The notes beneath the pieces are model-generated. The model did not search any database and was not told the origin of the DNA. It saw only the letters and a list, made by a program, of their open reading frames with translations. The position numbers and the translations under genes were made by a program. Positions 1 through 64,000 of a stretch of DNA of 64,000 nucleotides are shown here, piece by piece. How positions within the stretch are numbered: the first letter of the stretch is position 1; each line of letters begins with the position of its first letter. Where the stretch lies: assembly GCA_007376485.1 (NCBI GenBank), contig VMGJ01000003.1, positions 17,252 to 81,251 of the forward strand, written 5' to 3'. Origin of the DNA: Parcubacteria group bacterium Licking1014_17 (lineage in GTDB: Bacteria > Patescibacteriota > Minisyncoccia > 2-02-FULL-40-12 > IGHO2-01-FULL-4-A).

Positions 1-1701
<1,701 letters not shown>

Positions 1702-1709
1702 CAATCAAA

Positions 1710-3122
1710 ATGACGAAAAATGAAAAGATCAAAGAGCAGTTTGATAGATTAGCCGACAAAAGGGATTACTGGAAAAATAAAAATCGTTTCTATTACAGCG
1801 TTCTTGAAAGTTTCGTCTCTTTTTTGGTGCCTCAAAATAAACGAGTGCTTGAAGTTGGTTGCGGGACCGGCGATCTTCTGGCAAAATTAAGGCCGAGCCA
1901 TGGCGTGGGTATAGATATAAGCTCGAGAATGGTTGAAATAGCGCGCAGAAAATACCCAGATGGGAATTTGGCTTTCCGGGTAAAAAATGTATCTGAATTA
2001 TCGGAGAAATTCGATTATATCGTGGTATCGGATACAATCGGTTATTTGGATGATGTTGAGGATTTTTTTAGGCAACTACGAAAACTCATTGAGCCGAACG
2101 TACGAGTGGTAATTACCCAATACAGCCAATTATGGGAACCAGTGTTTAATTTGGCATCAGTTGTCAGGATGAGAATGCCTTCGCCAGACCAGAATTGGCT
2201 GTCAAAAAATGATATAGAAAATTTTTTGAGTATCGCCGGGCTTGAAGTTATTAAAAAAGGATCAAAAATTCTCATCCCAAAATACATCCCACTTTTATCG
2301 AAAATATCCAATAGATACCTCGTAAATTTGCCAATTTTTAAGTCTCTCGGAACGGTAAATTATTTCGTTGCCAGACCGGTCTTGTTCAACAAAATACCCA
2401 ATCCCTCGGTTTCGATAATAGTTCCGGCACGTAATGAAGTCGGAACAATAATAGACATAGTTAACGAATTGCCGCAAATCGGGAAAAATACTGAAATTAT
2501 TTTTATCGAGGGTCATTCTACCGACAACACGCTCGATGAGATAAAAAAAGCTTTAGCCATCAAAATTCAGGGTAAATCAATACGCTATGCGGTCCAGGAT
2601 GGCAAGGGCAAGGGCGATGCTGTCAGAAAGGGTTTTGATATGGCTACCGGCGATATATTGGTAATTTACGATGCCGATATGACCGTCCCGCCAAAGGAAG
2701 TAGAAAAATTTTACAGGCTGATAGCTGAAGGATGCTGTGATTTTGCCAATGGTTCCAGGTTGGTTTACCCAATGGAAAAGCAATCAATGAGAACCCTAAA
2801 CTACATTGGTAATAAATTTTTCAGCATTGTATTCAGCTGGCTTTTGGAACAGAAGATAAAGGATACTCTTTGCGGTACCAAGGCGCTTTGGAAAAGAGAC
2901 TACGAGGAAATAAAGAGAAACAGAAAATTTTTCGGCAATTTCGATCCATTCGGAGATTTTGACCTGCTTTTCGGCGCGGCAAAGATAAACTTAAAAATTA
3001 TAGATGTGCCTGTCCATTATCGCGATAGAAAGTACGGCGCCACCAATATCAGTCGGTGGAAGCATGGGTGGTTATTGCTGAAAATGGCTTTTTTTGCCAT
3101 GAAAAAAATTAAATTTATCTAA
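1710..3122 (+). CDS. bifunctional class I SAM-dependent methyltransferase / family 2 glycosyltransferase
   Basis: The N-terminal half carries the SAM motif I VLEVGCGTGDLL. The C-terminal half has the GT2 signature (SIIVPARNE, DGKGKGDAV, YDADMT). Single uninterrupted 470-aa ORF. Confidence 0.7.
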   Translation: MTKNEKIKEQFDRLADKRDYWKNKNRFYYSVLESFVSFLVPQNKRVLEVGCGTGDLLAKLRPSHGVGIDISSRMVEIARRKYPDGNLAFRVKNVSELSEKFDYIVVSDTIGYLDDVEDFFRQLRKLIEPNVRVVITQYSQLWEPVFNLASVVRMRMPSPDQNWLSKNDIENFLSIAGLEVIKKGSKILIPKYIPLLSKISNRYLVNLPIFKSLGTVNYFVARPVLFNKIPNPSVSIIVPARNEVGTIIDIVNELPQIGKNTEIIFIEGHSTDNTLDEIKKALAIKIQGKSIRYAVQDGKGKGDAVRKGFDMATGDILVIYDADMTVPPKEVEKFYRLIAEGCCDFANGSRLVYPMEKQSMRTLNYIGNKFFSIVFSWLLEQKIKDTLCGTKALWKRDYEEIKRNRKFFGNFDPFGDFDLLFGAAKINLKIIDVPVHYRDRKYGATNISRWKHGWLLLKMAFFAMKKIKFI

Positions 3123-3123
3123 T

Positions 3124-3798
3124 ATGGAAAGTAGGGATCATTTTGATGCCATAGCCGCAGATTATGATTTTTGGAAAAAAAAGAATTGGTATTACTATGA
3201 AAATCTAAAGAAGATTTTCATAGTAATAATTCCCGAGGGATCAAAAGTACTCGAGATAGGTTGTGGTACGGGCGACATCTTGGCGTCGCTTAAGCCACAA
3301 CAAGGGTTAGGAATCGACATCAGTTACAAAATGGTAGAACTAGCCAACTTGAAATATAAATCCAATAAAAATTTATCTTTCGAAGCAAGGGATATAACAA
3401 AGACAAATGAATTGTTGAATTATCCCTACATTTTAATGGTTGATGTCCTGGAGCACATAGAGAATCTGCAAGACTTTTTCCGACATCTGAATAAAATTAC
3501 ATTAAGCGCTTCAAAAATAATAATCTCCGTGGCGAATCCTTTATGGGAACCTATTCTTTCAATCGCTGAAAAATTAAAACTAAAAATGCCCGAAGGACCT
3601 CACAAAAGGTGGCGATTAAGTGATTTAGAAAATTGGTTTAAAAATTCGGGGTTTTCTATCGTTGATACAAATTATCGCCTATTGATTCCCAAAAAAATAC
3701 CGGCAGCGGACTTTATAAACGCGCGTTTCTATAAACTATCCCTACTGAACCGGCTGGGAATGATCAAATATTGGATATTGAAAAAAAACATTCACTAG
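3124..3798 (+). CDS. class I SAM-dependent methyltransferase
   Basis: VLEIGCGTGDILASL motif I, a paralog of the N-terminal domain of the preceding gene. Starts 2 nt after the upstream stop. Confidence 0.7.
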   Translation: MESRDHFDAIAADYDFWKKKNWYYYENLKKIFIVIIPEGSKVLEIGCGTGDILASLKPQQGLGIDISYKMVELANLKYKSNKNLSFEARDITKTNELLNYPYILMVDVLEHIENLQDFFRHLNKITLSASKIIISVANPLWEPILSIAEKLKLKMPEGPHKRWRLSDLENWFKNSGFSIVDTNYRLLIPKKIPAADFINARFYKLSLLNRLGMIKYWILKKNIH

Positions 3799-3811
3799 GA
3801 AAGAAATTTTT

Positions 3812-6301
3812 CTACTTTTCCGAGGCAGAGACTGACACTATTGTGTTGTTTTTTAAAAACAAAAATAATAATGTCCCAAATATTATTATGCCTATAATCC
3901 CAAACATAAGATTAATGGCACCCGGCTGATCTTGGTATTTAATTTCAACGATACCCGAACCCTCAGGAATTAAAACACCAAGATATGTAACGTTGCCCAA
4001 AAAAGTTTTCAAAGGTTGTGATGGTGGTACATTGCCATCGCCCCAAAATGCTTTCCAGTATTTATCATATGTTACTGGGAGAATCAGTATGCCTGGTAAA
4101 TCGTTATTTTTGATTTCAATCAATCTGTATCCATCGTCCTTTTTCAAAATTTTAAGTTGCGGAAAATGTTTTGAAATCGTTTCTTGGTTTTTCAAAACCG
4201 GTTCGGTTACTATGGCGAATTCATTGGGATTCCAGTTTGAACTAAAGAAATAAGAAAGCGCTTCATTTCTTTCCGTGATTAATTTTTCCTTACGGACAAA
4301 AGTATATTCCGGATAGTTGGTTTTTCGCTGCCAGAGAGATAGTCGATCCGCCGTGAATAATTTTTCCCACTCGGGGTTACGGATAATTAGGTCTTCGGAA
4401 CCTATTACGGTATTAACCCCATTAAGAACGAAGTAGCGGTTAGTAGCCTCCGAAAATTTAATACTCGGCTCGCTCATTCTGAGAGTCCCCAGGTCATTAT
4501 TTAGATAAGCAACGCTTTTCTTGAATTCATCAAACTTTACGGATGGGTCCAGATTTTTTTCAAAAATAAAACGATGGTAATTAAAAAGATCCGCATAAGA
4601 ACTATACATGGGGTTACGATAGCCGGTTATCGTGGAAAGTCCTAGTTGCAGAGGGCTGTTCTGGTGTACTCTCGCCCCTTTCGGTGTTTGTATCAATGCA
4701 ACTCGATCAATTTCCGGATATTTTTTGACCAAGCTTCCAAACTCGGTTTCCGGATAAAATAATTTGCTTGAATTAATGGCAAATGCCACCGGTGCCGCGC
4801 GTAAAAATAATCGCGCGAAGGAGGGAATTATCAAACTGAGTACAATCAGAAAAGTGGCAATGCTTTTTACCAGTCCTTGATTTGCCTCGGGGTTTTTACG
4901 GCTCAAAATAAACATCCCTAGCAAAAAAATCGCCGAGCTCGCGGAAATATAAATTGCTTCAATTAATATCTGGCGATGGCGAAGGTATCTGAAAACTGCA
5001 AAAACTGGAATAAAGACCACCATATATAACAAGGCGACCCCAATAATCCACTGAGCTCTTTTGCTTAATTGAAACTCCCCCCTTATTAGACTTCGCAAGG
5101 CATAGACGGTGGCAAAACTACCAAGCAAAAAAAACAAACCGGACGCGCGTATTGAAGTTTCTTCCCTAAAAGGACTGCCGATAATAACACTCAGAATAAA
5201 TTGGGTAATTCCGGTAAAATACAGAAGCCAAAAAAGAACCATCGTTGTGTAACCGCGATACCGTCTCCAAAATACATAAATACCGATGAAAAACAGAATC
5301 AAAAAAACTGGACCGGGGCTGAATACGCCGGCTGTGTTAGATCCATAAAGACCATAAAATTGTGAATTCCCGAAAAGAACACTGGTCAACTTGCGGTGGA
5401 ATTTAATCGGTTCGTAGCCAATCCATCCCAAGGGATCAAGGGCATAGTCCTTATGCTTTAACAACTCCGAAAGACTGAGATCGATATTTAGCTTGTTTGA
5501 CACGGAGAGAAACGACAAATGCCTTTCCAGAGAAAAATTTAAAACCAAAGCGGTCGCTCCAAACAAAATTCCAGTGACTATCAGCATAACCAAATACCTC
5601 TTTTTTTCGGCGGCAAAAAAATAGCCGACCCCCAATAATACAAAACATAAGCCAGCATACAAGTACAACTGGAAAAAGGCGGAAAGTAAAATACAAAAAA
5701 ATCCGGCTGTTGCCAGAAAAATAAACAGCCTTTTTCTGAAATAAAAATAAAACTGCACCATTCCTAACGTCGCCATTTCGTAACCGATAAGCGACATATT
5801 GTAGGCATCACCAAGAAAAAAATAAGAACACGTAATAGATAAAAATCCGAAAATAACAGAATAAAATATCTCAAATTTTAGAGAACGGGCTATCAGATAA
5901 CCCAAGGTAAAACTGATAAATAAGTATGCCAGCGCGGAAAAATTGGCACTTGAAGTAGTTGGTAAAAATTTATTGAAAAGACGGGTTAAGGTATGGGCAT
6001 TACCGGTATATCCCGCCGTAATCGGATAGCCGTTCATCACTCTTTCCGTATACGAATTCTGGTAGGAATTTTTGGCAAGATAATCAATTTCACCGGCAAT
6101 GAAATTGCTCTCAAAAATATAATCACCATCGCGCTCTTGGCTGCAATTCACCGGAGGATTCAACGACGACCAGGGATAATAACCTCGGCAATAAATCTGA
6201 TCCACCGGCAAAAATGTTTTGCCGGTTAGGTGCAAAACCGTACCAAACAGAGACAAAACAACAGCAAATAAAAATAAAAAAATAATTTCTTTTCTATACA
6301 T
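3812..6301 (-). CDS. YfhO-like large membrane protein (putative GT-C-type glycan transferase/polymerase)
   Basis: 829 aa. Many TM helices in the first ~450 aa, then a soluble domain, then a single C-terminal TM helix. This is the typical YfhO-family architecture. Overlaps the downstream GT2 gene by 8 nt. Confidence 0.5.
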   Translation of the reverse strand: MYRKEIIFLFLFAVVLSLFGTVLHLTGKTFLPVDQIYCRGYYPWSSLNPPVNCSQERDGDYIFESNFIAGEIDYLAKNSYQNSYTERVMNGYPITAGYTGNAHTLTRLFNKFLPTTSSANFSALAYLFISFTLGYLIARSLKFEIFYSVIFGFLSITCSYFFLGDAYNMSLIGYEMATLGMVQFYFYFRKRLFIFLATAGFFCILLSAFFQLYLYAGLCFVLLGVGYFFAAEKKRYLVMLIVTGILFGATALVLNFSLERHLSFLSVSNKLNIDLSLSELLKHKDYALDPLGWIGYEPIKFHRKLTSVLFGNSQFYGLYGSNTAGVFSPGPVFLILFFIGIYVFWRRYRGYTTMVLFWLLYFTGITQFILSVIIGSPFREETSIRASGLFFLLGSFATVYALRSLIRGEFQLSKRAQWIIGVALLYMVVFIPVFAVFRYLRHRQILIEAIYISASSAIFLLGMFILSRKNPEANQGLVKSIATFLIVLSLIIPSFARLFLRAAPVAFAINSSKLFYPETEFGSLVKKYPEIDRVALIQTPKGARVHQNSPLQLGLSTITGYRNPMYSSYADLFNYHRFIFEKNLDPSVKFDEFKKSVAYLNNDLGTLRMSEPSIKFSEATNRYFVLNGVNTVIGSEDLIIRNPEWEKLFTADRLSLWQRKTNYPEYTFVRKEKLITERNEALSYFFSSNWNPNEFAIVTEPVLKNQETISKHFPQLKILKKDDGYRLIEIKNNDLPGILILPVTYDKYWKAFWGDGNVPPSQPLKTFLGNVTYLGVLIPEGSGIVEIKYQDQPGAINLMFGIIGIIIFGTLLFLFLKNNTIVSVSASEK

Positions 6302-7007
6302 TCAGGTTTTTTCTTAGGCGGAATATGTATTTTATGGTTCTCCATATGGTTTTCAGCCGCCCCCTGAAACTTGGTGCCGATTTAGAGGTACCGTGCATCC
6401 TCTTTCCAAATTCAACCAGAAAATCTATAATTTCATATTTTTTCGATTTGGCTATGTATAACAAGTAAAGATCCAGTGAAAAATCCGATGGCGGCTTGGA
6501 AAGGTAGGCGACAAATTCACGTCCGAAAAGTTTCGGCTGGGCGTTAATCTCCCTAAAAATCCTGCCAAGAACTATTGAAGAGATAGTCGACATGCCACCA
6601 GTCAGAACAGACTCCAAAAATCTCCTCTCAATACGACGGCCTTTGATGATGCATTTTTTTCCATCCCGAATGTTTTGTAAATATAACTCATAGGCCCTAA
6701 AAACATCTGCCGGATCGGTTTGAAGGTCGGCGTGTGTCCAGCAGATAACATCACCGATAGCGGCTGAAACGCCCGACATGATGGCGCTGCCATAGCCTTT
6801 ATTAACATCGTAACTCACCGCTTTCATGAACGGGAATCTGCCTGATGCCTCCGCCTCTTTAAGACAAACTCCTGTTTGATCTTTTGATCCGTCATTTACG
6901 CAAACAAGTTCAAAATTACGGTTCTTAACAAATTTCAAAAACTCATTTAACACCAGTAACACGTTTTTCTCCTCATTATAAAACGGTATGACTATTGAAA
7001 ATTTCAT
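6294..7007 (-). CDS. family 2 glycosyltransferase (polyprenyl-phosphate sugar synthase-like, DPM/GtrB type)
   Basis: N-terminal FSIVIPFYNEEKNV, VCVNDGSKDQT and HADLQTDP motifs. Confidence 0.7.
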   Translation of the reverse strand: MKFSIVIPFYNEEKNVLLVLNEFLKFVKNRNFELVCVNDGSKDQTGVCLKEAEASGRFPFMKAVSYDVNKGYGSAIMSGVSAAIGDVICWTHADLQTDPADVFRAYELYLQNIRDGKKCIIKGRRIERRFLESVLTGGMSTISSIVLGRIFREINAQPKLFGREFVAYLSKPPSDFSLDLYLLYIAKSKKYEIIDFLVEFGKRMHGTSKSAPSFRGRLKTIWRTIKYIFRLRKNLNV

Positions 7008-7777
7008 TTTTTGTTCAGTTTAAAATAATTACTCCAGTATTCATATGTTTTCAGCTCAAACGGCGTGCCCCAGCAAAGAAATTTATCCACGTTGAAGATA
7101 TTTACCTTTAGATTGTTACCAATGGCAACGTTCATGCACTCATCAAGGGAAAATTCCGGCCCGCTTTTTATATTCTCTCTAATCATTTGCTCAATATTGT
7201 CAAAACACAATTTGGCCCTTCTAAACGTAAAGTGGCCGACGACGGCATGGTCCTCAAGTGGTGAATTGCTTATAGGTGTTTTATAGAAAACCCTGACTAC
7301 GCGGCCACTCTTTATTTTTATCCACCCATAGGAGGTTGGACTAATTTCCATGGGAGGATAATGGTTGAAAGACCACACCAACACATCTGACCTTTTTATT
7401 GTGCTATCAAATTTAAATTTGTCATATATCACGCCGCTATCGCAAGTGCCTACGGTTAATATTGATTCAGGATCAATGAGTTTTTTTGCAGCGAGACAGC
7501 TATGGGCTTGACCCTTTAATTCTCCTTTTTGAATTGCAATTTTTGATTTTGGATAATACCGCTTCAGAACCTTATCCAGAGAAAATTCATTGACTTGTTT
7601 TTCTGAAACGATAAAAACCAAATCATCGGCTCGGGGCAGACACCGGGTAGCCGCTACGATCATCGGCACGCCGTCAACGGAGATCAGGGGCTTGAGAACA
7701 TGATAACCGGCATCGCTGAATCTTTTGCCTAAGCCGGCTACCAAGACAAGGTTTGTTTTTGTTTTTTTACCGCTCAT
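7004..7777 (-). CDS. sugar-phosphate/phosphocholine nucleotidyltransferase-like (LicC/NTP_transferase family)
   Basis: N-terminal LVAGLGKRF...KPL motif of NTP-transferases. The C-terminal CWGTPFELKTYEYW resembles the LicC family. Confidence 0.55.
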   Translation of the reverse strand: MSGKKTKTNLVLVAGLGKRFSDAGYHVLKPLISVDGVPMIVAATRCLPRADDLVFIVSEKQVNEFSLDKVLKRYYPKSKIAIQKGELKGQAHSCLAAKKLIDPESILTVGTCDSGVIYDKFKFDSTIKRSDVLVWSFNHYPPMEISPTSYGWIKIKSGRVVRVFYKTPISNSPLEDHAVVGHFTFRRAKLCFDNIEQMIRENIKSGPEFSLDECMNVAIGNNLKVNIFNVDKFLCWGTPFELKTYEYWSNYFKLNKK

Positions 7778-8537
7778 TGTTATTGTTCAGAAAAAATTCG
7801 GACCAATACAGATAATCCCGCAAATCGCTAGGCGTCCCCCATTGGCAGAAATAATTTATCGGATAGATACCGCAATTCAAACCATCTTTGATCATCTCGT
7901 TATAAACCATGCTTACGTAATATTCGCCGTTTATTTTTTGTTTTTTATTCACTAGTTTCATAAAATACTTTTTCATCATTGCGCCTGATTTAAAATAATA
8001 AGCACCGCAGGAATGCCAGGAATCAAATTTGTTCGGAGTAAAAGAATGTTTTTCCATTATTTCAAGAATTCGGCCTGACGGTTCTGATTTTACGCCAGCG
8101 TAGAAATTATACCTAAGAAGGTGAGGATGAAAACCGGTATAACAGACAACGGCACCATCCAAATTGTCAAAAACAATTTTTCTCTTGAAATGACCAAAAT
8201 CCCAATGCATATTGAAGTCGCAATAATTAACAATAGCCGGTTCTTCGTCGGCAATATTTTTGAAGCATTCGACAATACTTGATACTGGACCGGAGTTTTT
8301 ATAATCAATTAACTGGATTTTGCCGCTCGGACATACTTTTTTAAGAATTTTTTCCAAATTAAAATTTCTTGCGTGGATTTTGTTGCAGATGAATAAAAAG
8401 TTTTTCTCACCCGGAAAAAGACGAATGACGTGTTCTATCATGCACGCGTCGTCAATTTTAATCAGAGGCTTGGGTTTCTTATAGCCCGCCCTGATAAACC
8501 TCTCACTCAAACCTGCCATTGGTATAATAATCTGCAT
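7767..8537 (-). CDS. nucleotidyltransferase-like paralog (LicC/NTP_transferase family)
   Basis: MAGLSERF...KPKPLIKI at the N-terminus and CQWGTPSDLRDYLYW at the C-terminus. Clear tandem paralog of 7004..7777. Confidence 0.55.
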   Translation of the reverse strand: MQIIIPMAGLSERFIRAGYKKPKPLIKIDDACMIEHVIRLFPGEKNFLFICNKIHARNFNLEKILKKVCPSGKIQLIDYKNSGPVSSIVECFKNIADEEPAIVNYCDFNMHWDFGHFKRKIVFDNLDGAVVCYTGFHPHLLRYNFYAGVKSEPSGRILEIMEKHSFTPNKFDSWHSCGAYYFKSGAMMKKYFMKLVNKKQKINGEYYVSMVYNEMIKDGLNCGIYPINYFCQWGTPSDLRDYLYWSEFFLNNNNER

Positions 8538-8541
8538 AATT

Positions 8542-9213
8542 TTAGCCGGCCAAGATCCCGGATAGCGTTATCTTCTTAAATCCAAGTTCTTTGTTAATTA
8601 TTATTGTACGTATGCCTAGTTTTCTTGCGCCAGCGACGTCGCGTTTGCGATTATCACCCACCATCACTACCTGACTTGGCTTAAGCCCACATTTTTTTAG
8701 CGCAACCCTAAAAATAGCCGCCGAGGGCTTATCACCACCAGCTTCTTCCGAAGTAACCACAAAATCAACGAATCTATCCAGAGCCAATTTTGAAATTTTT
8801 TCAAACTGCACTCTGGCTGTCAGGTCGGTGATAACCACCGTCTTCAGTCCAGCCTTTTTTATTGACCGTAAAAATTCCAGGATTCTAGGACGCAGGTGGA
8901 TTTTATCCATGAAGGATTTCCAGAATACGGCTTCGGCCCGCATAACAATTGTTATAGGAGTCAAGTTGGTTAACTCCTCTAAACAACCCTGAATATATAG
9001 AAACCTTGAATGACTTGAGGCCAGTCCTTTAAGATTAGAATGCGTTTTTTTTCTAGCCCTATTATAAGCTGTGGCTATTTTTTTCTGCGGAATATTTAAT
9101 TTGCCGCTTAAATAATCAAACACCGCTTTTCTTCCGGCCGCATCGCACTCAGCGTAAGAATATAAGGTGTCATCTATATCTATAAAAATTCCATTGATTT
9201 TTTTTAATCCCAT
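8542..9213 (-). CDS. HAD-superfamily hydrolase/phosphatase
   Basis: Motif I FIDIDDTLY (DxDxT) near the N-terminus. A later VMVGDNRKRD matches motif IV. Confidence 0.65.
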   Translation of the reverse strand: MGLKKINGIFIDIDDTLYSYAECDAAGRKAVFDYLSGKLNIPQKKIATAYNRARKKTHSNLKGLASSHSRFLYIQGCLEELTNLTPITIVMRAEAVFWKSFMDKIHLRPRILEFLRSIKKAGLKTVVITDLTARVQFEKISKLALDRFVDFVVTSEEAGGDKPSAAIFRVALKKCGLKPSQVVMVGDNRKRDVAGARKLGIRTIIINKELGFKKITLSGILAG

Positions 9214-9794
9214 AAATTTCCAAACTTAAGGTCAACCATCACGGCATCTGGAGTGTATTTTAGCTTTTTCAGCTTGCGCCGGTATTTCAAAATGTCATCC
9301 GGCCGCCCCCAGCGATCCGGCGAAACCAAACAGGTTTTAAATCCTGATATTTTATTGATAATTTTCTTATCGAGTGGCAACGTTGTATTTGTGTCAATCC
9401 AGAGCCAGTCTAATTTACTTTTTTGTTTTATCGCCATTTCAACGGGTTCGTCTTCGCTATAACGCACGGCGATTTGCCTTATTCCGCTACGAACGGCACG
9501 GTATAAATATGGAAATTCAACGTCCAAAAGAAAATATTTGCTTTTGGAAATCTTGTGTTTTTGTGCGAGTTTTATACATGTTTGTTCTATACCTGATTCC
9601 TTGATGTTGAAAATCAAAAAAGCATGCTCAAAGTTCTTTAAATATTCATCCAAATCATCACCGTCTCCCGGTTCGTGATTTAAATAAACCTTTCCGCTTC
9701 GATTATCATGTCTAACATCAATTTCCACGCCCCAGTTTCCCGGTACTTTAGCCAAGTCTGCGATTTTATTGATTCGATGCGCTATTTTTATCAT
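9204..9794 (-). CDS. hypothetical protein, possible GDPD/PI-PLC-like phosphodiesterase
   Basis: Weak motif resemblance only: an N-terminal IAHR and EIDVRHD...YLNHE pattern. Confidence 0.3.
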   Translation of the reverse strand: MIKIAHRINKIADLAKVPGNWGVEIDVRHDNRSGKVYLNHEPGDGDDLDEYLKNFEHAFLIFNIKESGIEQTCIKLAQKHKISKSKYFLLDVEFPYLYRAVRSGIRQIAVRYSEDEPVEMAIKQKSKLDWLWIDTNTTLPLDKKIINKISGFKTCLVSPDRWGRPDDILKYRRKLKKLKYTPDAVMVDLKFGNLWD

Positions 9795-10612
9795 TTTAAT
9801 ATTGCGTATTTATTCTTCCTATATTTTTCCTGGCGCATATTCCGAATTTTTTTCACTTCGCTCGCGGAAAGAAAGTTTGGCGTTTTCCCCAGTTTTGAAA
9901 TTGAATCAAGTATGTAATTATGCGCTGAATATAATTCAAAAAATAATTCTTTTCGCTCCAGGGCAATATCCATCTTATTCTTTGTGAAAAACACGACAGA
10001 ATCCGGAAAAAGATGATTATTAACATCACATCTCTCTTTTAACACTTTAAAGGGAACTATGCCATTTTTCTCCAGATATTTTTTTGCATATAAATCAGTG
10101 ATCATCATTAAATCAAGAGCTTTTTGAGCGCTATTGTGATGTGTTATTAACCCATGATTTTGTAAAACTATAACCGATGGCAATGTTTTGTTTTTACGAA
10201 TGGCCTTTTTTAACTCTCGGCCTATATCGGCCCCCGGCCGCCTGAATCGCAAGAACAAGAAAGGTAACTTTATTATTTTTCTTAATTCCTGCTCGCCATT
10301 CTTCATACAGCTGAAAACATTAATAGACACCGAGTGTGCATGAATAACATATTTAGAATCAATCAGAACATGTAGGAACGTTTCTATTGAAGGGGTGCTG
10401 GAATCACCGTTAGCGACAACGATCATATCTGGTGAGTTTTTAACCTTGATGTAACCGTAATTTTTCCTAATATCGCGCAGGCAAAAACCCGATGCCTTAA
10501 TAACAATATGGCCGTTAGTTTTTATGGATACATTTCCACCCGGACCCTGAACCAGATCCGGCAAGCTCCCAATGTATTTTGAGATTCTAAGAAAATGTTG
10601 CATTTTTACCAT
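9791..10612 (-). CDS. class II aldolase/adducin-domain protein (fuculose-P aldolase / ribulose-5-P 4-epimerase family)
   Basis: GPGGNVSIK and HAHS motifs typical of class II aldolases. Confidence 0.6.
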   Translation of the reverse strand: MVKMQHFLRISKYIGSLPDLVQGPGGNVSIKTNGHIVIKASGFCLRDIRKNYGYIKVKNSPDMIVVANGDSSTPSIETFLHVLIDSKYVIHAHSVSINVFSCMKNGEQELRKIIKLPFLFLRFRRPGADIGRELKKAIRKNKTLPSVIVLQNHGLITHHNSAQKALDLMMITDLYAKKYLEKNGIVPFKVLKERCDVNNHLFPDSVVFFTKNKMDIALERKELFFELYSAHNYILDSISKLGKTPNFLSASEVKKIRNMRQEKYRKNKYAILK

Positions 10613-11333
10613 TATAAAAGTTATAGAGATAATTTATAAAGAATATCTGATGTACACCCATAAGTCCCGATTCAAACTTGGGGCTACCCTCAACAAGATC
10701 ATTCAGGTTTGGATAAAGCGAATAGGCAACCTTTTCAATTTCAGCCGAATCAACATCACCTTGAATGCATAATTGCTGATAATCAATGGAATGATATTTG
10801 TGTTCGATTTCTAATCTCAGAAGTTTAAGTTCCGCTACGAGGGCGTCTATTTTAATCGAGTTCTTTAGTAAATATCCTAAGGACAAAAAACCGTTTTTGT
10901 CGGTAGTGTAATGAATTGACCAGTCGGCAAATTGTTTTTGAGGATGGATAAATTTTTCCGCATCGGGACGGCGTTTTTCAATTTGTGCGCTAACTGTCTG
11001 GGCTTGATATTTTCTTTCTTTCTGATCACGTAAAATCTTCCATTTCATCCGCAATACCTCGTCTGCTTCCATGTATATTTTAAGATCTGGGAGATTTCTC
11101 ATTTTATCCAGCAAAAAGGTCATCAGACCCTGAAAAACGATGAATTTATTTGGGTGTATTTTAATAGGATCCGTAAATTTCCCGGAATCATGGTCGTAAC
11201 AGACACGATCTATAATTTCCCCGCGCATCAACGTTTCCGCATGTTCGTAATCCGTATGGATATAATTACCCCTGGGGGTCCAAATGTGTGATGTCTTGCC
11301 AATGCGGATCGCTACGTTCCCACCTATGAACAT
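10587..11333 (-). CDS. C-terminal remainder of the PRK/uridine-kinase-family domain, displaced by a +1 frameshift
   Basis: Starting at RGNYIH, ...CYDHDSGKF...IHPNKFIVFQGL continues the PRK/uridine-kinase fold exactly where the previous ORF stops. Removing one G from the GGGGG run at 11275-11279 fuses the two ORFs into ...THLDPRGNYIH... Confidence 0.6.
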   Translation of the reverse strand: MFIGGNVAIRIGKTSHIWTPRGNYIHTDYEHAETLMRGEIIDRVCYDHDSGKFTDPIKIHPNKFIVFQGLMTFLLDKMRNLPDLKIYMEADEVLRMKWKILRDQKERKYQAQTVSAQIEKRRPDAEKFIHPQKQFADWSIHYTTDKNGFLSLGYLLKNSIKIDALVAELKLLRLEIEHKYHSIDYQQLCIQGDVDSAEIEKVAYSLYPNLNDLVEGSPKFESGLMGVHQIFFINYLYNFYNGKNATFS

Positions 11334-13062
11334 CGTCGCCGTTAATGACGACAGTTTTATTATCGCCGGTAATTTTTTTAAGCGTGTCGACGAGCGTTGA
11401 CTTGCCCACGCCTGAGTCTCCAGCTATTGCGATAAGAAAACGCTCTCTGGTCTTTTGAAAAATCTGGTTGCTTTGCATTCCCATCTTATAGGACCAAGCT
11501 AGTAGGACGGCCACGGAAATTTCTAGAGCTGTGAAAAAAATATTTTCCACGATAAATCCTTTGTTCCCGAGAATTTCAAACAAAGTTAGACCGCGCAGAA
11601 ATGAAGGTACCACTGATCTCAAGCTTTCAAATACATCTGAATTTTTCGTGAATGAGAAGAAAAGAATGAAAAAAACATTTACTACGGCAAAACTTATGAT
11701 CGGCGCTTTTTTAAATTTAATAATAAAGAAAACTAAAAACGGAAGCGCCCAGTAATACCATCCGGGCATGGGAGGAACCAGCACAATAAGCGCAGTATAG
11801 GTCAAACCAATGGCTAATATAAGTGAGTCTGAATTTAATTTCTTATAAGAGCCAAATTTGTATATTATCAGAAGAATTGCAGCTGGAACGACAAATAGCG
11901 TTACGTCTCTAAAATAGAAGGGTATAGCCAGAGAAAATATCCTTTGCTGTTCCGGATTATTGAAAACCATGTTTAAAAATCCACCTGAAAGTAAATATGG
12001 ATTCAAAGCCACAAAAGTTAGAAATGAAGCTACCAAATATGATGCCATTTTGGAAAAGCGAACCCCGTTCCGGTAGAGATAGATCAGGTAAAATGGCAAA
12101 GCAGCAATGACGTGTGTTTTTGCCGCAATGCCCAAGCCAAGAATAATAAAAGATAGCAGCTGTTTTTTTCGCACCAAAAAAATTATGGAGAGCATGAGAA
12201 GCGCCGTCGGTATGACGTCTAGTTGGCCATGGAAGTAGTTTATGAAAAATAAAATCGGCGAAGCATAATAAATCCACAAAATCTTTTTTCCATGGGTCGG
12301 AAGCAACGAGCACAAAGATAAGTAGATCAAAACATCAAAAACTAAAATGGGAACCCTCAAAAGAAAAAGCTCCAAATTCAGATTATTGAGCCAGTCAAAT
12401 GGCAATAATTGTTTAGCTGCAATTAGCGGCAATCCCTCAAAAATAAGCATGCCTGAAGGATATGGAAATGGCGTCACAGACAAGGCGTTGAAATATTCGT
12501 ATGGGTTTTTAAAGGTGGCCGCAAAATAATTAATGAAAGGTATAAACCCATTTATTATATAGTGCGAGCCAAATAAAGTTCCGCTAATCAACTTGATTGC
12601 GGAAATAATCCAAAAAGAAATACCAAGATAAGGAACAAATTTCAAAACCCTATCTCGGGATGCATGATTAAAAATCAGATATTTGAGCCCGAAGAAATTA
12701 CTCAAGGTGGAAAAGCAAATTCCGAAAATATTGGCTATAAGAGGGTGCAGTCCGAATTTGACAAGCACACCCAAAACAACAACACTTAGGACCAGGGATG
12801 AAATATAAACTCCTGTATAAAGAATTAATTCAGTGGCTCTGCGTTTAATTACGGGCTGAAATGTCCATCTTCTATTGAGTAGGTATCCAAAAACTAAGCC
12901 ACTGACATATCCGACAACCGTAGCCAAATAGTAATTGACAGAAAAAATTTGAAGGAGCAAAAAAAATAGCCCGTAATTAATAACAGTGCTTAAAGATCCA
13001 ACAACAATAAACCTAGTAAATTGATTGTTTTTTAAACGCATAAACGTCCCAATCGGGCTCAT
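11266..13062 (-). CDS. N-terminal part of a frameshifted gene: GtrA-like domain + large polytopic membrane domain + Walker-A region of a PRK/uridine-kinase-family kinase
   Basis: The N-terminus (FIVVGSLSTVINYGLFFLL...RRWTF) is GtrA-like. About 12 TM helices follow. The C-terminal IAIAGDSGVGKST is a near-exact match to the phosphoribulokinase/uridine kinase P-loop. The ORF stops at 11266. Confidence 0.6.
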   Translation of the reverse strand: MSPIGTFMRLKNNQFTRFIVVGSLSTVINYGLFFLLLQIFSVNYYLATVVGYVSGLVFGYLLNRRWTFQPVIKRRATELILYTGVYISSLVLSVVVLGVLVKFGLHPLIANIFGICFSTLSNFFGLKYLIFNHASRDRVLKFVPYLGISFWIISAIKLISGTLFGSHYIINGFIPFINYFAATFKNPYEYFNALSVTPFPYPSGMLIFEGLPLIAAKQLLPFDWLNNLNLELFLLRVPILVFDVLIYLSLCSLLPTHGKKILWIYYASPILFFINYFHGQLDVIPTALLMLSIIFLVRKKQLLSFIILGLGIAAKTHVIAALPFYLIYLYRNGVRFSKMASYLVASFLTFVALNPYLLSGGFLNMVFNNPEQQRIFSLAIPFYFRDVTLFVVPAAILLIIYKFGSYKKLNSDSLILAIGLTYTALIVLVPPMPGWYYWALPFLVFFIIKFKKAPIISFAVVNVFFILFFSFTKNSDVFESLRSVVPSFLRGLTLFEILGNKGFIVENIFFTALEISVAVLLAWSYKMGMQSNQIFQKTRERFLIAIAGDSGVGKSTLVDTLKKITGDNKTVVINGDDVHRWERSDPHWQDITHLDPQG

Positions 13063-13069
13063 GTCCGAA

Positions 13070-14113
13070 TCAGTTTATGATCTTATTTTCTCGGATGAAT
13101 TTCTTTATTTCTTCCGGCGAAAGAAGAGATTTGTGCGAATAATGTGCTTTGTGGTTGGTCTTGCCTGGTCTTCCAATTTTATAACGGGGCAATTTTTGAT
13201 ATGGAGCGAGTTGCGGAAGAATCACCAGCATATCTTTAGTCTCTATAATATTGCCAGATTCGTGCTCGGCAAAAAGACTTTCGTGTATTTTTTCACCTGC
13301 TCTCATACCGGTAAGAATAACCTTAGGTCTATTTTTAAGACCACGGATTTTTACATATTCATCAATCAGTGAATTAGCTAAATCTTCTATTTTAACAGCC
13401 TTCATTTTGAAGACAAAAATTTCGCCTCCTTGCATTAAGTGAGTTGCATTGACTATTAGCTCAACGGCTTTATTCATTGGCATGAAAAATCTGGTTATCT
13501 CAGGCGAAGTAACAAAAACAGGTCCGCCTTTTTTAATTTGATCTAAAAACAAAGGGATCACAGAACCATTAGACATTATAACATTGCCAAATCTAACACT
13601 AGAAAAAACTGGAAATTTGCGCCCCTTATGAAAATTAGCGGCCGTAATTATTTTTTCTCCCAGTAGTTTTGAAGCGCCTAGCGTTCCCGTCGGATTCACG
13701 GCTTTGTCGGTACTAATATACACAACTCTCTCTACATTGTTATGGATAGCAGCATCGATAACATTTTGAGTTCCCAATACATTAACCTTAACTGCTTCAA
13801 ACGGATTGTATTCACAAAATGGTACATGCTTGTAGGCTGCTGTGTGATAAATGATATTTACTCCCTCAGCCGATCTTCTAATACGATCGGCATCGCGTAC
13901 ATCACCAAGAATAAATCTAAATTTTTCGTCTCTTGTTTTTTTATCTAGACTCTGCTCGAATTTAAAAAGAGAGAATTCGTGAATATCTAATATTCTTATT
14001 GCCTTTGGTTTATATTTTAAGACTTCTAATGCAAGTGCGCCACCAATAGAACCGGCTCCCCCAGTTATAAGTATATTCTTGCCTTTTATGATTTTTTTAG
14101 CATCCTTAACCAT
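13070..14113 (-). CDS. UDP-GlcNAc 4,6-dehydratase-like (PseB/CapD/FlaA1 family) short-chain dehydrogenase
   Basis: ILITGGAGSIG Rossmann motif and YISTDKAVNPTGTLGASKLLGEK matching the CapD/PseB family. First gene of the nonulosonic-acid cluster. Confidence 0.75.
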   Translation of the reverse strand: MVKDAKKIIKGKNILITGGAGSIGGALALEVLKYKPKAIRILDIHEFSLFKFEQSLDKKTRDEKFRFILGDVRDADRIRRSAEGVNIIYHTAAYKHVPFCEYNPFEAVKVNVLGTQNVIDAAIHNNVERVVYISTDKAVNPTGTLGASKLLGEKIITAANFHKGRKFPVFSSVRFGNVIMSNGSVIPLFLDQIKKGGPVFVTSPEITRFFMPMNKAVELIVNATHLMQGGEIFVFKMKAVKIEDLANSLIDEYVKIRGLKNRPKVILTGMRAGEKIHESLFAEHESGNIIETKDMLVILPQLAPYQKLPRYKIGRPGKTNHKAHYSHKSLLSPEEIKKFIRENKIIN

Positions 14114-14823
14114 TTGTTGTGGAATTTATTTCTGTTTCTATAGATAATTTCGGCATTTATAAAGTCATTAATATCGTCCAGATCCAACGATTGCCATCTG
14201 TCCATGATATATGGCCTAATCCTCGCTTTTAAAAAAGAACGCGTTTTTATAAAAACCTCGCGCGATATCAGATATATTGCAGAGCCATTGAGTCGGTATG
14301 TAGCCTGCAATGATTGTCTGTTGGTCTTTCTTATCCAATTCTTATTAAACAAAATATCAATAAAACCATCCTTGATCCCATAAAGCAATTGTTCCGTCGA
14401 ACACATAGAGACTACTCCATCACAATCACCACTATTTAAAATATTTATACAATTGTCAATATCTCTGGAGGTTCTAAGCGGCGAGGTTGTCTGAAGCAAT
14501 AAAATGTAATCTGGAATATAATTCTCGTCCCTTTTCAGTTTTTCTATAAGATGAAGGATTGTATCAACAATAGGACTGGAGTCGGTTGCTAACTCCTTTG
14601 GCCTCAAAAATGGCACCTCAGCATTAAAGCGCCTCGCTATCTTGGCATACTCCTCACTATCTGTTGAAACAATCAGCCTATCTATGTGCCTAGATTTTAA
14701 CGCCTCACTAATGGTGTAATAAATAAGTGGCTTACCGCAAAAACTTTTTATATTCTTATCTTTTATCCCCTTACTGCCACTACGGGCGGGAATAATTGCC
14801 AGAACTTTTTTATTCTTTACCAT
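14086..14823 (-). CDS. CMP-nonulosonic acid synthetase (acylneuraminate/pseudaminate cytidylyltransferase family)
   Basis: N-terminal LAIIPARSGSKGIKDKNIK...GKPLI is the CMP-NeuAc/CMP-Kdo synthetase signature. Confidence 0.7.
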   Translation of the reverse strand: MVKNKKVLAIIPARSGSKGIKDKNIKSFCGKPLIYYTISEALKSRHIDRLIVSTDSEEYAKIARRFNAEVPFLRPKELATDSSPIVDTILHLIEKLKRDENYIPDYILLLQTTSPLRTSRDIDNCINILNSGDCDGVVSMCSTEQLLYGIKDGFIDILFNKNWIRKTNRQSLQATYRLNGSAIYLISREVFIKTRSFLKARIRPYIMDRWQSLDLDDINDFINAEIIYRNRNKFHNKWLRMLKKS

Positions 14824-14827
14824 AATT

Positions 14828-16153
14828 CTAGTTATATTTCTGGAAAACGCCTTTCACTGTCGGTCCTATAAGTTCTTTTTCCAATTTGTCATCGGAGATA
14901 GCCACAGCCAGCTTGGATAGCGCCTGATCGAAAACTTTCAATGTATCCGAAATTTCCTTTCTCTTGTGTGAAAAGGAGACGGCGAAATAACCCTGGAACA
15001 AAATATTTCTACTGACAATTTCCTGCAGAAAAACAGTTCTTATCAACGCTGAAGATTCACCCTTCTTGTCAAAAAAACCCATGCTCAGGTTCGGCGGAAA
15101 CCCAAATACCTTGACGTGATTTTCTATGCCGCGTTTAGCAATCAATTTTTGCAGGCCATTCTGAAGGAGTTTGCCCATTTTCCAAAAATGGTCGGTAACA
15201 CGTTTATTCTTCATTTCTTCTATAGTCGCCATACCTGCGGCCAAAGAAATAGTTTCGGCGCCATGGGTGGTTGAGATAAGAAAAACTTTCGGCGATTTTT
15301 TCTGAATTATTCCCCCAAGTTCCATTATATCTCTGCGTCCGGCAAGTACGGCCAAAGAATAGCCATTGGCAATGCCCTTCCCATATGTTGAGAGGTCTGG
15401 TTTTATGCCAAAATATTTTTGAGCACCGCCTAATCCCCATCTGAATCCGGTTATCATTTCATCAAGAATAAAAACAGCTCTGTTGGCATGGCATAAGTTC
15501 TGTACGGATTTGAGAAAATTATCCCGGGGCGGTTCTGAGGTGGCTGCCTCCATGATTACGCAAGCAATTTTGTTTCTATAGTCGTTGAAAAGTTTTTCTA
15601 AAGTACTAATGTCGTTATACCTGAAACATAGGGTGAGTTTTCTAATTTCCTCCGGGACGCCACTGTCACAGGCCGTGGTTCCGATAAACCAATCGTCATA
15701 ACTGAAGAAAGGGTGGTCTTTGCAAAATGCGATATATTTTCTGCCCGTGTGGGCGCGGGCAAGCTTTATTGCGGCCGTGGTTACGGTTGATCCATTTTTG
15801 GCAAATTTTACCATCTGTGTAGCCGGCAACACTTTTATCAGGTAATCGGCAAGTTCAAATTCAATCGCATGGGGACGACCAAAGTTAGTACCTTCTTTCA
15901 TTTGTCTTGAAACGGCATCGTTGACTTTTTTATAACAGTGGCCCAAAGAAACAGAACGCAAACCCATGCACCAGTCCAGATATTTCTTTCCGTTTTCGTC
16001 CCAGACATAAGCACCGGCTCCTTTAATAATTACCTTCGGAGCATTTGCGGGAAACTGATCATCACCCTTGGAATAAGTATGCGCCGCACCGGGAATAAGC
16101 CGATGTCGTTTATCAATAAGTTTTTTTAACTTTGATTTGTTCATAGCGACCAT
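14828..16153 (-). CDS. class III (GSA-aminomutase-like) PLP-dependent aminotransferase
   Basis: DEMITGFRWGLGGAQ...STYGKGIANG pattern of class III aminotransferases. Confidence 0.65.
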   Translation of the reverse strand: MVAMNKSKLKKLIDKRHRLIPGAAHTYSKGDDQFPANAPKVIIKGAGAYVWDENGKKYLDWCMGLRSVSLGHCYKKVNDAVSRQMKEGTNFGRPHAIEFELADYLIKVLPATQMVKFAKNGSTVTTAAIKLARAHTGRKYIAFCKDHPFFSYDDWFIGTTACDSGVPEEIRKLTLCFRYNDISTLEKLFNDYRNKIACVIMEAATSEPPRDNFLKSVQNLCHANRAVFILDEMITGFRWGLGGAQKYFGIKPDLSTYGKGIANGYSLAVLAGRRDIMELGGIIQKKSPKVFLISTTHGAETISLAAGMATIEEMKNKRVTDHFWKMGKLLQNGLQKLIAKRGIENHVKVFGFPPNLSMGFFDKKGESSALIRTVFLQEIVSRNILFQGYFAVSFSHKRKEISDTLKVFDQALSKLAVAISDDKLEKELIGPTVKGVFQKYN

Positions 16154-16935
16154 TATAAAGCGGTCCAGCCGCCATCCACAATAAGATTATGACCAGTAAC
16201 ATAGCTTGAAGCATCAGACATTAGGAATATTAACGCTCCACATATGTCGCCTGTTTTAGCCATACGGCCCAATGGTGTTTTTTTTGAATAATTTTCCACG
16301 AATTTTTTATCTTGTCCGGCGTATATTCCTCCCGGAGTTATGGTATTGGCTCTTACACCATACCTGCCGAAAGTCGTTGCCAGATAACGTGTAAAATTAA
16401 TCAGTCCCCCTTTCTGGAAACAATAATACTCCGGACAATTAATCTTATCATCGGGGTAAATTGACTGATCGGGTCCTACAACACCATAAATTGAAGCGAT
16501 ATTTATCACGCAACCGCTTCTTTGTTTTTTCATAATTTCCAAAGTTTTTTGAGTAATCAGAAAAACACCGTTAATATTTACATCAGTTGTTTTCTTGAAA
16601 TCGTCTAGGTCTCGCTTTAAAAAATCGGAAACAGGAGCTCGGAGAACGGCATTATTAACTAAGCCATCAATGCGGCCGAATTTTTCAAGGAAATTACGTA
16701 AACAACTTTGAACAGATTCCGGTTTGGTTATATCCAATTTGAGCATTGCGACCTGGCGATCGTATTTACTGAATTTACTTCTTGCTTTTGAAAGTAATTT
16801 GGGATCAATATCGGCGATACCCACATTTGCGCCGCTTTCAAGGAGAGCTTCGGCGAAAACAACGCCCAAAAGACCTGCCCCGCCAGTTACAATAATGCTT
16901 TTATCTTTGAGTAAAAACGATTTCTGGTTAAACAT
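16153..16935 (-). CDS. SDR-family oxidoreductase
   Basis: VTGGAGLLG Rossmann motif, NNA..., and a catalytic Y/K region (IYAGQ). Confidence 0.65.
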   Translation of the reverse strand: MFNQKSFLLKDKSIIVTGGAGLLGVVFAEALLESGANVGIADIDPKLLSKARSKFSKYDRQVAMLKLDITKPESVQSCLRNFLEKFGRIDGLVNNAVLRAPVSDFLKRDLDDFKKTTDVNINGVFLITQKTLEIMKKQRSGCVINIASIYGVVGPDQSIYPDDKINCPEYYCFQKGGLINFTRYLATTFGRYGVRANTITPGGIYAGQDKKFVENYSKKTPLGRMAKTGDICGALIFLMSDASSYVTGHNLIVDGGWTAL

Positions 16936-16946
16936 ATAGGCGTTTA

Positions 16947-18056
16947 TTATAGCATTTTAAATAGCTCTCGGCAAATATACTTAACATCATCCTTGGAAAT
17001 ACCAATGTAAAAAGGAAGTGCGATTGAACCGTTGCTTATTTTCTCAGAAACCGGAAAATCGCCGCGCTTGAAATTAAAACTTTTCCTATAAAAACTGAAC
17101 AGATGAATCGACGGAAAGTAAGTTTTGGCATGAACCCCCGCCTTGTCCAGATTTTTTATTATCTCATCCCTTTGCTTGCGATTTTTGTTGACGGTTATCA
17201 CATATACAAACCAAGAATGATCCCTGCCGGGACCGATTACTGGCGGATTAATGACGTCAGAATCTTTTAGAAATTCGTTGTACCAGCCGGCAATTTCTTT
17301 TTTCTTGTTTATCAGAAAATTTATCTTTTTGATTTGTGAAACTCCAAGCGCAGCACTCATTTCATCAAGTCTGTAGTTATATCCGAGATATTTATGATCA
17401 AGCCAACCCATGTTTGCCGCCCGACCCTGGTTTCTCAAACTGCAGCACAATGCATGAATGCGCTTATTGTCGGTGACGATAATTCCGCCTTCTCCGGTGG
17501 TCATTTGTTTATTTGGATAAAAGGCAAAGACAGCAACGTTGCCAAAAGTTCCGGCTTTTTTTCCGTGATATTTCGCTCCAATACTCTCACAGGCGTCCTC
17601 TATTATTTTTAGTTTATATTTCCTCGCAATTTTAATAATGCGGCCCATGTCGGCAGTTTGACCAAAAACATGTACAACTAGAATTGCCTTGGTTTTGGAA
17701 GTTATCTTTGATTCTATTTTTTCCGGGTCAATGTTAAAGGTTACAGGCTCAATGTCCACAAAAACTGGCTTGGCACCAACATATAAAATAGCATTTGACG
17801 AAGCCACAAAAGAAAATGGGGTCGTAATAACTTCGTCGCCAGCACCGATTCCTATAGTGATTAATGCTAAATGTAGACCGGCCGTACCGCTATTTACGGC
17901 ACATGCGTGCTCGGTCCCGATAAAATCGGCAAATTTTTTCTCAAATTCAACAACCTTGGGACCGATACTTAAATAAGGAGTGTCTAAAACGCTCAGAACC
18001 GACCTTTTGTCGTCTTCGTCTATAAAGGGCCGAGCTATTGGATAGGTTTTTTTCAT
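16947..18056 (-). CDS. DegT/DnrJ/EryC1/StrS-family sugar aminotransferase (PseC-like)
   Basis: Typical DegT family features: a VNSGTAGLHLAL-type motif, HVFGQ..D and IIEDACESIGA. Confidence 0.75.
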   Translation of the reverse strand: MKKTYPIARPFIDEDDKRSVLSVLDTPYLSIGPKVVEFEKKFADFIGTEHACAVNSGTAGLHLALITIGIGAGDEVITTPFSFVASSNAILYVGAKPVFVDIEPVTFNIDPEKIESKITSKTKAILVVHVFGQTADMGRIIKIARKYKLKIIEDACESIGAKYHGKKAGTFGNVAVFAFYPNKQMTTGEGGIIVTDNKRIHALCCSLRNQGRAANMGWLDHKYLGYNYRLDEMSAALGVSQIKKINFLINKKKEIAGWYNEFLKDSDVINPPVIGPGRDHSWFVYVITVNKNRKQRDEIIKNLDKAGVHAKTYFPSIHLFSFYRKSFNFKRGDFPVSEKISNGSIALPFYIGISKDDVKYICRELFKML

Positions 18057-18100
18057 TTTTTGATTATTGAAAGGCCCGGAATTGACCGAGCCTGAAGGTA

Positions 18101-18520
18101 CTATTTCTTAATTTTCTTTACGACTTTGGCTGGCACGCCGAAAGCTATGACGTTACCAGGAATGTCGTGATTGACAAAGCTAAAGGCGCCAACGACCGAA
18201 TTTTTGCCGACGGTGACGCCAGGCATTATAACGCTATGGGAACCGATTCTGCAACCGGCCCCGAGCGTTACTCTGCCTTGCTTGTGATCAATGGTGGAAA
18301 CCGAATAAACGGAACAGTGCGAACCGATTTCTACCCCTTCACCTATCTCAACGCCATGTAAGGCGTTAATGTAGGTAAATGCGCCGATGTCGGTATTTTT
18401 TCCCAGCTTTAAATTTTCCGGGTGTTGGACCATCCAGTTCCACTTGGTAAGTCTGCCATGCTTAATTTCTGGCATTTTCCAGTTGTGAAATCTGGGTTTT
18501 TGAGTTTTTTTCTCTGTCAT
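18101..18520 (-). CDS. hexapeptide-repeat (LbH) sugar N-acetyltransferase
   Basis: Repeated [LIV]G..xx[IV] hexapeptides (IGAFTYINALHGVEIGEGVEIGSHCSV...). Confidence 0.65.
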   Translation of the reverse strand: MTEKKTQKPRFHNWKMPEIKHGRLTKWNWMVQHPENLKLGKNTDIGAFTYINALHGVEIGEGVEIGSHCSVYSVSTIDHKQGRVTLGAGCRIGSHSVIMPGVTVGKNSVVGAFSFVNHDIPGNVIAFGVPAKVVKKIKK

Positions 18521-18534
18521 GATTCTCCTTTCGT

Positions 18535-19188
18535 TTATTTCCTATAACACTTTAACAATTCAAATGATTCAGCAAACTTGAAACCCGATTCTGATGCTCT
18601 TTTTTCCGCCAAGGCTTTAATTGCCCTCAACGACCGCGGGTGAGGATATGTCATTAATTCGCTTTTGTAAGCTTTCATGGCCTTGATTTTATATTTTAAC
18701 GTATCGCTTATGTCTTCAAAAACATTTGCCCTAAAAGAGCCCATTCCCCATTCGGTTTCGGATAGTGTTTCATAGGTATAAATTTCTTCAACCGAACATT
18801 TCCCTATCGGCCGTGTAGCGACAAGACAGGCTTCATAAACAAGCCGATGATCGAAATGCAAATCATCACGATGAGGAATATAAATTGCTTTTGGCACAAA
18901 ATTTTTGATTATTTCCTTTATTTTAAAATTAAGATCTTTTTTGGGAATGGAATCTAATTTGGCCGCCGGAAAACCAAGAAAATATTTTTCCGCAACACCT
19001 AATACAAAACAGGCTCTTGTGATTTCCTTTTCCTTATTTTTTATATACGCAGCCGTCCATTCCGGTTCATATGCCTGGGTGACAAAACAGACGCGTATTT
19101 CGTCGCCCTTACTAGCTCTTTTTTTAATAGTACCGCCGCAACCGAGAACCTCATCGTCGGCATGGGGAGCCACAATTAAGATTTTCAT
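18535..19188 (-). CDS. PIG-L/LmbE-family deacetylase
   Basis: N-terminal ILIVAPHADDEVLGCGGTI and HRDDLHFDH motifs of the LmbE family. Confidence 0.65.
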   Translation of the reverse strand: MKILIVAPHADDEVLGCGGTIKKRASKGDEIRVCFVTQAYEPEWTAAYIKNKEKEITRACFVLGVAEKYFLGFPAAKLDSIPKKDLNFKIKEIIKNFVPKAIYIPHRDDLHFDHRLVYEACLVATRPIGKCSVEEIYTYETLSETEWGMGSFRANVFEDISDTLKYKIKAMKAYKSELMTYPHPRSLRAIKALAEKRASESGFKFAESFELLKCYRK

Positions 19189-19259
19189 TTATCGTTGGGT
19201 TGGATGCTAAATGCCTCAGCAAGATAACATGCCTATAAAAATAGTCAATCGTATTGGAA

Positions 19260-20429
19260 CTAGTAGGTTATGGCCTTTTTGAGCAAATTCGGTGTCAAAG
19301 AAAAATTACTAAGTATGCGTGCAATTTTTTCGCCGGTGCCACCTTTGCCATAGGGATTTCTGCAATTTTTGACTTTCCGCAGATATGTTTTGTCAAAAAT
19401 ACATTTTCTGATCGCTGTGACTATTTTTCTTCTATCATGTGGAACGTCAATCACATTAGAGGATCTTTCGCGGCCTTTTTGGCGTATTCCAATATTGACC
19501 ACCGGAAGGTGAAACACAGAGGTCTCAATGATGCCGCTGGAAGAATTACCAGCCATAACATTGACTAAATTCATCAAACTTAAATAGTCAGTTCTTGGAA
19601 TACTTTTGTATGTCTTAAGAAAGGGGTATTTGGCGGTATATTTTTCCAATACTTTGATCATGGCTCGCCCGCCGGCATCGGCATTCGGATATATAATTAC
19701 CGACTGGTAACCCAAAAACACCAATGCTTTCAGGGTTTCTTCCATCTGTTTGCCTGCCATTTTCAGTTCGGTGGTCACTGGATGTTGGATCACAAGAATC
19801 GCCGGCTCCGCCGGATTCAAATTATATTTTTTGAAAATTTCATCCGGTGATATCAATTTCTCATCTTGAATAAAATCAAGACCCGGAGCACCAACCATAA
19901 AGACCCTGTCTTTTTCTTCGCCCATTTTAATTATCCTTTTCCTGCTGTTCTCTGTAGCAGGAAAATGTATATGAGCAAGCTTTGTTATCGTGTGTCTGAT
20001 AACTTCATCTACATTTCTGTTCTTATCCCCTCCGTGTATATGGGCAACGGGTATGTTCGAATATACACTAGCAATTGATGAAGCAAACGCTTCAACTCTA
20101 TCGCCAAGCACTAAAACAACATCGGGTTTAATCTTTTTAAAAGCATCTACCAGGCCCAAAATACCAACACCAACCGATTTGGCCATGCTTTCTGCAGAAT
20201 CATCCACTGGCGTCATCTTAACCGTCGCATTTATATTAAAGCCATCCTTATTTATTTCTTGAAAAGTTGACCCAAATTCAGACTCCAGGTGCATACCACA
20301 GGCCACAATTGCCAAGTCGAGCTTGCTATTTTTAGCGATTGCTTTCATTGTCGAACTCAAAAGACCGTATTCTGCTCGACTACCGGTTACAATGCATATT
20401 CTTCTTTTCTTGTTTTTATTTTTCATCAT
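19260..20429 (-). CDS. neuC: UDP-N-acetylglucosamine 2-epimerase (NeuC/WecB family; likely the hydrolysing NeuC type)
   Basis: ICIVTGSRAEYGLL, GDRVEAFA and HIHGGD motifs characteristic of UDP-GlcNAc 2-epimerases. Confidence 0.7.
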   Translation of the reverse strand: MMKNKNKKRRICIVTGSRAEYGLLSSTMKAIAKNSKLDLAIVACGMHLESEFGSTFQEINKDGFNINATVKMTPVDDSAESMAKSVGVGILGLVDAFKKIKPDVVLVLGDRVEAFASSIASVYSNIPVAHIHGGDKNRNVDEVIRHTITKLAHIHFPATENSRKRIIKMGEEKDRVFMVGAPGLDFIQDEKLISPDEIFKKYNLNPAEPAILVIQHPVTTELKMAGKQMEETLKALVFLGYQSVIIYPNADAGGRAMIKVLEKYTAKYPFLKTYKSIPRTDYLSLMNLVNVMAGNSSSGIIETSVFHLPVVNIGIRQKGRERSSNVIDVPHDRRKIVTAIRKCIFDKTYLRKVKNCRNPYGKGGTGEKIARILSNFSLTPNLLKKAITY

Positions 20430-21192
20430 TTTTTACAATATCGGCATCCCAAATAATTATTTTTTTGTCATCTCTTACAATATAGGCGCCCTTATAGGGC
20501 CTGGCAAGAGCCCTAATTTTCGCATAGATCAACTCGGGCGCATCTTCGCTTTTTATTTCATTGTCGGAAAATTTTCTCTTTGGAAAAAGAGTTGCCCTTT
20601 TTTCATTCTGGGCAATTCTGGGAGCTTTGCCTTCGGTTAGAAGCGGCAAGTATTTTCTTACAAGTTTATGGCCACTGGCAATTACTTTATCATATACATC
20701 GCCGGCAAAATCGTTTGCTTCAATAATAAACTTCTCCTGACCTATTATGTCACCGGCATCAACTTTGGTTGACAAGTAAAACATTGATAAACCCGATTTT
20801 TTAACACCGCATAGAATGCTGTTTATTATAGGAGCTGGTCCCCGGCCATAGGGCAGAAGGGTGGGATGAAAACCGACAACTCCCTTTGGCGGCAAGTTTA
20901 ACAATGAGTCCGAGATGATTTGTCGCCAACCACAAGCCACAATTAAATCTGGAGCAAGTTTTTTTATCTTGTCTATATTTTCATTGATATTATCCACTCT
21001 TATTATTGGAATTTTGAAACGATTCCATTCTTTAAATGGGACACTATCGTACATAACCGTTTTACTGTCTTCTTTTAAAGTAACTATAGCAACAATTCGA
21101 ATATCCCTTATTAAAATCGCCGACTCAAGCAACTCAATGCCAAGTTTATTTGCCGACATCCAAATAATTTTCATTTTTTTACCTTTTTGCAT
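20416..21192 (-). CDS. formyltransferase-family protein (Fmt/PurN-like N-domain)
   Basis: KIIWMSAN...VVGFHPTLLPYGRGPAPI resembles the formyl-transferase catalytic domain. Confidence 0.55.
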   Translation of the reverse strand: MQKGKKMKIIWMSANKLGIELLESAILIRDIRIVAIVTLKEDSKTVMYDSVPFKEWNRFKIPIIRVDNINENIDKIKKLAPDLIVACGWRQIISDSLLNLPPKGVVGFHPTLLPYGRGPAPIINSILCGVKKSGLSMFYLSTKVDAGDIIGQEKFIIEANDFAGDVYDKVIASGHKLVRKYLPLLTEGKAPRIAQNEKRATLFPKRKFSDNEIKSEDAPELIYAKIRALARPYKGAYIVRDDKKIIIWDADIVKNDEK

Positions 21193-21195
21193 ATT

Positions 21196-22248
21196 TCAAA
21201 AATCGCTAATTTTAAGCTTTTCATCTTTTCTGACTGGACGTCGGATCTTTCTTCCAATAAATTTCATATATTCTGACGGCGGAACACCATACCCCGGCCT
21301 CTTTGCTTCTAAATCATTAGGTTTGATTATGTCGCCGTCTTTTTTGGGTCTGGTGTATACAATGCTTTTTCTTACTAATTTAACAATCTTGAGTTCGCTG
21401 AGTGTCGGCTTTTTGTTTGGATTTCCGAGCATAATTTCAACTTCTCTTATGACCTTAATTTTTTCCAGCAATTCTGTCGGATTAGACGAAGCAATGTGAT
21501 CTGGGCCTTCCATATTTTTGTCCAATGTAAGATGACACTCGTAAAGCGAGGCGCCCAAAGCAACAGAAGCAATTGCAGCTTGATGATCCACAGTGTGATC
21601 CGAATAACCGATAGGAATCTTAAAGTTTTTAATCATATTGGGAATTACTGAAAGATTTACTTCTTCGGGCCGACATGGATATTCCGTAGTACAGTGCATG
21701 ACCGCAATGTGCTTAACGCCGCGTTGATATAAGCACCTAATCGTTCGGCGTATTTCTTCCATTGAAGACATGCCGGTACTGATGATAATCGGTTTCTTGG
21801 TTTTTGCTATTTCGTCTAAAAGAATAAAATTATTCAAATCTCCGGAGCCGATTTTATACACCAGAATACCGATTGACTCCAAAAAATTTACACTCTGTCT
21901 GCCTCCATGAGGAGTCGATAAAAACATAATTTTTTTGCTCTTGCATCTCTTAATTATTAATTTGTAAAAACTCTCTTTCAGCTCCAATTCCTCGAGCATT
22001 GCTAACTGAGTTCGCTTGCGACCGGTATTTTTCATTTGATAAGGTGCCATTTTACTTAGGCCAGTCACAACGTTTTCTGCTCTGAATGTCTGAAATTTGA
22101 TTGCATTGGCACCGGCTTTTGCTGCTGCATCTACTAGTCTTAGTGCTAAATCCAATTTGCCATTATGATTAACGCCGGCTTCAGCAATGATAAAAACAGG
22201 ACAATTTGCGCCTATTTTTTTATCACCAATTTTAATGATAGCAGTCAT
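21196..22248 (-). CDS. neuB: nonulosonic acid synthase (NeuB/PseI/LegI family) with C-terminal SAF domain
   Basis: Typical NeuB family features: AIKFQTF, the core YSDHT, and a C-terminal antifreeze-like domain. Confidence 0.8.
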   Translation of the reverse strand: MTAIIKIGDKKIGANCPVFIIAEAGVNHNGKLDLALRLVDAAAKAGANAIKFQTFRAENVVTGLSKMAPYQMKNTGRKRTQLAMLEELELKESFYKLIIKRCKSKKIMFLSTPHGGRQSVNFLESIGILVYKIGSGDLNNFILLDEIAKTKKPIIISTGMSSMEEIRRTIRCLYQRGVKHIAVMHCTTEYPCRPEEVNLSVIPNMIKNFKIPIGYSDHTVDHQAAIASVALGASLYECHLTLDKNMEGPDHIASSNPTELLEKIKVIREVEIMLGNPNKKPTLSELKIVKLVRKSIVYTRPKKDGDIIKPNDLEAKRPGYGVPPSEYMKFIGRKIRRPVRKDEKLKISDF

Positions 22249-22334
22249 TTATATTAATTTTAGAACAAAATAAAAGAAAAAGTCAATATCAAAAGCAATT
22301 TTTGCAGTAAATGACGAAAATATAAAAACCGAGG

Positions 22335-23843
22335 TTACAATTCAGGAGACTTGATGTGTTTTATTATACGGTCTGAAATCAGACGAATATCCCGGTTGTT
22401 TAGAAGTTTGGCCATGTCTCTTTCGGCCTGCATCTCTGTGAAGTTTATCGAAAAAGAATCCTCCATCAGAGCAGAAGCAAAATCTATCAATTCATCTTCC
22501 TTGTGAACATGATTTTCTAACAGTTGTTTAATCAGCAATGGCAATTCGCTGATATTTTGGCAATTTTTAACCATGGAAAGCGAATTGTAGTAAATTGAAC
22601 CGAAGGTAATGACAGGTTTTTTCAGCAAAACAGATTCCCAACCGGGAGTGCCTGTAATGATAGTGGTTAATTTGGCATTTTTTATTATTTCTATTGAATC
22701 TGTCTCGGTTTTAATGAGCCTTACGTTGGGTATTTTTTTCAATTGCCTATAAAAATTAGGATCGCGGTATCCAGTCATGGTCGGGTGCTCTTTGACATAT
22801 AGCTTAAAATTAATGGGCAACGATTGAGCAATGGCCATGGACATCCAAAGCTGGTCCATAAAATAGGGAGCATACATCAAGAGTGTCAGTTCGGGTTCAA
22901 ATTGAAGAGGAAAGAAAACATAATTTTCATTGTAATCAGGGGCATCAAATTTAGGTAATCTATATTTGCTGGTCCATAGCAGAAAGTTGTGTCTCAAAAA
23001 ATCAATCGGCGAATAACTGAAAACTTTGGGAAAAGAATTATCAAACCAGCCGAAGGTTTTATTGATGAAGTTCTTCATAAATAGCGAAAATTTCCTCCAT
23101 CGGCCCTGGGAAAGTGTATTCCACACCTCGGACGGCCTTACGTAATAGGGCTTCGTGGGTTTGTTTCTGAAATTGTTAATCCACGCGATTGCCTCGTTCC
23201 TGAAAGGGCTTGAATGTTCTCCTGCCCTTATTTTTTTGAACAGTCGATCAGTGCCCGTAAAAACGCCGAAAAGACTTTCGGTGATTCCAGCTTTGTCGGA
23301 GGGGCGGGTTACTCCCAAAACCAGAGTTTTTATCCCCAATCCCCGCGCAACATGATAAAGAAGATTCACACCCATTGCGCCGGCGTCGGTAAAAATTACA
23401 AAGTCAGGCTTGCACTCCATTAGCATTTTCTCAATTTTTTTGATTCTTATCTGGAGCTGCTGTTTTATTTGGTAGTGATTGAAAATCGGGCTAAATTTGG
23501 GGTAGAATTGCCGGGGCCAGTTAATAGACATATGCCTGTCGCTGTAAAATTCCTGCCAAAAGTAGGGATGGCCATATTTTTTTTCAGAAGAAGCAAGATA
23601 ATCTTTATCGACAACTTCATCCTTGGCTTCAATTGCCAGAAAGTCGTCCACAATTATCTGGTCATACTTAATATCTTCCTGGTCGTTGATAAAATCCAGG
23701 GCCTTCTTGCCATAAAGGTACCCGCACCAATTGCTGACGCCAAATCTGCTTCTCAAGTCCAGCACCATCGCGTGCTGCCATCTAATATATGAACGGTTAA
23801 AAAAAATACAACCTCTCATTTGTTTATAATTATTTAAAACCAA
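22335..23843 (-). CDS. capsule-polysaccharide-biosynthesis-like protein (KpsS/LpsZ-like putative glycosyl/nonulosonyl transferase)
   Basis: 502 aa. The central segment FVIFTDAGAMGVNLLYHVARGLGIKTLVLGV resembles the Capsule_synth family. The assignment is tentative. Confidence 0.35.
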   Translation of the reverse strand: MVLNNYKQMRGCIFFNRSYIRWQHAMVLDLRSRFGVSNWCGYLYGKKALDFINDQEDIKYDQIIVDDFLAIEAKDEVVDKDYLASSEKKYGHPYFWQEFYSDRHMSINWPRQFYPKFSPIFNHYQIKQQLQIRIKKIEKMLMECKPDFVIFTDAGAMGVNLLYHVARGLGIKTLVLGVTRPSDKAGITESLFGVFTGTDRLFKKIRAGEHSSPFRNEAIAWINNFRNKPTKPYYVRPSEVWNTLSQGRWRKFSLFMKNFINKTFGWFDNSFPKVFSYSPIDFLRHNFLLWTSKYRLPKFDAPDYNENYVFFPLQFEPELTLLMYAPYFMDQLWMSMAIAQSLPINFKLYVKEHPTMTGYRDPNFYRQLKKIPNVRLIKTETDSIEIIKNAKLTTIITGTPGWESVLLKKPVITFGSIYYNSLSMVKNCQNISELPLLIKQLLENHVHKEDELIDFASALMEDSFSINFTEMQAERDMAKLLNNRDIRLISDRIIKHIKSPEL

Positions 23844-23847
23844 ATGG

Positions 23848-24756
23848 TTATAGATAACTGCGAAATCTTAGGAATAGCCGGTATGCTTTCTCCCCCACCA
23901 ACAAAAACAATAAATTAGCGTACGCCCTTATATTTACCGGATTTATTTTTAGGGCATTCCAAAATAAAACCAAGGCTTCGCGCCTTTTTTCAGGGTAGCA
24001 CATTCGTCCCATTATTAAAAGATGGTTGCTATGTGCTTTGCGGTATTTTTTGTATAAAGGAAGGTGCTTTGAAAGCCCAAATTCATATTCATTAATTCTG
24101 TTATCAATATTCAATTTACTAGTGACAGTTTCCGCATGCCGGTAATATTTATACAAAGGTTCATGAATAAAATCCAAGCTATACTTTTGGGCAATTCTCA
24201 GCCACATATCCCAGTCATCTCCGAACCTAAACTGTTCATCAAAATATCCAACATCCGACAAGACACTGCGTTTAACTATAACTCCGCTGGAGCAAAAAAT
24301 TACGTTTCTCACCAACAATTCTTCCAGATAATTTTCAGATTTTGTAATTCTATAAATGCGTTCTTCATCATGTAGTTCGTCAATGATAAAAGCATCACAT
24401 CCAACCAGGGCTGTGTTATTCTTCCTTGGATGGTCCATCAAATAAACCTGCTTTTCTAGTTTTTTCGGCAGCCACTCGTCGTCATGATCTAAAAAAGCAA
24501 TTAGTTCACCAATAGAGTTTTTTATGCCGGTGTTTTTGGGTCCGGCAGGACCACCGGAATTTTCTTGATATATATACCTAATCCTCGGGTCATTATTTTG
24601 AAATTCGCTGATAATTTCCTTTGTGTTATCAGTAGAACCGTCGTCAACTACTATAAGTTCCCAGTCTCTGAAACTTTGATTTGAAACGCTTTCAATGGTT
24701 CTTTTTATATTTTTGGCACTGTTGAATGCTGGTATAATTATTGAAACTCGTGGCAT
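23848..24756 (-). CDS. family 2 glycosyltransferase
   Basis: VSIIIPAFNSAKNI, VVDDGSTDNT and the DHDDE motif. Confidence 0.7.
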   Translation of the reverse strand: MPRVSIIIPAFNSAKNIKRTIESVSNQSFRDWELIVVDDGSTDNTKEIISEFQNNDPRIRYIYQENSGGPAGPKNTGIKNSIGELIAFLDHDDEWLPKKLEKQVYLMDHPRKNNTALVGCDAFIIDELHDEERIYRITKSENYLEELLVRNVIFCSSGVIVKRSVLSDVGYFDEQFRFGDDWDMWLRIAQKYSLDFIHEPLYKYYRHAETVTSKLNIDNRINEYEFGLSKHLPLYKKYRKAHSNHLLIMGRMCYPEKRREALVLFWNALKINPVNIRAYANLLFLLVGEKAYRLFLRFRSYL

Positions 24757-24760
24757 GTTT

Positions 24761-25744
24761 TTATTTTCTGGCCGTTAGATAAAGTCCCTGGCCTTTCTTG
24801 CTGGCAATGAAAAGAATTACTGCTATCGGCCCAAAAACCACAGATAGGACTTTATCTTTCAAAGCTCCAAATTTAGAAACAATATCTTTATATTCATTTT
24901 TAGGATTTTCAGCGTTTCCCATGTTCGTTTTTTTATTTTTGGATTTTATCAGTTTTCTAATAAAAACTCCAAGTCCTAATCTTAACTTTGAGATGATGTA
25001 ATCTATTGGCAACTCCTCTCTAATGGAAATAGATTTGAAACCAATGGTTTTAGCCATTTCCAGTAAACAACTTTTATTCCATCTGGTAAGGTGATGATAG
25101 GGAAAATCCCAAAATTCATTTTTTGAACCTATACGAGAACGATTTGGCGTGCTTAGACAAAAATAACCTCCGATTTTAATGGACTTGAAGACGGCTTCTA
25201 AAAATTCCTTCGGATTATCAAGGTGTTCTATTATTTCAAGTCCGGTAATGACATCATATTCGTCATTATGCTTATTTAAAAAATTTAAAATATCATCTGA
25301 ATAGACATCTGTAAGACCGTAGTTTTTAGCAGTATTAATCTGATTTTCGTCAAAATCTATGCCAATAGTGTTAAAACCGGCTCTTTTAGCTTCAACTAAA
25401 AATCCACCGGTCCCGCAGCCGACATCAAGCAATTTGCCATTTCTAATTCCCGCCCGCGAAAGGGCATTCAAAAAATACTTATTTATTTTTCTGTTCCGCG
25501 CCATCCAAAGAAAAAAGTCTTTATCTACGACATCGCGATGCCTCAAATTTTGCTCGCAATTCTTATACCATTCTGGTCCCGGATTTTTAAAAGGAGACCA
25601 AAATTGGACTCGGCAAAAACGACACTCAAAAAGAGAGAAATCATCGGTGTCTGATTTGAAATTAGAAATAAACTCAAACCCGCCGATTTTACTTTTACAT
25701 ACCGGGCAAATTAAGGGTTCTATTTGAGTAGGCGGTCCTGACAT
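24761..25744 (-). CDS. class I SAM-dependent methyltransferase with N-terminal Cys4 zinc ribbon
   Basis: CPVCKSK...CRFCRV ribbon, then LLDVGCGTGGFL motif I. Confidence 0.65.
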   Translation of the reverse strand: MSGPPTQIEPLICPVCKSKIGGFEFISNFKSDTDDFSLFECRFCRVQFWSPFKNPGPEWYKNCEQNLRHRDVVDKDFFLWMARNRKINKYFLNALSRAGIRNGKLLDVGCGTGGFLVEAKRAGFNTIGIDFDENQINTAKNYGLTDVYSDDILNFLNKHNDEYDVITGLEIIEHLDNPKEFLEAVFKSIKIGGYFCLSTPNRSRIGSKNEFWDFPYHHLTRWNKSCLLEMAKTIGFKSISIREELPIDYIISKLRLGLGVFIRKLIKSKNKKTNMGNAENPKNEYKDIVSKFGALKDKVLSVVFGPIAVILFIASKKGQGLYLTARK

Positions 25745-25755
25745 GTTTGAGAATA

Positions 25756-26463
25756 TTATTTTACTTTAAGCAGATAACCTCGAGGATTAAAGGTAAGAAA
25801 GAATTTATTACCAACGTCACTAATAATAAAATTTTTATTTTCTTTTAAAAATTCATCTAATGCTTCCATTGGTCCTGGCCCGTGGTCGGGGAAAACAGGG
25901 TGTCCATTTACGTTAGTGTCCTCAACTATCAGATATTGGCCCAGCGTAACAATATCGCTATACAATCTTAATTCTTTCAATACATGTTCTTTGCTGTGAT
26001 CCGAATCTAAAACAACCATGACTTTTTGTGCATTTTTTACGGAATTTCTGACTTTATCAAACATCTCCAAAGAAACAGATGACCCCAAAAAATATTTTAT
26101 TCTCGGGTGTGCCGGCCTGTGAATATCTTCAATGTCTATTGTTATGACTTCGCCATGATGAATAATGTCACAGATTGATGCAAAAAATAAGGCGCCACCA
26201 CCACGAAAAGTGCCACATTCAATTATTAGGTCCGGCTTTAATTTATAAATCAACTCCTGGTAAATCCAGAGATCTAGTGGACACTTCCTCACGGGAATAC
26301 CTAAAAAGTGGGTATCTTTGTAAGTTTTACCAAGTGTGGCGGCAGAATAATACAATTCGTGAAACTGGTTTACAATTTCCTCTTTATTTCCCGAGCTTAT
26401 AAAGGCTTTTTCGCGGATAATCCGCCGCAAGAATTTTAATTCCTTTTTAATCGTTTTAATCAT
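25756..26463 (-). CDS. CmcI/cephalosporin-hydroxylase-family protein (putative sugar O-methyltransferase)
   Basis: DLIIECGTFRGGGALFFA motif typical of the CmcI family. Confidence 0.5.
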   Translation of the reverse strand: MIKTIKKELKFLRRIIREKAFISSGNKEEIVNQFHELYYSAATLGKTYKDTHFLGIPVRKCPLDLWIYQELIYKLKPDLIIECGTFRGGGALFFASICDIIHHGEVITIDIEDIHRPAHPRIKYFLGSSVSLEMFDKVRNSVKNAQKVMVVLDSDHSKEHVLKELRLYSDIVTLGQYLIVEDTNVNGHPVFPDHGPGPMEALDEFLKENKNFIISDVGNKFFLTFNPRGYLLKVK

Positions 26464-26570
26464 ACAGAAACATCAAAAAAAACAAGATTATTCAGTAAAA
26501 TGATAATAGCAAGACAGGAGTTCTTAATCAAATTGACCCAATGCTTGCTAATCTAGACAAAATATGGATA

Positions 26571-27650
26571 TCAATTTATATTTTCAATTAAAATCTCTAA
26601 TTTGTCTACATGGTCATCCCATGTGAATTCCCGGCTGCTGACAATTTTTTTTGCTTCTTGCGCAAGAAAAATAAGTATTTGGGGATTTTTAAAAAGCCTC
26701 CAAGTTGCGTTGGCTATGGCATGCGCATCTTTAGGCGGCACAATGACTCCAGAAAGGCCGTCACGGACAACTTCGGGTATACCGCCTACGGGAGTTGCTA
26801 TTACCGGCAAACCGGCAGCCATAGCCTCAAGAACAGCGTTGGGCATGCCCTCCCACAGTGAAGGAAAAACCAATAGGTCGGCTTCGCTATATGGCGGACT
26901 GCGCCTGCCTAAAAATTTTACATACTTTCCAATACCGAGTTTTTTTACTAATTCTTCCAGTATTTTTTGGCGACGGCCATTGCCGACCAAAATTAATTCA
27001 CAATTAATTCCCGGGAAATTATCTTTGATTATTTTGATTGCCTGAATTAAATAATCCTGACCTTTCTGAATCGTACTCATGGATCCTACATTCAACAACT
27101 TAAAAACGTCGCCGCGGTTATGTTTCGGGATGTTAAAATAAACCGAATCAATGCCGTTACGTATGACTGAAATCTTTTCCCCGGGGATGTAGATCTGACA
27201 GATTAAATCTTTTCTTACGGCTTCGCAATTAGTATAGAATTGGTCAATCTGCCGTTGGGTGGCCCGATTAAACAACTTATTAAAAAAGCCATGTCTTATC
27301 AAAATATTGCTTTCCCGCACTATAAAATTAAATCTGGGCGCAAATATTTTGGCAACTTTAAAAATCATGGTTGAGAAAAGAGAACCGCTTACCACTGCGT
27401 CCGGCTTATTTTTGCGAAGCCACCTAATAAGCTTAACCATTTCTTTTAAATCCAAAAACGAGGCGAAATAAAAAGGTAAGAAATGATCGGTCTTTATTTT
27501 AAGTTCGCTCTGAAGTTCGTTATGCTGATTTTTAAGCATTGGGAAAACAAACACTTCATGACCTCTTCTGGTCATACCATTGACTTCGTGGATAAGAGCA
27601 TACTCACTGCCGCCCTGAGCTAAATCATGTGTTGTAAAAATAATTTTCAT
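26571..27650 (-). CDS. GT4-family glycosyltransferase
   Basis: C-terminal EGMPNAVLEAMAAGLPVIATPVGGIPEVV signature of retaining GT-B GT4 enzymes. Confidence 0.7.
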   Translation of the reverse strand: MKIIFTTHDLAQGGSEYALIHEVNGMTRRGHEVFVFPMLKNQHNELQSELKIKTDHFLPFYFASFLDLKEMVKLIRWLRKNKPDAVVSGSLFSTMIFKVAKIFAPRFNFIVRESNILIRHGFFNKLFNRATQRQIDQFYTNCEAVRKDLICQIYIPGEKISVIRNGIDSVYFNIPKHNRGDVFKLLNVGSMSTIQKGQDYLIQAIKIIKDNFPGINCELILVGNGRRQKILEELVKKLGIGKYVKFLGRRSPPYSEADLLVFPSLWEGMPNAVLEAMAAGLPVIATPVGGIPEVVRDGLSGVIVPPKDAHAIANATWRLFKNPQILIFLAQEAKKIVSSREFTWDDHVDKLEILIENIN

Positions 27651-27657
27651 ATCTTTA

Positions 27658-29139
27658 TTAATTCCTCAACCGTCCTTTTTCAAAATATTCGCCAGAGGAA
27701 CCGATGGAATTAAGATCGGAAAGATTGGCACGATCACCGGTTCCTTTCGTGTTTTTTATGTTTTTGGCCGCTATGATACCCATTTCCAAAGAATGATCCT
27801 GGTTAGTGTATTTAAAACGCCCCGGGCGGCCAATGTACTGAAGATTATTAAAATTATCAAGGTATTTTTTTACTATACCCAGATTTTTTTTATAATCAAC
27901 ATCATAAACCGGGTAATCTTTGCCACCACGAAATACATAACAATTCCTGACTTCCTTCGCATTAAACAAGCCGTATTTTTCAAAAAACGGAAGAACTAAA
28001 GAAAGCAGTTCGTGACCGGAAGAATTGTGACGTTTATCCCCTTCGTTGCAAAAAAACTCAATAAAAAGAGATGTTTTATCCGGCGGCGACATTTTGGGAC
28101 TAAAATTTTTCATCTCGCTTACTCTATCAAAGGGTATCCCCGATTCCGGAAAATAAATCCATTGGTTTTTAGAAACATAATTTTTATCCAATGTTATAAA
28201 TAAACAAACTTGGCTGCGATACTTGAGATATAAGGCCGCATCCAGCACTTCTTGGGGAGGCAGAGGATCTAGTAATTTTACAAAATCAGTTAAGTGTATA
28301 GACTCAATTAAATTTTTAAGCTCAAAGGTTTGTATTTCCCCGCCCATATTCATTTCCACTGAAATAATTCTACTGTCCCTGTGTTTAACGCCTATGGGAA
28401 AACTTTGAAAATATATGGGATGGCCATGTTCTATTATCCTACTTTTAATGGTCTCATAAATTGTACCTGTTCCATAAATCGGATAATAAAATTCATCAAT
28501 GATAGTTTTTATAGAAGCTTTCCTCCTGAAAAGCATTTTCTTAATTAAACTAAGCAACAGTGAAAAAACGTTTAATCCGGCAATTCTTTGTTGGGCCCAG
28601 TCAGCATGGAGTTTAGACGAATCCATCCCCCATATTTTTTCTGTGTAATTAATAATACTGAAATGGGCCAGTGCCCTGCCGAAATTTGCTAGGGCGTAAT
28701 CCTTAAAGTTGTGTATAGGCTTCCTAAAAATTTTGTATTTTATAAACGCCAGGAGATAATCAATACTCATATTGAAAATTTTTGCCGGACCGACAATGCG
28801 TGCGGCCTGGATATAATTTATTGGATAATCAAAAAACCTACCGCCAATGAATTGTTGAGTATGTCTTTCAATCCTTTGCCAATCATCGCCTATTATTTCC
28901 TCGACAAATTTATAAAGACGCTGATTTTTTGAAAAAAAACGATGAGGACCGTAGTCGGTACGGAACACCAAATTTTCCTCTTTTACCAAATAAGTACGCG
29001 CTAAACCTCCAACTGCGTCATTTTTCTCAAAAATGGCAAAATTATATCCGTTCCTGCTTAATTCATAGCCGGCAGCTAATCCAGCTGGTCCGGCTCCGAT
29101 AATAATAGTTTTAAAATATTTAGATTCTTCCGGTTTCAT
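27658..29139 (-). CDS. FAD-dependent oxidoreductase (amine-oxidase / UDP-galactopyranose-mutase-like)
   Basis: N-terminal IIIGAGPAGLAAGYEL...FEKNDAVGGLA dinucleotide-binding fold. Located in the glycan locus. Confidence 0.5.
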   Translation of the reverse strand: MKPEESKYFKTIIIGAGPAGLAAGYELSRNGYNFAIFEKNDAVGGLARTYLVKEENLVFRTDYGPHRFFSKNQRLYKFVEEIIGDDWQRIERHTQQFIGGRFFDYPINYIQAARIVGPAKIFNMSIDYLLAFIKYKIFRKPIHNFKDYALANFGRALAHFSIINYTEKIWGMDSSKLHADWAQQRIAGLNVFSLLLSLIKKMLFRRKASIKTIIDEFYYPIYGTGTIYETIKSRIIEHGHPIYFQSFPIGVKHRDSRIISVEMNMGGEIQTFELKNLIESIHLTDFVKLLDPLPPQEVLDAALYLKYRSQVCLFITLDKNYVSKNQWIYFPESGIPFDRVSEMKNFSPKMSPPDKTSLFIEFFCNEGDKRHNSSGHELLSLVLPFFEKYGLFNAKEVRNCYVFRGGKDYPVYDVDYKKNLGIVKKYLDNFNNLQYIGRPGRFKYTNQDHSLEMGIIAAKNIKNTKGTGDRANLSDLNSIGSSGEYFEKGRLRN

Positions 29140-30511
29140 TTTTATATTTACCGCTGATCAACCGCCGAATTTCCGAGAGAGCGGGTCTCATACTGCCAAA
29201 AAATGATAACAGTAGGAACGGCTGTGCGGGTATACGATAGCGAACATCATAAGAAACTGGGCCAGTCAGTAACATAAATAATATTATAAAAAGAAAAAAG
29301 AAGATAAAATTAGGATCAAATTTCCTATAAAATACAGAATAAAAACTTAAAAGCAATGCTACCCCCCAGAATGCAGACTCAACAAGGTAGCGCCAATGGT
29401 CAGTGGTTTTACGCCAAAGAGATACAAAAGATTTATTCTCGGCCGCCGGATAGCCGGGATGAATAGTTCTGTTGTAAATCTGAATTGCGGATTCTATATC
29501 ACTTTTGAACAAAAAGATGATGCTCCCCTTAATGTGAAAAGTTATATAACCAGCCAGATTGGGCGCCAAATATTTTTTTATCAATGCCAAAATCTTATCT
29601 TGATTTTGAAGAAGCCGCAGATTACCTATACGATTCAGTTCGTTCTGGTAGGATATAAACTCTTCCGGATTTGATTCCCGATTTTTCTCCAAAAAAAGCA
29701 TCAAATTATAATTAGCGAAATTATAGGTGGATAAGGAAGAGAGTGAAAAAACTTTACTTATCCGATAATTTCTTACGCACCAGGGAACCAGCACTACACA
29801 TGACCCGAGAATCATAAAAAACACAGCTAAGACCAATCGGGTTTTAATTTTAACTCTAATCAGCCCAATGAGGGTAATGATTAGTACTAGAACTATGAGA
29901 TAAAGACCTATGGATCTTACTAGGGTCAGGCATCCCAATATTAACCCGCCAGAGAATGCCCAGTAATAATTTATTTCGAAAATTCTTTTAATATACAGAT
30001 AAGTAAAAAGAATGACCAAAAAGACGAATAGGATATCAGAATAAATAACTGCAGTGTAAAAAGAGGTAATCGGATTAATTCCATAAAACAAACCGGCGAA
30101 GAAACCGGCTTTGGGAGAATAGATCTGGCATCCGATTAAAAAAATTAATAAGGAAGTTATTAATAATAGTATAATCTGGAAAAACGGTAAAATCTTTGGA
30201 TTTTTAAAAAACAACAAAATACCAGCCAAAAATAATGGATATCCGGGAGTTCTAAGAGTATCCGGTGCCCCCAAGGAAGAATCAATAGTAAAAACACCTT
30301 TCTCTACAATATTTTCAGCCAGTGTCAGATACTCAGTGGAATCATTTCCCCTAGTAGGATAAATCCTCTGATATAAGCTGCCGCCCTTGTATGACCATGA
30401 CAAAAAAAACGCATAAATAATAAAATTTATCGAAAAAACCAAAATCATCAAAATTTTCCAATAATTACTTTTCAAATCGAGTTTAAACAATTTTCCTTTT
30501 TTCGGCCGCAA
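29120..30511 (-). CDS. GT-C-fold membrane glycosyltransferase (ArnT/PMT_2-like)
   Basis: 463 aa with more than 10 TM helices. N-terminal DSTEYLTLAENIVEKG...RTPGYPLFL resembles the PMT_2/ArnT loop. Confidence 0.5.
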   Translation of the reverse strand: MRPKKGKLFKLDLKSNYWKILMILVFSINFIIYAFFLSWSYKGGSLYQRIYPTRGNDSTEYLTLAENIVEKGVFTIDSSLGAPDTLRTPGYPLFLAGILLFFKNPKILPFFQIILLLITSLLIFLIGCQIYSPKAGFFAGLFYGINPITSFYTAVIYSDILFVFLVILFTYLYIKRIFEINYYWAFSGGLILGCLTLVRSIGLYLIVLVLIITLIGLIRVKIKTRLVLAVFFMILGSCVVLVPWCVRNYRISKVFSLSSLSTYNFANYNLMLFLEKNRESNPEEFISYQNELNRIGNLRLLQNQDKILALIKKYLAPNLAGYITFHIKGSIIFLFKSDIESAIQIYNRTIHPGYPAAENKSFVSLWRKTTDHWRYLVESAFWGVALLLSFYSVFYRKFDPNFIFFFLFIILFMLLTGPVSYDVRYRIPAQPFLLLSFFGSMRPALSEIRRLISGKYKNETGRI

Positions 30512-31031
30512 TTTTGCGACTAAATTGTATGTTGCGTATTTTCATAAAACCCAAAAAATTAAGGGGCAAATCACTACGGACAGTTTTTCGGGCTTTATTG
30601 ATATAAAATATCACTTCCCAACGCCGATAACAATATTTTACTTATTCGCTCAAAATGATGATATAACAGGACATTTTAATGTTGACATAATAGTTAATTA
30701 ATAGTAGGTATTAATGGGCATATAAATTACCCCTGAAATCGGAGGAAGGCGTGGAAAAAAGCAGAGAAGATAAAGTTGCAATTTACCTGAGGTTCAAAGA
30801 CAGGACAATAAAATTCAGAATATGCCCAGAGGATGTCCGGTTGGATGTTACTCTGGATATTGAAGATTGGGGGTGGCAACATTCAGGTGTTGATAGCCCG
30901 CCGAGATGAAGATCATATACTAGTATGGTCAAACGTTGGCAGTTCTTTCACTATTACAAGAGAATCATCTGGGCGATGGCGGATTAGTAAATCCTGAAAG
31001 CCTACAAATTGGTCGGTGAAAGCCGGCCTTT

Positions 31032-32204
31032 TCATTCAGATAAAGAAAGTAACCAACTTTCCATTTTTCCAGCGACAATCTCGTGGCTGAAATTTTTTAA
31101 TATGTGCTCCCGGCCCGCTCTGCCCATATTTTTTCTTAGATTTTCGTCATTGGCCAGTCTTAGGATTACCTCGCTTAATTGTGCCGGGTCTTTGGGCTCG
31201 ATTAAAATTCCAGTTTCATTATTTAAAACTACTTCTGATATGGAGCCGGTATCGGTTGAAATTACCGGCAATTCGCAGGCGGAAGCCTCGGCGATGGAGT
31301 ATCCAAACTGTTCCTCCCAGCCACCGAACGGTTCCGAAGGATAGGCGAAAATGTCGGACGAAGAGAATACGCCGGGCAAATCCTCGTTGGCCAGCCAATT
31401 TATAAAAATAACTTTGTCAGTAATATCCAATTCATTTGCCAATCTTTCAGCTTGGGATATTAAGGGACCGGTGCCAATAATCATCAGTCGGGCATTGGGC
31501 ATGGTTTCATAAACAACTTTAAAAGCTCTAATTAGAGTCAAGACGCCTTTTCTTTCATCAATCACACCAGCAAAAGTAATGACAAAATTATCATCCAGGC
31601 CATATTTCGTGCGGAAATTGGACTTGGCCGTCGGCTGGAAAAGTTTAGTATCAACACCTGAAATCGGTGCACGCAAAAACTTGAAACCAGCTGGAGCATA
31701 GTCCCTTAAAATCTGTTCAGATTTGTGATTGCCACAGATGGCACCGGCGGAATTAGCGACATTTCTTCTTACTACACTTTCCGTAATCTTCAGTTTCATG
31801 CCGTTTAGGCGTTCCCGGTAATGGACATTCTGCCAAGTAAAGAAAACATTTTTCAGCTTCATTTTTCTGGCGATATGACTATTGAATAGTGTCGTCAATA
31901 AATTTGGCTCGGAGGCCGAATAGAGTATGTCGCCAGGGTTGGCAGATTGTTTAAGTATTTTACCGATAGCTGGCATCCAGCCTTTTAATAGCCCCTTGAC
32001 GATGGGATAATTAGAACCGTAAAAAAAAGCTTTGACTGGGATAATTTTAATATCATCCCTGATCGGAGGAACTATGAAGCCGGATCTAGTTTTCCATTTA
32101 GCTGGTAACAAGAAAGTCAGGTTTTTCTTATTTTTAAAATAGTCAAAAACCTTAAAATATCTCTCATAGACGTATGGATATGAAGTTACAAAAATTTTAG
32201 GCAT
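31032..32204 (-). CDS. GT4-family glycosyltransferase
   Basis: EPFGGWEEQFGYSIAEASACELPVISTDTGSISEVV motif. Confidence 0.7.
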   Translation of the reverse strand: MPKIFVTSYPYVYERYFKVFDYFKNKKNLTFLLPAKWKTRSGFIVPPIRDDIKIIPVKAFFYGSNYPIVKGLLKGWMPAIGKILKQSANPGDILYSASEPNLLTTLFNSHIARKMKLKNVFFTWQNVHYRERLNGMKLKITESVVRRNVANSAGAICGNHKSEQILRDYAPAGFKFLRAPISGVDTKLFQPTAKSNFRTKYGLDDNFVITFAGVIDERKGVLTLIRAFKVVYETMPNARLMIIGTGPLISQAERLANELDITDKVIFINWLANEDLPGVFSSSDIFAYPSEPFGGWEEQFGYSIAEASACELPVISTDTGSISEVVLNNETGILIEPKDPAQLSEVILRLANDENLRKNMGRAGREHILKNFSHEIVAGKMESWLLSLSE

Positions 32205-32240
32205 TTCGGGTAAAAGGGTAGTTTTTAAATCCGGGACTGT

Positions 32241-33311
32241 TCAATTTTTGTGCACCGCCTCAATTTTTTTACTTATTTCACCTATAAATTTGCCACAAAT
32301 AATCTCCGGCGTGAAGTTCTCGCTAAATAATTTCTTGGCGTTTAAAGAAATTTCCGATCTAAGTTTATCATCATTTTTCAATATCAAAATGGCATCCGCG
32401 ATGGCATCGGGGTTCGCCGGTTCAACAAGATAGGCATTTTCTTTGTGTTTTAAAGCGTTCCTCACTGCCGGATTGTCTTCGGTAATTATCGCCTTGCCCA
32501 TAGCCATGTATTCATAAACTTTCGTCGGAACAACCATAAGCGCCTTAGTAGTTTTTGCAAAAACCCCTAAACATACGTCAAACTCGGCGATATAATCCGG
32601 CAACCTTTCCAAGGAAACTCTAATTCCTATAAATGTTACATCATCTAACTTTAAATTATATGCTATTTTTCTCATTTCATCATAAGTTTGCCCATTGCCT
32701 AACAACTTAAATTCAATATCCTTGTGGTTCTCGAGTAATTTTGCCGCCCGCAATATATATTCTATGCCATGAAGAGGAATATATGTTCCCTGAAATCCGA
32801 CTGTAAATTTTTCATGGCGGGGAAGAGGCAGGAGTTTAAATATTGAATCATCGGCTCCCACAGGAATTACCAAAAATTTGTCTTTTTCCGCGCCAAATTT
32901 TTCAACAAAATATTTGACGTGTTCCCATGTGTCCAAAACCAAATAATCCGCCAGCCGCACGGACAGCCAGTCCAGCAGATAATAATACAGCGCTCTCGCC
33001 GAATACCTGCTTGATTCGCCTCTGTCTTCGATTACGGTGTTATACAAGGAGATAAAAGAATCCAGCACGACGGGTTTTTGGGTTATTAATTTCGCGAATA
33101 AAACCATCCCCTGGCCGGCAAAACCGATAAACATAAAATCGTACTTATTCCTGACTACCCAATGTTTTTTAAAAAGTCCTATAACATTTAGGGGAAAAGT
33201 TGATCTATCATTGCATTCAATTACATCAACGCCGGCTTCCTTAAAACCCTTCAATAATATTCTATTTCTGGTGTTTTTTACGTTGTATCCTCCGAAATAG
33301 CAAATTCTCAT
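32241..33311 (-). CDS. GT4-family glycosyltransferase
   Basis: GT-B two-Rossmann architecture. C-terminal E-x7-E-type motif (YEYMAMGKAIITEDNPAVRNAL). Confidence 0.6.
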   Translation of the reverse strand: MRICYFGGYNVKNTRNRILLKGFKEAGVDVIECNDRSTFPLNVIGLFKKHWVVRNKYDFMFIGFAGQGMVLFAKLITQKPVVLDSFISLYNTVIEDRGESSRYSARALYYYLLDWLSVRLADYLVLDTWEHVKYFVEKFGAEKDKFLVIPVGADDSIFKLLPLPRHEKFTVGFQGTYIPLHGIEYILRAAKLLENHKDIEFKLLGNGQTYDEMRKIAYNLKLDDVTFIGIRVSLERLPDYIAEFDVCLGVFAKTTKALMVVPTKVYEYMAMGKAIITEDNPAVRNALKHKENAYLVEPANPDAIADAILILKNDDKLRSEISLNAKKLFSENFTPEIICGKFIGEISKKIEAVHKN

Positions 33312-33317
33312 AATAAT

Positions 33318-34382
33318 TTACGCGGCTTTTAAAACGGTGACTAATTTTTCGACTAAGTTTTCTTTTGAATGATCCCTTATTATTATATCCCTGGATATCT
33401 TACGGTAATTGGCCGCATTAGATTCTGGTAGCTTAAACAATTCACTCAGTTTCGCCGCTAAATCGTCCGCGTCTCCTTCTTTAAATAAAAAATTGTTCTT
33501 CATATCTTCATCATAATATCTTTGGAGAGCCTTATTTGAAGCCAAAACCAAACAGCCGGATGACATTGCCTCAAGGATGGTTTTATCAAAACTTCCTGTA
33601 GGCGTGAGATTAATAAAAATTTCCGCCCGTTGGTAGTACGGGCTTATTTCTTTATGGGAAATCCGGCCGAGCCAACTTATTTTTTCCTCAAGGCGCAGCT
33701 CTTTCGCCTGATTTTTCAGTTTTTCCAGATATTTTTCGTCGGCTTCGGAACTCGCTCCTCCGGCGATTGCAAGTTTCATTTTGCTGAAAATATCAGGATT
33801 TTTTTCTCCGATTATTTTCAATGATGAAAGCAAAACACCCAATTTTTTAATCGGCGAAATTCTTCCGAGGAAAAGTAGCGAATTTTTTTCCCTGACGGCA
33901 TCATTGGGCGTGAAATAACTTATATCAATCCCCTGGCCGACCGCCGCCAGTTTTTTGGTTTTGAAAGGAAAAGCTTCCGGCACGGAAGTTATGATTTTAT
34001 CGCAGAAAAAGGCGGCTTTTCTTAATTTCAAAGAATCTTTCCAGACGGCGTACCACATCACGAGCTTTTTACCCAGAAAATATTTTGCCGGTGCGGAAGC
34101 AATAGCCCAAATGGGTGCCATAAAAGCAAAAATCAGGTCATATTCGCCGCGCAAACGCCAAAGCAGGCGCCAGTAACCAAGCATCCGCCCGACTAGCGAA
34201 GGATTATTTTTTTTATCAAGTGAATAAACGGCAATGTTCGGGTGATTCTCAAAACGTCCAGCGTGTTGGGTGATTACGGAAATTTTTTCCATGTTTCGGG
34301 CAAGCCCGTAAACCCAGCCCGGAAAAAAGCCCAGAAGGTCGTCGTTTTCGTCAAGTTTGTTTACAAAAATAAGTAATTTCAT
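33318..34382 (-). CDS. GT4-family glycosyltransferase
   Basis: C-terminal FDKTILEAMSSGCLVLASNKALQRY motif, GT-B fold. Confidence 0.6.
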   Translation of the reverse strand: MKLLIFVNKLDENDDLLGFFPGWVYGLARNMEKISVITQHAGRFENHPNIAVYSLDKKNNPSLVGRMLGYWRLLWRLRGEYDLIFAFMAPIWAIASAPAKYFLGKKLVMWYAVWKDSLKLRKAAFFCDKIITSVPEAFPFKTKKLAAVGQGIDISYFTPNDAVREKNSLLFLGRISPIKKLGVLLSSLKIIGEKNPDIFSKMKLAIAGGASSEADEKYLEKLKNQAKELRLEEKISWLGRISHKEISPYYQRAEIFINLTPTGSFDKTILEAMSSGCLVLASNKALQRYYDEDMKNNFLFKEGDADDLAAKLSELFKLPESNAANYRKISRDIIIRDHSKENLVEKLVTVLKAA

Positions 34383-35488
34383 GGACGCATATATTGTTTA
34401 AGTCCATCTACAAACTTGGCGATTGCTTCTTTCTTCTCGTACGCAGTCGCGGTTTTAACGCATTCTGCCGCCATTTTTGGTAGCAATTCTTCATCTGAAA
34501 TGGCTTTTTTGATTGTTTCCGCTATTTCCTGGGCATCCCAGCCCACAAGCCAGCCATTTTCCCCGTTTGAAACAATATCTTTCATTAAGCCGACTTTCGT
34601 GGAGATAACCGGCACACCGCAAGCCATCGCCTCAAGCGCCACCCTCGGACCGCCTTCATTAAAAGAAGTAACAGCCAGTATTTTTGATTCGTTGATTAAT
34701 TCAGCCACTTCTTTTGAGTCTTTCACCCAGCCGGCGTATTTTATTCTGCCGCCAAGATTATATTTTTTAATGAAAGACTCAACTTTTTTTTCTTCCGGTC
34801 CCCTGCCGACGACTACGGCATTGACGCCGGATAATCGGACTGAATCCAAAAACAGATCTATTCCTTTATTATCGGCAAGTCGCCCGACAAAAATCACATC
34901 ATATTTTTTTTCCAAGCCAAGCGGCTTGAAAGTTTCCAAGTCCAAATATATCGCGTTCAAAAAAACGATTTTATTTTCCGGAACGCCGGCGGTTATTAAA
35001 AATTTTGGCGTTTGGGTTTTATTCATCACCTGCACGGCGGCGACGTTTTTAGCGTCTCGAGCAATAAACTTTTTAGCCAGCCAGCGGTAAAAAGATTCTT
35101 TTATGCCCGCTGATTTAGGATAGCCCGGAACGTGAAAAATCTGCAAAACATAAGGAATTTTATTTTTTCTCCACAAAAGCCAGGTTCCAAAACCATTATA
35201 AAACGGCGGATATTCCTGGACGGTCATCAAATTATAATAATGCTCCCGCGCCAGCTTGTTGCCGCATTTTTTGATCCAAAACGGCTGGAATATTTTATGC
35301 CATGGCGACGGATGAATAAAGACATTGCCGAAAACACAGCCCGGGTCGGTATTATTTTTTCCGGTGCATATTATATCGATTCTGTCCCAATACTTATACA
35401 ACTCCCCGAGTGTATTATAAAAAGCGCCCCTTACGCCGGAAAGTATGTCAGCCGCGCTGTTTCCAGAAATCATTAAAAGTTTAGTCAT
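34379..35488 (-). CDS. GT4-family glycosyltransferase
   Basis: EGGPRVALEAMACGVPVISTKVGLMKDIV motif. Overlaps the upstream gene by 4 nt. Confidence 0.7.
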   Translation of the reverse strand: MTKLLMISGNSAADILSGVRGAFYNTLGELYKYWDRIDIICTGKNNTDPGCVFGNVFIHPSPWHKIFQPFWIKKCGNKLAREHYYNLMTVQEYPPFYNGFGTWLLWRKNKIPYVLQIFHVPGYPKSAGIKESFYRWLAKKFIARDAKNVAAVQVMNKTQTPKFLITAGVPENKIVFLNAIYLDLETFKPLGLEKKYDVIFVGRLADNKGIDLFLDSVRLSGVNAVVVGRGPEEKKVESFIKKYNLGGRIKYAGWVKDSKEVAELINESKILAVTSFNEGGPRVALEAMACGVPVISTKVGLMKDIVSNGENGWLVGWDAQEIAETIKKAISDEELLPKMAAECVKTATAYEKKEAIAKFVDGLKQYMRP

Positions 35489-36674
35489 TGGTCATTTTTT
35501 CATACACATCAATAAATTTGCCTATTTGCAGGTTTATGTCGTAATTCTGCGATTCCTCAATGGCTCGGCCGGACATATATTTTTTCAATTCATCATTTTC
35601 CAGAATTATCTTGATTCTCTGGGCCATCCTGTCCACGTAATTTTCTCCCCTCGCGACCACGAAACCGGTATTGCCCGACTTTATGATTTCCGGCACCGCC
35701 CCAACGCCCAAAGCAACCACCGGCACTCCAGCCGCCATTGCTTCAATGATTGTTATCCCAAATGGCTCATAGAGCGACGAAGTGAGAAAAACCGTCGCCT
35801 GCCGGAAATAATTGCCGATTTCAACGGGCGAAACCTGGGGAATTAGTTTTACTTCATTTATCACGCTCATTTCCCTCGCCAGTTTTTTCAACCTTTCTTC
35901 AATTACTTTACTGCCGCCACCGACCATGTAAAGCAAAAACGGGACTTTACAGATATCTTTAACCCTGCGCGCGACATGAATCTGGGCTTCCACGTTTTTC
36001 CACGGGACAAATCTCTGAACCGAAAGTATTATCGGCCTTTGAAAAGTTTCCGGCCTGATTTGCCCTCCTTCGCTGTTTAGGGGTCGATATGATTCAACAT
36101 TAATAAGATTCGGCAGAACGACAACTTTTTCCGGTTCAATGCCGAGATGATTCAGTAGAATATTTTTTTGAAACTCGGATTGCGCCCATATTAAATCGTA
36201 AAGCCCCAACATTTTTTTCTCTAATCTCAGCAGGAATTTGGTTTTGGCGCTGAAATCAAAAACTTTTTCAATATCCATCACCGCCAGTTCGTCTTTATTG
36301 ATTGTCTCGTAAACATAATCGCCGGCGTATTTAATAAGCATTGGCACTTTTCTTTTGGAGAAAAAACGGCCGGCGATATAACCCAGCTTCCTGACGCTGT
36401 TCGCCTGGACAAGGGATGGCTTGAAATCAAGCCAGATATTTTTTAAGGCCCGCTTCAGCCGGAAATACCTGATTACCGAAGAAAAAATCGGATAATTCCG
36501 CCTCACGTAAAAAACGCGCACGCCGTCTTTCTCTTCAACTAAACTTTTGTCGCCAAAAGTCAGAACGCAAACCTTAATCCCCCGCGCGGCAAGTGCTCGA
36601 GCTTGGTCGTAAACCTGTTTTGCCGGTCCCCCGATTTTTGGCGGATAAACGCCGGTAATTAATAATATATTCAT
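35481..36674 (-). CDS. GT4-family glycosyltransferase
   Basis: EPFGITIIEAMAAGVPVVALGVGAVPEII motif and an N-terminal GGPAKQV motif. Confidence 0.7.
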   Translation of the reverse strand: MNILLITGVYPPKIGGPAKQVYDQARALAARGIKVCVLTFGDKSLVEEKDGVRVFYVRRNYPIFSSVIRYFRLKRALKNIWLDFKPSLVQANSVRKLGYIAGRFFSKRKVPMLIKYAGDYVYETINKDELAVMDIEKVFDFSAKTKFLLRLEKKMLGLYDLIWAQSEFQKNILLNHLGIEPEKVVVLPNLINVESYRPLNSEGGQIRPETFQRPIILSVQRFVPWKNVEAQIHVARRVKDICKVPFLLYMVGGGSKVIEERLKKLAREMSVINEVKLIPQVSPVEIGNYFRQATVFLTSSLYEPFGITIIEAMAAGVPVVALGVGAVPEIIKSGNTGFVVARGENYVDRMAQRIKIILENDELKKYMSGRAIEESQNYDINLQIGKFIDVYEKMTND

Positions 36675-36682
36675 TTATATCG

Positions 36683-37375
36683 CTAACTCATGTCTATTAA
36701 CCCAAAATACAACACCGCCATTAAGCCCTTCAGACCATCTATCCAGCGAATTTTTTTGCCCTCCTTAAAACTTCTCGGTTTATAATAAATGGGCACTTCG
36801 GCAATTTTGAATTTTCTTAATCTGGCGGTGATTTCGGCTTCTACGGCGAATCGGTTGGAAACGAGCCTTCCAGCCAGGTAATTAATCACCCTTCTGTTAA
36901 AAACCTTATACCCGACGTATATATCGGAAAGTTTCTGCCGGTTGATAATATTGGAAACAAAAGACAAAAACCTCACGCCGTAATAAAAGGAGGAATATAT
37001 ATGCCTATTTGATTCATAATACCTATTCCCAAAAATTACATCATACCCCCTCGATAAAATCGGAAATAACAGCGCCGGATAATTTTCTATGCTGTATTCC
37101 AGGTCCGCGTCCTGAATGATGGCAAAATCACCCGTGGCTTTTTTCAAGCCGTTTCTGACAGCCGTGCCCTTGCCTTTATTTATTTCATGGAAGATTTTTA
37201 CATAACGATCGGACAGGCTATTGATAATATCGCGGGAGCCGTCTTTGGAACAGTCGTCAATCAGAATAATCTCCTTATTGACGTCTCCGATATTCACAGC
37301 TTCAACCCTTTTTAACACTTCAGGGAGGTTTTTTTCTTCGTTATAAACAGGAATAATAATGCTTAATGTCTCCAT
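36683..37375 (-). CDS. family 2 glycosyltransferase (polyprenyl-phosphate sugar synthase-like)
   Basis: LSIIIPVYNEEKNL, IDDCSKDGS and QDADLE motifs. Confidence 0.7.
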   Translation of the reverse strand: METLSIIIPVYNEEKNLPEVLKRVEAVNIGDVNKEIILIDDCSKDGSRDIINSLSDRYVKIFHEINKGKGTAVRNGLKKATGDFAIIQDADLEYSIENYPALLFPILSRGYDVIFGNRYYESNRHIYSSFYYGVRFLSFVSNIINRQKLSDIYVGYKVFNRRVINYLAGRLVSNRFAVEAEITARLRKFKIAEVPIYYKPRSFKEGKKIRWIDGLKGLMAVLYFGLIDMS

Positions 37376-37381
37376 AAATTT

Positions 37382-38725
37382 TTATATAAAAATCAGCAGA
37401 AATATAAGACCTTGCACCGGCAAACGATAAGACGCCGCCGCCACGGGACCGGTGAGCACGGCAAAGTAAGCGATTACGATGGCAAAAAAAGCCAGAGCGA
37501 TAAGTGATTTTTTGTTTTTCTCCTGGATGCGGCGGTAAATATTGCACAGGATAAAGGCGTAAATAACTACCCAGAACAATTTCCCGATCCCAAAAAGAAT
37601 CATGTTGTCGAAACTTCTGCCAAATACGTAGGATACAACATCCTTAAAGTTACCCGACTTTAGCATTAACGTTATTGATTCGCTGTTATGGAAATTAATA
37701 CCTACAAGAGGATAAAATTTTTGATAGCCGTCATTGATTAAAAACGGGCATATAGTAAGAATGTGTGCGGCAACGTAGTCAAGCGGGTCGGCTCCGATTA
37801 TTTGGAGGGCGTTTTGCCTCAAATAGTTCCCATATTTGGGATCGTATAAATCCATATTGCCGCTTATACCCAAATCCTTTTCTGCCTTGCTCATAAGCTG
37901 ATTTTGGGCTTTAGTGAAAGAAATATTCTTTTGCGAGGCCAGCGCCAATGCCGCGTTGTAAAGATACAAATTATAAGAAGGGAGTGATGAAATCTGTAGG
38001 CTTTTGAAATCAACATAATTCCTAATTACCCACGGGCTTATAATCACAACAAACACCGCCACGAATACTATTGCTTTCTTAATATACACCCTGGCAATGC
38101 CCCATTTCAAGAAAAATGCGATTAGAAACAAAACGGGAATAAATTCAGCGATAGGCTTGGTCAAAACAGCCAGTGCGAGCGCAACGGCGGAAATCACCAG
38201 ATTCCGGCGGACCGGTTTGAAAAGAACCTTCAAAAAAGCAACGGACGCAATGGTTATCAAAGCCGTGAATATGGAATCGGGCGTAATAATATTGGTATTG
38301 AAATTGGAAAACGGCTCAAGAGCAAACAAAAACGCCGACCAAAAAGCCGGTTTCTCGCCGAAGATATTTTTTATGCCTCGATATAAATAAACGACGGCAA
38401 AAGATATAATCAATCCTTGTAAAACATATGCCGACACCACCCATAACCTGCCGGACAAAAAATTAACCGCGAATAAAAATATCGGGTAGAGCGGAGTTCT
38501 GAACATGGTCGGCGATAAAGGAGCTTGGGCGTCCATTGAAAATACGCCGTGTCTGAAGAGATTTATGCCGGCGTTAAGATACTGGGTGGCGTCATTGTCG
38601 GTAAAATGAATATCCTGCCCGAAGCGCCAAATAACGGTGGCGGCGATAATGAGCTTGAATAAGAGGCTCAGAATAAAGAGCAGCCGCGCCCGGTTTAAAA
38701 CAGGTTGTATTTTAGCGTTGTCCAT
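37382..38725 (-). CDS. polytopic membrane protein (putative GT-C-fold glycosyltransferase)
   Basis: 447 aa, more than 10 TM helices, embedded in the glycosyltransferase operon. Confidence 0.45.
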   Translation of the reverse strand: MDNAKIQPVLNRARLLFILSLLFKLIIAATVIWRFGQDIHFTDNDATQYLNAGINLFRHGVFSMDAQAPLSPTMFRTPLYPIFLFAVNFLSGRLWVVSAYVLQGLIISFAVVYLYRGIKNIFGEKPAFWSAFLFALEPFSNFNTNIITPDSIFTALITIASVAFLKVLFKPVRRNLVISAVALALAVLTKPIAEFIPVLFLIAFFLKWGIARVYIKKAIVFVAVFVVIISPWVIRNYVDFKSLQISSLPSYNLYLYNAALALASQKNISFTKAQNQLMSKAEKDLGISGNMDLYDPKYGNYLRQNALQIIGADPLDYVAAHILTICPFLINDGYQKFYPLVGINFHNSESITLMLKSGNFKDVVSYVFGRSFDNMILFGIGKLFWVVIYAFILCNIYRRIQEKNKKSLIALAFFAIVIAYFAVLTGPVAAASYRLPVQGLIFLLIFI

Positions 38726-38770
38726 AAAATTTGATTCCGTCGTCTCGCCTTATTTTTTTCGCCTCCATAA

Positions 38771-40498
38771 TTATTTTTTTGAGACAATATCCGTTGAATA
38801 TATTCTTATTTCGGGACCATATTGTTCATTCAGCCATAATTCCTTAAACGGATTATAAAAATCTCCGGGAAACGAGGAGGTTCTCCCATTATAGGTGTCG
38901 CCGAATGGAGAAAATACGGCGCGCAAATCCAAATTATTATTGGCATATTCAAAAAGATGGGTCTTATCCCTCATAAAACCGTCCCCGCTGGATAAAACTA
39001 TATAAGATACCCTTTTTTCTTTTAAAAATTCGGGATAGTCGCCAATTTTAAAATACCAGTCATATAGCAGATAACGCGCGGAAGGCGGATATTTTTTATC
39101 TTCAATACTTAATAAAATTCTGTTGTGCCGGCTGGCTGTCTTTACCAAACCGGAAAGTTCGTTGGCTTTTATGCCGTCTTTTGTCGGCAGAATATCCAAT
39201 ATTTGCCTGTCTTCAAGCAACGGCTCCGACGCACTCACGTTGCCGACAATCCAATCCGTAGCCATTTTACGCGTGTCGGGCAAGGTTAGTATAGATATGA
39301 GCCGAAGGTCTTGCAGTAAAATAAAAGCCCCGAAAATTACGCCGATAATTTGTACCGGATATTTAAGGGGAGAACTTGACGCAGAATTATATATTACCGC
39401 CACCGCAATTCCCGAAAGAATAATCATCATTATTTCCAAAGGAATCAGGAACCGCGGCGGAGTAAAACTGTACAAACCGAAAATAATCACAAAAACAGTC
39501 AAATAAACAATGCCGCCGTAATTGCAGCCCTTGATTAATCTTGCCAGTATTTTTTTCTTCCAGAATATAATCAGCCCCGCCAAAGCCACGATGAGAAGCA
39601 CCGGATCATAAACAAGCAGACCATGGGCTATTTGATAAAAACCTTGGCCATTAAACGAAGATACGTCATGTGCCCCGCCGGATAGCGCGATGTCAAAACC
39701 CCCTGCCCCACCGAATGTCTTGACAAACGACAAAAAAAGATAAGGATAACTTATAAAAATTAAAAATAGAGAGCCAACGCCGGAAAAAACTAAAAATTTA
39801 AGCCGGCTGATTTTTTCTCCCAATATTTTCTTGTTAAAAAGCGGAATTAATAGAAAAACACCGGCAAGAAAACCATTCTGCAGGATGCCGGCGGCGAAAC
39901 CAATGCTTAATCCCAGAAGCAAAGCCCTCCAAGCCGATGGCCATTCCGTAAAAAACAAATATAAATAATAAGCCAGCAATAGCGCGAAGCCGGCTATTAT
40001 ATGCGGCCTTTCGAATTTTCCGAAATGAAATAACAGTAAATTAAAAGCCGAAAAGAACGCCGCCGATAGCGCGGCAATTTCCGGCTTTGGCAATTCCAAT
40101 TTTCTTGCCAATTTGCCGGTGGTGTAAAAAGCCAGCGGAATTATTAAAATCCCAAAAAATATTGATATTATGCGGGAAATCAAAAATGAAACGTCGGGAT
40201 TCAAAACGGTGTATTGAATGAAGTTGGAGATCGAACTAAAACCGCCGGTCAGCTTGCCTGCCAGAAACCAGATTCCGTGAACGAAAAGAATCAGATATGG
40301 GGTGATGAAAGGATATTTTACGGGACTGGAAAACGCGTCTAAATTGCCTCTCCGAACGCTTTCGCCGATGTCCATCGCTTCGGAAATATTCTGGGTATCG
40401 CCGATATAGCCCAGCCCGTAATGCAAGCCATAAAAGCGAAGACCCGTGGAAATAAGCAGTATGAGTAAAAATATTATGATTACATTTCTTGAATTCAT
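38771..40498 (-). CDS. polytopic membrane protein (putative GT-C-fold glycosyltransferase, ArnT-like)
   Basis: 575 aa. A TM-rich N-terminal 2/3 plus a soluble C-terminal domain. Same operon as the other transferases. Confidence 0.5.
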   Translation of the reverse strand: MNSRNVIIIFLLILLISTGLRFYGLHYGLGYIGDTQNISEAMDIGESVRRGNLDAFSSPVKYPFITPYLILFVHGIWFLAGKLTGGFSSISNFIQYTVLNPDVSFLISRIISIFFGILIIPLAFYTTGKLARKLELPKPEIAALSAAFFSAFNLLLFHFGKFERPHIIAGFALLLAYYLYLFFTEWPSAWRALLLGLSIGFAAGILQNGFLAGVFLLIPLFNKKILGEKISRLKFLVFSGVGSLFLIFISYPYLFLSFVKTFGGAGGFDIALSGGAHDVSSFNGQGFYQIAHGLLVYDPVLLIVALAGLIIFWKKKILARLIKGCNYGGIVYLTVFVIIFGLYSFTPPRFLIPLEIMMIILSGIAVAVIYNSASSSPLKYPVQIIGVIFGAFILLQDLRLISILTLPDTRKMATDWIVGNVSASEPLLEDRQILDILPTKDGIKANELSGLVKTASRHNRILLSIEDKKYPPSARYLLYDWYFKIGDYPEFLKEKRVSYIVLSSGDGFMRDKTHLFEYANNNLDLRAVFSPFGDTYNGRTSSFPGDFYNPFKELWLNEQYGPEIRIYSTDIVSKK

Positions 40499-40502
40499 CC
40501 GA

Positions 40503-41660
40503 TTAATTTAGTATTTTTCTGTAATTATCGGCAATCAAATCCCAGTTATATTTGTTCCGCACTAATTTCTTTGCCCGCGAGGCAAGATTTTGCCTTAGAT
40601 TATCGTCGGCTAAAATCGCGTCTATGGCTAGAGCAATTGATTCCGGATTGTTTGGTTTACAGGCAATTCCGGTTTCGCCGTCCTTAAGAAAATTTGGAAT
40701 GCCGCCGACAAGAGTCCCGACTATAGGCACCTCCATAGCCATTGCCTCCAAAAAAGCCGTCCCGAGGCCTTCCGAAACGGATGGGCGCGCGAATATGTCA
40801 GACATCGCCAGATATTTGGGCAGGTCGTCGTGTTTTACGGAACCCGCGAATATAACTTTATTTTTTAAACCTAAATTGGACGCAAGTTTTTCCGCTACTC
40901 CCCGCAAATGGCCATTGCCGACAAGCAATAATTTCCAGTTTTTTGTTTTCAACAGCGAACAAGCCACGATAAGGTCTAAAACGCCGTTTTTGGGCACCAA
41001 ACGCGACACGCTTATGATTACTTTTTCGTCCTTATTAATTCCCAGCAGGTTTTTCTCCGATTCCGCCTCGCCGGCATATTTTTCTTTACCGAAAAGTTCA
41101 ATATCAACGCCGTTGGGAATGACAAAGATTTTATTTTCGGAAATGCCCTGCTTGGCAATATATGATTTAAGATAATTACTAATAACCACAATTTTGTCCG
41201 CTTTTTTTATGATTAATTTACGGAAAATACTTTTTAATATCCCCTGTTTATCCAGGCTTTCGCCTTCCTGGACATTCAGGACAAACTGTTTCCCGTAGAA
41301 AATTTTATAAAGCCAGGCGGCGCCACCTCCCTGGGACGCCTGGAGCGCAAAAATATAATTATAGGGACCTTTTTTTTGGGTAAGCCGGGCGGATTTTATG
41401 AAAGCCGAGATTGGGAAAAATATTTTAGGCACGAAAAAGTTCGTAAGAGAAAACCTACCGCCGCAGCGAAAAACATCCGTGTTGCCGATGCGCTCTTCGC
41501 TTTTCAAATCCCGGTCATACGATCCTCCCCGCGAATTAAATCTTGAGGTGATAAGGTCAAAATGAAAATCCGGCAATCTGTCGGTAATATTTTTTACCGC
41601 CAGCTCGGCGCCGCCGATAGAAGGAAGATAAGATGTCGTAAAAATTAAAACTTTTTTCAT
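40503..41660 (-). CDS. GT4-family glycosyltransferase
   Basis: SEGLGTAFLEAMAMEVPIVGTLVGGIPNFL motif. Confidence 0.7.
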   Translation of the reverse strand: MKKVLIFTTSYLPSIGGAELAVKNITDRLPDFHFDLITSRFNSRGGSYDRDLKSEERIGNTDVFRCGGRFSLTNFFVPKIFFPISAFIKSARLTQKKGPYNYIFALQASQGGGAAWLYKIFYGKQFVLNVQEGESLDKQGILKSIFRKLIIKKADKIVVISNYLKSYIAKQGISENKIFVIPNGVDIELFGKEKYAGEAESEKNLLGINKDEKVIISVSRLVPKNGVLDLIVACSLLKTKNWKLLLVGNGHLRGVAEKLASNLGLKNKVIFAGSVKHDDLPKYLAMSDIFARPSVSEGLGTAFLEAMAMEVPIVGTLVGGIPNFLKDGETGIACKPNNPESIALAIDAILADDNLRQNLASRAKKLVRNKYNWDLIADNYRKILN

Positions 41661-41662
41661 TG

Positions 41663-43411
41663 TTATTCGGCAAATTCTATACTAATATCTTTCGCGTCGG
41701 TCAGGGAAAAATAATAATTGGCGGTTTTCTTGTCGCCAAGACCCGAGTACGCCTTGCCTAAAATCAGCAAAACATCCCCATCCCTGGATTCTGCCTTAAT
41801 TTCACTGCCAATAAAAGAGATGGCTTCTTTCGGTTTGCCGGAATTAATTAGGCTTAAAGCGTATACTTTTGTCCGGTATAAACTCGGTTCTTTATGATAT
41901 AAATCCCCGAACAATTCCGCCGCTTCGCCGTATTTTTTCTGGAACATCAGGAGGCGGGCAAGATTCCATTCCGCCGTCTGGTATTCGGGATTAATCTCAA
42001 ACGCTTTTTTGTAATAAGATATGGCGTCGCCGATTCTGCCCTCATGGGCGGCTAACGCGCCTACGACGCTCAAAGTCGGCAAATGCTCGGGGTAAATTGA
42101 ATACGCCTGAATGGCTAAAGGATTGGCTTTATCCCACCGGTTGATTTTCATGTATTCCCGGGAAAGAAGCGCCATCGCATGAACGCTATTTGGCGACTGC
42201 GCCACGGCGCTTTCAAATAAGGTCACATTATTTAACCAATCATTATTGCGATTCACAGTAATAATGACATAAATAATACAAATAAGCCCCAAAAAAGGAT
42301 ATGAAAGATATCTGACCCATTTCTTCCGGGTAATATAAACAATGGTGGTGGCGGTTATAACGGCGATGCCTGCCGATGAAGCATAAAACATCCTTTCGGC
42401 CATTATTGTGCCGATAGGCAAAACGAAATTGGAAACTATAAAATAAAAAGCCAATAAAAGCGCCGCCCCCAGGCCCAGGGCGGTTTTTTTCGTCCGGTCC
42501 CCAAAAATCAGCAAAAGTAATCCGGCAAAAATAAGTAGGCCTAATATAACATAGAGATTAAAAAAATTATTAAGAACCGGAATTTGGTTGTAAGAATAAT
42601 CCGACGAGAGGTGGAATGGAATAAATGTTTTATAGATATAAAGAAGCATTATTTTTAAAGCCGTGAACACGCGCGCCGGCAAAGCCAAAGACGCCAGCGG
42701 GTTATAAACAAAAGCAACCTTAACCGAAAAAATATATTCCTTGAGCGCTATGTACCGCAGAATAAAATAAAGCGCTACCGCTCCCCAATACGGCGCTAAT
42801 TTGTAAAAAACTTCTTTTATGTTTTTGCCCTGACGGATCCACAGCCACCAGACGGCCACCGCTATCAGCCCCAGGCCGCTTTCTTTGGAAAGCATTCCCA
42901 ACAGAAAAAATACCGCCCCCGTCCAATATTTTTCTTTATCTAAAAACAACAGGCTTAAAAGCGAGAAAAATAAGATAAGAACATCCGCCCTACCGGAAAT
43001 GTATGTGACCCCCTCGGTATGTATGGGCATGACAGCGAATAAAATAGAAGATAGATAAGCCAGGCGTTCATCTGAAAACAATTTCCGAGCCAGGACGAAA
43101 ATCAAAAAAATATTCAAGCCGTGAATAATTATATTAACTACGTGGAAGCCGGCCGGATTTGAACCAAATAAATAATTAAAAGCGTAGGAGACCAGGGTGA
43201 AGGGCCTGTAAAGACCAGATTCCGGCTGGTTATAAAATGGTTTGAAAATAAGAGTGGGAATTGAACCTAAACTTCTAATATCCTGGTTTTTTTCTATGGA
43301 TGAATAATCATCAAGAACAAAACCGCCCCCTATGCCATTGCCAAATAAAATAAAGGCCAAAACTATGGCTCCCGTGCATATCAGTAATAGTTTTTTTCTG
43401 TCGGATTTCAT
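41663..43411 (-). CDS. PMT/ArnT-like GT-C membrane glycosyltransferase with C-terminal TPR repeats
   Basis: The N-terminal membrane domain carries a DDYSSIEKN...GLYRPFT loop. The C-terminal ~180 aa show TPR-like repeats (AIQAYSIYPEH..., YKKAFEINPEY..., LARLLMFQKKYGEAAELF). Confidence 0.6.
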   Translation of the reverse strand: MKSDRKKLLLICTGAIVLAFILFGNGIGGGFVLDDYSSIEKNQDIRSLGSIPTLIFKPFYNQPESGLYRPFTLVSYAFNYLFGSNPAGFHVVNIIIHGLNIFLIFVLARKLFSDERLAYLSSILFAVMPIHTEGVTYISGRADVLILFFSLLSLLFLDKEKYWTGAVFFLLGMLSKESGLGLIAVAVWWLWIRQGKNIKEVFYKLAPYWGAVALYFILRYIALKEYIFSVKVAFVYNPLASLALPARVFTALKIMLLYIYKTFIPFHLSSDYSYNQIPVLNNFFNLYVILGLLIFAGLLLLIFGDRTKKTALGLGAALLLAFYFIVSNFVLPIGTIMAERMFYASSAGIAVITATTIVYITRKKWVRYLSYPFLGLICIIYVIITVNRNNDWLNNVTLFESAVAQSPNSVHAMALLSREYMKINRWDKANPLAIQAYSIYPEHLPTLSVVGALAAHEGRIGDAISYYKKAFEINPEYQTAEWNLARLLMFQKKYGEAAELFGDLYHKEPSLYRTKVYALSLINSGKPKEAISFIGSEIKAESRDGDVLLILGKAYSGLGDKKTANYYFSLTDAKDISIEFAE

Positions 43412-43461
43412 TTTGGAATTGGCGCTTCCAAACCAAGGAATTATGTGATATTTTACATTAT

Positions 43462-44676
43462 ATGGGCTTAATTAGCAAATTGCCGGAACAAAATGTTGGC
43501 ATGAAAAAAAGGGTGCTTTTTATTGTAACGGTATCCGAGTGGGGCGGTGCCCAACAGTTTTTATTCAAGCTTATTCGGGGTTTATCCGGAAAAAATTTGG
43601 AATTTTTGGTGGCTGTGGGGAACGACGGGGACGGAACTTTTTACAATAAACTTGCCGGCATGATTAATGTCGTGACTTTAAAACAGCTAAAAAGAAATAT
43701 CAGTCCTGTCAGCGACATAAGGGCTCTTTGGGAAATCAAAAATCTGATTGAGCACTGGGAGCCGGACACGGTTTTTCTGAACAGCTCCATAGCGGGCTTC
43801 ATCGGTTCGGCGGCAGTCAGATTTTTGGTAAAGTCCCCCAAGCCCAGAGTTATCTATCGCATCGGCGGATGGGTTTTCAACGACCCCAAGCCAAAATGGG
43901 AACGATGGCTGTATATCTTGCTTGAAAAAATAAGCTCGCGCTGGAAAGACGTAATTGTCGTCAATAATCTGCCTGATTACAGACAAGCCGATAAATACGG
44001 GATTAAACCGCGTGAGAAACTGGAGTTGGTTTATAACGGCATTGATCCCTATACTTTAGACCTTCTCCCAAAAGAAGAAGCCCGTGGATTGATTCTTGAC
44101 CGCATCGCGAAAAAAACGCCCGCGGCTTACAACCCCGCCTATATTGTCGGGACAATAGCCAATTTTTATAAGACCAAGGGTCTTGAATACCTGGTCAGAA
44201 GCGCGAAATTGCTGCTTGATAAAATTAGAGAAAGAGATACCGGACTGAAAATTCTCTATGTAATAATCGGCGACGGCGAAGAGAGGATGAATCTGGAAAA
44301 AACGATAAAGGAGCTGAATCTCAAAGATAATGTCTTTTTATTCGGCAGAGTTGAAAACGCGCACCGTTACCTGCCGGCATTCGATGTTTTTGTTTTGCCG
44401 TCATTAAAAGAGGGTCATCCTTGGGCGCTTATTGAAGCAATGGCGGCGAAAATCCCCGCGGTTGTAACTTCCGTTGGGGCAAATATTGATATTATCGAAA
44501 ACGGGAAAAACGGGCTGTTAGTGCCCCCGGGAAATTCCGAAGCTCTCGCGGAAGCCGTTGAATTAATGCTCTTGAACGAACATTTAAGATTAAAAGTGGC
44601 TATCGGAGCCCATCAGACGATAGTCCTGAATTTCGACCTCAATAAAATGGTCTCAAGAATCGAATCCTTATTGTAG
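43462..44676 (+). CDS. GT4-family glycosyltransferase (probable true start at the MKKRVLFIV methionine, 43501)
   Basis: EGHPWALIEAMAAKIPAVVTSVGANIDIIENGKNGLLVP motif. Only plus-strand gene in this part of the locus; it diverges from the upstream operon. Confidence 0.7.
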   Translation: MGLISKLPEQNVGMKKRVLFIVTVSEWGGAQQFLFKLIRGLSGKNLEFLVAVGNDGDGTFYNKLAGMINVVTLKQLKRNISPVSDIRALWEIKNLIEHWEPDTVFLNSSIAGFIGSAAVRFLVKSPKPRVIYRIGGWVFNDPKPKWERWLYILLEKISSRWKDVIVVNNLPDYRQADKYGIKPREKLELVYNGIDPYTLDLLPKEEARGLILDRIAKKTPAAYNPAYIVGTIANFYKTKGLEYLVRSAKLLLDKIRERDTGLKILYVIIGDGEERMNLEKTIKELNLKDNVFLFGRVENAHRYLPAFDVFVLPSLKEGHPWALIEAMAAKIPAVVTSVGANIDIIENGKNGLLVPPGNSEALAEAVELMLLNEHLRLKVAIGAHQTIVLNFDLNKMVSRIESLL

Positions 44677-44677
44677 T

Positions 44678-45256
44678 CTAATAAGCAATACTAATTATCG
44701 TTTCGCCGGAGCATTGGGATTCGAATATTTTCAAGTCGCCGTTCACAAACTTGCCGTAAGTAACACGCGCGGTAAGAGAATATTGTTTATAGGGCGCAAT
44801 ATCCTTTTTCATGGTGGCGGTAATATCGTGCTCGCCATCGGGTATTTTCAGGCCTGAAAATATATTCGGACCGACATCAAAGTCCGCTCTGGGTTTAATG
44901 TCCCAGTAAACAAGCCTGCTCGGATGGTCTATATTTTTATAACTTATTTTCGCGTTCGTGCTCTGATAAGTATTTGGGGATATGTACGTAATAATGCCCG
45001 AAATCGAGCAGATTGCCGCGGGAAGATTGCCAATCATTGTATTGACGGGAACGGTCGGCATTGGTCTCGGGGATGTTGGGGCTGGCGAAGGACTCTTTGA
45101 GTCCGGCTTGGGCGGCGTACTGAATGAGATTATTGCTGATGGGTTCGGCGATTCCTCGGCAGGATTTTGTTCTTCTTTTGAAAAATAGGCTGCAATAATC
45201 AAGAAAACTCCCACTATCAAAACTAATAACCAAAATATTTTAATTCTGTTGCTCAT
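44678..45256 (-). CDS. signal-anchored secreted protein with Pro/Ser-rich linker, unknown function
   Basis: N-terminal hydrophobic helix. The PNPSAIISFSTPPKPDSKSPSPAPTSPRPMPT low-complexity linker is followed by a ~120-aa globular region. Confidence 0.5.
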   Translation of the reverse strand: MSNRIKIFWLLVLIVGVFLIIAAYFSKEEQNPAEESPNPSAIISFSTPPKPDSKSPSPAPTSPRPMPTVPVNTMIGNLPAAICSISGIITYISPNTYQSTNAKISYKNIDHPSRLVYWDIKPRADFDVGPNIFSGLKIPDGEHDITATMKKDIAPYKQYSLTARVTYGKFVNGDLKIFESQCSGETIISIAY

Positions 45257-45305
45257 AGCTTATTTAATACACAAAAAACATCAAAATACAAGCCGCCCCC
45301 CAACC

Positions 45306-45332
45306 AAAAACCGCCTTTCGGCGGTTTTTGGT
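45306..45332. terminator. bidirectional rho-independent terminator (copy 1)
   Basis: Perfect hairpin AAAACCGCC-tttc-GGCGGTTTT flanked by A- and T-tracts, immediately 3' of the 705-aa gene. Confidence 0.7.
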
Positions 45333-45368
45333 TTGCATAACCCCGTGTTGAGGTTATGGCGCCTATGC

Positions 45369-47486
45369 TTACAGCTTCGAGAATGTTGGACCGTTCATCG
45401 GGAGGGTTCTTAATATGCCGGCCGTTGAGCCCGTAGCTTGGTTACCAGACGTCCAATTGATTAAACCATTTTGATTATCTCTCAATGCCAACTGAAAGAA
45501 ATCTCTCCTATGGGGAAACCCCGAAAAATTAATTTCAATCCGATACGTTCTGGAACTTCCGGCGCTGATTTCAATATCGTTGCCCGGCGGCAAAAAATCC
45601 AGGATTAGCGGCGCATAAACATTGGGATTGTCCCCGGCTCCTCTTATCGTATCAACGCTTTTGATAGTGCCGTCACTCGCATCATAGGTGGTAGCGACCA
45701 AATCAGTCGCCGCAGAATCACCGGAAGCCACAGCGTCAAAAACAATCGAGCCCGCCGGCAATGAACTGTTATCAAGCCATAATACCGAGTCTGGCGCGCC
45801 CATTGCCGTTATCGTAAACTTAATAACATCATTGGTGTTAACGGGTTCATAGCCGCTGGTCGGTACCATATGAAATTCCGGATAAACCTGGTAAACATAT
45901 ATGTCATTGCTTTTTACGTCATTTATACCCGGAGAGGCGCCATTAAGAACCTGGCCTGAAATTTCGCCAACCGCCCGAAAACTGTCGGTAGTTGAACCTT
46001 TATAATTATCGGAGAAATCAATGGAAAAAAACTTATTATTGGTCGCACCCTGCGATTTGGTTTTGAGATCGGCTTTAACCAATAATTCAGCGGAGGAGTC
46101 CTTGGGTATGTAAGGTCTTGAGTCGCCGGTAAAGGCAAAAATAGCGACACCGCTCGAGTCCGGCATGGCATTTTGGGTCAACTCCTGGCCACTTTTGTTT
46201 TTATAAACAATAGTCGTGTTCGCTACATTGCCGGCAAAATTGATCTTCTCATTAGCGTCCAGCGGCGTGAGTGTTACGCGCTCGATAAAAAAAGCGTCGT
46301 TGCCGGAGGTCACTCTGAATCTGCTGAATTCCGTACCTGTCTGTCCCCAGAACTTAGCCCCGCGCGTTGGCGTCATGGGTGATTGTGAGATATTAAGGAT
46401 TCCAGAACTACCCACAGTTACAATTATCTTTGGGTTAGTAATCCCATTGGGCGGTGCGTCATATGATGCGTGTACTACTCCCCCGACATCATCCGTACCC
46501 GTAATATCCGTGGTAGATTCGATATCAAAGGATAGTGAATCGCTGGAACCAGAAGTGGCGTTTGATGATATATCCCCTTTTACTAATAACCTTTTCGTCG
46601 TACCAGCAGAGATAGTCCAATTGCACGCGCTAAACTGGATAGTGCTGACTGACAAGCTAAGGTTATTAGCCGTTATTATGCAATCCAAAGGCTTACTGGT
46701 ATCGCCTTCAAAAAGCCGAATGGCTGTTATCCTATCGCCTATTGATAAGCCATCATCATTTTGGGGCAGGCTTAGGGATTTCGCGAAAATCATTCCATCA
46801 TCCGAAATATAGCCGGTAAGTTTTATGTCGGTAACATTTACACTGGTACTATCCACGGCGGTAAAGTTTACGCCAAGCATTTCCACGTTGGTGGCCCCTT
46901 TTGCGTAGATTCCGGACTTGGGGTTATCCGCGGGAGTTAGAATTAGCGGACCGCTTAAAACGGGATTTTTCCTAACGACCTCCACTTTATTTACATAGAG
47001 AATCGGCTGGGAAAGTACCGAAGAGCCGGCCAGCAGGCGTATGGTCATTTTATGCCTGCCATCGGCAAAACTTACGCTCTGGCTGTATTTTTTCCACGTA
47101 GCGTTATTATCCACGGTGAAGGTCCGGTAGTTTCTCCCGTCAACTGACAATGCCATTTTAGGCCATTGCTTCAGGGTAGTCCCGGTAGGCTCACCCTCTG
47201 CATAAATATCAACGCTGTAACTCGCCGTGCTTTCAAAATCAAAAGTTTGGGACATCCAACTACTGCCTTTCATCATCACCGTCCCCGAGGCGGTTGATTG
47301 ACATTTAACATACCCGCTTTTTGATTCAATAAATTTGCAACCGCTGACTATGGTTGATGCGTCTTCGGCTGGTATTTGAATCAGCGCCAATTGTCTGCCG
47401 GGTATGTCGGTAAATCCGATAAACAAAAGAAACGCGGCAATAATAACCGCATAACCCGTAATTATAAGAAAATTTTTCTTAAACAT
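45369..47486 (-). CDS. large secreted/cell-surface protein (paralog of 47664..51317), beta-rich Thr/Ser/Gly/Asn-rich
   Basis: N-terminal signal anchor. Long collinear blocks are shared with the 1217-aa neighbour: AKFWGQTGTEFSRFR, SRPYIPKDSSAELLVKADLKTKS, FTITAMG. Both share the C-terminal motif LPMNGPTFSKL. Confidence 0.6.
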   Translation of the reverse strand: MFKKNFLIITGYAVIIAAFLLFIGFTDIPGRQLALIQIPAEDASTIVSGCKFIESKSGYVKCQSTASGTVMMKGSSWMSQTFDFESTASYSVDIYAEGEPTGTTLKQWPKMALSVDGRNYRTFTVDNNATWKKYSQSVSFADGRHKMTIRLLAGSSVLSQPILYVNKVEVVRKNPVLSGPLILTPADNPKSGIYAKGATNVEMLGVNFTAVDSTSVNVTDIKLTGYISDDGMIFAKSLSLPQNDDGLSIGDRITAIRLFEGDTSKPLDCIITANNLSLSVSTIQFSACNWTISAGTTKRLLVKGDISSNATSGSSDSLSFDIESTTDITGTDDVGGVVHASYDAPPNGITNPKIIVTVGSSGILNISQSPMTPTRGAKFWGQTGTEFSRFRVTSGNDAFFIERVTLTPLDANEKINFAGNVANTTIVYKNKSGQELTQNAMPDSSGVAIFAFTGDSRPYIPKDSSAELLVKADLKTKSQGATNNKFFSIDFSDNYKGSTTDSFRAVGEISGQVLNGASPGINDVKSNDIYVYQVYPEFHMVPTSGYEPVNTNDVIKFTITAMGAPDSVLWLDNSSLPAGSIVFDAVASGDSAATDLVATTYDASDGTIKSVDTIRGAGDNPNVYAPLILDFLPPGNDIEISAGSSRTYRIEINFSGFPHRRDFFQLALRDNQNGLINWTSGNQATGSTAGILRTLPMNGPTFSKL

Positions 47487-47600
47487 AAGTGTAACTTTTG
47501 GCCGGCAAGGCGGTTTTTATGCTACGTATCGCCGGCAAATTAGTTGTATGCCACTAATTATATATTAAAAAATAAAAAACTTATTCACAGATGGCAAACC

Positions 47601-47627
47601 AAAAACCGCCTTTCGGCGGTTTTTGGT
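47601..47627. terminator. bidirectional rho-independent terminator (copy 2)
   Basis: Same hairpin, 3' of the 1217-aa gene. Part of a ~110-bp near-identical duplicated block (45304-45414 / 47599-47699). Confidence 0.7.
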
Positions 47628-47663
47628 TTGCATAACCCCGTGTTGAGGTTATGGCGCCTATGC

Positions 47664-50600
47664 TTATAGCTTCGAGAGCGTTGGTCCGTTCATCGGGAGC
47701 AAGCGCAGCGTGCTGGTCGTTGAAGCAGTGTCGGCATCCGCAAGCGAACCGGCTGAATCAGCAACCCAGTTAATCAAGCCGTTTACGTCATCGCGCAAGA
47801 TCAATTGGAAGTAGTCTGATTTGTCATTGAAGCCGGAGAATCCAACTTCAATGCGGAATGTCTTGGATGTGCCACCCGAGATTTCAACGTCTTTGCCGGG
47901 CGACCCGAAGTCCAAAGTCAGCGACGCATAGTAAGACGGACTGTCGCCAACCGCGGAAATCGTGTCCGAACTGATAACCGAACCGTCGGCCATGTCATAG
48001 GTCGTAGCCGTCAGGTTTGTCGTTGTCGTATCACCCGAAGCGACGGCTTCAAACTTGATTGAGCCGGAACCAGTAGCAAGGTTGTCGAAGTACAGCTTGG
48101 AATCGGAAAGACCCATGGCTGTAATCGTGAACTTCAGCACGTCCTTGGTACCCAAAGGCTCGCCGGCGGAGATAGCCACCTGGTCAAGCTTTGGAAACAC
48201 ACGGTAGACGTACATATTGTTGCCTTGCTTGGCGGCAGCCGCGGCATCAATGATACCGGTTGACGCACCATCAATAACTTGGCTTGAGCCGGCGCCAATC
48301 GCTCTGAAACCGTTGGCGGTTGAACCGTTGTAGGTCTTAGAGAAGTCGATTGAGAAGGCAACGTTGTTGGTCGCGCCTGACGACTTGGTCTTCAGGTCCG
48401 CCTTCACAATAAGGTCGGCGCTCGAGTCCTTAGGAATATAAGGCCTGCTGGTGCCGGCAAACGCGAAGGAGACCGAACCAGCCGAGTTAGGCGAAGCGCT
48501 CTGGGTCAGAAGGTTACCGAGAGCATCGGTGTAAGTCACCGAAATGTTATTCACATTATTAACCTCGTTGGTTGATTCACCCGAAGCGCTGGCAATCAAC
48601 GTGAAGCGTTCAATGTAGAAAGCCTCATTCGTAGAAGTCAGCCTGAATCTGCTGAATTCGGTGCCGGTCTGGCCCCAATACTTAGCTTCTTGAGACGGGG
48701 TGGATGGCGATAGCGAAATCGTCATGGAGCCGGTATTGTTGACCCTTATTTTCACAGTCGGCGATGCGGCGGCGCCGTTCGGAAGAGTCGCGTCCGCGTT
48801 CACCGTCTGGCTGGAATCGTCAAGGGCTGTTATATCGGTCGTAGCGGCGACATTAAACGCTATGCCGTCATACGTACTGGACGGAGTGTTCGTCGAGAGG
48901 TCGCCCTTAACCAAGAGTTTCTTGGTCGCGCCGGCAGGAATAGACCAGTTGCAGTTGTTGAACTGAATGGTGCTTGTTGACGAACTTAGATTGTTTGCAA
49001 CCATGACGCAGGATAACGCTGTCCCTGCATCGCCGTCGTACAGCTTAACTCCCGACACTAGATTGCCGACTGACATTGTGGCATCGGCGTCGGATAGGCC
49101 CAGCGACTTGGCGAAGGTCGAGTTGTCATCCGAAACATAACCGGTAAGAGTTATATCGGTGACTTTCAGACTTGAACCAAGAGCCGCCTTGAAGGTCAAG
49201 CCAAGCAAATCAACATTGGCAGTTCCCTTAACATAGGTCGAGCTCTTTGGGTCGCCGGCAAGACCGAGCGTCAATGACGATGTTGAAACCGTCATAGCAT
49301 TGCCGCTTATATCACCGGACGGACTAAAGTCAGCCAAAACGACGGCAGTGTTGGTGCCGCTGTACTTGGCAACAGTCAAGTCGCCGGATGAAGTAGCAAG
49401 AGTGCCGTAGCCGTAGAGAATCGCTTTGATAATACTGTTGTTGGCTATGGCAAGAGTTCCGCTGTTAGATGTCTTGAGGTCGGCGGTTACCTGAAGGGTC
49501 TTGGTCTCTCCGGTAAGCATTTCCATGGTATCAGTGAAATCCTTATAGAGACCGTTCTTGGAACCCGGGCAGGCCGCTGTTATAGCGATAAAGGCAGAAC
49601 CGTCGGAAGGACCGACAAAAACCGTACCCGTGCTCTTGTCTTTAACCTTGATGTCTTCAAGGTCGGTAACGTTTTGCGCCGCGCTGTAGTCATCATAAGT
49701 GCCATCGCCGTTGATGTCCGTGCAGATAACGATTCTGTGCTTTTTTAGCTCAATGGCCTTAGCGGCATTGATTGTGTATTCTAACAGCACATTATCCTGC
49801 GAATTGTCGGCAATATTGGAAGCCGAAGGACCGGAAAAACTCAAAGTGATTACTCCGCCTTGCAGTGTTATGGCATCAGCATCGGATGCGGTCTCAAGCC
49901 CGTTATTGGCCGAAGATAAAGCCATACCAAAACCATATTGATCGCCAACAACATAAACATCAGAATTCAGCTCAAAGTAGAGCTCAACTGTCTCGGCTTT
50001 CTTGCCGCCCAAGTTTCCGTAAACCTGGAATATTTTGTTGTTGCCTTTCTCAATCTTCACGCCCGAACCGAGGTCAAACACCACATAGCCGTTTGACATA
50101 TAACCATCGGCTACTTTCGAACCGCCGGTTTCAAGCGCTAGGCCGGTGATGTCGGCATCCTTTACGGTGCCGTTGTTAATTAATCTCAATCCCCTTACCC
50201 AGCCGGCTTCCGTGGCAGTCGTAATCTTGAATTCGGAAAGTTTGACATGCTGGGCTCCGACATTCGGATTGGAAAGCGAGCCCGATTTGGCAACAGTAAG
50301 AGTGCCACCGTCGCTTCCCGACATTGTGAAGTTAGCGCCAACAATCGGGAAATATCCGCCAAGCGTGCCCGAGGACAAAATTACGTCACCGGACGAAACA
50401 ATATCGAAGTGATTAACATTTCCCCCGGTCGCACTGAGGTCGGCTTTAACTGTAAGGTCTTTTGTGCCATTAACCGAGATGCCCAAGCTGACAAAAGTAA
50501 CCTTACCTGTTGACGAAGACAAACTTTTACCTGAAGTCAGACGGTTGGAACCATCATAGATGTAAACGTTGTCAATATCATCTACGGAACCAGCACCATT

Positions 50601-51317
50601 GCGAGTGATTGTAATGCTGGAAACAGTGCCGGTACCGGTCAATCTGATCTTGGTAAAAGCGATGCCTTGGGCGTTCTTGGTAACGGTTTGACCAGCCGGA
50701 GTGTCGGGAGATAAAGCAACATTAACATTCCCCGCTACCGGCGGTATTGTTGAACCCGGTGTTCTTGTGTAAACGGGAATCTGCGACAAAGAGGTATAAG
50801 GAGTTGAGCTTTTCGGGTACCAACTTTCCTCCCTTGTATTTATGCAGAATACTTTCTTGAAGAAATCGGGGTCTTGCGCCACCGCGTCGCCGCCAGTCAT
50901 CTGGACGGGGTGAAATACGCCGGTATCTTCGCCGGTTACTTCAACCGCCCAAACTTGCTGGGCATTGGTTTCACAATTTCGATACAACCCAGAGGTCGGG
51001 AAAGCATCTCTGACCGTGGGGGTAACATTCTTAACATTGGCAAAACCGCCCAAGTGGGCGTACATGCCAAATATGGCAGGATTCAAAAACAATCTCTTGA
51101 ATCCCAAGTCGTTGACAATATAGACGTCCGGATCGCTGGAGCCGGCAGCACTGATAGTGTTGCCCTCTGTTAATCCGTAGTCGCTCGGTTTGGCTGCGCC
51201 AGCATTTCTGGCTGTCACAAAGATCAAACCGACGGCGAGCACAACGACAAACGCCGCCGCTATAAACGGTAATGATTTTCTTAAATTACTCATGTGTATT
51301 ATTATTTCCATTCTCAT
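47664..51317 (-). CDS. very large secreted/cell-surface protein (1217 aa; probable true start at the MSNLRKSLPFIAAAFVV methionine, 51293)
   Basis: Signal-peptide-like N-terminus. Repetitive beta-rich T/S/G/N composition. C-terminal third is paralogous to the 705-aa protein and ends LPMNGPTLSKL. Confidence 0.6.
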   Translation of the reverse strand: MRMEIIIHMSNLRKSLPFIAAAFVVVLAVGLIFVTARNAGAAKPSDYGLTEGNTISAAGSSDPDVYIVNDLGFKRLFLNPAIFGMYAHLGGFANVKNVTPTVRDAFPTSGLYRNCETNAQQVWAVEVTGEDTGVFHPVQMTGGDAVAQDPDFFKKVFCINTREESWYPKSSTPYTSLSQIPVYTRTPGSTIPPVAGNVNVALSPDTPAGQTVTKNAQGIAFTKIRLTGTGTVSSITITRNGAGSVDDIDNVYIYDGSNRLTSGKSLSSSTGKVTFVSLGISVNGTKDLTVKADLSATGGNVNHFDIVSSGDVILSSGTLGGYFPIVGANFTMSGSDGGTLTVAKSGSLSNPNVGAQHVKLSEFKITTATEAGWVRGLRLINNGTVKDADITGLALETGGSKVADGYMSNGYVVFDLGSGVKIEKGNNKIFQVYGNLGGKKAETVELYFELNSDVYVVGDQYGFGMALSSANNGLETASDADAITLQGGVITLSFSGPSASNIADNSQDNVLLEYTINAAKAIELKKHRIVICTDINGDGTYDDYSAAQNVTDLEDIKVKDKSTGTVFVGPSDGSAFIAITAACPGSKNGLYKDFTDTMEMLTGETKTLQVTADLKTSNSGTLAIANNSIIKAILYGYGTLATSSGDLTVAKYSGTNTAVVLADFSPSGDISGNAMTVSTSSLTLGLAGDPKSSTYVKGTANVDLLGLTFKAALGSSLKVTDITLTGYVSDDNSTFAKSLGLSDADATMSVGNLVSGVKLYDGDAGTALSCVMVANNLSSSTSTIQFNNCNWSIPAGATKKLLVKGDLSTNTPSSTYDGIAFNVAATTDITALDDSSQTVNADATLPNGAAASPTVKIRVNNTGSMTISLSPSTPSQEAKYWGQTGTEFSRFRLTSTNEAFYIERFTLIASASGESTNEVNNVNNISVTYTDALGNLLTQSASPNSAGSVSFAFAGTSRPYIPKDSSADLIVKADLKTKSSGATNNVAFSIDFSKTYNGSTANGFRAIGAGSSQVIDGASTGIIDAAAAAKQGNNMYVYRVFPKLDQVAISAGEPLGTKDVLKFTITAMGLSDSKLYFDNLATGSGSIKFEAVASGDTTTTNLTATTYDMADGSVISSDTISAVGDSPSYYASLTLDFGSPGKDVEISGGTSKTFRIEVGFSGFNDKSDYFQLILRDDVNGLINWVADSAGSLADADTASTTSTLRLLPMNGPTLSKL

Positions 51318-51959
51318 CGCCAGCAGGATTTATAATCCTGATGCCGACAAGAGATTAATCCCTAACGCCTTTACGGGTTCTCTCTGTTATGTTCAGTTGC
51401 AAACCCGGAGTCTGGCCGCGTTATCGCTGGAAGCTGTTTTAATAGTTTTTATATTGCAGCTGCCAGTCTTGCCCCGACCGCTTAAGACTCTTATTTGGGA
51501 ACCTTATAAATTAACTCCTGGCATTCCAAACAACATTCATCAGATTTTAAGCCATTTTCTAGCCAGCCTCGAATATCGGTTTTTAGCCCATATCCGGGGC
51601 AGACTAGTAAAAAACTCACCTCTTTTAGGCTACTAAAAACAATCCAATAATCGCGTAAATTATAGATTTTTTCATCTTTTTACCCGTTTGCTCTTGCAGA
51701 TAATATCAAAACTCTTCCGCGCAGTCAACCAAAAAGACACGACTGTCCGCGGCTAATATTATCATTTACCTAACTACAAACAGTGACGTGTAAGGGTTTC
51801 AAACCTTACACCACACATACTATATTGGCCCCGAAACTGCTATTTATTATAACAACTAACAAATAGCTTTAAAATACTTTCAAGCCCAAAATTGTGGATA
51901 ATTGCAAATAATCACATAATCGAGGCACTGCTAATGACGTCGGGGTACCCGTAAAGATA

Positions 51960-52096
51960 GCGACATAAATGACAAAATTACTATGTCATAGTGACAAAAA
52001 CATTTATGTCACGATATATGACACAGTGACACAATTAGATTGCGACATAAATGACAAATTGACGTGTCACTATGACATAATTGTCATTTATGTCGC
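51960..52096. promoter_or_regulatory. dense array of TGTCA/GCGACA-type repeats (3 copies of a 16-17-bp unit plus three TGTCA-Nx-TGACA palindromes)
   Basis: GCGACATAAATGACAA at 51960-51975 and 52042-52057, and its reverse complement at 52081-52096. TGTCAtagTGACA at 51985-51997. TGTCAcgatataTGACA at 52006-52022. TGTCActaTGACA at 52065-52077. Confidence 0.55.
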
Positions 52097-52608
52097 TATA
52101 GGTTGTCTATCTTCCATATTTTGTCACCTTTGACAAATATGATATTGACGCTTATATCGGAAGAAACTTTATATATGTAAGTGGCGCTCTTGTCGTCCTC
52201 CTTTTTTAAGAGCCACCCGGCTCTCGCCTTTTCAAATTCTGCTATAAGTTTATCCGTTATCCCCTTGTCTTCGCTGGCTATAAACGTTTTTTCCCAGCTT
52301 TCCTGCTTGGATGTCACAAAATAACGGCTCGCAAGTTTAAAATCCTTGCTCTTCAAAGCATCCATAAATAGGTCATAAGTTTCCTCCGGCGTAGCGCCAC
52401 CGATGATATCACCGCTGGCAATAATCGGTTCAGAACCATTTTCTCCCGCGGTTTTATCGCCCTGTATTTTTTTCAATATTCCGGAGAAGTTCAACATACC
52501 CAAAATTGCCGATAGAGCAACGACTCCAAAAATAATGGTGATTATCCAATTTTTACGGAAAAACCCATTGCTCCTTCTGGAGTCGCCAGATATTGCCGGG
52601 TTGTTCAT
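52096..52608 (-). CDS. small membrane-anchored protein (N-terminal TM + ~130-aa extracytoplasmic domain), unknown function
   Basis: 170-aa ORF. Hydrophobic helix WIITIIFGVVALSAILGML. Shares an operon with the upstream regulator gene. Confidence 0.5.
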   Translation of the reverse strand: MNNPAISGDSRRSNGFFRKNWIITIIFGVVALSAILGMLNFSGILKKIQGDKTAGENGSEPIIASGDIIGGATPEETYDLFMDALKSKDFKLASRYFVTSKQESWEKTFIASEDKGITDKLIAEFEKARAGWLLKKEDDKSATYIYKVSSDISVNIIFVKGDKIWKIDNL

Positions 52609-52632
52609 CGATCTAATTTTAACATTACGGAA

Positions 52633-53265
52633 TTAACTCGGCAATCGCGGGATGAAGTAAAACACGCTTTTACCCTGAACTTCCTTCAAAATCACGTTAT
52701 TTTCCAGTAATTCGGAGATTTTTCTCTGGATTGTTCTCCTGCTTATATTTTTAAATTCGGTGTAAACTTCCGAGTTCTGTACCCTCCCTTTTTTAGAAAT
52801 AAAATCAATTATTTTATCCTGCAAATCGCTGGGGGCCCGCCCTCTTTTTCTATTTGCCATACTTTTTTTTATCGTCTTAACCGGTTTATTTTCAGAGATA
52901 TCTTTTCTGGCATCAATTTTTTTCGCTTTTCTCGGAGTAATATTCTTGGCCGGAGAGGATATTACAAGCTTCAAAAGCAATAAATCTTTTTCAATAATCA
53001 TTGTTTGGGACAGGGTTTCGGAAAATAAATGCCGCATTATATACATAACCGATAGGCAGTGATCTAGATAATAACCGATTGATTTCGAGGAAACTTCGTC
53101 AATTTTACCGTTTTCGGTAACAAAAATTGCCGAAATATCGGCAATTTTTCTGGATTCCGTAAAACAAATTTCGCTAAAAAACTTATCAGGCAAGTTTTTG
53201 GCTAAAGTCTCAAGCTCGACGGCCAGATTAATGACAAGGCGCAAGGATGAGTTGTTATCGCTCAT
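52633..53265 (-). CDS. DNA-binding regulator with C-terminal winged-helix HTH (start uncertain: 53265 ATG or 53319 GTG)
   Basis: C-terminal IIDFISKKGRVQNSEVYTEFKNISRRTIQRKISELLENNVILKEVQGKSVFYFIP is a clear wHTH. It is preceded by a basic linker. The N-terminal ~120 aa are of unknown fold. The gene is flanked on both sides by TGTCGC/TGTCA repeat arrays. Confidence 0.55.
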   Translation of the reverse strand: MSDNNSSLRLVINLAVELETLAKNLPDKFFSEICFTESRKIADISAIFVTENGKIDEVSSKSIGYYLDHCLSVMYIMRHLFSETLSQTMIIEKDLLLLKLVISSPAKNITPRKAKKIDARKDISENKPVKTIKKSMANRKRGRAPSDLQDKIIDFISKKGRVQNSEVYTEFKNISRRTIQRKISELLENNVILKEVQGKSVFYFIPRLPS

Positions 53266-53343
53266 TACATAGACATATAGCACAACGCGACACCGCGTCA
53301 ATGCTTGTCGCAATAACACCCATTGTGTCGCGATGTCATTATT

Positions 53344-53398
53344 TGTCGCTATTATGTCGCGATATTGTCGCTATGTTGTCGCGATTCTGTCACTATCT
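53344..53398. promoter_or_regulatory. five tandem 11-bp direct repeats (iteron-like; consensus TGTCGC(G/T)AT(A/T)n)
   Basis: TGTCGC(or TGTCAC) recurs at 53344, 53355, 53366, 53377 and 53388 with exact 11-bp phasing. Two further copies lie at 53306 and 53326. Located between the htrA stop and the regulator start. Confidence 0.6.
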
Positions 53399-54664
53399 GG
53401 AGCTTAATGTCACAGTGACATTCATTTGGCTACCTTGTCGCAGAACTAATAGTGTCACAGTATCACCGCTGCTGTATTTTTGTATTAAGGCGCTAAGAGG
53501 ATTATCGGCTGTCACCTTCGTGCCATTAACTTCAAGAATTATGTCGTTCTCCTTAATGCCGGCTTTATCCGCCGGAGAACCGGGTGCCACGGCTATTTCA
53601 GTCGCGTTCGGGCCCTTGATGACCAAAGCTCCATAATCCACGGCCAGATTATTGCTGTCTTTGATATCCGGGGTAATCATCACATATCTTACGCCAAGGT
53701 AGGCATAAGTAATTTTGCCGGTTTTTGCCACCTGTTGTATATCTTTTTTGGCAATATTAATGGGTGTCGCAAAGCCGATATTCTGAGCCCCGCTGACAAT
53801 AGCCGTGTTTATCCCCATTACTTCTCCGTTCAAGTTGAGCAGCGGACCGCCGGAATTTCCGGGATTAATAGCGGCATCTGTCTGGATTAGCTGCGACAAG
53901 CTTTCCGAAGAACCGCCGGCGCTATCGGATGCCGTTATGGAACGGGAAAGTCCTGAAACCACGCCCCTGGACACGGTGTTGGAAAATTGCCCCAGCGCGT
54001 TTCCGATAGCTATGGCGGTTTGTCCTATCTGAACCTTGGTTGAATCGGCTAATGGCAGGGCTTTTAAGCCGGATACCGGTATTTTAATCACGGCGACATC
54101 ATTAACGGAATCCATGGCTAAAATTTGGGCGGTAAACTCCCTGCCGTCGCTCAAAATAACCGTGAAAGCGGCGCCGTCGATATTGACAACGTGCCTGTTG
54201 GTTAAAATCATACCGTCGGAACTCACGACAAATCCGGTTCCAGCGGCTACCTGCTGTTTTTGTGTTTGGGGCTGTGTCGGAGTTTGGGGCTGATTTTGGC
54301 ACTGATTGCCGAAAAACTGTCTGAAGAATGGGTCAGAACAAAGGTCTTGGAGTGGATAAGTTCCATTTTGGACTACCTGCAGATCTTTTGTTGCGATTAT
54401 GCTGACAACCGAAGGGCTTGACTGCTTAACAACATTTATAATTTTTGCCTCATCGCTTGTGCCGGGTACATAAGCTGGCGGTTGCTGGGTTGCCAAAGAA
54501 GAAGCCGGACCCGAACTCTGAATGTTGTTAGGAATTGTCATTAGAGCCGCTTCGTATCCGAAAATGGCTCCAAAAATCCCCGATATTATAATGCTGGCCA
54601 CTATTGCGCTTATAACAGTATTTTTTTTAACAAAGTTTGCTATTTTTTCTATTATTTTCTCCAT
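53393..54664 (-). CDS. htrA: HtrA/DegP-family periplasmic serine endoprotease with PDZ domain
   Basis: N-terminal TM anchor. The trypsin fold shows TNRHVV (His), a D, and the GNSGGPLLNLNGEVMGINTAI catalytic Ser motif. C-terminal PDZ-like domain. Confidence 0.85.
   Translation of the reverse strand: MEKIIEKIANFVKKNTVISAIVASIIISGIFGAIFGYEAALMTIPNNIQSSGPASSLATQQPPAYVPGTSDEAKIINVVKQSSPSVVSIIATKDLQVVQNGTYPLQDLCSDPFFRQFFGNQCQNQPQTPTQPQTQKQQVAAGTGFVVSSDGMILTNRHVVNIDGAAFTVILSDGREFTAQILAMDSVNDVAVIKIPVSGLKALPLADSTKVQIGQTAIAIGNALGQFSNTVSRGVVSGLSRSITASDSAGGSSESLSQLIQTDAAINPGNSGGPLLNLNGEVMGINTAIVSGAQNIGFATPINIAKKDIQQVAKTGKITYAYLGVRYVMITPDIKDSNNLAVDYGALVIKGPNATEIAVAPGSPADKAGIKENDIILEVNGTKVTADNPLSALIQKYSSGDTVTLLVLRQGSQMNVTVTLSSR
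53407..53421. promoter_or_regulatory. 15-bp perfect palindrome ATGTCACaGTGACAT (same half-site family), inside the 3' end of htrA
   Basis: Direct reading; the half-site TGTCAC matches the repeat family at 51960-52096. Confidence 0.45.
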
Positions 54665-54809
54665 AGATAATGGCTTTTTTAACCAAAAAGCCGGTTATTT
54701 AACCAGTAATCGGCCCTATGTATTACATTATATAATATAACGAAAAAAGAAATCAAAAAGTTTTGGGGGCGGAGCGAACCCCGCTCAAAATTTTCTGTGA
54801 AAATTTTGA

Positions 54810-54901
54810 GCAGGATACTTGAATTAGTCCGAACCGCTTTCGCCGCCTGCGGCGGCGAGGAAAACCCCCCGCGAAATTCTGAAAATGCGGCGAAGCCGCG
54901 C
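54810..54901. repeat. inverted repeat R1, ~92 bp, G+C-rich; partner at 55891-55982
   Basis: The reverse complement of 54810-54901 aligns with 55891-55982. The inner ~60 bp are identical and the outer ~30 bp about 85% identical. The flanking 12-bp-stem hairpin at 54783-54811 is not repeated. Confidence 0.8.
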
Positions 54902-54943
54902 CGATGACAATTTCAAGTTTTTCTTTTGGCGGCAAATTCTTTG

Positions 54944-54989
54944 TTCTTTGAATTATAAAAAAGAGGGGGTCGCTTTCGCAAACCCCCTC
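54944..54989 (-). terminator. rho-independent terminator for the 55013..55675 gene
   Basis: On the minus strand: GAGGGGGT-loop-ACCCCCTC hairpin followed by CTTTTTTAT. Confidence 0.6.
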
Positions 54990-55012
54990 GGTTGAGAAGA
55001 TAGATCTCCGCT

Positions 55013-55675
55013 TCATTGAATACGGCCGGTGAGAAATCCTTTTGCGTTCTCATCCCAGAGAATCTTTCGCGGAGTGGTTTTGGTGACACCAGCTTGCGTC
55101 ACCACACCATCAAGTCGTCCGTTGAAGAAAATCGGAACTCCTTCTCGTAGAGCAGACGAACTCACAGTGTCATTCGCTCGAACGCCGTTGAGAAGCTGGC
55201 TCACACCCCGATTGACGAGATGAATTCCGCCTTTCTCGATCCAGGTTCCGCAGTCATAGGTATGAAGCGAAATCGGTTCGAGAACTTCCTCGCGCATGAG
55301 GTTCTCGCCGGTGATGACGAGAAAATCGGCATCGCTCGGCTGAATGGGAACCTGCTCGGTAACTGGTCCACGAAATAGGCGGTTCCTCTTTACTTCCTGG
55401 AAGCCAGGATGACGCACCGCCGATCCAAATGCGATGACCGCCACGATGTCATCGAGTGGAACGAGGGTGTGATTCACTTTCCATCCCGTCACCAACTTGT
55501 AGAGGTCGGCGAGGTTGATGTAGAAATCTGTGATTGCAGAATTTTGGAAGAATCCTCCGCCCGGATGAACGTATGCTTTTCCGTTCGGGAAATACAGTCT
55601 TCCAAGGCGTGTTGCCTCGAAATACTTCGTGAAATCATCCATGTGCAGAACGGTCTCAACTGCTGTGCTTTTCAT
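55013..55675 (-). CDS. putative Pol-beta-superfamily nucleotidyltransferase, horizontally acquired cargo gene (the ORF extends to 55714, but the start at 55675 is preceded by AAAGGAG)
   Basis: AFGSAVRHPG...PSDADFLVITG fits the hG[GS]x(n)Dh[DE]h nucleotidyltransferase motif (compare kanamycin NTase GSLARGE...SDIDLVVI), with an insertion. Codon usage and G+C are clearly higher than in flanking genes. A strong SD lies 7 nt upstream of the second ATG. Confidence 0.45.
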   Translation of the reverse strand: MKSTAVETVLHMDDFTKYFEATRLGRLYFPNGKAYVHPGGGFFQNSAITDFYINLADLYKLVTGWKVNHTLVPLDDIVAVIAFGSAVRHPGFQEVKRNRLFRGPVTEQVPIQPSDADFLVITGENLMREEVLEPISLHTYDCGTWIEKGGIHLVNRGVSQLLNGVRANDTVSSSALREGVPIFFNGRLDGVVTQAGVTKTTPRKILWDENAKGFLTGRIQ

Positions 55676-55749
55676 CGGTTTTCTCCTTTCAAGGAACTTG
55701 TATTTAGGCCACATTGCCTACGCTTGTAAGAATATAGCATATATGATGC

Positions 55750-57675
55750 TTGAAGTCAATAGTAAACAAAAAATCAGCATCTTTGCTGAAAATTATCTTA
55801 AAAAATCCTTATGAAAATTTTTCTTTTCTGCTTCTACAAAATATGGTTCGAGCCGATGTTTTTAACGGGTTCTTTTGCGGTTTTGATTCGTGCGGCTCCG
55901 CCGCCTTTCCGGATTTTCGCGGGGGGACTTCCTCGCCGCCGCAGGCGGCGAAAGCGGTTCGGACTAATTCAAGTATCCTGCACCACGTTGGAAAAGTCAA
56001 TGCCTCGCCCCGCCTTCGGCGGGTCTCGGCGACCAAATCGTACGGATTTTTCGGGGTAAAAAGAAATTCCCGATTCCGGATTGAAGCTCAACTTGTTGAG
56101 CTCAAAGAATTTGCCGCCAAAGAAAAACTTGAAATTGTCGCTTCCTTTCAGGAAGCCAAAACCGCAAAAGAACCCGGGCGAATTAAATTCGCAGAAATGT
56201 TGTCATTGATTGAGAGAGGGAAAGCAGACGGGATAATTTCATGGCATCCGGATCGTCTCGCAAGAAATTCTGTGGATGGCGGAAAGATTATTCACTTTGT
56301 TGATCGCGGCTTGATTCGTTCCCTCAAATTTCCCTGCTTCTGGTTTGAACCGACACCACAAGGATTATTCATGCTGAACATTGCTTTCGGACAAAGCAAG
56401 TATTTTGTAGACAATTTGCGAGAGAATGTAAAAAGAGGTTTGCGGCAGAAAATCAGAAATGGAGTATGGCCAAGTTGGGCTCCAATTGGCTACACTAACA
56501 ACCCCAAAACGCGCGGTATTGATATTGATAGCGACAAAGCCCCTAAGGTAAAGAAATTGTTTGAAATGTATGCCACCGGAGAATACTCTCTCAACATCCT
56601 CGCAAATTGGTGTGAGAAAAAGAAACTGCTCACTAACGCCGGAAACAAAATATCATTAAGCAATGTTCAGCATATTCTCCAAAACCCTTTCTACATTGGG
56701 TTGATGAGATACAAAGGGGAAATTTTTGAGGGAACACACGAACCGTTAATCTCAAAGAAACTTTTTGATAAATGTCAGGAAGTTATGGTAAAGCGTGGGA
56801 AAGTGAGGCCAGACAGGAAACACTATTTTGCTTTTCTTGGCCTGATGAAATGCGCCTCGTGTGGTTGTTCAATTACGGCTCAATACGCAAAAGGAAATGG
56901 TGGTATTTACACTTACTATCGGTGTACAAAAAAGCGAGGCAAGTGCCAAGAAAAGTATCTTGATGAAAAACAGCTTTTAACACAAATTAAAAACTTCCTG
57001 CAAAAAGTTTCTTTGTCGAGCCAAGACACCGAGAAAGTTTTGGCGGCATTAGGCACAGAAGAAACACAAGCGAAACAACAAGCACAAAGTGAGGCGGTAA
57101 ATCTAAAAGAGCAGTTAGCTCAAATTGAAACAAAGCTCCAGAAATTGCTGGACGTATATCTCGATGATGCACTTACTCAAAAAGAATACGCCACCAAAAA
57201 AGATGTCCTCATTTCCCAAAAGGTCGAGTTAAACGAAAAAATCACCGACTTTGAGCAAAAAGGGGTGTCTTGGCTCGAACCGGCTCGTGAGTTTGTAAAA
57301 TCCTTGAATCAAGCCGCTAATTTACTTGAATCAGAAAATCTTTCCGAAATGACAACATTTCTGAAAAACATCGGCTCGAACCATATTTTACGGAATCGGG
57401 AATTTCTTTTTACCCCGAAAAATCCGTACGATTTGGTCGCCGAGACCCGCCGAAGGCGGGGCGAGGCATTGACTTTTCCAACGTGGTGGTCGTGTTCTGC
57501 CATTGAACCACACCCGCGTTGCCAAGGGGGTTTCGGCGAAACTTCGCCGAAACCCCCTTGGCTGAATTTTTATTTTTTATTTATCCAGTCGGTAACGGAC
57601 TGCCAGAATTTACCCCATGCGTCCGGTTGCCCGGCGCTTTTTTCAATCACGCTCGTTTCTTTATTTTTTGAGTAA
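55750..57675 (+). CDS. large serine recombinase (resolvase/invertase-type catalytic domain + recombinase domain + zinc ribbon + coiled coil). True start and stop are uncertain because the ORF runs through repeats S, R1', R2 and R2'
   Basis: WHPDRLARN (the catalytic DRLxR of serine recombinases), GTHEPLISKKLF, the zinc ribbon CASCGCSITAQY...YYRCTKKRGKC and the coiled-coil C-terminus all match large serine recombinases (A118/Bxb1/TnpX-like). The first in-frame ATG/GTG/TTG before the catalytic region is at 55843 (inside S) or 55750. There is no canonical start just upstream of the putative catalytic Ser (KRNS at aa 104-107 or RVS at aa 91-93). Confidence 0.75.
   Translation: MKSIVNKKSASLLKIILKNPYENFSFLLLQNMVRADVFNGFFCGFDSCGSAAFPDFRGGTSSPPQAAKAVRTNSSILHHVGKVNASPRLRRVSATKSYGFFGVKRNSRFRIEAQLVELKEFAAKEKLEIVASFQEAKTAKEPGRIKFAEMLSLIERGKADGIISWHPDRLARNSVDGGKIIHFVDRGLIRSLKFPCFWFEPTPQGLFMLNIAFGQSKYFVDNLRENVKRGLRQKIRNGVWPSWAPIGYTNNPKTRGIDIDSDKAPKVKKLFEMYATGEYSLNILANWCEKKKLLTNAGNKISLSNVQHILQNPFYIGLMRYKGEIFEGTHEPLISKKLFDKCQEVMVKRGKVRPDRKHYFAFLGLMKCASCGCSITAQYAKGNGGIYTYYRCTKKRGKCQEKYLDEKQLLTQIKNFLQKVSLSSQDTEKVLAALGTEETQAKQQAQSEAVNLKEQLAQIETKLQKLLDVYLDDALTQKEYATKKDVLISQKVELNEKITDFEQKGVSWLEPAREFVKSLNQAANLLESENLSEMTTFLKNIGSNHILRNREFLFTPKNPYDLVAETRRRRGEALTFPTWWSCSAIEPHPRCQGGFGETSPKPPWLNFYFLFIQSVTDCQNLPHASGCPALFSITLVSLFFE
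55838..55863. repeat. 26-bp repeat S (AAAATATGGTTCGAGCCGATGTTTTT); inverted copy at 57364-57389
   Basis: Exact reverse-complement match. The left copy lies 27 bp outside R1'. The right copy abuts R2'. Confidence 0.75.
55891..55982. repeat. inverted repeat R1' (partner of 54810-54901), abutting R2
   Basis: See R1. The R1/R1' pair brackets the nucleotidyltransferase gene. Confidence 0.8.
55982..56079. repeat. inverted repeat R2, 98 bp; perfect inverted partner at 57391-57488
   Basis: The reverse complement of 57391-57488 is identical to 55982-56079 over the full 98 bp. The R2/R2' pair brackets the serine-recombinase core, and both copies lie inside the recombinase reading frame. Confidence 0.85.
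57364..57389. repeat. repeat S' (inverted copy of 55838-55863)
   Basis: Exact match in reverse complement. Confidence 0.75.
57391..57488. repeat. inverted repeat R2' (perfect partner of 55982-56079)
   Basis: See R2. Confidence 0.85.
57521..57583 (+). terminator. strong rho-independent terminator 3' of the recombinase gene
   Basis: 20-bp perfect stem GCCAAGGGGGTTTCGGCGAA-ac-TTCGCCGAAACCCCCTTGGC followed by TGAATTTTTATTTTTTATTT. Confidence 0.8.
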
Positions 57676-57944
57676 ATAATTACAACGTGCTCGTCGGGCT
57701 TTTTGTAGTTTAAATACAATCTGGCAAGTTTATCAAGCCGCTGGTCAATTTCTCCTGAAACTGTCGGCGAAGGCGATGTTTCCTCCACTTGAGTTAGTTC
57801 CGTAACTTTTTTATTTAAGCTTTCAAGTTTTCTGCCGGCGATTACCGCCGAAGGTATTATTCTATACAAAGAAACAAACATAAAACCGGCTACAAGCAAC
57901 AGCCCTATAGTCAACCAGCCCGATTGCAATAATTTTCTGAACAT
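57570..57944 (-). CDS. small membrane-anchored protein, unknown function
   Basis: 124 aa with the N-terminal TM helix LTIGLLLVAGFMFVSLY. Overlaps the next gene's stop by a few nt. Confidence 0.45.
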   Translation of the reverse strand: MFRKLLQSGWLTIGLLLVAGFMFVSLYRIIPSAVIAGRKLESLNKKVTELTQVEETSPSPTVSGEIDQRLDKLARLYLNYKKPDEHVVIIYSKNKETSVIEKSAGQPDAWGKFWQSVTDWINKK

Positions 57945-57946
57945 AA

Positions 57947-58414
57947 TTAACGGATGCGGTTGATGGTTTCCGTGATTCCGTCAGGATCCTTCACTTTTTT
58001 TATAGTCAGCGGATTATCGGATACAGTTCTCAAAACAACATCGCCGTAATCAAAAACTGTTGGCATCAGCCCTTCTTTGCGGTAGCCGACCTCGGAAATG
58101 TCCTTGTACAAAAGTTCAACCGTGGCTCTTGAAAACATGCCTTTGCGCTCGCTTCTGACTACCCGTTGGTTAGTCAGCCATAAGACGTTGTCGCCTCCGG
58201 AAAAAGTCTTGTAGATAACCATTATCAAAGCAAGGCTAACCGCAATTATAACAACCTGATTCCAGTAGCCGAAGAAATCAAAACTAGTCATAAATCTCAA
58301 TACAAAAAGCAGGACGATAATCAAAATCCAGAAAATATACGTTGGCAGGAGAAAAATCCAGTGGCGAGACGTGACCTTTATTAATTTTTCGTTTTGCCGT
58401 AGAATTAGTTTCAT
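57947..58414 (-). CDS. membrane-flanked bacterial PH-domain protein (YdbS/bPH_2-like)
   Basis: Two N-terminal TM helices, then ...LWLTNQRVVRSERKGMFSRATVELLYKDISEV, typical of the bPH_2 family. Confidence 0.5.
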   Translation of the reverse strand: MKLILRQNEKLIKVTSRHWIFLLPTYIFWILIIVLLFVLRFMTSFDFFGYWNQVVIIAVSLALIMVIYKTFSGGDNVLWLTNQRVVRSERKGMFSRATVELLYKDISEVGYRKEGLMPTVFDYGDVVLRTVSDNPLTIKKVKDPDGITETINRIR

Positions 58415-58554
58415 AAGTTTGTGATTAATTATTTATGACCAAGAGAACAATCAAGATTATAACCATCGCGATGTCCATCATGACTATTTTTGCGATGATT
58501 GCTTTTACCCTCGTCGCGGTTTTGAGACTCTACTAATCGAATTATAACCTAAAG

Positions 58555-60357
58555 CTACTTTTTTAGCATCTGGATAAAAACCGAATGGGGGATGTTCACT
58601 TTCCCCGATTCTTTCATGCGCTTTTTGCCCTTTTTCTGCTTTTCAAGCAGTTTTTTCTTGCGGGTTATGTCGCCGCCGTAAAGATAACCGGTTACGTCTT
58701 TTCTCATGGCGCTCAATGTTTCCCTGGCTACAATTTTTCCGCCGATTGCCGCCTGAACGGAAACCGCGAAAAGCTGGCGGGGGAGTATCTTTTTCAATTT
58801 TTCCACAATCCGCCGGCCTTCGTCGTAAGCGTTTTTTTCCGGCACGACTCTTGAAAACGGCTCTACTCTCTCGCCCGCTATTAAAATATCAAGGCGGACC
58901 AGATTCGCCTCCTCCCAGCCGTCTTCCTCGTAATCCATCGATGCGTAGCCGGAGCTGATACTTTTCAGTTTGTCGTAAAATTCCGTAATAATTTCCGAAA
59001 GCGGTACGCGATACTCCAGAATAATCACCTCATGCCCAAGATAGCTCGTGGCGATATAACGGCTTCGGATTTCCGACATCAGATTCATCAAGGCGCCCAG
59101 ATAACTTGAAGGGCTTAAAAGTTTAAGTTTAATCATCGGCTCCTCTATTTTTTTAATTAAATTGGGGTCGGGGATTAATGAAGCCGATCGGATTTTAACC
59201 GCTTCGCCGTTATTGGTGATTACATGGTATTCAACCGACGGCGTGGAAATTATAAGCGACAAATCAAACTCCCGGCGCAGGCGTTCGCTCACGATTTCCA
59301 CGTGCAGCATCCCCAGAAATCCCAGCCGGAATCCCCTGCCGAGCGCCGGCGAAGATTCGGGTTCGTATGTCAGCGAAGCATCGGTAAGTTTTAATTTTCC
59401 CAAGGCGTCTCTTAGCCCGTCATAGCTTTCGCTGTTCTCGGGATAAAAACTGGCAAAAACCATCGGCTTCGGTTCTTTGTAGCCCGGCAATGCCAGTGAA
59501 GCCCGCTCGTTTTCATTAAAATCGCCGGCTATGGTGTCGCCCACCCTGACCTGCCCGACATTTTTCAGCCCGGTAGCGATGTATCCGATGTCTCCCGCTT
59601 TGATTTCCGAATCCTTCCTCAATTCCGGCGCGAAATAGCCGACCTCGATCACTTCGCCGCCCGCCCGTGAAGACACCAGTTTTATCGTATTGCCCGCTTT
59701 CAAACTCCCGTCAAAAACGCGCGCGTAAGCAATCACCCCCTTGAACTTATCAAAAACGGAATCAAAAATTAGGGCGCGAAAAGTTTTTATTTCCGATTCC
59801 CGCGGGGGCGGAACTTTTTCAATCACTTCTTGGAGAACTTTTTCCACCCCTTCTCCGCTTTTGGCGGAAATTCTAAGAATATCCTTTGATTCTATTCCGG
59901 TAAGCACGTTAATTTCTTCTTCAACTTCTTTGACTCTGACGTTCACGAGGTCAATTTTATTTATAACGGGAATAATCACCAGCCCCTGCTTTTTCGCGTG
60001 GCTGTAATTCGCCAGCGTCTGCGCCTGGACCCCTTTTGTCGCGTCAACCAGAAGAATCGCGCCCTCAACGGCGGCTAACGACCGCGAAACCTCGTATGAA
60101 AAATCTACATGCCCGGGGGTATCTATGAGGTTTAATATATATCCCTCGGTGCCAGTAGAATAGCGCATCCTCACCGGCTGGAGTTTAATGGTAATCCCCC
60201 GCTCCCGCTCAAGTTCCATTGAATCAAGATACTGGGCGTGCATCGCCCTTTTTTCAATCGTCCCCGTCAATTCCAAAAACCTGTCCGCCAGAGTGGACTT
60301 GCCATGGTCAATGTGCGCTATAATGCAGAAGTTTCGAATTCTTTCGGAATCGTTCAC
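58555..60357 (-). CDS. lepA: elongation factor 4 (LepA)
   Basis: The N-terminus IRNFCIIAHIDHGKSTLADRFLE, DTPGHVDF and the characteristic LepA C-terminal domain ...RKKKLLEKQKKGKKRMK are all present. Confidence 0.92.
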   Translation of the reverse strand: MNDSERIRNFCIIAHIDHGKSTLADRFLELTGTIEKRAMHAQYLDSMELERERGITIKLQPVRMRYSTGTEGYILNLIDTPGHVDFSYEVSRSLAAVEGAILLVDATKGVQAQTLANYSHAKKQGLVIIPVINKIDLVNVRVKEVEEEINVLTGIESKDILRISAKSGEGVEKVLQEVIEKVPPPRESEIKTFRALIFDSVFDKFKGVIAYARVFDGSLKAGNTIKLVSSRAGGEVIEVGYFAPELRKDSEIKAGDIGYIATGLKNVGQVRVGDTIAGDFNENERASLALPGYKEPKPMVFASFYPENSESYDGLRDALGKLKLTDASLTYEPESSPALGRGFRLGFLGMLHVEIVSERLRREFDLSLIISTPSVEYHVITNNGEAVKIRSASLIPDPNLIKKIEEPMIKLKLLSPSSYLGALMNLMSEIRSRYIATSYLGHEVIILEYRVPLSEIITEFYDKLKSISSGYASMDYEEDGWEEANLVRLDILIAGERVEPFSRVVPEKNAYDEGRRIVEKLKKILPRQLFAVSVQAAIGGKIVARETLSAMRKDVTGYLYGGDITRKKKLLEKQKKGKKRMKESGKVNIPHSVFIQMLKK

Positions 60358-60414
60358 AGCAATAAATTAACACGTTTCCGGAATATGATAAAGACTTTTT
60401 AATTGGCGGAATTT

Positions 60415-62892
60415 TTACTTGAATTCCACCGAGAATTGGCGGTCGGTTTCGAGGTCTGACGAGGAGAAGGCGATGGTTTCTTTTACGCGCATCAAGGGAT
60501 CGTTTGAAGTGATAATTTTGTCGTCTGGCGCTTCTATTGAATAATTAATTTTATCTTTGTTCGTGCCCGGCTGTTTTTGCCACAAAAGATTGTAATTCGC
60601 GTTCTTCATCGCGAGAGCTAAGGGTACTTTGTAGGTAATCCTGACGCCTTGCGTGTTTTTCGGCAGGATATTCATCCAGAAGCCGAAAACGGTCTTGCCG
60701 GATTCTTCAAACACGTCCGCGCCGTAAATCGGCTGGCTGATGGTGGCTTCAAGCGCCGCCAGGTCTGGATCAACGGTAAAATTCTTGCCCGCATATTTAA
60801 CCAGTGGCTTGATGGAAACAATGGATTCGCCCTCGATATTTTCCAAGGTACTGCCTCTGGGCACGTAAACTCTCACGTAAGAGCTGTTCTCCGTATTGTA
60901 AAATTTATGATTTTTGTCGCCGCCGTTATGCTGGCGGTAAATAGAGAGCATATGGAGGGCGTTGTTACCGACGATACTAACGTCAAGTTTCATGGAATTT
61001 TCCGTCACCGCGTCCGCCTTTGAGCCCTTTATATTCGTAAAATTAACCTGCAGATAATCGCCGCCCGAATCGGCAATCGCTCCCGCCGCCCCCAGTTTTT
61101 CGACTGCTTTTTGCAGAGAAGCGTCTTTGAAATAGGCAAGGGCGTGTTTTTCTTGAACGTCCCCGATTATCGCCGTCATTAAATCACGCCACTGTTCCTT
61201 GCCCTGCCCGGCGAATTTTTCAAAAAGTTTCGGCTGTAAATCTTTCAATATCTGTTTGGGTCTGTCCCTGTTGCCCTTGTTTTCAACGACATCCTGGACT
61301 TCGGCGACAAAATTATCAGTCGTGAGGGTCAAATTGTAATCGGGCATTTCAATCGGGCCGGTAATTTTCAGGATATCGGTAATCAATTTGGGAGTAATCG
61401 CGAAAACGCCGCTGACTTTCTGCCCGTCTTCCTTTTCAAAATATTCGGCGAATTTTTTGGCGGAAGCGGAGAAATCAGCGAACCAGCCGACATCGCGCAT
61501 CGCCCATGTCTGGGTTATGCCCTGAAGCTGTTTCGGCGGGATAATTTTTTCTTTCATTTGCCCGTCCGGATTGTAAATATCGTCAACCTTGACGAAAGCC
61601 AGATAGCCCTTGTCGAACGTCAGCAGAGCGTAGCTTCCGGGAAATCCGCCCGTAGGCCTTAGTTCGCTGTTATTCTGCATAAGCATCAAATACGTAACGG
61701 GACCTCTTTCGCCCAAAAAATTCAAAGCCAAATTGGAATAATCAACGGCGTTATTTATATATGAAGAAAATTCAGGAAGCTTGTCTTTGAAACCAATAAA
61801 AGTTTCTCTTTCGCTTTCCGGAATAATTGACGCGCTGACGCCCGCCAGCAGGTCTTTGGCGTTTTCTATATCAACCGCCGCCTCCGCGAGGGAATTTTTC
61901 AGGTCATTGATGAATTTCACCGGCGGATTGGCACTCGACGTTTCCGGAGAAGTCATTATCTTCAGCAGATTTGTCGTGTATAAGACATCCAGCGACTGGG
62001 ATAAAATCTTTCCGGCTTCGGACAGGTTTTTACCCGCTTCCATAAGATTTCTCGCCGAAACGACTTTATCAACGCCGGGAATAGCGCTAAGCGAACTTAT
62101 AATACTGGCTCCGAACATATTCATCGTTCGCGACGCCGATTCAAGCTCCGACTCCGCTTTGGCGAAATTATCGGCGGCGGCTTTGAAATCAAAAGCGGCG
62201 AGATTTTCTTTCGCCTGGCTAAAACTATTCATCGCGCTCAAACCTTTGCCGACGATGCCATGAATGGCTCTCGTCGCTCCGAAGTAGCCGAGACAGCCGA
62301 TTAGTACCAGCGATGCCGCGATTGGCACTAATATTTTCAACCTGTATCTCAAAGCGCTCCTGTCTTTGGGAATCAAAACAGCCGGATGATTATCCACGAA
62401 AGTTTTTGTCTCTCTTTTTCTTTGCAAAAGTTTTCCCAGACGCGCCATTGACGGTTTAAACCACGCGAGGCATGGTTCGTACTCGGGTTCGGGTAATATT
62501 GTGCGACGTGAGGGGAATGTGGCGACGGCTTCTGGTATAGCTGGCGCGACTGCCGCCAAAGAAGCAACGGTTGCGATTCTCTCTCTGGCTTTCTGCCTTC
62601 CCGTTAGTTCCTTATCCGTGACCGCTTTTCCAATCCGCACCGCTCCCCCGTATTTTATTAATTCCGACAAATCGGCTGTCGGCTCGTTAATCAATTGGCA
62701 AAATTCTTCCGAAACCATCTGCTTCATAGCGTGCTTGCTGGCGTGCGAAACTCCCGGCTTAACAGCGCCTTTGTATTTATTATTTGTCTTATCTTCTCTC
62801 TTCTCCGGCTTAGTTGCCTCAATCTCCTGTTCTTTCACATACGAAGCCAAAACCACCATCGGTTCGCCAGTGGGTATAATATCGAACATCAT
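60415..62892 (-). CDS. large membrane-anchored protein (single TM ~aa 185-205 counted from the MMFD start, large extracytoplasmic domain), unknown function. The ORF is open to 63075, but the first 61 codons overlap a highly structured element, so the start at 62892 is preferred
   Basis: 886-aa ORF. The N-terminal 61 codons (MSTIERSECLDKGWQPNQ...CGFCCI) have non-protein-like composition and coincide with nested perfect palindromes. MMFDIIPTGEP is the next start. 57 bp upstream of lepA on the same strand. Confidence 0.5.
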   Translation of the reverse strand: MMFDIIPTGEPMVVLASYVKEQEIEATKPEKREDKTNNKYKGAVKPGVSHASKHAMKQMVSEEFCQLINEPTADLSELIKYGGAVRIGKAVTDKELTGRQKARERIATVASLAAVAPAIPEAVATFPSRRTILPEPEYEPCLAWFKPSMARLGKLLQRKRETKTFVDNHPAVLIPKDRSALRYRLKILVPIAASLVLIGCLGYFGATRAIHGIVGKGLSAMNSFSQAKENLAAFDFKAAADNFAKAESELESASRTMNMFGASIISSLSAIPGVDKVVSARNLMEAGKNLSEAGKILSQSLDVLYTTNLLKIMTSPETSSANPPVKFINDLKNSLAEAAVDIENAKDLLAGVSASIIPESERETFIGFKDKLPEFSSYINNAVDYSNLALNFLGERGPVTYLMLMQNNSELRPTGGFPGSYALLTFDKGYLAFVKVDDIYNPDGQMKEKIIPPKQLQGITQTWAMRDVGWFADFSASAKKFAEYFEKEDGQKVSGVFAITPKLITDILKITGPIEMPDYNLTLTTDNFVAEVQDVVENKGNRDRPKQILKDLQPKLFEKFAGQGKEQWRDLMTAIIGDVQEKHALAYFKDASLQKAVEKLGAAGAIADSGGDYLQVNFTNIKGSKADAVTENSMKLDVSIVGNNALHMLSIYRQHNGGDKNHKFYNTENSSYVRVYVPRGSTLENIEGESIVSIKPLVKYAGKNFTVDPDLAALEATISQPIYGADVFEESGKTVFGFWMNILPKNTQGVRITYKVPLALAMKNANYNLLWQKQPGTNKDKINYSIEAPDDKIITSNDPLMRVKETIAFSSSDLETDRQFSVEFK

Positions 62893-62939
62893 TATATCGC
62901 TCTCGAATTTTTCTTCCACTGGATTAATTATACAACAAA

Positions 62940-63116
62940 ATCCACAAAGCACTTGTGGATGAAAGGGCGTTCGCCGATATGCTTTTTCGGGACTGGATTT
63001 TCTCCAGCGAAGAAAATCCATCTGGTTAGGTTGCCACCCCTTGTCAAGACATTCGCTTCGCTCAATCGTTGACAAGACCCTGCTGGCGGCAACCTAAGCA
63101 GCCCGAAAAAGCATAT
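62940..63116 (-). promoter_or_regulatory. highly structured 5' leader: a three-way-junction fold (15-bp outer stem enclosing two hairpins), followed on the transcribed strand by an 8-bp hairpin plus a U-tract (candidate attenuator or riboswitch-like element)
   Basis: Outer stem ATATGCTTTTTCGGG (62977-62991) / CCCGAAAAAGCATAT (63102-63116). Inner hairpins GGATTTTC/GAAAATCC and TTAGGTTGCC/GGCAACCTAA, the latter with an inner CTTGTCAA/TTGACAAG stem. Terminator-like ATCCACAA-agcac-TTGTGGAT (62940-62960) is followed by UUUUGUUGU on the minus-strand RNA. Confidence 0.45.
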
Positions 63117-63175
63117 TGGCTCACTTACTGTTTTATTTGTTACCAAAATCTCCGCTATTGTTTCGAATTGAGATA

Positions 63176-63216
63176 ATTTATAAAAAGAAAAGGGCTGGAG
63201 TTTTTAATTCCAGCCC
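63176..63216 (-). terminator. rho-independent terminator of the 63237..63713 gene
   Basis: Minus strand: GGGCTGGA-attaaaaac-TCCAGCCC followed by TTTTCTTTTTAT. Confidence 0.65.
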
Positions 63217-63236
63217 GCGGGCCAAGAACCGAAAAG

Positions 63237-63713
63237 TTACTTATGGGAGAGAATTATGCAGCCGGGACCTAAGCCTGCGTAGCGAGGGTGCACGATGGAA
63301 ATGGCACGGACGCGCCACCAACGGTGAAGCAAGCCCCAGCGCGCATGTACAGCCCAAGGAATTCCTCTTCTGTCCTCGATATACGCAAGTAATCCTCCCC
63401 AGCCTTTGGGCTGGATCTTGACAAATTCATAGAAGTGGGCAAGTTTTATGATACGCTTTTCGGGACTCAGCTCGTCCATGATTTCGTAACTAAGGGAAGG
63501 TCGAGTTATACTGCCGAGTATTATCTCCGCTGGTCCGATATCTTCCTCAATAAGATCCAGGAAATTTTCCTCGAAATTGTTTTCGAGAGAAAATTTAATT
63601 CCGTCTGAGTTTCTAGGCCCGAAAGTGTCTTTGGCGACAAAACGTTTACAACCGGGGATTTTAATATCTACCACGATAATTCTCCTCTCAAGAGTGGTCA
63701 TAGAAAGCCACAA
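63237..63713 (-). CDS. hypothetical protein
   Basis: 158-aa ORF with a proper terminator. No recognisable motifs. Confidence 0.4.
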   Translation of the reverse strand: MWLSMTTLERRIIVVDIKIPGCKRFVAKDTFGPRNSDGIKFSLENNFEENFLDLIEEDIGPAEIILGSITRPSLSYEIMDELSPEKRIIKLAHFYEFVKIQPKGWGGLLAYIEDRRGIPWAVHARWGLLHRWWRVRAISIVHPRYAGLGPGCIILSHK

Positions 63714-63902
63714 AGATACAGTGTTTTTGCATTTTAAAAAAACAACTTACCAAGAACTACATACAAACAAAAAAGGGAGTTGTCGTCAAGTAAACGGACT
63801 GATGTCCTATGGCATTACCACAAAGCCCCAACCCTCAATTTAAAACTTCTGCGGAGATTTTGAATCAAATAGAGGAGCGAACAGCGGAAAGCCGAGTCCG
63901 AA

Positions 63903-63936
63903 AGCCAGCCCCCACCGGCGCGCCGGTGGGGGCTGG
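63903..63936. repeat. 34-bp perfect G+C-rich palindrome GCCAGCCCCCACCGGCG|CGCCGGTGGGGGCTGGC, tip of a longer imperfect rod
   Basis: Direct reading. The flanking GCGG/CCGC and CCGAG/CUCGG pairs extend the helix. The window ends at 64000. Confidence 0.5.
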
Positions 63937-64000
63937 CGAGGGAATGCTCGGAAGGTATTCCGCGTATGTGAACGACGAATATTTGCCAAAATCGAAGCTC

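Follow-up and report, generated by a model that had tools for sequence, protein, structure and literature searches.

The window, the whole 64-kb stretch of DNA that was analysed, belongs to an Illumina metagenome-assembled Parcubacteria (CPR) genome, for which HiSeq 2500 data, idba_ud and MetaBAT were used (PMC5581439). On its minus strand lies a gene that is split over two open reading frames, followed by a row of further genes (Table 1). Both ORFs, including their overlap of 68 nt, are present as the original prediction had described them. The PRK part of the upstream ORF comprises the P-loop and the catalytic Asp. At the site of the split, the coding strand reads TTG GAC CCC CAG GGG TAA, and the premature TAA at 11266-11268 closes the upstream ORF at residue 598, two codons past the extra base. 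In the downstream ORF, real coding sequence extends from about 11273 down to 10590 and completes the PRK domain with a further ~228 residues, and 11274-11333 represent out-of-frame overlap only. The ATG of the +1 frame at 11333 is considered incidental, as it has no visible ribosome-binding site and homologues are never split there. The G run next to the stop had been placed at 11275-11279; the run of five itself exists, with coordinates that are one base lower. The upstream ORF is 100% identical to a database protein (P0001, Parcubacteria group bacterium Licking1014_17 CEN90_316), and the deposited annotation contains a truncated 591-aa "uncharacterized protein", with the kinase half unrecognised.

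Table 1. Features of the split gene, its encoded domains and the genes that follow it; positions are those of the window.
Feature	Position	Strand	Details
Upstream ORF	11266..13062	-	598 aa, ends ...THLDPQG-stop; GtrA, GT-C and first ~58 PRK-domain residues
Downstream ORF	10587..11333	-	+1 frame, 248 aa; contains ...TPRGNYIHTDYEH...
G5 run	11274..11278	+ strand letters	C5 on coding strand (GAC CCC C AG); 1-base deletion restores frame
GtrA/DPMS transmembrane domain	12670..13014	-	residues 17-131; PF04138 87.7 bits vs cut-off 26.1
GT-C-fold polytopic membrane domain	11458..12621	-	residues ~148-535; Foldseek vs PDB
PRK-fold kinase domain, complete	10590..11451	-	residues ~538-824; frameshift at residue 597
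Class II aldolase/adducin-family gene	9791..10612	-	PF00596; 66/80 loci
196-aa protein	9204..9794	-	no Pfam match; 62/80 loci
HAD hydrolase	8542..9213	-	best NCBIfam ribulose-1,5-bisphosphate 5-phosphatase; 59/80 loci
Two paralogous sugar-phosphate nucleotidyltransferase-like genes	7767..8537 and 7004..7777 (span 7004..8537)	-	75/80 loci
GT2 glycosyltransferase	6294..7007	-	237 aa; PF00535; 65/80 loci
Polytopic membrane protein	3812..6301	-	829 aa; operon end; no Pfam/NCBIfam match

It had been proposed that a one-base change of frame splits a single gene, and this is borne out by the repair: once one base is deleted from the G5 run, an uninterrupted 824-aa product results that reads ...DITHLDPRGNYIH.... 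In this repaired protein, PF00485 (PRK) matches residues 543-718 in one stretch (E=5e-31) and crosses the junction at residue 597, and an AlphaFold2 model of all 824 residues has a mean pLDDT of 93 and a pTM of 0.90, without a dip at the junction. In addition, 63 intact homologues align with the repaired protein from end to end at 30-61% identity. Given the continuous profile match, these homologues and the model, the join of the two frames is not a chance effect. Across the site the homologues read THLNPK[GAS]N, and the repaired R597 corresponds to K or R in 53 of 64 aligned sequences, which here and below are the 63 homologues plus the window's own repaired protein. A frameshift at this site was found in none of the 63 homologous proteins and in none of 81 loci searched by tblastn. 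Orthologues encoded as two separate proteins, which the original prediction had named, together with uniform 5-G reads, as what would speak against it, are likewise lacking, with no homologue split at the site. The locus of the closest relative (L081) has the identical gene order and an intact 698-aa gene.

As assembled, the truncated product keeps GtrA, GT-C and the P-loop but has neither the Arg-Asp-Arg lid nor the Tyr/His substrate motif, and its kinase is therefore dead. A functional split into two proteins was considered and rejected, as the kinase core itself is broken, with the catalytic Asp on one side of the break and the Tyr/His motif on the other. The lesion is isolated: the 228 codons after it are intact, and so are all six cassette genes that follow. 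A single lesion of this kind in an otherwise intact operon indicates either a very recent inactivation, or a minority allele caught by the assembler, or else an assembly error, and not a designed feature.

Quite possibly, the organism has C4 and an intact 824-aa gene, and the extra base originates from the idba_ud consensus or from minority reads. The site is a homopolymer, the remaining operon is intact and tightly packed, and the downstream 228 codons contain no further lesion and keep every invariant residue. Two more MAG assemblies, and only these, have other isolated frame breaks among the 81 loci (L027 near residue 250 and L063 near residue 360), which is the pattern of sporadic noise. 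However, indel errors are rare at 5-base runs in Illumina HiSeq data, and the truncated 591-aa protein also stands in the deposited annotation; for a comparison, no second assembly of the organism was found, and the JGI metagenomes gave 0 exact matches to the site in its C4 or C5 version. A genuine recent loss of function, fixed or polymorphic, is a real possibility too, and the cassette would then be dispensable in this episymbiont or in the course of being lost. The C5 run is backed by the Illumina consensus, and the gene is located in a low-GC glycan island (0.36-0.40 vs 0.42-0.51 further along) that was probably acquired horizontally. In such islands surface-glycan genes turn over rapidly, and the cassette is mobile elsewhere, for example as an IS26-flanked plasmid copy. 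Yet neither the 824 codons nor the six genes downstream contain a second lesion, and any inactivation must therefore be very young.

Two further readings would assign a purpose to the split. CCC-C is a classical +1-prone site for tRNA-Pro, and in the mRNA sequence GAC CCC C AG a slip from CCC to the next CCC would re-pair perfectly and yield ...DPRGNY..., the same product as the repair in the DNA. A leaky or programmed +1 ribosomal frameshift could in principle deliver the full-length protein at a reduced, possibly regulated level, but we regard this as very unlikely. CCC-C-type sites slip at a background rate of around 1% or lower. No stimulator can be seen here: CAG, which occupies the A site in the 0 frame, is neither a stop nor obviously rare, and the sole Shine-Dalgarno-like AGGGG lies downstream of the slip site and not upstream. 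No shifted homologue occurs among the 81 loci and 63 proteins. Compared with prfB-type frameshifting, a slippery CCC-C is present, and a conserved shift, a slow A-site codon and an upstream stimulator are all absent. Slippage-based phase variation, in which slipped-strand mispairing at the G/C tract toggles a surface-glycan modification, had also been put forward, and a surface-glycan gene with a lesion within a homopolymer would suit it; nevertheless, we think it is very improbable. Known contingency tracts in coding regions comprise about 7 bases or more, whereas the tract has only 5 bases here (4 in the ON state), and with 43 G or C runs of exactly 5 in the whole window it is unremarkable. 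Homologues need no homopolymer and have no counterpart of the tract, as the codons vary at this position (N/D-P-K/R-G/A/S). There is nothing in support of either phase variation or programmed frameshifting.

The predicted architecture of a GtrA-like, a polytopic membrane and a P-loop kinase domain in a protein of about 825 aa proved to be real, with 824 aa and a GT-C fold in the polytopic part. Pfam searches of the repaired protein placed both PF04138 and PF00485 above their cut-offs (87.7 and 108.5 bits), the latter with a cut-off of 22 and coverage of model positions 1-189 of 196. The modelled GtrA domain consists of four long helices (residues 3-39, 44-67, 75-102 and 107-130). For the membrane domain, a sequence profile retrieved only PIG-M (E=0.81) from the PDB sequences, and a separate domain model was therefore needed to show the GT-C fold. 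This model (pLDDT 89.5) matched GPI mannosyltransferase I (9wno, E=2.6e-5), ALG3 (9s6r) and ALG6 (6snh, TMq 0.66) in Foldseek searches of the PDB, further ArnT, ALG9/12, STT3 and EmbB, with 5ezm and 6x0o among the matched entries; PIG-U, which has a non-catalytic GT-C fold, is among the structural matches as well. With Pfam, the window protein reaches 19 bits for GT87 at a cut-off of 25, and homologues exceed the cut-offs for GT87 (P0004, 32.6), Alg6_Alg8 (P0032, 26.8) or PMT_2 (P0060, 29.5). The catalytic Asp of many GT-C enzymes is found in the first loop. In the 64-sequence alignment, the first GT-C loop (residues 164-202) has no D/E that is conserved at >=85%, and the invariant polar residues of the membrane domain are D243, the HGQLD motif (Q280, D282), K315 and E371, with D243, D282 and E371 as the acidic ones. 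Counting the helices in order to derive the transmembrane topology resulted in a parity conflict.

The kinase domain has the PRK-like fold that had been expected and is much closer to PRK than to uridine kinase, as PDB sequence matches amount to 4e-35 for cyanobacterial, plant and archaeal PRK and to 1e-12 for uridine kinase. Foldseek aligned it with 9qkp, 5b3f and 6kev at E=1e-17 to 1e-14 and TMt 0.64-0.78, and for 9qkp the TMt is 0.77 over 311 columns. Among NCBIfam models, NF005655 (phosphoribulokinase) scores 183.8 bits vs a cut-off of 236, and the udk models score 81 vs 180-220. The roles of D57, R64, Y103, H105, R159, D160 and R164 have been described for CrPRK (PMC9978339; bioRxiv 10.1101/422709). 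Based on an alignment to 6kev and these published roles, the counterparts in the fusion are D576, R583, Y622, H624, R678, D679 and R683, and all seven of these catalytic or Ru5P-binding residues are invariant in 64 of 64 sequences. The same holds for G548, S550, G553 and K554 of the Walker A motif GDSGVGKST (64/64). The Walker-B-like Glu of PRK (IEGL) is variable, with Q in 22, E in 15 and V in 13 of the 64 sequences.

The fusion had been regarded as unique, which does not hold: its three-domain form is found in 17 of the 64 aligned sequences (repaired window protein included), and intact homologues comprise 800-846 aa. The two-domain core of GT-C and PRK is present in at least 561 GTDB species representatives of bacteria and DPANN archaea, and its carriers span CPR bacteria, DPANN archaea, Firmicutes, Bacteroidota and an E. 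coli plasmid. The membrane domain matches 847 sequence clusters (50% identity), and nearly all full-length matches among those listed have 660-845 aa. The copy on the E. coli IncR plasmid is annotated "uridine kinase", and family members elsewhere are labelled "uridine kinase" or "phosphoribulokinase". The view that the combination is not a described family was correct in that no description of the fusion or of the cassette was found in the searched literature, where it is functionally undescribed. Jaffe et al. reported only PRK homologues in Gottesmanbacteria and Peregrinibacteria, without mention of a membrane domain or a fusion. DNA searches for near and distant matches detected the cassette in only 2 of 5426 complete E. 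coli genomes, in both cases on a ~33-kb plasmid. Virgibacillus necropolis and E. coli S1-CAM-01-A (plasmid p5) are carriers that can be cultivated.

Six neighbouring genes are co-conserved with the fusion, each in 59-75 of 80 loci. The aldolase-family protein resembles the rhamnulose-1-P aldolase, MtnB and FucA families of NCBIfam, all below cut-off. The profile of the 196-aa protein gave nothing significant against PDB sequences (best WbbM, E=0.035), and its homologue from the E. coli plasmid is named [quoted passage not shown] in RefSeq. The HAD hydrolase matches NF053830 (RuBP 5-phosphatase) with E=1.5e-53 and 181.8 bits, which is below the equivalog cut-off of 330, and as the kinase also stays below its NCBIfam cut-off, neither protein is an equivalog. 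The nucleotidyltransferase pair (PDB match 4evw, E=6e-11) is one fused protein of ~550 aa in many other genomes. The weak best matches of the GT2 are the polyprenyl-phosphate glycosyltransferases PgfS, ArnC and PpgS; in NCBIfam it scores 55.6 bits vs 500 for PgfS and 52.2 vs 529 for ArnC and is thus not of the GtrB/ArnC type by curated model, and it has no C-terminal membrane helices. No homologue of the 829-aa membrane protein was found in the 80 loci, and in other genomes comparable but unrelated large membrane proteins come after the cassette. Pfam and NCBIfam assigned no family to this protein or its E. coli and Virgibacillus counterparts, save DUF6798 on the Virgibacillus protein, and a by-eye impression that the 829-aa protein is "YfhO-like" was dropped. 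The same gene set is carried by the E. coli plasmid NZ_CP145712.1, the annotation of which lists GtrA, GT2 and target in a row. GtrA, a polyprenyl-phosphate GT2 and GT-C are therefore encoded together.

The invariant PRK residues and the co-conserved RuBP-5-phosphatase-like HAD and class II aldolase point to a soluble pentulose phosphate as substrate. We therefore favour a soluble sugar-phosphate kinase that may supply a lipid-linked donor for glycosylation over a kinase that phosphorylates a glycan. The latter had been suggested before, and in that case the substrate of the kinase would be a lipid-linked or polymeric glycan bound to the GT-C domain of the fusion, and not free Ru5P. Indeed, essentially all members have the kinase covalently fused to a membrane domain that binds lipid carriers, their Walker-B-like Glu varies, and the Ru5P phosphate site could take a phosphodiester-linked sugar. 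Glycan phosphorylation is unlikely, however, and not the best reading, because the seven substrate and catalytic residues of PRK are all invariant, because the domain is as near to authentic PRKs as PRKs of different kingdoms are to one another, and because the co-conservation of the HAD and of a ketose-1-phosphate aldolase-family enzyme fits a soluble bisphosphate.

Beside the observed frameshift, folds, residue conservation and gene co-occurrence, we infer a substrate, an order of steps and a product for the favoured soluble kinase. The intact protein would be located in the inner membrane, with an N-terminal GtrA four-helix domain, the GT-C membrane domain and a cytoplasmic PRK-fold domain. 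The latter would add a second phosphate to ribulose-5-phosphate or to a pentulose phosphate that closely resembles it, and from the resulting 1,5-bisphosphate the neighbouring HAD would remove the 5-phosphate (RuBP to ribulose-1-phosphate). The aldolase-family enzyme and the two nucleotidyltransferases may then convert and activate the ketose-1-phosphate, GT2 and GtrA would load the sugar on polyprenyl phosphate and flip it, and its transfer to a surface glycan would fall to the GT-C domain, to the variable large membrane protein at the operon end, or to both. In a variant of this route, the aldolase-family enzyme would epimerise or rearrange the pentulose phosphate, activation would involve the paired nucleotidyltransferases and the PI-PLC-like protein, and the GT-C domain would add the sugar to surface glycans outside the cell. 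A ketose-1-phosphate is a non-obvious substrate for a sugar-1-phosphate nucleotidyltransferase and then a GT2, which speaks against the middle part of the pathway; the variable Walker-B-like Glu and the lack of a conserved acid in the first GT-C loop also do not fit well.

That a mobile, widespread and undescribed eight-gene cassette uses a genuine phosphoribulokinase outside carbon fixation, leading from RuBP via Ru1P to a surface-glycan sugar, is thus a tentative and somewhat doubtful proposal. An attractive but speculative idea is that the pathway ends in a ketopentofuranose side chain, for example xylulofuranose, for which the precursor genes in E. coli O95 and O97 are unknown according to a published account (PMC7685785). 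For the split gene as a whole, we think it is likely that an extra C has entered a coding-strand C4 run and that the intact gene encodes a GtrA–GT-C–PRK protein of a glycan-donor pathway, the proposed function included.

As a lesion, the frameshift is nothing unusual, and its importance lies mainly in annotation. The family is of more interest: its GT-C domain is essentially always fused to PRK, in hundreds of species. Where genome surveys take PRK homologues as a sign of a Calvin-type cycle, the GT-C–PRK family could lead them astray. If the pathway is true, RuBP would acquire a new metabolic role, as an intermediate on the way to a surface-glycan donor, and the cassette could give a handle on sugars with an unknown activation route.

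With the plant, cyanobacterial and archaeal PRKs (6kev, 6hzk, 5b3f, and the "cyanobacteria-specific PRK" 9qkp and 9qkn), the kinase domain shares the full fold including the C-terminal sheet extension (TMt 0.77 over ~310 columns). Sequence similarity is high over 176 residues (E=4e-35, identity judged by eye), with 22-28% over the whole fold in Foldseek, and the P-loop, the catalytic Asp/His and the Ru5P-binding Arg/Tyr/Arg-Asp-Arg are all present in the fusion family. Unlike these PRKs, it is fused to a GT-C membrane domain of ~400 residues, here plus GtrA, it stays below the NCBIfam PRK cut-off (183.8 vs 236), its Walker-B-like Glu varies, and it is found in a glycan operon without CBB or RuBisCO context.

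As in the periplasmic glycosylation systems with three components (GtrA/GtrB/Gtr*, ArnC/ArnEF/ArnT and the pentofuranose systems), a small GtrA-type membrane protein occurs together with a GT-C-fold membrane protein and a GT2 that is akin to polyprenyl-phosphate glycosyltransferases, and the variable large membrane protein after the cassette is reminiscent of the serotype-specific Gtr*. In contrast to these three-component systems, the cassette brings along a donor branch of five enzymes (PRK domain, HAD, class II aldolase, two nucleotidyltransferases, PI-PLC-like protein), and its GT2 is short (237 aa) and lacks membrane helices at the C-terminus. A PRPP-dependent polyprenyl-phosphoribose synthase and a MATE flippase, on which the pentofuranose systems of Kelly et al. 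2024 rely (PMC11127046), are both absent here. In haloarchaea, the genes for a RuBP 5-phosphatase and a class II Ru1P aldolase are organised as an operon (Sato et al. 2022, PMC9700705), and the RuBP-5-phosphatase-like HAD gene near a class II aldolase-family gene resembles this non-carboxylating pentose bisphosphate pathway. It differs in that RuBP would come from Ru5P via the PRK domain and not from nucleosides via R1P kinase and R15P isomerase, in that the aldolase is nearer to the RhaD/MtnB type than to FucA, and in that the context is anabolic (nucleotidyltransferases, GT2, GT-C) and not catabolic, with scores below the equivalog cut-offs.

Finally, the membrane domain has the same fold as the GT-C_B enzymes (PIG-M/GPI-MT-I, ALG3, ALG6, ALG9/12, and GT87 such as PimE), with TM-scores of 0.58-0.66, and some homologues in the family score above the GT87, Alg6_Alg8 or PMT_2 Pfam cut-offs. 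It departs from these enzymes in having no acidic residue conserved at >=85% in the first loop, with D243, HGQLD, K315 and E371 invariant, and in being essentially always fused to a cytoplasmic kinase.

In the window, the target gene appears as two minus-strand ORFs that overlap by 68 nt, and at their junction the coding strand reads TTG GAC CCC CAG GGG TAA. The G5 homopolymer to which the original prediction attributed the interruption is present, but it lies at 11274-11278 of the plus strand, with start and end one base lower than proposed. As predicted, removal of one base from this run restores the frame, resulting in an uninterrupted protein of 824 aa that reads ...THLDPRGNYIH.... In the repaired protein, PF00485 (PRK) gives a single match that spans the junction (residues 543-718, E=5e-31), 63 database homologues of 30-61% identity align end to end and are unbroken at the site, and the AlphaFold2 model (mean pLDDT 93, pTM 0.90) displays no dip around residue 597, indicating one interrupted gene instead of two genes or a chance overlap. 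At position 597, where repair of the frame restores R, 53 of the 64 family members have K or R.

The frameshift itself is ordinary. A shift at the same site was found in none of the 81 loci or family homologues, and in the locus of the closest relative (L081, 60% identity) the gene is intact and the gene order identical. As neither the 228 codons past the shift nor the six downstream genes carry a further lesion, the frameshift is very young or not real; it would be either an assembly error or a real mutation or allele. The product of the upstream ORF is 100% identical to a protein deposited for "Parcubacteria group bacterium Licking1014_17", a MAG assembled with idba_ud from Illumina HiSeq reads (PMC5581439). 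An exact search of JGI metagenomes with both versions of the site (C4 and C5) gave 0 matches. Only two other assemblies among the 81 loci contain an internal frame change, at residue ~250 in L027 (~8684-8703) and at residue ~360 in L063 (~822-882); both are MAG assemblies with unrelated positions, giving a rough background of ~2-3% broken copies in metagenome assemblies. Slippage-based phase variation, which had also been suggested, is unlikely, as the tract has only 5 bases, the window contains 43 G/C runs of 5, and no homopolymer is maintained at the site in homologues. In principle, ribosomal +1 slippage could occur: a tRNA-Pro quadruplet CCC-C is present in the mRNA (11270-11282, GAC CCC C AG GGG UAA), where a slip would yield ...DPRGNY... 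and hence a protein identical to the one-base-deletion product. However, neither a stimulatory element nor conservation of the shift is seen, so that this would be background leakage at most. A slip at GGG-UAA would instead place Q where 53/64 homologues have K or R. The product as assembled keeps GtrA, GT-C and the P-loop and loses the Tyr/His motif and the Arg-Asp-Arg lid, so its kinase would be inactive.

The three predicted parts of the protein, GtrA, a polytopic membrane region and a P-loop kinase, are borne out. The window protein reaches only 19 bits for GT87, whereas homologues score above the cut-offs for GT87, Alg6_Alg8 or PMT_2. In structure, a separate model of the membrane domain (pLDDT 89.5) resembles GPI mannosyltransferase I, ALG3, ALG6 (TMq 0.66), PIG-U, ALG9/12, ArnT, STT3 and EmbB, so that its fold is GT-C. 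The kinase domain is much closer in PDB sequence searches to cyanobacterial, plant and archaeal PRKs (E ~4e-35) than to uridine kinases (~1e-12), and Foldseek aligns ~310 columns with whole PRK chains (TMt up to 0.78). Residues D57, R64, Y103, H105, R159, D160 and R164 of CrPRK, reported to be catalytic or to bind Ru5P (PMC9978339; bioRxiv 10.1101/422709), align with D576, R583, Y622, H624, R678, D679 and R683, each invariant in all 64 family members. Structurally nearest to the domain are the recently released PDB entries 9qkn, 9qko and 9qkp for a "cyanobacteria-specific PRK", of which one was deposited under the name "uridine kinase"; no description of the function of this paralogue group was found in the searchable literature.

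The fusion had been regarded as unique, which is refuted by three-domain homologues of 772-846 aa (P0003-P0016, P0026 and P0028). The GtrA N-terminus occurs in 17 of 64 aligned sequences, the repaired window protein counted, and the GT-C–PRK core of two domains is much more frequent, with at least 561 relatives when each GTDB species is represented by one genome. Carriers include Bacteroidota, Bacillota (Paenibacillus, Virgibacillus, Halobacillus), Acidobacteriota, Omnitrophota, Melainabacteria, Myxococcota, Lachnospiraceae, Acetobacter and DPANN archaea. A phmmer search restricted to the membrane domain, run against 1.84 billion cluster representatives, matched 847 clusters at E<=1e-3, of which 199 reach E<=1e-30; almost all full-length matches listed have 660-750 or 800-845 aa, so that this GT-C domain is essentially always fused to the kinase. 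In the literature searched, no description of the GT-C–PRK fusion was found. The family is already visible in databases, but misnamed (RefSeq lists a plasmid-borne E. coli member as "uridine kinase") and functionally undescribed.

The target gene lies within a 30-kb minus-strand glycan operon, and the six genes directly downstream are co-conserved with the family, each in 59 to 75 of 80 loci (see table). Shortfalls are probably mostly due to truncated contigs, several loci being short. The upstream nonulosonic-acid genes (NeuB, NeuC-like epimerase, DegT, PseB-like dehydratase, CMP-transferase) are not co-conserved (at most 8/80 loci); part of this set is common to L081. Neither Pfam nor NCBIfam has a match for the 829-aa protein at the operon end, and none of the 80 related loci encodes a homologue. 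In many genomes the cassette is likewise followed by a large membrane protein, but its family varies; those found elsewhere are unrelated to the 829-aa protein, as expected of an acceptor-specific component. The GC content is 0.36-0.40 over the glycan operon (1-34000) and 0.42-0.51 in the remainder (34000-64000), consistent with horizontal acquisition of the glycan island and, with lower probability, with a chimeric contig.

Features of the interrupted gene, its repaired product and its neighbourhood
Feature	Position	Strand	Remarks
Upstream ORF	13062..11266	minus	598 aa; ends ...DITHLDPQG*
Downstream ORF	11333..10587	minus	248 aa; contains ...TPRGNYIHTDYEH...
GtrA/DPMS transmembrane domain	residues 17-131		PF04138, 87.7 bits (cut-off 26.1)
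Polytopic membrane domain	residues ~148-535		GT-C fold (Foldseek on separate domain model)
Kinase domain	residues ~538-824		complete phosphoribulokinase fold, beyond shared nucleotide-kinase core
Nonulosonic-acid (pseudaminic/legionaminic-type) gene set	13070-23843		full set; also class III aminotransferase, SDR, hexapeptide acetyltransferase, PIG-L deacetylase, formyltransferase, KpsS/C-like capsule protein
Class II aldolase-family protein	9791-10612		66/80 loci
196-aa protein	9204-9794		no Pfam match; 62/80 loci
HAD hydrolase	8542-9213		59/80 loci
Two paralogous nucleotidyltransferase-like proteins	7767-8537, 7004-7777		often fused elsewhere; 75/80 loci
Short GT2	6294-7007		65/80 loci
Polytopic membrane protein, 829 aa	3812-6301		large C-terminal soluble domain; operon end

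An IncR plasmid of E. coli, NZ_CP145712.1 (33 kb), also carries the whole cassette with a free-standing GtrA (6022-14984), adjoining IS26. The genes there encode a fused nucleotidyltransferase, GtrA, GT2, a PI-PLC-like protein, GT-C–PRK, HAD, class II aldolase and a 586-aa hypothetical protein, with "PI-PLC/glycerophosphodiester phosphodiesterase family" as the annotation of the 196-aa family. Among 5426 complete E. coli genomes, the cassette is present in 2 and absent from the other 5424; the two hosts are a human-stool strain and a bullfrog isolate, with 100% identity.

The HAD protein best matches the NCBIfam ribulose-1,5-bisphosphate 5-phosphatase NF053830 (E=1.5e-53, below the equivalog cut-off), a recently defined haloarchaeal enzyme that is matched here in a bacterial glycan operon. 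In haloarchaea, an operon combines RuBP 5-phosphatase with a class II aldolase acting on its product, ribulose-1-phosphate (PMC9700705), and the NCBIfam matches of the aldolase-family neighbour, rhamnulose-1-P aldolase, MtnB and FucA, are all enzymes on ketose-1-phosphates. The most economical reading is a soluble sugar-phosphate route to a glycosylation donor. The PRK domain would phosphorylate Ru5P, or a very similar pentulose phosphate, to the 1,5-bisphosphate, the HAD would convert RuBP to Ru1P, the aldolase-family enzyme would convert it further, the nucleotidyltransferases would activate the resulting product, GT2 and GtrA would transfer the activated sugar to polyprenyl phosphate, and a GT-C-fold protein would transfer it outside the cell. 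Against this route, both key NCBIfam scores (PRK and RuBP 5-phosphatase) are under cut-off, it is unexplained how a ketose-1-phosphate would become a donor that GT2 can use, and no role is assigned to the PI-PLC-like protein; moreover, the first GT-C loop has no conserved acidic residue in the family alignment, and the non-catalytic PIG-U has the same fold. The original prediction differed in that the kinase would phosphorylate a lipid-linked or polymeric glycan, which is possible and agrees with the universal fusion to a lipid-binding domain and the variable Walker-B-like Glu. We prefer the soluble route. Of the original prediction, the observation stands and the interpretation has support in part. 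A ketopentofuranose as product of the cassette is speculative; the xylulofuranose precursor genes of E. coli O95 and O97 were reported as not found (PMC7685785).

The family is notable for its size, mobility and unexplained chemistry, and its PRK domain is at risk of being miscounted as a carbon-fixation marker. The kinase domain would work like PRK and resembles it by residues, but it fails the score of the curated PRK model and its gene context differs, and therefore we do not file it as a PRK equivalog. The operon is different from PRPP-based pentofuranose systems (PMC11127046), and it is similar to three-component periplasmic glycosylation systems, from which it differs by its own donor branch.

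What the first reader, a model, noticed from the sequence alone, without database searches (positions are those of the whole stretch)
45304..51317. Two paralogous giant surface proteins share a conserved extreme C-terminus (LPMNGPT[F/L]SKL-stop) and a duplicated 3' block including the terminator
The 705-aa and 1217-aa proteins are collinear over their last ~350 residues. The final ~18 codons plus ~55 bp of 3' UTR including the terminator hairpin are ~95% identical at the DNA level (45304-45414 vs 47599-47699). Purifying selection or gene conversion is thus maintaining the C-terminus and its transcript end. LPxNGPT superficially resembles a sortase LPxTG sorting signal, but it sits at the very C-terminus with no following hydrophobic segment or charged tail. 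It is not a canonical sortase, PEP-CTERM or PGF-CTERM signal. A conserved C-terminal tag shared by abundant surface proteins could be a novel secretion, anchoring or processing signal.
Basis: seen in the sequence. Interest (0 to 1): 0.55.

Follow-up and report, generated by a model that had tools for sequence, protein, structure and literature searches.

The report
Surface-protein paralogs sharing a converted 3' end
Two neighbouring genes of an uncultivated groundwater bacterium encode related cell-surface proteins whose shared C-terminal "tag" is most likely the last structural hairpin of a conserved end domain, and whose identical 3' untranslated stretch is best explained by recent copying between the genes, so it is probably not a new sorting signal.

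Summary
Genes A (705 aa) and B (1217 aa) of Parcubacteria bacterium Licking1014_17 are tandem paralogs. They are collinear over about 536 aa at 53% identity, not about 350 aa. A 103-nt block is 96% identical: the last 11 codons have 4 mismatches, and the 70 nt from the stop codon through the terminator are 100% identical.

The sorting-signal reading is not supported. LPMNGPT[F/L]SKL ends a roughly 185-aa all-beta C-terminal domain. That domain has 101 representative clusters among 1.84 billion proteins and almost always ends at the protein's last residue. The motif is no more conserved than the domain's other core segments and fades gradually in distant members. No hydrophobic segment or basic tail follows it, no sorting-signal model matches it, and no sortase motif lies nearby. 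Other family members carry PG_binding_1 or SLH domains at the N-terminus, so anchoring is probably N-terminal. Only this genome has a second copy.

Synonymous sites between A and B are saturated, and the closest ortholog shares only the terminator. The identical 3' UTR is therefore best explained by recent gene conversion.

In passing: related genomes carry a covarying CCUUGC-loop hairpin at this gene's 3' end, and a small membrane-protein gene is conserved downstream.

The parts
47664..51317 (-). Gene B: giant secreted surface protein (1217-aa ORF). It has an N-terminal Sec-type signal peptide, a conserved N-terminal domain of about 150 aa, several all-beta domains, and a C-terminal domain of about 185 aa. 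The real start is probably M9 (MSNLRKS..., 51293).
   Evidence: It is the ortholog of roughly 1200-aa proteins in 29 GTDB loci. The full-length AF2 model is all-beta but low confidence.
45369..47486 (-). Gene A: shorter tandem paralog (705 aa). It has an N-terminal hydrophobic anchor and about 175 aa of its own (weak, sub-threshold CBM60-like hit). The remaining roughly 530 aa are collinear with the C-terminal half of B.
   Evidence: A second copy of the C-terminal domain was found only in this window among 33 loci.
47667..48260 (-). C-terminal beta-sandwich domain of B (aa 1020-1217), ending in RLLPMNGPTLSKL.
   Evidence: Profile A2. 101 family clusters, with the domain almost always ending at the last residue.
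45372..45929 (-). C-terminal beta-sandwich domain of A (aa 520-705), ending in RTLPMNGPTFSKL.
   Evidence: AF2 model is all-beta, pLDDT 69.5, pTM 0.72, with the last strand at residues 183-185 of the domain. Conservation profile.
45372..45404 (-). Last 11 codons of A (LPMNGPTFSKL), the coding part of the 103-nt repeat.
   Evidence: 4 mismatches against B, 3 of them synonymous.
47667..47699 (-). Last 11 codons of B (LPMNGPTLSKL), the coding part of the 103-nt repeat.
45302..45371 (-). 3' block, copy A: TAA stop, hairpin 1 (45336-45358), and a 14-bp A/T-flanked intrinsic terminator with a GAAA loop (45302-45333).
   Evidence: 100% identical to the B copy; fold -36 kcal/mol, z -5.5.
47597..47666 (-). 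3' block, copy B: TAA stop, hairpin 1 (47631-47653), and the terminator (47597-47628). The TGCC that follows it matches the ortholog in L033, so B probably holds the ancestral copy.
44678..45256 (-). Small membrane protein gene (192 aa): TM helix, Pro/Ser-rich linker, and a roughly 110-aa domain with two conserved Cys. It is a conserved downstream neighbour of the giant gene.
   Evidence: jackhmmer found homologs downstream on the same strand in 29 related loci. Conserved residues lack a His, so it is not sortase-like. No Pfam or NCBIfam match.

Best explanation
A and B are tandem paralogs of a surface-protein family found in this search mostly in Candidatus Yanofskybacteria-type Parcubacteria genomes. 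The proteins are secreted through an N-terminal signal peptide or anchor, are probably held at the wall by their N-terminal module, and consist of a string of all-beta domains.

LPMNGPT[F/L]SKL is most likely the closing beta-hairpin of the family's C-terminal domain of about 185 aa: a strand, a Pro-x-Asn-Gly turn, then the last strand. It is conserved because the domain needs it, not because an enzyme reads it.

Gene A arose in this lineage by duplication of the 3' half of B together with its 3' UTR. The coding sequences then diverged until synonymous sites were saturated. The 70 nt after the stop codon (stem-loop plus strong intrinsic terminator) were recently homogenised by short-tract gene conversion, probably from B to A. 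The conserved last codons may have served as the upstream homology anchor.

Status of each step:
- Shown: paralogy, the family-wide terminal position of the domain, saturated dS, and the identical UTR.
- Inferred: the hairpin fold of the tail, N-terminal anchoring of B itself, and the direction of conversion.
For: Motif and domain:
- A181-705 aligns with B682-1217 at 53% identity.
- The C-terminal domain profile finds 101 clusters among 1.84 billion representatives, almost all ending at the protein's last residue.
- The tails grade from LPMNGPxF[SV]K[LQ] through GLPLxGPxLVKP to FRGDIYGGxLVNPS.
- L, P and G of the motif are 3 of 20 invariant columns spread over the domain.
- The tail block holds 2.4 bits per position, against 2.3-2.75 for other core blocks.
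- AF2 of the domain is all-beta with a terminal strand. Asn-Gly is the classic tight-turn pair (established knowledge).
- Internal domains end in similar stretches, such as YFPIVGANFTMSG and IVPNTDxxGNNMTI (sequences).

Anchoring:
- N-terminal modules in homologs are PG_binding_1 (39.5 bits) and three SLH repeats (99.4 bits) (also P0008).

Duplication:
- There is one copy per locus in 31 loci and two only here.

Gene conversion:
- pS is 0.825 over 530 codons, and only 34% of identical-residue codons are the same codon. Against that background the UTR is 70/70 identical.
- The closest B ortholog (72% aa identity) has an unrelated roughly 35-40 nt after its stop codon. It has the same terminator stem and the same TGCC after it.
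- The last 11 codons differ at 4 (A-B), 6 (B-L033) and 5 (A-L033) positions, counted by eye. Protein-level constraint therefore explains the coding part.
Against: - The structural support is modest. The tail has pLDDT of about 61-63 in the domain model, the C-terminal domain region is mostly below 50 in the full-length model, and I could not inspect contacts.
- Foldseek against PDB gave no match at E <= 0.001, and profile searches of PDB sequences found no relative.
- All 4 mismatches of the 103-nt block lie in the 33 coding nt. The chance of that under uniform placement is about 0.01 by my own calculation. One uniform conversion event is therefore too simple, and the UTR may be under selection of its own.
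- The terminator core AAACCGCC-N4-GGCGGTTT recurs only at this gene in 7 of the 33 fetched loci, which argues for some constraint on the 3' end.
- Only 64 kb of the genome could be searched for other carriers of the motif or for a processing enzyme.
Confidence: 0.72

Rival explanations
1. The C-terminal motif is a sorting or processing signal. An unknown enzyme would recognise LPxxG at the extreme C-terminus and cleave, attach or export the protein.
For: The motif is strictly C-terminal and L, P and G are invariant among close family members. It superficially resembles LPXTG. A small membrane protein of unknown function is conserved just downstream.
Against: - No hydrophobic segment or basic tail follows the motif.
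- Position 4 is N, S, Y, F or E, not T.
- No NCBIfam sorting-signal model matches, even at E <= 10.
- The motif is never seen detached from the domain and occurs on one gene per locus.
- No other ORF in the window carries it, and no plausible TLxTC sortase ORF was found.
- The downstream small protein has no conserved His, only two Cys typical of a disulfide.
- Wall-binding modules sit at the N-terminus.
Confidence: 0.06
2. The terminal hairpin is also an interaction surface. It could mediate lattice or fibre assembly by strand addition, or dock onto the conserved small membrane protein. In that case its conservation would reflect a binding function as well as folding.
For: The domain is always terminal, hence exposed. 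The partner gene is conserved downstream in 29 related loci. Edge strands at termini are commonly used for strand complementation (general knowledge).
Against: No direct evidence. The tail is not more conserved than the buried core segments. No co-variation or complex prediction could be run.
Confidence: 0.12
3. The identical 70-nt 3' UTR is maintained by purifying selection on a functional RNA rather than by recent gene conversion. Candidates are a stabiliser, a protein-binding site or a 3'-UTR-derived small RNA.
For: - There are zero mismatches in 70 non-coding nt against 4 in the adjacent 33 coding nt.
- A stop-hairpin-terminator layout recurs in nearly all orthologous loci.
- A CCUUGC-loop hairpin covaries in 8 of them.
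- The terminator core is conserved at this gene only.
Against: - The roughly 35 nt holding hairpin 1 are unrelated in the closest ortholog, which is less diverged from B than A is. Sequence-level selection therefore cannot explain 35/35 identity.
- The window's hairpin 1 is not recognised by the covariance model of the conserved hairpin.
- No Rfam family matches beyond terminator-like noise.
Confidence: 0.08
4. The tandem arrangement or the repeat is an artefact of metagenome assembly. Two loci or strains would have been joined through a shared repeat of 70-103 nt.
For: The source is a metagenome-assembled genome, and a repeat of about 100 nt is within the range that confuses short-read assemblers (general knowledge).
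Against: - Assemblers do not create repeats. Both genes must really end in this block.
- Flanks are coherent. B's downstream context matches the ortholog in L033.
- A is followed by the small gene that follows the giant gene in other genomes.
Confidence: 0.02

Closest known systems
Cell-surface and S-layer-type proteins with an N-terminal wall-binding module followed by Ig-like beta domains (SLH- or PG_binding_1-anchored proteins of monoderm bacteria)
   Same: Sec signal peptide, a long chain of all-beta domains, and Ser/Thr/Gly/Ala-rich composition. Family members literally carry three SLH repeats or PG_binding_1 at the N-terminus. The genes sit next to glycosyltransferase and PMT_2 genes.
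   Different: The window's own N-terminal domain and the C-terminal domain match no Pfam or NCBIfam model and no PDB sequence. Lattice formation is unknown.
Sortase LPXTG cell-wall sorting signal
   Same: An L-P-x-x-G pentapeptide near the C-terminus of a surface protein.
   Different: The fourth residue is not Thr. Only 6 residues follow the Gly, with no hydrophobic helix and no basic tail. The motif is part of a folded domain, is restricted to one family, and has no sortase nearby.
T9SS C-terminal domain (CTD) of Bacteroidota
   Same: A conserved beta-sandwich domain that is always at the extreme C-terminus.
   Different: The T9SS CTD is shared by many unrelated cargo proteins per genome and needs an outer membrane and PorU/PorV. 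Here the domain sits on one family, one or two genes per locus. The organism is a CPR bacterium, and no NCBIfam model matched at all.
Short-tract gene conversion between tandem paralogs of bacterial surface proteins
   Same: A sharply bounded tract of about 70-100 nt of near-identity sits inside paralogs whose synonymous sites are otherwise saturated.
   Different: The tract covers the untranslated 3' end and terminator rather than an antigenic coding segment. No silent cassette donors are involved.
Diversity-generating retroelement VR/TR pair
   Same: A repeat of about 100 nt lies at the 3' end of a surface-protein gene in a CPR genome.
   Different: The mismatches (T/A, A/G, T/C, G/A) are not adenine-specific. 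Most of the repeat is non-coding. I did not screen for a reverse transcriptase; the only recombination gene among the flanking ORFs I scanned is a large serine recombinase.

Membership tests
Sortase LPXTG sorting signal | LPXTG pentapeptide (Thr at position 4, Gly at position 5) | tested here: not met
   The window has LPMNG. Across the family position 4 is N, S, Y, F, E, L or I.
Sortase LPXTG sorting signal | A hydrophobic membrane-spanning segment and a positively charged tail after the motif | tested here: not met
   Only PT[F/L]SKL follows the Gly. The same holds in almost all of the 101 family tails.
Sortase LPXTG sorting signal | A sortase encoded in the genome, with several different substrate proteins | tested here: inconclusive
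   No plausible TLxTC ORF and no other motif-bearing ORF in the 64-kb window or in the fetched loci. The Pfam lists of neighbours in three loci show no sortase. The rest of the genome could not be searched.
PEP-CTERM, PGF-CTERM, GlyGly-CTERM and related exosortase, archaeosortase or rhombosortase signals | A signature motif followed by a TM helix and an Arg/Lys cluster, recognised by NCBIfam/TIGRFAM models | tested here: not met
   No NCBIfam hit for the full proteins or for the isolated 44- and 50-aa tails at E <= 10. No TM helix follows the motif.
T9SS C-terminal sorting domain | A CTD shared by many cargo proteins and matched by the Por_Secre_tail model | tested here: not met
   No NCBIfam or Pfam hit. 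The domain is confined to one architecture family, one copy per locus.
N-terminally wall-anchored surface or S-layer-type protein | A Sec signal peptide and a wall-binding module at the N-terminus | tested here: inconclusive
   Signal-peptide-like N-termini are visible in the sequences. Homologs carry PG_binding_1 or three SLH repeats in place of the window's N-domain. The window's own N-domain has no known family (protein 3).
N-terminally wall-anchored surface or S-layer-type protein | Self-assembly into a surface lattice | not testable with these tools
   This needs microscopy or biochemistry.
Rho-independent (intrinsic) terminator | A G+C-containing stem-loop directly followed by a U-run | tested here: met
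   A 14-bp stem with a GAAA loop followed by UUUUUGGUU. The two-hairpin block folds at -36 kcal/mol, z -5.5. The simple scanner did not list it.
Gene conversion tract between paralogs | A sharply bounded segment of near-identity within otherwise saturated paralogs, not explained by conservation in orthologs | tested here: met
   70/70 identical against pS 0.83. The hairpin-1 part is unrelated in the 72%-identical ortholog.
DGR variable/template repeat | Mismatches confined to adenines of one copy, with a reverse transcriptase nearby | tested here: not met
   The mismatch types are mixed. The reverse-transcriptase half of this feature was not tested; no systematic screen for one was run on the window.

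The most novel reading that the evidence does not exclude
The giant protein, its always-terminal C-domain and the co-conserved small membrane protein could form a two-component surface-attachment or assembly system particular to this lineage. In that system the terminal LPxNG hairpin would dock by strand addition. In addition, the gene's structured 3' UTR (the covarying CCUUGC-loop hairpin plus a terminator conserved at this gene) could be a new cis-acting RNA element, or the source of a 3'-UTR-derived small RNA.
Probability: 0.12. Interest if true: 0.6.

Novelty: new member of a known kind. Interest (0 to 1): 0.3.

Why it matters
CPR/Patescibacteria are thought to live attached to other cells, yet their surface proteins are almost all uncharacterised. 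This work gives an unannotated family a working description:
- a secreted chain of all-beta domains;
- interchangeable N-terminal wall-binding modules (an unknown domain, PG_binding_1 or SLH);
- a family-specific distal end domain;
- a conserved small membrane-protein neighbour;
- a structured 3' UTR.

It also removes a tempting false lead, an LPXTG look-alike. It shows how a short converted tract at a transcript's end can mimic a "conserved signal". If the terminal domain proves to be the host-contact tip, the lineage-specific second copy, which has a different N-terminal part, would be a natural case of surface diversification.

Tried and rejected
- Pfam and NCBIfam scans of A, B and their isolated tails found no family and no sorting-signal model.
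- Rfam on 44.0-52.5 kb gave only terminator-like noise.
- Profile searches of PDB sequences found nothing.
- The 23-nt core of hairpin 1 is absent from GTDB species representatives and from JGI metagenomes. I could not show further copies, and this genome is evidently not in those sets.
- A's exact protein is not on record in the contig index.
- The internal-repeat test with the C-domain HMM gave only weak partial matches to internal domains, never reaching the last strand.
- The full-length AF2 model was too poor to use.
- MAFFT plus RNAalifold on the 3' hairpins gave no structure. A covariance-model route was needed instead.
- I looked for a complement (GCAAGG) of the CCUUGC loop near the downstream gene's start and found none.
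- The DGR reading was rejected on the mismatch pattern.
- The -SKL ending, which resembles the eukaryotic PTS1 signal, is not conserved in the family: endings include VKQ, TKQ, VTP and FQR.
Full report
**What is there.**

The window comes from Parcubacteria group bacterium Licking1014_17, according to the names attached to identical proteins. Two same-strand ORFs lie head to tail:
- B: 47664-51317 (-), 1217 aa.
- A: 45369-47486 (-), 705 aa.

BLASTP aligns A181-705 with B682-1217 at 53% identity over 536 aa. The shared part is therefore larger than the ~350 residues reported. Both proteins end in LPMNGPT[F/L]SKL.

At the DNA level, the only long direct repeat in the 64 kb is 45302-45404 versus 47597-47699, 103 nt at 96%. 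The 70 nt from the TAA stop through the terminator are identical, where shuffles expect none. The four mismatches all lie in the last 11 codons. The rest of the coding DNA aligns only in patches of 68-75%.

**The motif belongs to a domain, not to a tag.**

A whole-protein search of 5.8 billion clusters found only 11 relatives, mostly about 1200 aa. Their tails read RLLPINGTIFTKQ, RLLPMNGPIFVKQ, KSLPMNGPIFVTP, KTLPLNGTSFVTTGL and KALPMLGGSLVRQL.

I made a profile of the last ~186 residues and searched it exhaustively against 1.84 billion representatives. It found 101 clusters. In nearly all of them the match runs to within one or two residues of the protein's end. The tails grade from LPMNGPxF[SV]K[LQ] through GLPLxGPxLVKP to FRGDIYGGxLVNPS as the rest of the domain diverges.

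Several measures show the motif is an ordinary part of the domain:
- L, P and G of the motif are three of twenty invariant columns scattered through the domain.
- In 49 full-domain members the tail block carries 2.4 bits per position. Other core blocks carry 2.3-2.75.
- AF2 of the domain gives an all-beta model (pLDDT 69.5, pTM 0.72) with a final strand on F-S-K.
- Pro-x-Asn-Gly followed by an alternating hydrophobic pattern is what a tight turn plus an edge strand looks like (established knowledge, inference).
- Internal domains of the same proteins end in similar stretches, such as YFPIVGANFTMSG and IVPNTDxxGNNMTI, just before the next domain starts (sequences).

This structural reading is likely but not proven. 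Confidence at the tail is only about 61-63, the full-length model is poor, and Foldseek against PDB and profile searches of PDB sequences found no solved relative.

**Tests of the sorting-signal idea.**
- Nothing hydrophobic or basic follows the Gly.
- NCBIfam, which holds the curated -CTERM and LPXTG models, gives no hit for the proteins or for the isolated tails, even at E <= 10.
- No other ORF in the window ends with the motif.
- The only TLxTC strings in the window and in the fetched loci are chance matches.
- The Pfam lists of neighbours in three orthologous loci show glycosyltransferases and TPR proteins, not sortases.
- In 31 related loci there is exactly one copy of the domain within about 6 kb. 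Only the window has two.

The anchoring end appears to be the other one. Several orthologs replace the window's N-terminal domain by a coiled coil plus PG_binding_1. A Peribacteria relative replaces it by three SLH repeats (also P0008).

**Why the 3' end is identical.**

Over 530 aligned codons pS is 0.825 (saturated) and pN is 0.30. Identical residues use the same codon only 34% of the time. Seventy identical non-coding bases cannot be a relic of the original duplication.

The closest B ortholog I could find is a Hainich groundwater contig (L033). It is 72% identical in protein and also ends LPMNGPTFSKL. Its first ~35-40 nt after the stop codon are unrelated to the window's hairpin 1. Its terminator stem is the same apart from the loop (AAACCAAAAACCGCC-TTCG-GGCGGTTTTTGGTTTGCC), and it shares the TGCC that follows B's copy but not A's.

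The hairpin-1 part is therefore not conserved by long-term selection, yet it is identical between A and B. That indicates recent homogenisation, with B as the likely donor.

The last 11 codons differ at 4, 6 and 5 positions in the A-B, B-L033 and A-L033 comparisons, counted. Amino-acid constraint alone explains their similarity.

One observation does not fit a single uniform conversion event. All four mismatches fall in the coding third of the block, which has a chance of about 0.01 by my calculation. Either the tract is essentially the UTR, or the UTR is additionally constrained.

**The 3' UTR is more than a terminator in this family.**

Folding the 110 nt after the stop codon in every locus shows a stop-hairpin-terminator layout almost everywhere. 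Thirteen loci carry a CCUUGC loop in the first hairpin.

A covariance model grown from one sequence to eight gave these results:
- 93.6% of cells are paired.
- 8 of 12 pairs have changes on both sides.
- No shuffle in 500 reached the observed covariation score.
- The slid controls collapsed.

The caveat is that this alignment was fitted to the model.

The window's own hairpin 1 is not recognised by this model. It is at best a divergent counterpart.

The terminator core AAACCGCC-N4-GGCGGTTT occurs only twice in the window. It occurs exactly once in 7 of the 33 fetched loci, each time just after the giant gene. I found no complement of the loop near the downstream gene, so the hairpin's role is open. 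It could be stabilisation of an abundant mRNA or a protein-binding site.

**Context.**

The 192-aa ORF after A (TM helix, Pro-rich linker, a domain with two conserved Cys and no conserved His) has homologs downstream on the same strand in 29 related loci. In several loci a TATAAT- or TATATT-like box sits a few bases before its ATG, which suggests its own, possibly leaderless, promoter.

Upstream and downstream lie GT4 glycosyltransferases, a PMT_2 protein, a TPR membrane protein, an HtrA-type protease and a large serine recombinase.

**Verdict.**

This is an ordinary evolutionary pattern in an uncharacterised protein family. There are two surface-protein paralogs. The shared "tag" is most likely the last hairpin of a conserved terminal domain. 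The identical transcript end is best explained by recent gene conversion. The novel-signal reading has low probability. The family description, the conserved partner gene and the covarying 3' hairpin are the parts worth keeping.

Noticed in passing
L004, L005, L007, L008, L016, L020, L021, L022, L024, L025, L027, L029 and L031, about 10-60 nt after the stop codon of the giant gene (e.g. L027 2195-2239, L021 9048-9094): A conserved 3'-UTR stem-loop with an invariant CUUGC (mostly CCUUGC) in the loop and an AUCC-type 5' flank. In eight sequences the stems differ by compensatory changes: 8 of 12 pairs have double changes and 0 of 500 shuffles reach the covariation score. The eight sequences are not hits of the evalue Rfam scan, which covered only the window. 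The window's own hairpin 1 is not detected by the model.
   Followed up: partly
window 45302-45333 and 47597-47628; L006 4169-4188, L008 9608-9627, L017 8545-8564, L019 9575-9594, L021 9098-9117, L024 9224-9243, L033 87-106: The terminator core AAACCGCC-N4-GGCGGTTT is found only behind the giant surface-protein gene, once per locus in 7 of 33 loci and twice in the window. These species share only about 45-50% protein identity. That is unusual sequence-level conservation for a terminator.
   Followed up: partly
window 44678-45256 (-): A 192-aa membrane protein (TM helix, Pro/Ser-rich linker, roughly 110-aa domain with two conserved Cys, W, and a GPN-F motif) has homologs downstream of the giant gene in 29 related loci. 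It has no Pfam or NCBIfam family. In several loci a -10-like box sits a few nt before its ATG, suggesting a leaderless transcript.
   Followed up: partly
window 51957-52100: A dense array of interlocking palindromes of the type TGTCA(C/T)...(A/G)TGACA, with arms of 15-19 nt up to 100% complementary. It lies directly after the 170-aa ORF and about 640 nt upstream of gene B. It looks like a cluster of operator sites. It gave spurious microRNA-precursor hits in Rfam.
   Followed up: no
window 51318-52095: A 778-nt stretch with no ORF of 80 aa or more on the minus strand lies upstream of gene B. It has two good promoter-like sites with extended -10 boxes (51873-51846 and 51728-51700), implying a long 5' leader. 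It also holds a 16-codon mini-ORF (MKKSIIYAIIGLFLVA).
   Followed up: no
L020-L025 and P0008 (N-termini); L032 4981-9942: N-terminal module swapping within the family. The conserved unknown N-domain (PSDYGLTEG...DPDVYIVN...KRLFLNP) is replaced by a coiled coil plus PG_binding_1 in one clade. In a Peribacteria relative it is replaced by three SLH repeats.
   Followed up: yes
window 51242-51317: The public annotation of B (1192 aa, starting MLAVGLIF...) begins inside the hydrophobic core of the signal peptide. Orthologs support an earlier start at MSNLRKS... (about 51293).
   Followed up: partly
window 55750-57675 (+): A large serine recombinase (Resolvase + Recombinase + Zn_ribbon_recom) lies about 4.4 kb upstream of gene B. 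No link to the repeat was found.
   Followed up: no
window 37382-44676; L001 5961-9470; L002 10226-11974: Glycosylation genes (GT4 glycosyltransferases and a PMT_2-type membrane transferase) and roughly 580-aa TPR-containing proteins flank the surface-protein genes. The roughly 580-aa TPR proteins recur next to orthologs. This hints that the giant proteins are glycosylated.
   Followed up: no
P0098, P0017 and P0023 (proteins): Exceptions to the rule that the domain ends the protein. One distant member continues into a PEP-CTERM-like tail (PEPSTFVLLGVGALGLVIACWRKRRS). Two members carry a 16-aa amphipathic extension after LPMNGPVFQRQ.
   Followed up: no

Follow-up and report, generated by a model that had tools for sequence, protein, structure and literature searches.

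A conserved candidate control region with operator-like repeats and a DnaA-type box upstream of a giant envelope-protein gene in Parcubacteria

Results

Gene content and conservation of the locus

The locus described here lies in a 64-kb window (the whole stretch of DNA that was analysed), where all genes around it, including those on both flanks of an AT-rich gap, are encoded on the minus strand. The gap measures about 778-800 bp and separates a gene for a small membrane-anchored protein, itself preceded by htrA and a gene for a winged-helix regulator, from a gene for a giant envelope protein (Table 1). Both its nucleotide composition and its lack of a credible reading frame had been remarked on before, and both observations are borne out: GC content at 51637-52096 is 35.4%, compared to 41.5% for the whole window, and no ORF in the gap exceeds 54 aa. 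The giant protein can be aligned at full length, with 45-52% identity, to more than 380 Parcubacteria proteins, and a Pfam scan found no recognised S-layer domain in it. Downstream of its gene lie TPR, PMT_2 and GT4 glycosylation genes. When part of the window's ORFs was scanned against Pfam, the matches were mostly glycosyl-, methyl- and mannosyl-transferase genes, and the remaining scanned ORFs either belonged to non-replication families (HtrA, LepA, serine recombinase) or had no match.

Table 1 Features of the locus, in window positions
Feature	Position	Strand	Remarks
Large serine recombinase gene	55750-57675		3.6 kb from the flagged region
htrA	54664..53393	-	
Upstream half-site array	53288..53460	.	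In and around the regulator promoter region; distal part within the 3' end of htrA
Winged-helix regulator gene	52633..53265	-	210 aa; NCBI version 216 aa, GTG start at 53283
Small membrane-anchored protein gene	52096..52608	-	170 aa; one TM helix and an outside domain
143-bp imperfect palindrome	51957..52099	.	13 RTGACA/TGTCAY half-sites; centre near 52028
DnaA-type box, TTATCCACA on the gene strand	51893..51901	-	608 nt upstream of the giant gene's ATG; position and orientation as for the relatives' boxes
Predicted promoter, TTTAAA, 16 nt, TGtTATAAT (extended -10)	51846..51873	-	10/12 consensus matches, TG extension
8-bp hairpin, GUGUAAGG-8 nt-CCUUACAC	51788..51811	-	About 30-50 nt into the predicted leader
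Mini-ORF MKKSIIYAIIGLFLVA and stop, with GGGTAAAAAG ahead	51625..51675	-	Ribosome-binding context as for the relatives' MIFLN mini-ORF
Stem-loop just before the giant gene's ribosome-binding site	51312..51352	-	Conserved in relatives
Giant envelope-protein gene	47664..51293	-	1209 aa; secreted or anchored; full-length homologues in Parcubacteria
705-aa protein gene	47486..45369	-	

Using loci from genome and metagenome collections as well as contigs that carry homologues of the giant protein, we found conserved synteny in Yanofskybacteria, Paceibacteria, Taylorbacteria and Nomurabacteria (individual loci are given L numbers below). In these relatives the regulator gene, in many cases preceded by one for an S1C protease, is followed by the gene for the small membrane protein, a gap, a gene for a protein of ~1200 aa, and the TPR, PMT_2 and GT4 genes, the gap being again ORF-free and AT-rich and spanning about 0.5-1.4 kb. 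Such synteny across Parcubacteria indicates that the module is chromosomal and old, and not a recent mobile replicon.

Two half-site arrays bracket the regulator operon

The earlier note on this DNA had described, at the end of the gap that adjoins the membrane-protein gene, three copies of GCGACATAAATGACAA, two direct and one inverted, with three TGTCA-N3/7-TGACA palindromes between them. All of these elements are present. The 16-mer occurs at 51960 (+), 52042 (+) and 52081-52096 (-), which makes exactly three copies in the 64-kb window, a count not reached in any shuffle, and the palindromes are TGTCAtagTGACA (51984-51996), TGTCAcgatataTGACA (52007-52023) and TGTCActaTGACA (52065-52077). What did not survive is their anatomy as separate units, since the elements are nested arms of one imperfect palindrome of 143 bp, whose arms match at 19/19, 15/15 and 15/18 positions and whose 19-bp inverted repeats occupy 51957-51975 and 52081-52099. 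The flagged cluster is thus a nested palindrome of 5-6-bp half-sites, not a tandem of 17-22-bp iterons. Its right arm overlaps the stop codon of the membrane-protein gene (TAG, 52096-52098), a gene that also contains an extra TGTCAC-ctt-TGACA pair (52122-52135).

The proposal that the same half-site is found on both sides of the regulator operon proved correct. TGTCR/YGACA is dense at 51926-52150 and at 53276-53475, reaching 11-13 occurrences per 150 bp at only those two places in 64 kb, whereas the background elsewhere is ~0.6 in the same length and the runner-up has 4. Repeated sites are therefore found at the regulator's own promoter region and at the target side, and these are the only two clusters in the window. 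The upstream array is of another type: it includes five TGTCGC/TGTCAC direct repeats at an exact spacing of 11 bp (53344-53392), which are confined to this array, and the palindrome TGTCACAGTGACA (53408-53420).

Arrays are also found in relatives at the equivalent spot, directly after the membrane-protein gene, built from 9-bp units in direct and inverted copies. The units are of the ATGATGACA type (ATGACA) in L003, L005, L007 and L008, whose inverted arms measure 16-27 bp. L013 and L014 have units of the GTGCCAA type, with seven direct copies and three inverted ones. The L023 array, made up of GGTGACA-type (GTGACA) units, sits after the regulator gene; no membrane-protein gene was called at that locus. 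Some relatives (types B and C) have no array. Two further repeats, a GTGACA array within L022 and a CCGACACC array within the giant gene of L004, were not counted as operators, because they code for Val-Thr-rich or Thr-Pro-rich linkers.

A palindrome that begins exactly at a stop codon could also function mainly as a nucleic-acid hairpin, either as an RNA stem-loop that closes the regulator/membrane-protein transcript on its 3' side (serving termination, stabilisation or RNase III cleavage) or as a DNA cruciform, with the half-sites being secondary. Judging from the predicted folding energies, the structure would be strong, with -37.9 kcal/mol as DNA (z -8.2) and -62.9 kcal/mol as RNA (z -10.7). 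The perfection of the 19/19 and 15/15 arms, which extends to the spacer bases, could reflect selection for pairing, and the 16-27-bp inverted repeats of relatives keep the equivalent spot while differing in sequence. On the other hand, no U-tract follows the palindrome, the same half-site recurs in the 11-bp-phased direct array upstream of the regulator, where a hairpin is impossible, and L013 and L014 have seven direct copies. Moreover, the whole 9-bp ATGATGACA unit is conserved between loci of relatives, which would explain perfect arms without selection for pairing. The direct copies, together with the phased array at the regulator promoter, favour protein binding over a pure hairpin function, and we regard a primarily structural role as the less likely but still a serious alternative; the two roles could also coexist. 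Rfam gave no match at gathering score in the window or in 8 related loci; sub-threshold matches to miRNA precursors at 51957-52100 were dismissed as an artefact of the long hairpin.

Perfect 19-bp inverted repeats upstream of a surface-protein gene, with a large serine recombinase gene in the same window, might alternatively bring to mind an inverton, in which the repeats would flank a 105-bp promoter switch flipped by the recombinase. The segment between the repeats is, however, itself palindromic (nested 15-nt and 18-nt arms), so that inversion would change almost nothing; equivalent arrays occur in relatives without a recombinase, and the recombinase carries its own 90-bp inverted repeats, located elsewhere. 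In addition, an independent second assembly, whose contig stops within the span of the window, has the locus 100% identical and in the same orientation. We consider a switch of this kind the most improbable of the readings weighed here, and treat the palindrome as a candidate protein-binding array.

A DnaA-type box precedes the predicted promoter

The gap also contains the exact DnaA-box 9-mer that had been noted earlier, TGTGGATAA at 51893-51901, which is the sole perfect one in 64 kb. A lone box is not significant by itself, as ~0.5 would be expected by chance in a sequence of this length. Its placement recurs in relatives: a perfect TTATCCACA in gene orientation was found 520-670 nt before the ATG of the giant gene in 9 distinct relatives, seven of which (L003, L005, L008, L013, L014, L020 and L021) have two boxes 63-67 bp apart and two (L007 and L022) a single one, while L023 has a box with one mismatch, ATATCCACA, at 760 nt from the ATG. 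In 10/10 loci (L023 included) a TATAAT-like -10 element, mostly TATAAT itself, comes 30-32 nt after the first box, and most of those loci also show TTGTGn ~9 nt downstream of that box. The window's own box stands 20 nt upstream of the -35 and 41 nt before the -10 of the predicted promoter, from which transcription would start near 51839. This box-to-(-10) distance is about one helical turn (11 nt) longer than in relatives, and the window has one box compared to two in most relatives.

Boxes are also present in loci that have no gap. L002, L004, L009, L011 and L018 carry tandem TGTGGATAA boxes, one to three per locus and spaced 11-12 bp if more than one is present, and these abut a TTGACA-17-TAnnnT promoter ahead of the membrane-protein gene (on the -35 side in type-B loci). 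The giant gene is directly next in L004, L009 and L011, and the contigs of L002 and L018 end before that point. Given that the 9-mer is invariant while its flanks are highly diverged, a conserved binding protein is to be expected, for which DnaA is the most likely candidate, whether as a regulator of transcription or as a ligand titrated by the boxes. The constant placement of the canonical 9-mer with respect to promoter elements is as expected of promoters regulated through DnaA boxes. Elsewhere among bacteria, sites other than oriC are known both to titrate DnaA and to mediate its activity as a transcription factor (PMC3245932, PMC4447404). We searched the literature for Patescibacteria DnaA boxes and for S-layer proteins of Parcubacteria, and found nothing relevant.

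The same box, together with the AT-rich tract, the repeats and the winged-helix gene, had given rise to the suggestion that the region is an iteron-type replication origin. We weighed an integrated replicon of this type along with a chromosomal oriC; the repeats would be iterons, the winged-helix protein the initiator and the DnaA box a helper. Several features fit, namely a GC content of 35%, repeat arrays, a perfect DnaA box and a neighbouring winged-helix gene, as well as the retention of DnaA boxes at the locus in relatives and the large serine recombinase gene 3.6 kb away. The search for additional degenerate boxes nevertheless uncovered no cluster: the gap has one perfect and one two-mismatch box, which is under the mean density of the window. 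Cumulative GC skew, computed over the 64-kb window of a 163-kb contig, falls steadily past 52 kb to 64 kb without a turn, and the flanking genes are on one strand; GC skew at fourfold-degenerate sites left and right of the locus follows the coding strand, and is uninformative because almost all genes have the same orientation. A scan of every frame of the window found no dnaA signature motif. In L020-L023, the genes within 8-10 kb of the locus, several of which are without a Pfam hit, likewise include none assigned to a DnaA or beta-clamp family. The regulator lacks a Rep (WH1-WH2) fold and a match to Rep families (Pfam, AF2 model and Foldseek), and it has no plasmid, phage or viral relatives. 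The boxes stand at a fixed 30 nt from conserved -10 hexamers, which is promoter geometry, and the second assembly keeps the locus fully identical even though the junction with the recombinase is missing there. Taken with the conserved chromosomal synteny, these observations make an origin very improbable. The other possibility raised at the outset, that of a regulatory hub in the chromosome that serves the giant surface-protein gene, is supported by the recurrence in relatives of the regulator and membrane-protein pair, the gap, the box before a promoter and the giant gene.

The leader of the giant gene

Between the predicted promoter and the giant gene, the sequence would form a leader of 547 nt that folds much better than shuffled sequence (z -4.9). 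The 8-bp-stem hairpin reported there, GTGTAAGG/CCTTACAC, is real, but had been placed at 51784-51807, 4 nt off its actual position at 51788-51811. The stem-loop just before the ribosome-binding site shows compensatory changes in 7/17 pairs among relatives. The leaders of relatives share several blocks, comprising a third promoter-like element, a mini-ORF encoding MIFLN and a stop behind a AAGGGTAAAAAT ribosome-binding site, a terminator-like hairpin, and the stem-loop before the ribosome-binding site of the giant gene. When an nhmmer profile of the relatives' control regions was compared with the window, the box region alone aligned (E 0.72). As the window's leader has no detectable sequence similarity to this profile, homology of the control region rests on position and architecture.

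The regulator and its membrane partner

In an AF2 model (pLDDT 85) of the regulator, residues 4-103 form a 4-helix bundle, a disordered basic linker follows, and residues 147-204 (pLDDT >90) make up one winged helix-turn-helix (wHTH) domain at the C-terminus. Pfam and NCBIfam returned weak HTH_11/DeoR matches only, and the best profile match among solved sequences was BlaI (E 2e-4). Foldseek searches against the PDB recovered generic winged helices only, none at E<=0.001, with AspA being the top match (E 0.017, TM 0.27 over the query; not significant). Over all searches, the matches were to generic winged helices (BlaI, AspA and ArsR) and to no Rep initiator. The closest solved relatives, BlaI and AspA, are winged helices of the repressor or centromere type. 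The family comprises about 90 representative clusters at E<=1e-3, mostly of 170-265 aa and in most cases aligned along almost the entire length, no representative of which is annotated, and searches of viral contigs, phage records and plasmid records found no relatives of the regulator. The outside domain of the membrane protein, a conserved partner of the regulator, has a weak match to DUF4878 (NTF2-like), and its relatives share the motifs WWRHW, TPEETFDLFI and LASKYF.

The parsimonious reading is that the adjacent regulator would be the ligand of both arrays, and this is the binding partner that we infer. Its recognition helix, RTLKRKLSEL, is almost invariant, and the two preceding residues alone differ between TGACA- and TGCCA-type loci, with S/T-R/K accompanying TGACA arrays and A-P accompanying TGCCA arrays, a covariation that is weak. 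Since the helix is near-invariant while the array half-site varies by lineage, the regulator might instead bind the invariant DnaA-type box rather than the arrays.

Discussion

On balance, the gap at 51.3-52.1 kb probably controls the giant envelope-protein gene from upstream, combining an operator-like array, a DnaA-box promoter module and a structured leader. In the mechanism that we propose, the winged-helix regulator would bind both arrays cooperatively. In the direction of regulation that we infer, it would regulate itself and would either modulate the transcription that enters the giant gene or insulate the gene from it. An envelope signal may reach the regulator from its membrane-anchored partner, possibly via the conserved cytosolic tail with the WWRHW motif. 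The promoter near 51873-51846 would be tuned by DnaA or another factor recognising TTATCCACA. The box and promoter of the window are the counterpart of the 'box, N30, TATAAT' modules of relatives, of which there are one or two per locus, similarly far from the giant gene. The leader of ~550 nt, with its hairpin, mini-ORF and stem-loop, would set the stability of the mRNA or the translation of the giant protein, which is probably abundant and glycosylated.

The architecture builds on known kinds of control, namely operator arrays and promoters with DnaA boxes. With respect to the former, it resembles BlaI/MecI with BlaR1/MecR1, and DeoR-type looping, in the wHTH domain (BlaI E 2e-4; weak DeoR/HTH_11) and in having palindromic or repeated sites before both the regulator's own gene and the target gene; with BlaR1/MecR1 it further shares a co-transcribed membrane protein with an outside domain. 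It differs from these systems in the reversed domain order, as the wHTH is C-terminal behind the 4-helix bundle, and in having at least 13 half-sites per array, all of them putative sites, compared to one or two dyads. Unlike BlaR1/MecR1, the partner has no protease or sensor-kinase domain, and shows a weak DUF4878 match only. Repeat arrays phased at 9-11 bp beside a gene for a small DNA-binding protein are also a feature of AspA of pNOB8, TubR and ParR/parC, and AspA is the top Foldseek match; that match is not significant, though, and there is no partition NTPase in what is a chromosomal and conserved context. The iteron plasmid origins of RepA, RepE and pi share with the locus phased short repeats, one DnaA box, low GC and a winged-helix gene, from which it departs by the absence of a Rep fold or family match, by a flagged array that is palindromic rather than a tandem of 17-22-bp iterons, and by a synteny that is chromosomal across classes, without plasmid or phage relatives.

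DnaA boxes that lie outside oriC and serve promoter regulation or DnaA titration are found at E. coli nrdAB and datA. Box clusters of B. subtilis regulate promoters or titrate DnaA (PMC3245932, PMC4447404), and P. aeruginosa gidA provides another precedent (PMC13438810). The likeness lies in perfect TTATCCACA 9-mers immediately upstream of promoter elements, and in boxes that are single, paired or in tandem 11-12 bp apart. The differences are that the target here is a giant envelope-protein gene in Parcubacteria, that DnaA binding is a prediction, and that the boxes stand at a fixed ~600 nt before the coding start.

Genes for S-layer and other major surface proteins, such as Lactobacillus slpA, Brevibacillus cwp and Thermus slpA (with SlrA), have tandem promoters and long, structured, stabilising 5' leaders. 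The loci examined here are similar in the two or three tandem promoter-like modules of relatives, in a leader of ~550-600 nt that carries a conserved stem-loop close to the ribosome-binding site, and in the very large, strongly conserved secreted protein that is encoded downstream, beside glycosylation genes. They differ in that the giant protein has no recognised S-layer domain, and in that S-layer leaders as described are without the mini-ORF and the DnaA-type boxes seen here.

A broader extension of this model, which we put forward tentatively as a possibility, would be that across Parcubacteria DnaA binds conserved boxes 30 nt before the -10 elements of promoters for the major ~1200-aa envelope protein, and in this way couples surface synthesis or DnaA titration to replication initiation in these ultra-small cells, while a lineage-specific wHTH/4-helix-bundle regulator and an NTF2-like membrane protein might add envelope feedback via co-evolving arrays.

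To our knowledge, gene regulation in the Candidate Phyla Radiation is almost entirely unexplored. The locus represents a conserved cis-regulatory architecture in front of the probable main envelope protein of these bacteria, and provides an uncharacterised regulator family (~90 representative clusters) with an obvious candidate operator. A false origin call is removed, and a canonical DnaA 9-mer is found under strong constraint at a site that is not origin-like. If DnaA does bind there, the cell cycle would be linked to surface biogenesis in organisms with minimal regulatory repertoires.

DnaA-type boxes, half-sites and a transposase gene near the regulator

In several related genomes, represented by L020 and L021 (related loci of ~23.5 kb each) and by other related loci, perfect copies of the canonical DnaA-type 9-mer (TTATCCACA/TGTGGATAA) number ~5 per 23.5 kb, against ~0.2 expected, and part of them are intragenic. 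The window's own genome has one perfect copy in 64 kb.

In three related loci (L002, L004 and L018), a gene for a REP-associated tyrosine transposase (RAYT/IS200-like) is inserted directly 3' of the regulator gene, and the tandem DnaA-type boxes come after the RAYT gene in all three. REP-like hairpins (ACGACATCGCAAGTCGT or ACGTCATCGCAAGACGT) lie on both sides of this gene in L002 and L004; in L018 a copy was read on its box side only.

Half-sites also occur within coding sequence. In the window, those of the upstream array continue into the final 25 codons of htrA and are translated there as ...TVTLLVLRQGSQMNVTVTLSSR followed by the stop codon. The hexamer cluster of L022, another related locus, lies inside the sequence coding for the Val-Thr-rich linker of an LTD-domain protein, whose gene directly follows the regulator gene; these hexamers could be a coding-embedded binding array or a by-product of Val-Thr codons.

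The regulator family varies: in some members (for example P0004, P0008, P0011 and P0015) the N-terminal bundle has an insertion between helices 2 and 3 that consists of short 'VAQ/IAQ/ILQ' motifs in repeated form (alignment A1, columns ~100–140).

Repeats at the surface-protein and recombinase genes

At each of the two large surface-protein genes, a copy of a direct repeat runs across the stop codon, with ~35 nt in the 3' end of the coding sequence and ~65 nt beyond it; the repeat may represent a C-terminal/terminator module common to both.

Features in the window and related loci
Feature	Locus	Position	Details
RAYT/IS200-like gene	L002	6187-6947	
RAYT/IS200-like gene	L004	6206-7001	
RAYT/IS200-like gene	L018	1174-1900	
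Nine GTGACA/TGTCAC hexamers	L022	6680-6900	within 200 bp
Upstream-array half-sites, htrA 3' end	window	53393-53470	TGTCACAGTGACA, TGTCGC, GTGTCAC
103-bp direct repeat	window	45302-45404; 47597-47699	96% identity
90-bp inverted repeat	window	54810-54899; 55892-55981	92% identity
ORF between inverted-repeat arms	window	55013-55714	-
Large serine recombinase gene	window	55750-57675	+

The inverted-repeat arms enclose a minus-strand ORF and the start, as annotated, of the plus-strand gene for a large serine recombinase. Over 42633 to 55849 the window is matched at 100% identity by L019, a second public assembly of the locus; after that, 43 bp short of the 90-bp repeat, the two diverge. This arrangement is suggestive of a segment, mobile or invertible and associated with the recombinase, that differs among populations.

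Follow-up and report, generated by a model that had tools for sequence, protein, structure and literature searches.

Why should a stretch of Parcubacteria DNA carry a run of phased direct repeats immediately in front of the gene for a winged-helix protein? An initial annotation saw in this arrangement the hallmark of plasmid and phage iterons, of centromere-like partition sites and of handcuffing operators. To our knowledge, transcriptional control is almost unexplored in CPR/Patescibacteria, in which recognizable regulators are very few and cultured representatives few. The window, by which we mean the whole stretch of DNA analyzed, is 64,000 nt of the uncultured Parcubacteria group bacterium Licking1014_17 (GCA_007376485.1, VMGJ01000003.1 positions 17,252-81,251, forward strand), from a contig of 163 kb. 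Four genes of the window are central to the argument.

53393..54664, minus strand: htrA, encoding an HtrA-type serine protease (Trypsin_2 and PDZ), upstream of the regulator gene and co-directional with it
52633..53265, minus strand: regulator gene, 210 aa from the ATG at 53265
52096..52608, minus strand: single-pass membrane protein of 170 aa, directly after the regulator gene
47664..51317, minus strand: giant secreted protein without Pfam domains (ORF of 1217 aa, called as 1192 aa)

The motif TGTCGC starts at 53306, 53326, 53344, 53355, 53366 and 53377, and its variant TGTCAC at 53388; all seven copies are where the initial annotation had placed them, and the last five are exactly 11 bp apart. 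Tandem Repeats Finder describes this run (array 1) in two ways: as 5.0 copies of period 11 (53342-53396, 75% matches) and as 2.5 copies of period 22 (53343-53396, 84% matches). The 22-bp period provides the better fit because TGTCGCTAT and TGTCGCGAT units alternate. On the gene-sense (minus) strand the five units read ATAGTGACAGA, ATCGCGACAAC, ATAGCGACAAT, ATCGCGACATA and ATAGCGACAAA; in the alternative parse, 2.5 units of 22 bp, ATAG and ATCG flanks alternate. Further sites surround the tandem run, and a promoter-like sequence lies among them.

53342..53396, minus strand: tandem array of five 11-bp units
53306..53339, minus strand: three more sites in the same orientation, ATTGCGACAAG (GACA at 53309), ATCGCGACACA (53329) and ATAATGACATC (53337)
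53272..53292, plus strand: two GACA sites in the opposite orientation, at 53272-53275 and, as GCGACA, at 53287-53292
53274..53301, minus strand: putative regulator promoter, read by eye, with -35 TTGACG (53301-53296), a 16-nt spacer and -10 TATATG (53279-53274)
53407..53458, unstranded: palindrome ATGTCACAGTGACAT (53407-53421) and sites at 53436-53441 and 53453-53458, within the last ~22 codons of htrA

The proposal that all copies share one face of the helix holds approximately for the five-copy run, where the repeat is 11 bp long and the helical turn 10.5 bp, which makes the copies drift by ~2 bp; outside the run, neighboring sites are 8-28 bp apart and occur in both orientations. The palindrome ATGTCACAGTGACAT is a perfect one of 15 bp and, as described, lies within the 3' end of htrA, in the codons for N-V-T-V-T-L. 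The array had been delimited too narrowly: in addition to the copies listed at the outset there are sites at 53272, 53289, 53337, 53436 and 53453, and a whole cluster at 51957-52127. This is a multi-site array and not a two-half-site operator, a point on which the initial annotation was correct. The putative promoter is weak; it failed a promoter-scan rule demanding T at position 6, and near the regulator gene the scan returned only weaker GTGACA-18-N6 matches. If it is used, then the oppositely oriented GACA pair at 53272..53292 would fall in its spacer and -10 region, and the regulator mRNA would be near-leaderless.

Recurrence of the motif at 51955-52100 had been suspected, and a second cluster with the GACA core is indeed found there (array 2), followed by a promoter-like sequence.

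51957..52127, unstranded: second array, 16 GACA sites in both orientations
51846..51901, minus strand: promoter-like TTTAAA-16-TATAAT with TG (51873-51846), after the DnaA-box-like TTATCCACA (51901-51893)

Array 2 begins at the stop codon of the 170-aa membrane-protein gene. It contains a 19-nt unit, ATAGCGACATAAATGACAA, three times (51957-75, 52039-57 and, inverted, 52081-99), together with ATGTCATAGTGACA-type palindromes, and has dyad symmetry overall. The two arrays are 1.3 kb apart and flank a two-gene cassette composed of the 210-aa regulator and the 170-aa membrane protein. They share composite elements: the AT[AC]GCGACA unit and the ATGTCAnAGTGACA palindrome, the type found in htrA, which occurs again at 51983 and 52018 and, inverted, at 52065.

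One way to quantify this concentration is to compare it with the rest of the window. The window contains 66 TGTCRC sites, whereas shuffled sequences contain 30.1 +/- 5.1, and a third of the window's sites (22/66) fall within 51960-53515; the motif is local, and not the common genome-wide oligonucleotide that the initial annotation had considered as the contrary outcome. For [CT]GACA the two clusters of ~170 bp contain 14 and 13 sites, where 0.59 are expected per 170 bp (P about 1e-11 for each cluster; Poisson P(>=12) 2e-12 across ~376 windows). No other 170-bp stretch with more than five such sites exists in the window or in the 4.4 kb past its right end.

Local enrichment could in principle arise without function. 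Array 1 might be a minisatellite, seeded by a single ancestral site and generated by slippage: it spans only 55 bp, its units are 75-84% alike, and it is absent in all relatives (see below). However, the invariant part of each unit is precisely the GACA core, which is common to ~25 dispersed, non-tandem sites in the two clusters and to the arrays of other genomes, while the spacers vary. An invariant core amid varying spacers is what selection on a recognition core leaves behind, and on this basis we regard a functionless origin of array 1 as highly unlikely.

A second possibility is that array 2, and in part array 1, act as RNA or as a single strand. Array 2 is strongly dyad-symmetric, as are its counterparts in relatives; if transcribed, it would fold into a hairpin of 143 nt that starts from the stop codon of the 170-aa gene (-67.6 kcal/mol, z = -9.4), and the region of array 1 has z = -3.2; a 3'-terminal hairpin of this kind would terminate or stabilize the cassette transcript and insulate it from the strong surface-protein promoter downstream. 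Although the sequence differs, long perfect inverted repeats are retained at this position in relatives (for example, a 22-bp stem in locus L002). Against this, no U-tract follows the stems, either in array 2 of the window or in the relatives, and each arm of the hairpin is built from repeated GACA units that a stem does not need. Array 1 lies ahead of a start codon, consists largely of direct repeats and uses the same core again, and dyad symmetry is equally required by a dimeric DNA binder. A role as RNA thus seems to us improbable, and we turn to DNA binding.

The promoter-like sequence at 51846..51901 lies 55-110 bp downstream of array 2 and probably includes the promoter of the giant surface-protein gene. 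That gene, which heads a ~50-kb co-directional envelope and glycosylation locus, is a probable regulatory target; a homologue occupies the same position in relatives. In the 170-aa protein a short N-terminal stretch in the cytoplasm precedes the single TM helix, and the external domain is weakly DUF4878-like (as seen in a relative); the protein's counterparts in relatives carry a conserved juxtamembrane motif of the W-W-R-H-W type. Around the locus lie genes for LepA, HtrA and glycan synthesis; other neighbors are an unknown 233-aa ORF and, 2.3 kb away, a serine recombinase with its own 98-nt inverted repeats.

The candidate binder is encoded between the two arrays. GenBank calls it as 216 aa from a GTG at 53283 (locus tag CEN90_350). 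It starts with a four-helix bundle (residues 3-103), which a disordered basic linker (104-146) connects to a C-terminal winged helix (147-204). The winged helix is genuine, as the initial annotation had it: its AF2 pLDDT is 96-98, and HTH_DeoR (10/34), Penicillinase_R (PF03965, 6/34) and HTH_24 are matched by members of the family (n=34). Residues 149-198 match NF008154 (E 7e-4). No similarity was found to Rep, ParB or TrmB, the families with which the initial annotation had proposed to compare the protein; by profile, the best match of the DNA-binding domain is BlaI (E 1.9e-4). The fold is matched by AspA, BlaI/MecI, ArsR and HxlR, but the top Foldseek match, to AspA, is weak (E 0.014), extends to the generic winged helix only and is on a par with those to BlaI, ArsR and HxlR. 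The closest solved relatives of the winged helix are site-specific DNA binders. The family itself has ~90 cluster representatives and is uncharacterized; a literature search on it found nothing, a word-indexed homologue search returned the regulator itself only, and the family-profile version of that search returned three proteins.

Is the locus then a replicon, or the remnant of one? An iteron origin or a partition centromere, derived from an integrated or ancestral plasmid or phage, would account for the tandem 11/22-bp repeats and for arrays on either side of a small operon, as in TP228 (OF/parH) and in pB171, where parC1 and parC2 flank a small operon. A perfect DnaA box, TTATCCACA, lies 55 bp from array 2, with the serine recombinase 2.3 kb away, and among the IMG/VR matches listed, 32 of 120 loci have 11-bp-phased TGTCGC arrays inside DnaD/O-like phage initiator genes. 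The fold of the regulator, however, is not Rep-like, hhalign of the regulator against the winged helix of the phage initiators gives 11.7% probability, and the 32 initiator matches are not homologous to it. No regulator homologue was found in 72,556 plasmid and 50,697 phage records (tblastn/blastn), and PHROGs returned only a weak "transcriptional regulator" match. The Pfam scan covered 39 window proteins, those outside the ORFs of ~20.4-36.7 kb; among the scanned neighbors there was no NTPase partner (ParA, ParM, TubZ), no replication gene and no dnaA. Within the window the GC skew shows no inflection and gene orientation no switch, the DnaA box is single and not part of a cluster, and relatives keep the chromosomal gene order without any recombinase. 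The phage matches, too, are not specific to the motif: TGTCGC-N5 x3 matches more than 120 IMG/VR contigs, and two control 6-mers with the same phasing match 120+ and 115. The contig count by itself is therefore meaningless, and we rejected TGTCGC arrays as a special phage signature. The initial reading survives as a description of iteron architecture; as a claim about a replicon or a centromere it has already been largely refuted, and we give it very little credence.

Three related candidates were rejected. A chromosomal oriC was dismissed on the single DnaA box (51893-51901, no cluster), the absence of a skew turn and a Pfam scan that returned neither dnaA nor any replication gene from the proteins it covered. 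The idea that the sites are accessory to the nearby serine recombinase was dismissed since relatives have arrays without a recombinase and the recombinase has its own inverted repeats. Ends of a Tn7/Mu-like transposon were dismissed since array 2 contains sites of mixed orientation and what would be the "cargo" is a cassette of syntenic chromosomal genes.

Relatives were collected with two scans, one of genomes and one of metagenomes, each of which required the pattern RTLKRKLSE. The 25 relative loci for which DNA was fetched all come from MAGs of Patescibacteria or from metagenome contigs without a label, and their chromosomal gene order is conserved. In 10 of these 25 the next gene after that of the regulator encodes the TM protein, and some have an HtrA or HtrA-like (Trypsin_2) gene ahead of the regulator. 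In five distinct loci (L002=L371, L003, L006, L007=L372 and L366) an array is located directly after the TM-protein gene and upstream of the giant-protein promoter, so that the conserved order in array-bearing relatives is regulator, TM protein, array, then promoter and giant protein. Four of these five carry dense GACA-core arrays (ATGATGACA, GGCGACACC) at the position of array 2, with direct and inverted sites 9-11 bp apart. In these loci the array is the sole such cluster; that of L006 has 8 sites per 150 bp against a mean of 1.2, and that of L007 has 6 against 0.9. The array of L366 occupies this position too, with TGCCAA as its core instead of GACA, and the recognition helix of its regulator begins IAPRT as opposed to IS[KR]RT. 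Paired changes of this sort are the joint drift that would be expected of a factor and its operator. If the operator interpretation is correct, then the orthologue of L002/L007 should prefer ATGATGACA and that of L366 CGTGCCAA.

None of the relatives has an array ahead of the regulator gene, hence autoregulation is not a family trait. The arrays of relatives are 215-330 bp upstream of a recognizable -35, which is far for a simple operator, and in L368 and L377 a near-identical repeat lies within a coding region, a placement for which the operator model has no explanation. Conserved spurious ORFs downstream of the relatives' arrays had raised the suspicion of rRNA; Rfam found nothing, and the ORFs proved to be alternative frames of the giant-protein homologue.

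Might the arrays be bound by a different, unlinked protein, such as a response regulator of the OmpR/PhoB type? The tandem run, with a TGTC[GA]C[TG]AT block, a variable spacer and an 11-bp period, resembles stacked pho boxes (the E. coli consensus is CTGTCATA(A/T)A(T/A)CTGTCA(C/T)); the copies of array 1 follow one another head to tail every 11 bp and have TGTCA/TGTCG as their core, and the specificity of the adjacent regulator is putative. Yet array 2 and the relatives have sites of both orientations at distances of 8-10 bp, a poor fit to obligate head-to-tail tandem dimers, and the 39 Pfam-scanned window proteins (outside the ORFs of ~20.4-36.7 kb) include no Trans_reg_C protein. In several genomes, moreover, the arrays co-localize with the regulator gene. 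An unlinked binder is in our estimation distinctly unlikely.

We therefore favor, with some confidence, the interpretation that the two GACA-core arrays serve as DNA binding platforms for the regulator encoded between them, which would control its own operon and the giant surface-protein gene. Position and co-conservation make this regulator the best candidate for the protein that binds the arrays. The four-helix bundle would oligomerize it, and the basic linker of ~40 residues would give the winged helices access to sites of either orientation, spaced 8-11 bp apart, such that the regulator could coat the arrays cooperatively. Array 2, upstream of the giant-protein promoter, would be the ancestral element and would set expression of the giant gene. 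Array 1 would be a lineage-specific addition over the regulator's own promoter region (about -5 to -190); because it covers that region, its occupancy would autorepress the cassette. Bridging of the two arrays, 1.3 kb apart, could form a loop. The position of the promoter, oligomerization through the bundle, the direction of control (repression versus activation) and looping are the predicted parts of this scheme. As a speculation, the TM protein and the neighboring HtrA protease may supply the input signal.

An array that is a mere operator would be a modest addition. The factor-and-site pair would nevertheless join an uncharacterized, phylogenetically restricted DNA-binding family to a conserved candidate core, GACA, and to a named candidate target, and the succession of regulator gene, TM-protein gene and GACA array provides an annotation rule for other Parcubacteria genomes.

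How does this arrangement compare with known systems? Iteron initiators (RepA/RepE/pi of the Rep_3 family, and the lambda-O/DnaD-like proteins) likewise pair a winged-helix protein – here one predicted to bind – with tandem direct repeats, and the 11-bp-phased TGTCGC repeats inside the 32 phage initiator genes do look like origin iterons. Unlike Rep_3 proteins, however, the regulator has neither the WH1-WH2 tandem fold nor homology to them, and its locus belongs to a syntenic chromosomal region; neither an AT-rich unwinding element nor a replication gene was identified there, and the 22-bp reading yields 2.5 copies. In contrast to the lambda-O/DnaD initiators, the array is intergenic, outside the gene, and there is no homologous N-terminal winged helix. 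The likeness to OmpR/PhoB pho boxes (11-bp direct repeats of block and spacer, a TGTCA-like core, head-to-tail order) is confined to array 1; the regulator's winged helix is not of the OmpR type and has no receiver, and array 2 and the relatives mix orientations and spacings. With the DeoR family, in which an N-terminal HTH_DeoR is joined to DeoRC, only the HTH is similar: in the regulator it is C-terminal, and there is no DeoRC domain. P2 Cox, 186 Apl and lambda Xis are small winged-helix switches that polymerize on helically phased direct repeats, and the regulator resembles them in its winged helix and in the phased repeats before its gene. These factors, unlike the regulator, are of ~70-90 aa, have no oligomerization bundle and act as recombination-directionality or switch factors; no integrase-linked role is evident here.

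Partition centromeres (ParR/parC, ParG/parH, ParB/parS, AspA) also have arrays of short repeats that overlap or flank an operon promoter. In TP228, the OF operator and parH consist of ~20 short ACTC boxes with AT-rich spacers, direct and inverted, in two clusters; one of them overlaps the promoter that drives the operon of ParG itself, and ParG coats the site cooperatively, with flexible tails that modulate binding (PMC3130281). Short core boxes (GACA here, ACTC there), AT-rich spacers, mixed orientation and two clusters are common to both systems. ParG, however, is a ribbon-helix-helix protein that works with a ParA ATPase on a plasmid, whereas here a bundle is joined to a winged helix, no ATPase was found among the scanned neighbors, and the locus is chromosomal with no segregation role indicated.

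The repressors BlaI, MecI and CopY recognize a 4-bp core, TACA/TGTA, which is close to GACA/TGTC. Their winged helix is related to that of the regulator, they share its two-domain layout with a separable oligomerization domain (predicted here), and genes for a membrane sensor and a protease are linked to theirs. The differences are that the winged helix is C-terminal in the regulator (the order is reversed), that the other domain is an unrelated four-helix bundle, that there are ~30 sites as opposed to one or two palindromes, and that the protease is an extracytoplasmic HtrA and not a BlaR1-type sensor-protease. A wider reading, which we consider doubtful but which would bear on how an episymbiont surface and its attachment to a host are managed, is that of a CPR-specific envelope-signaling module whose parts would have no kinship with known ones: HtrA and the DUF4878-like TM protein would control how much of a bundle/winged-helix factor is available, and this factor would polymerize on GACA arrays and thereby switch the major glycosylated surface protein on or off. 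Such a module would be a functional analogue of DegS-RseA-sigmaE or BlaR1-BlaI, from which it would differ in that its DNA binder forms filaments and its arrays resemble enhancers.

Upstream of the gene for the 210-aa regulator (52633..53265, minus strand), TGTCGC begins at 53306, 53326, 53344, 53355, 53366 and 53377, and TGTCAC at 53388. These positions, and the five-copy run at 11-bp intervals, are as described in the initial annotation, the sequence matching at every position. Tandem Repeats Finder resolves 53342-53396 into 5.0 copies of an 11-bp unit; a 22-bp unit in 2.5 copies is the better fit because TGTCGCTAT and TGTCGCGAT alternate. Its minus-strand reading is AT[AC]G[CT]GACA, with alternating ATAG and ATCG flanks. 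Strict phasing is confined to the five-copy run, other neighboring sites being spaced 8-28 bp apart. The palindrome ATGTCACAGTGACAT (53407-53421) is perfect and, as had been noted, falls within the final codons of the protease gene htrA (53393..54664, minus strand). What stays constant from unit to unit is the shared core, which makes neutral slippage an unlikely origin for the array.

The window contains 66 TGTCRC matches, compared to 30 +/- 5 in shuffled sequence, and one third of them lie within 1.5 kb. The background density of [CT]GACA is 0.59 sites per 170 bp, against which two local clusters reach 14 and 13 (Poisson P ~1e-11 to 1e-12); no other stretch with more than five sites was found across the window and 4.4 kb past its right end. 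Chance is excluded as the origin of the GACA-core enrichment, and the motif is not a common oligonucleotide lacking local enrichment. Together there are about 30 GACA sites, split into two clusters; the second coincides with a region (51955-52100) to which the initial annotation had pointed. All genes around the clusters are on the minus strand. The features are:

53272-53458: cluster 1, from the regulator start codon across the 127-bp intergenic region into the final ~22 codons of htrA
51957-52127: cluster 2, starting at the stop codon of the 170-aa gene, with sites in mixed orientation
53301-53274, minus strand: putative regulator promoter TTGACG-16-TATATG, picked by eye

The two clusters flank a cassette comprising the regulator and a 170-aa single-pass membrane (TM) protein (52096..52608, minus strand), and have the palindrome ATGTCAnAGTGACA in common. 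Cluster 2 contains three copies of the 19-nt unit ATAGCGACATAAATGACAA, one of which forms a perfect inverted repeat 105 nt distant. The putative promoter is not among the matches of a consensus promoter scan; taking it as placed by eye, GACA sites would possibly fall in the spacer, over the -10 and directly upstream of the -35.

A rival and less probable reading, in which cluster 2 acts at the level of RNA, could coexist with DNA binding. If transcribed, 51940-52110 (minus strand) would fold into a near-perfect hairpin of 143 nt (-67.6 kcal/mol, z = -9.4), and long stems are retained in relatives; however, no U-tract follows the hairpin and its arms are themselves built from the repeated cores.

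The sole Pfam and NCBIfam signal in the regulator is a weak HTH close to its C-terminus, and a word-indexed homologue search returned nothing beyond the protein itself (CEN90_350, on a 163-kb contig of Licking1014_17). An exhaustive HMMER search (E <= 1e-3) gave 90 cluster representatives, most of 170-260 aa; many align across most of the query, and full-length alignments reach no more than 34% identity. In the family alignment the N-terminal helical domain is conserved, the linker is basic but variable, and the C-terminal part carries the conserved motif I-S-R-R-T-L-K-R-K-L-S-E-L...G-K-K-V-F-Y. HTH_DeoR is matched by 10 of 34 members and Penicillinase_R by 6 of 34; the N-terminal domain has no consistent match among members, only isolated weak ones in single proteins. 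An AlphaFold2 model built on this alignment (mean pLDDT 85) predicts that residues 3-103 form a four-helix bundle, that 104-146 are disordered and that 147-204 adopt a canonical winged-helix fold, in agreement with the C-terminal winged helix initially proposed. Foldseek against the PDB matched the winged helix alone, and weakly (AspA, BlaI/MecI, ArsR, HlyU, HxlR), while a profile search of PDB sequences ranked the BlaI DNA-binding domain first (E 1.9e-4).

Counterparts were sought in 25 relative loci (7 from GTDB species representatives, 16 metagenomic and 2 from look-ups of distant members), some of them in Patescibacteria MAGs that carry the label Yanofskybacteria, Paceibacteria or 'Saccharibacteria', others on metagenome contigs without a label. 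The recurring gene order is GH1, EamA-like, GH-like and then the regulator, preceded in some loci by HtrA and/or a 250-aa Trypsin_2-like protein. A homologue of the TM protein directly follows the regulator in 10 of the 25 and lies behind an inserted gene in two more. In four distinct loci (L002, L003, L006 and L007; L371 and L372 duplicate L002 and L007 from another collection) the next gene encodes a homologue of the giant secreted protein of the window (1217 aa; 47664..51317, minus strand), and a dense GACA-core cluster stands directly past the TM-protein stop codon. These clusters comprise ATGATGACA, GGCGACACC and inverted copies at 9-11 bp spacing, with long dyads, and are unique within their loci (8 sites per 150 bp against a mean of 1.2 in L006; 6 against 0.9 in L007). 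Because relatives carry their arrays between the TM-protein gene and the giant gene, cluster 2 is the counterpart of the conserved element; no counterpart of cluster 1 was seen in any relative examined. In a further relative, L366, the array (1990-2110) keeps the conserved position with TGCCAA as its core instead of GACA (direct copies of CGTGCCAA and inverted TTGGCACG), and this shift coincides with a recognition helix that begins IAPRT rather than IS[KR]RT. Nine-bp-period GACA repeats (CATCATTGCCGACACCATTGACA), near-identical to the L002 intergenic motif, also occur in two other relatives (L368, 3490-3660; L377, 2520-2690 and 3290-3370), in the reading frame of a PLC-like/LTD protein after the cassette, where they encode an S/T/P/L-rich linker.

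The sites might instead belong to another protein, of the OmpR/PhoB type, since array 1 resembles stacked pho boxes. Elsewhere, however, orientation and spacing are mixed, and across genomes the arrays co-localize with the regulator gene, both of which speak against such a binder.

In L002, L003, L007 and L366 the array is followed, 215-330 bp downstream, by a conserved promoter: TTATCCACA, then TTGTG-16-TATAAT and often a second TTATCCACA, followed by a leader (~600 nt in L002) and, where the locus extends that far, the giant gene. In the window a single TTATCCACA is accompanied by a TTTAAA-16-TATAAT match (51873-51846); the pair sits 55-110 bp away from cluster 2, and the giant gene follows after ~530 nt. 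TTATCCACA, a perfect DnaA-box sequence, brackets in one or two copies the promoter of a giant surface-protein gene in several Patescibacteria genomes, often in the form TTATCCACAGA-N6-8-TTGTG; DnaA could serve here as a transcription factor, or the box could be another factor's site. Its positions are:

Window: 51893-51901, minus strand
L002: ~5369 and ~5421
L003: ~4741
L007: ~5463 and ~5536
L366: ~2365 and ~2430

The untranslated stretch between the promoter-like site and the giant start codon (51318-51845), comparable in length to the gap in L002, contains a 16-codon mini-ORF, MKKSIIYAIIGLFLVA, and has no match in Rfam. The two large secreted-protein genes (1217 and 705 aa) have in common a 103-nt direct repeat (47597-47699 and 45302-45404; 96% identity), made up of their final ~12 codons plus 67 nt of 3'-flanking sequence, which may represent a shared C-terminal signal and terminator.

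The 29 proteins scanned for domains (20 in 622-20429, the rest in 36683-44676) are largely enzymes of glycan and nonulosonic-acid biosynthesis and protein glycosylation or glycosyltransfer (Polysacc_synt_2, DegT, CTP_transf_3, Epimerase_2, PMT_2, several GT2/GT4), and nearly all ORFs in the first 43 kb are co-directional, which suggests that the giant proteins are glycosylated surface-layer components. The regulator cassette thus heads a large envelope locus. Nearby, a perfect 98-nt inverted repeat (55981-56078 and 57391-57488; also 54810-54910 / 55881-55981) flanks a large serine recombinase (Resolvase, Recombinase and Zn_ribbon_recom; called at 491 aa in another assembly), and a third copy, 88% identical, is close by. 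Both contigs of a separate ENA assembly from this population stop at the element, one (L381) being identical to the window (100%) up to 55849; the element is either a segment that can invert or move, or a repeat that breaks assemblies.

The initial annotation took the array for iterons, a partition site or a handcuffing operator. Its architectural part, a multi-site array to which a winged-helix protein would bind cooperatively, stands; the replicon or partition context does not. Replication origin and centromere are highly improbable, several features that define those families having been sought and not found. RepA/RepE/pi, ParB/KorB and TrmB, the families proposed for comparison, are absent from the Pfam/NCBIfam, homologue, Foldseek and PDB-profile lists for the regulator, and tblastn found no match to it in 72,556 plasmids or 50,697 phage records.

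More than 120 IMG/VR contigs contain the TGTCGC-N5 pattern three times in succession. In 32 of 120 viral loci (L008-L127; for example L014, L036 and L010) an 11-bp-phased TGTCGC array lies inside a ~260-aa gene, which PHROGs classes as DnaD-like helicase loader or replication initiation O-like, and encodes the linker of this initiator-like protein; next to it is a T-rich block of repeats that codes for a K/N-rich segment. These look like a family of in-gene phage origins with a common TGTCGC iteron core and differing spacers, the layout being that of the lambda O gene and origin. Unrelated control 6-mers with the same phasing are found in equally many IMG/VR contigs, and the phage winged helix shows no specific relation to the regulator family (hhalign probability 11.7%), which together remove the phage hits as support for iterons in the window. 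The phage arrays are a precedent for winged-helix proteins reading 11-bp-phased TGTCGC repeats, and not evidence about this locus.

That the regulator binds the GACA boxes is the most economical explanation, and we hold this pairing to be rather probable. The description that suits the element best is a multi-box operator or upstream array of an uncharacterized regulator family seen so far in Patescibacteria only. A winged helix on a flexible tether of ~40 residues, anchored to an oligomerizing bundle, would allow for sites in either orientation and at variable spacing, and many weak sites would confer cooperativity. The same logic has been documented in plasmid TP228, where ParG acts on the ACTC-box arrays OF and parH (PMC3130281). 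In the window genome the extra tandem array would extend over the promoter of the regulator itself, resulting in autorepression, and may pair with cluster 2 over 1.3 kb. An HtrA-type protease and a single-pass membrane protein are conserved neighbors of the regulator, which invites the speculation that input derives from the envelope, in a manner comparable to DegS-RseA and BlaR1-BlaI.
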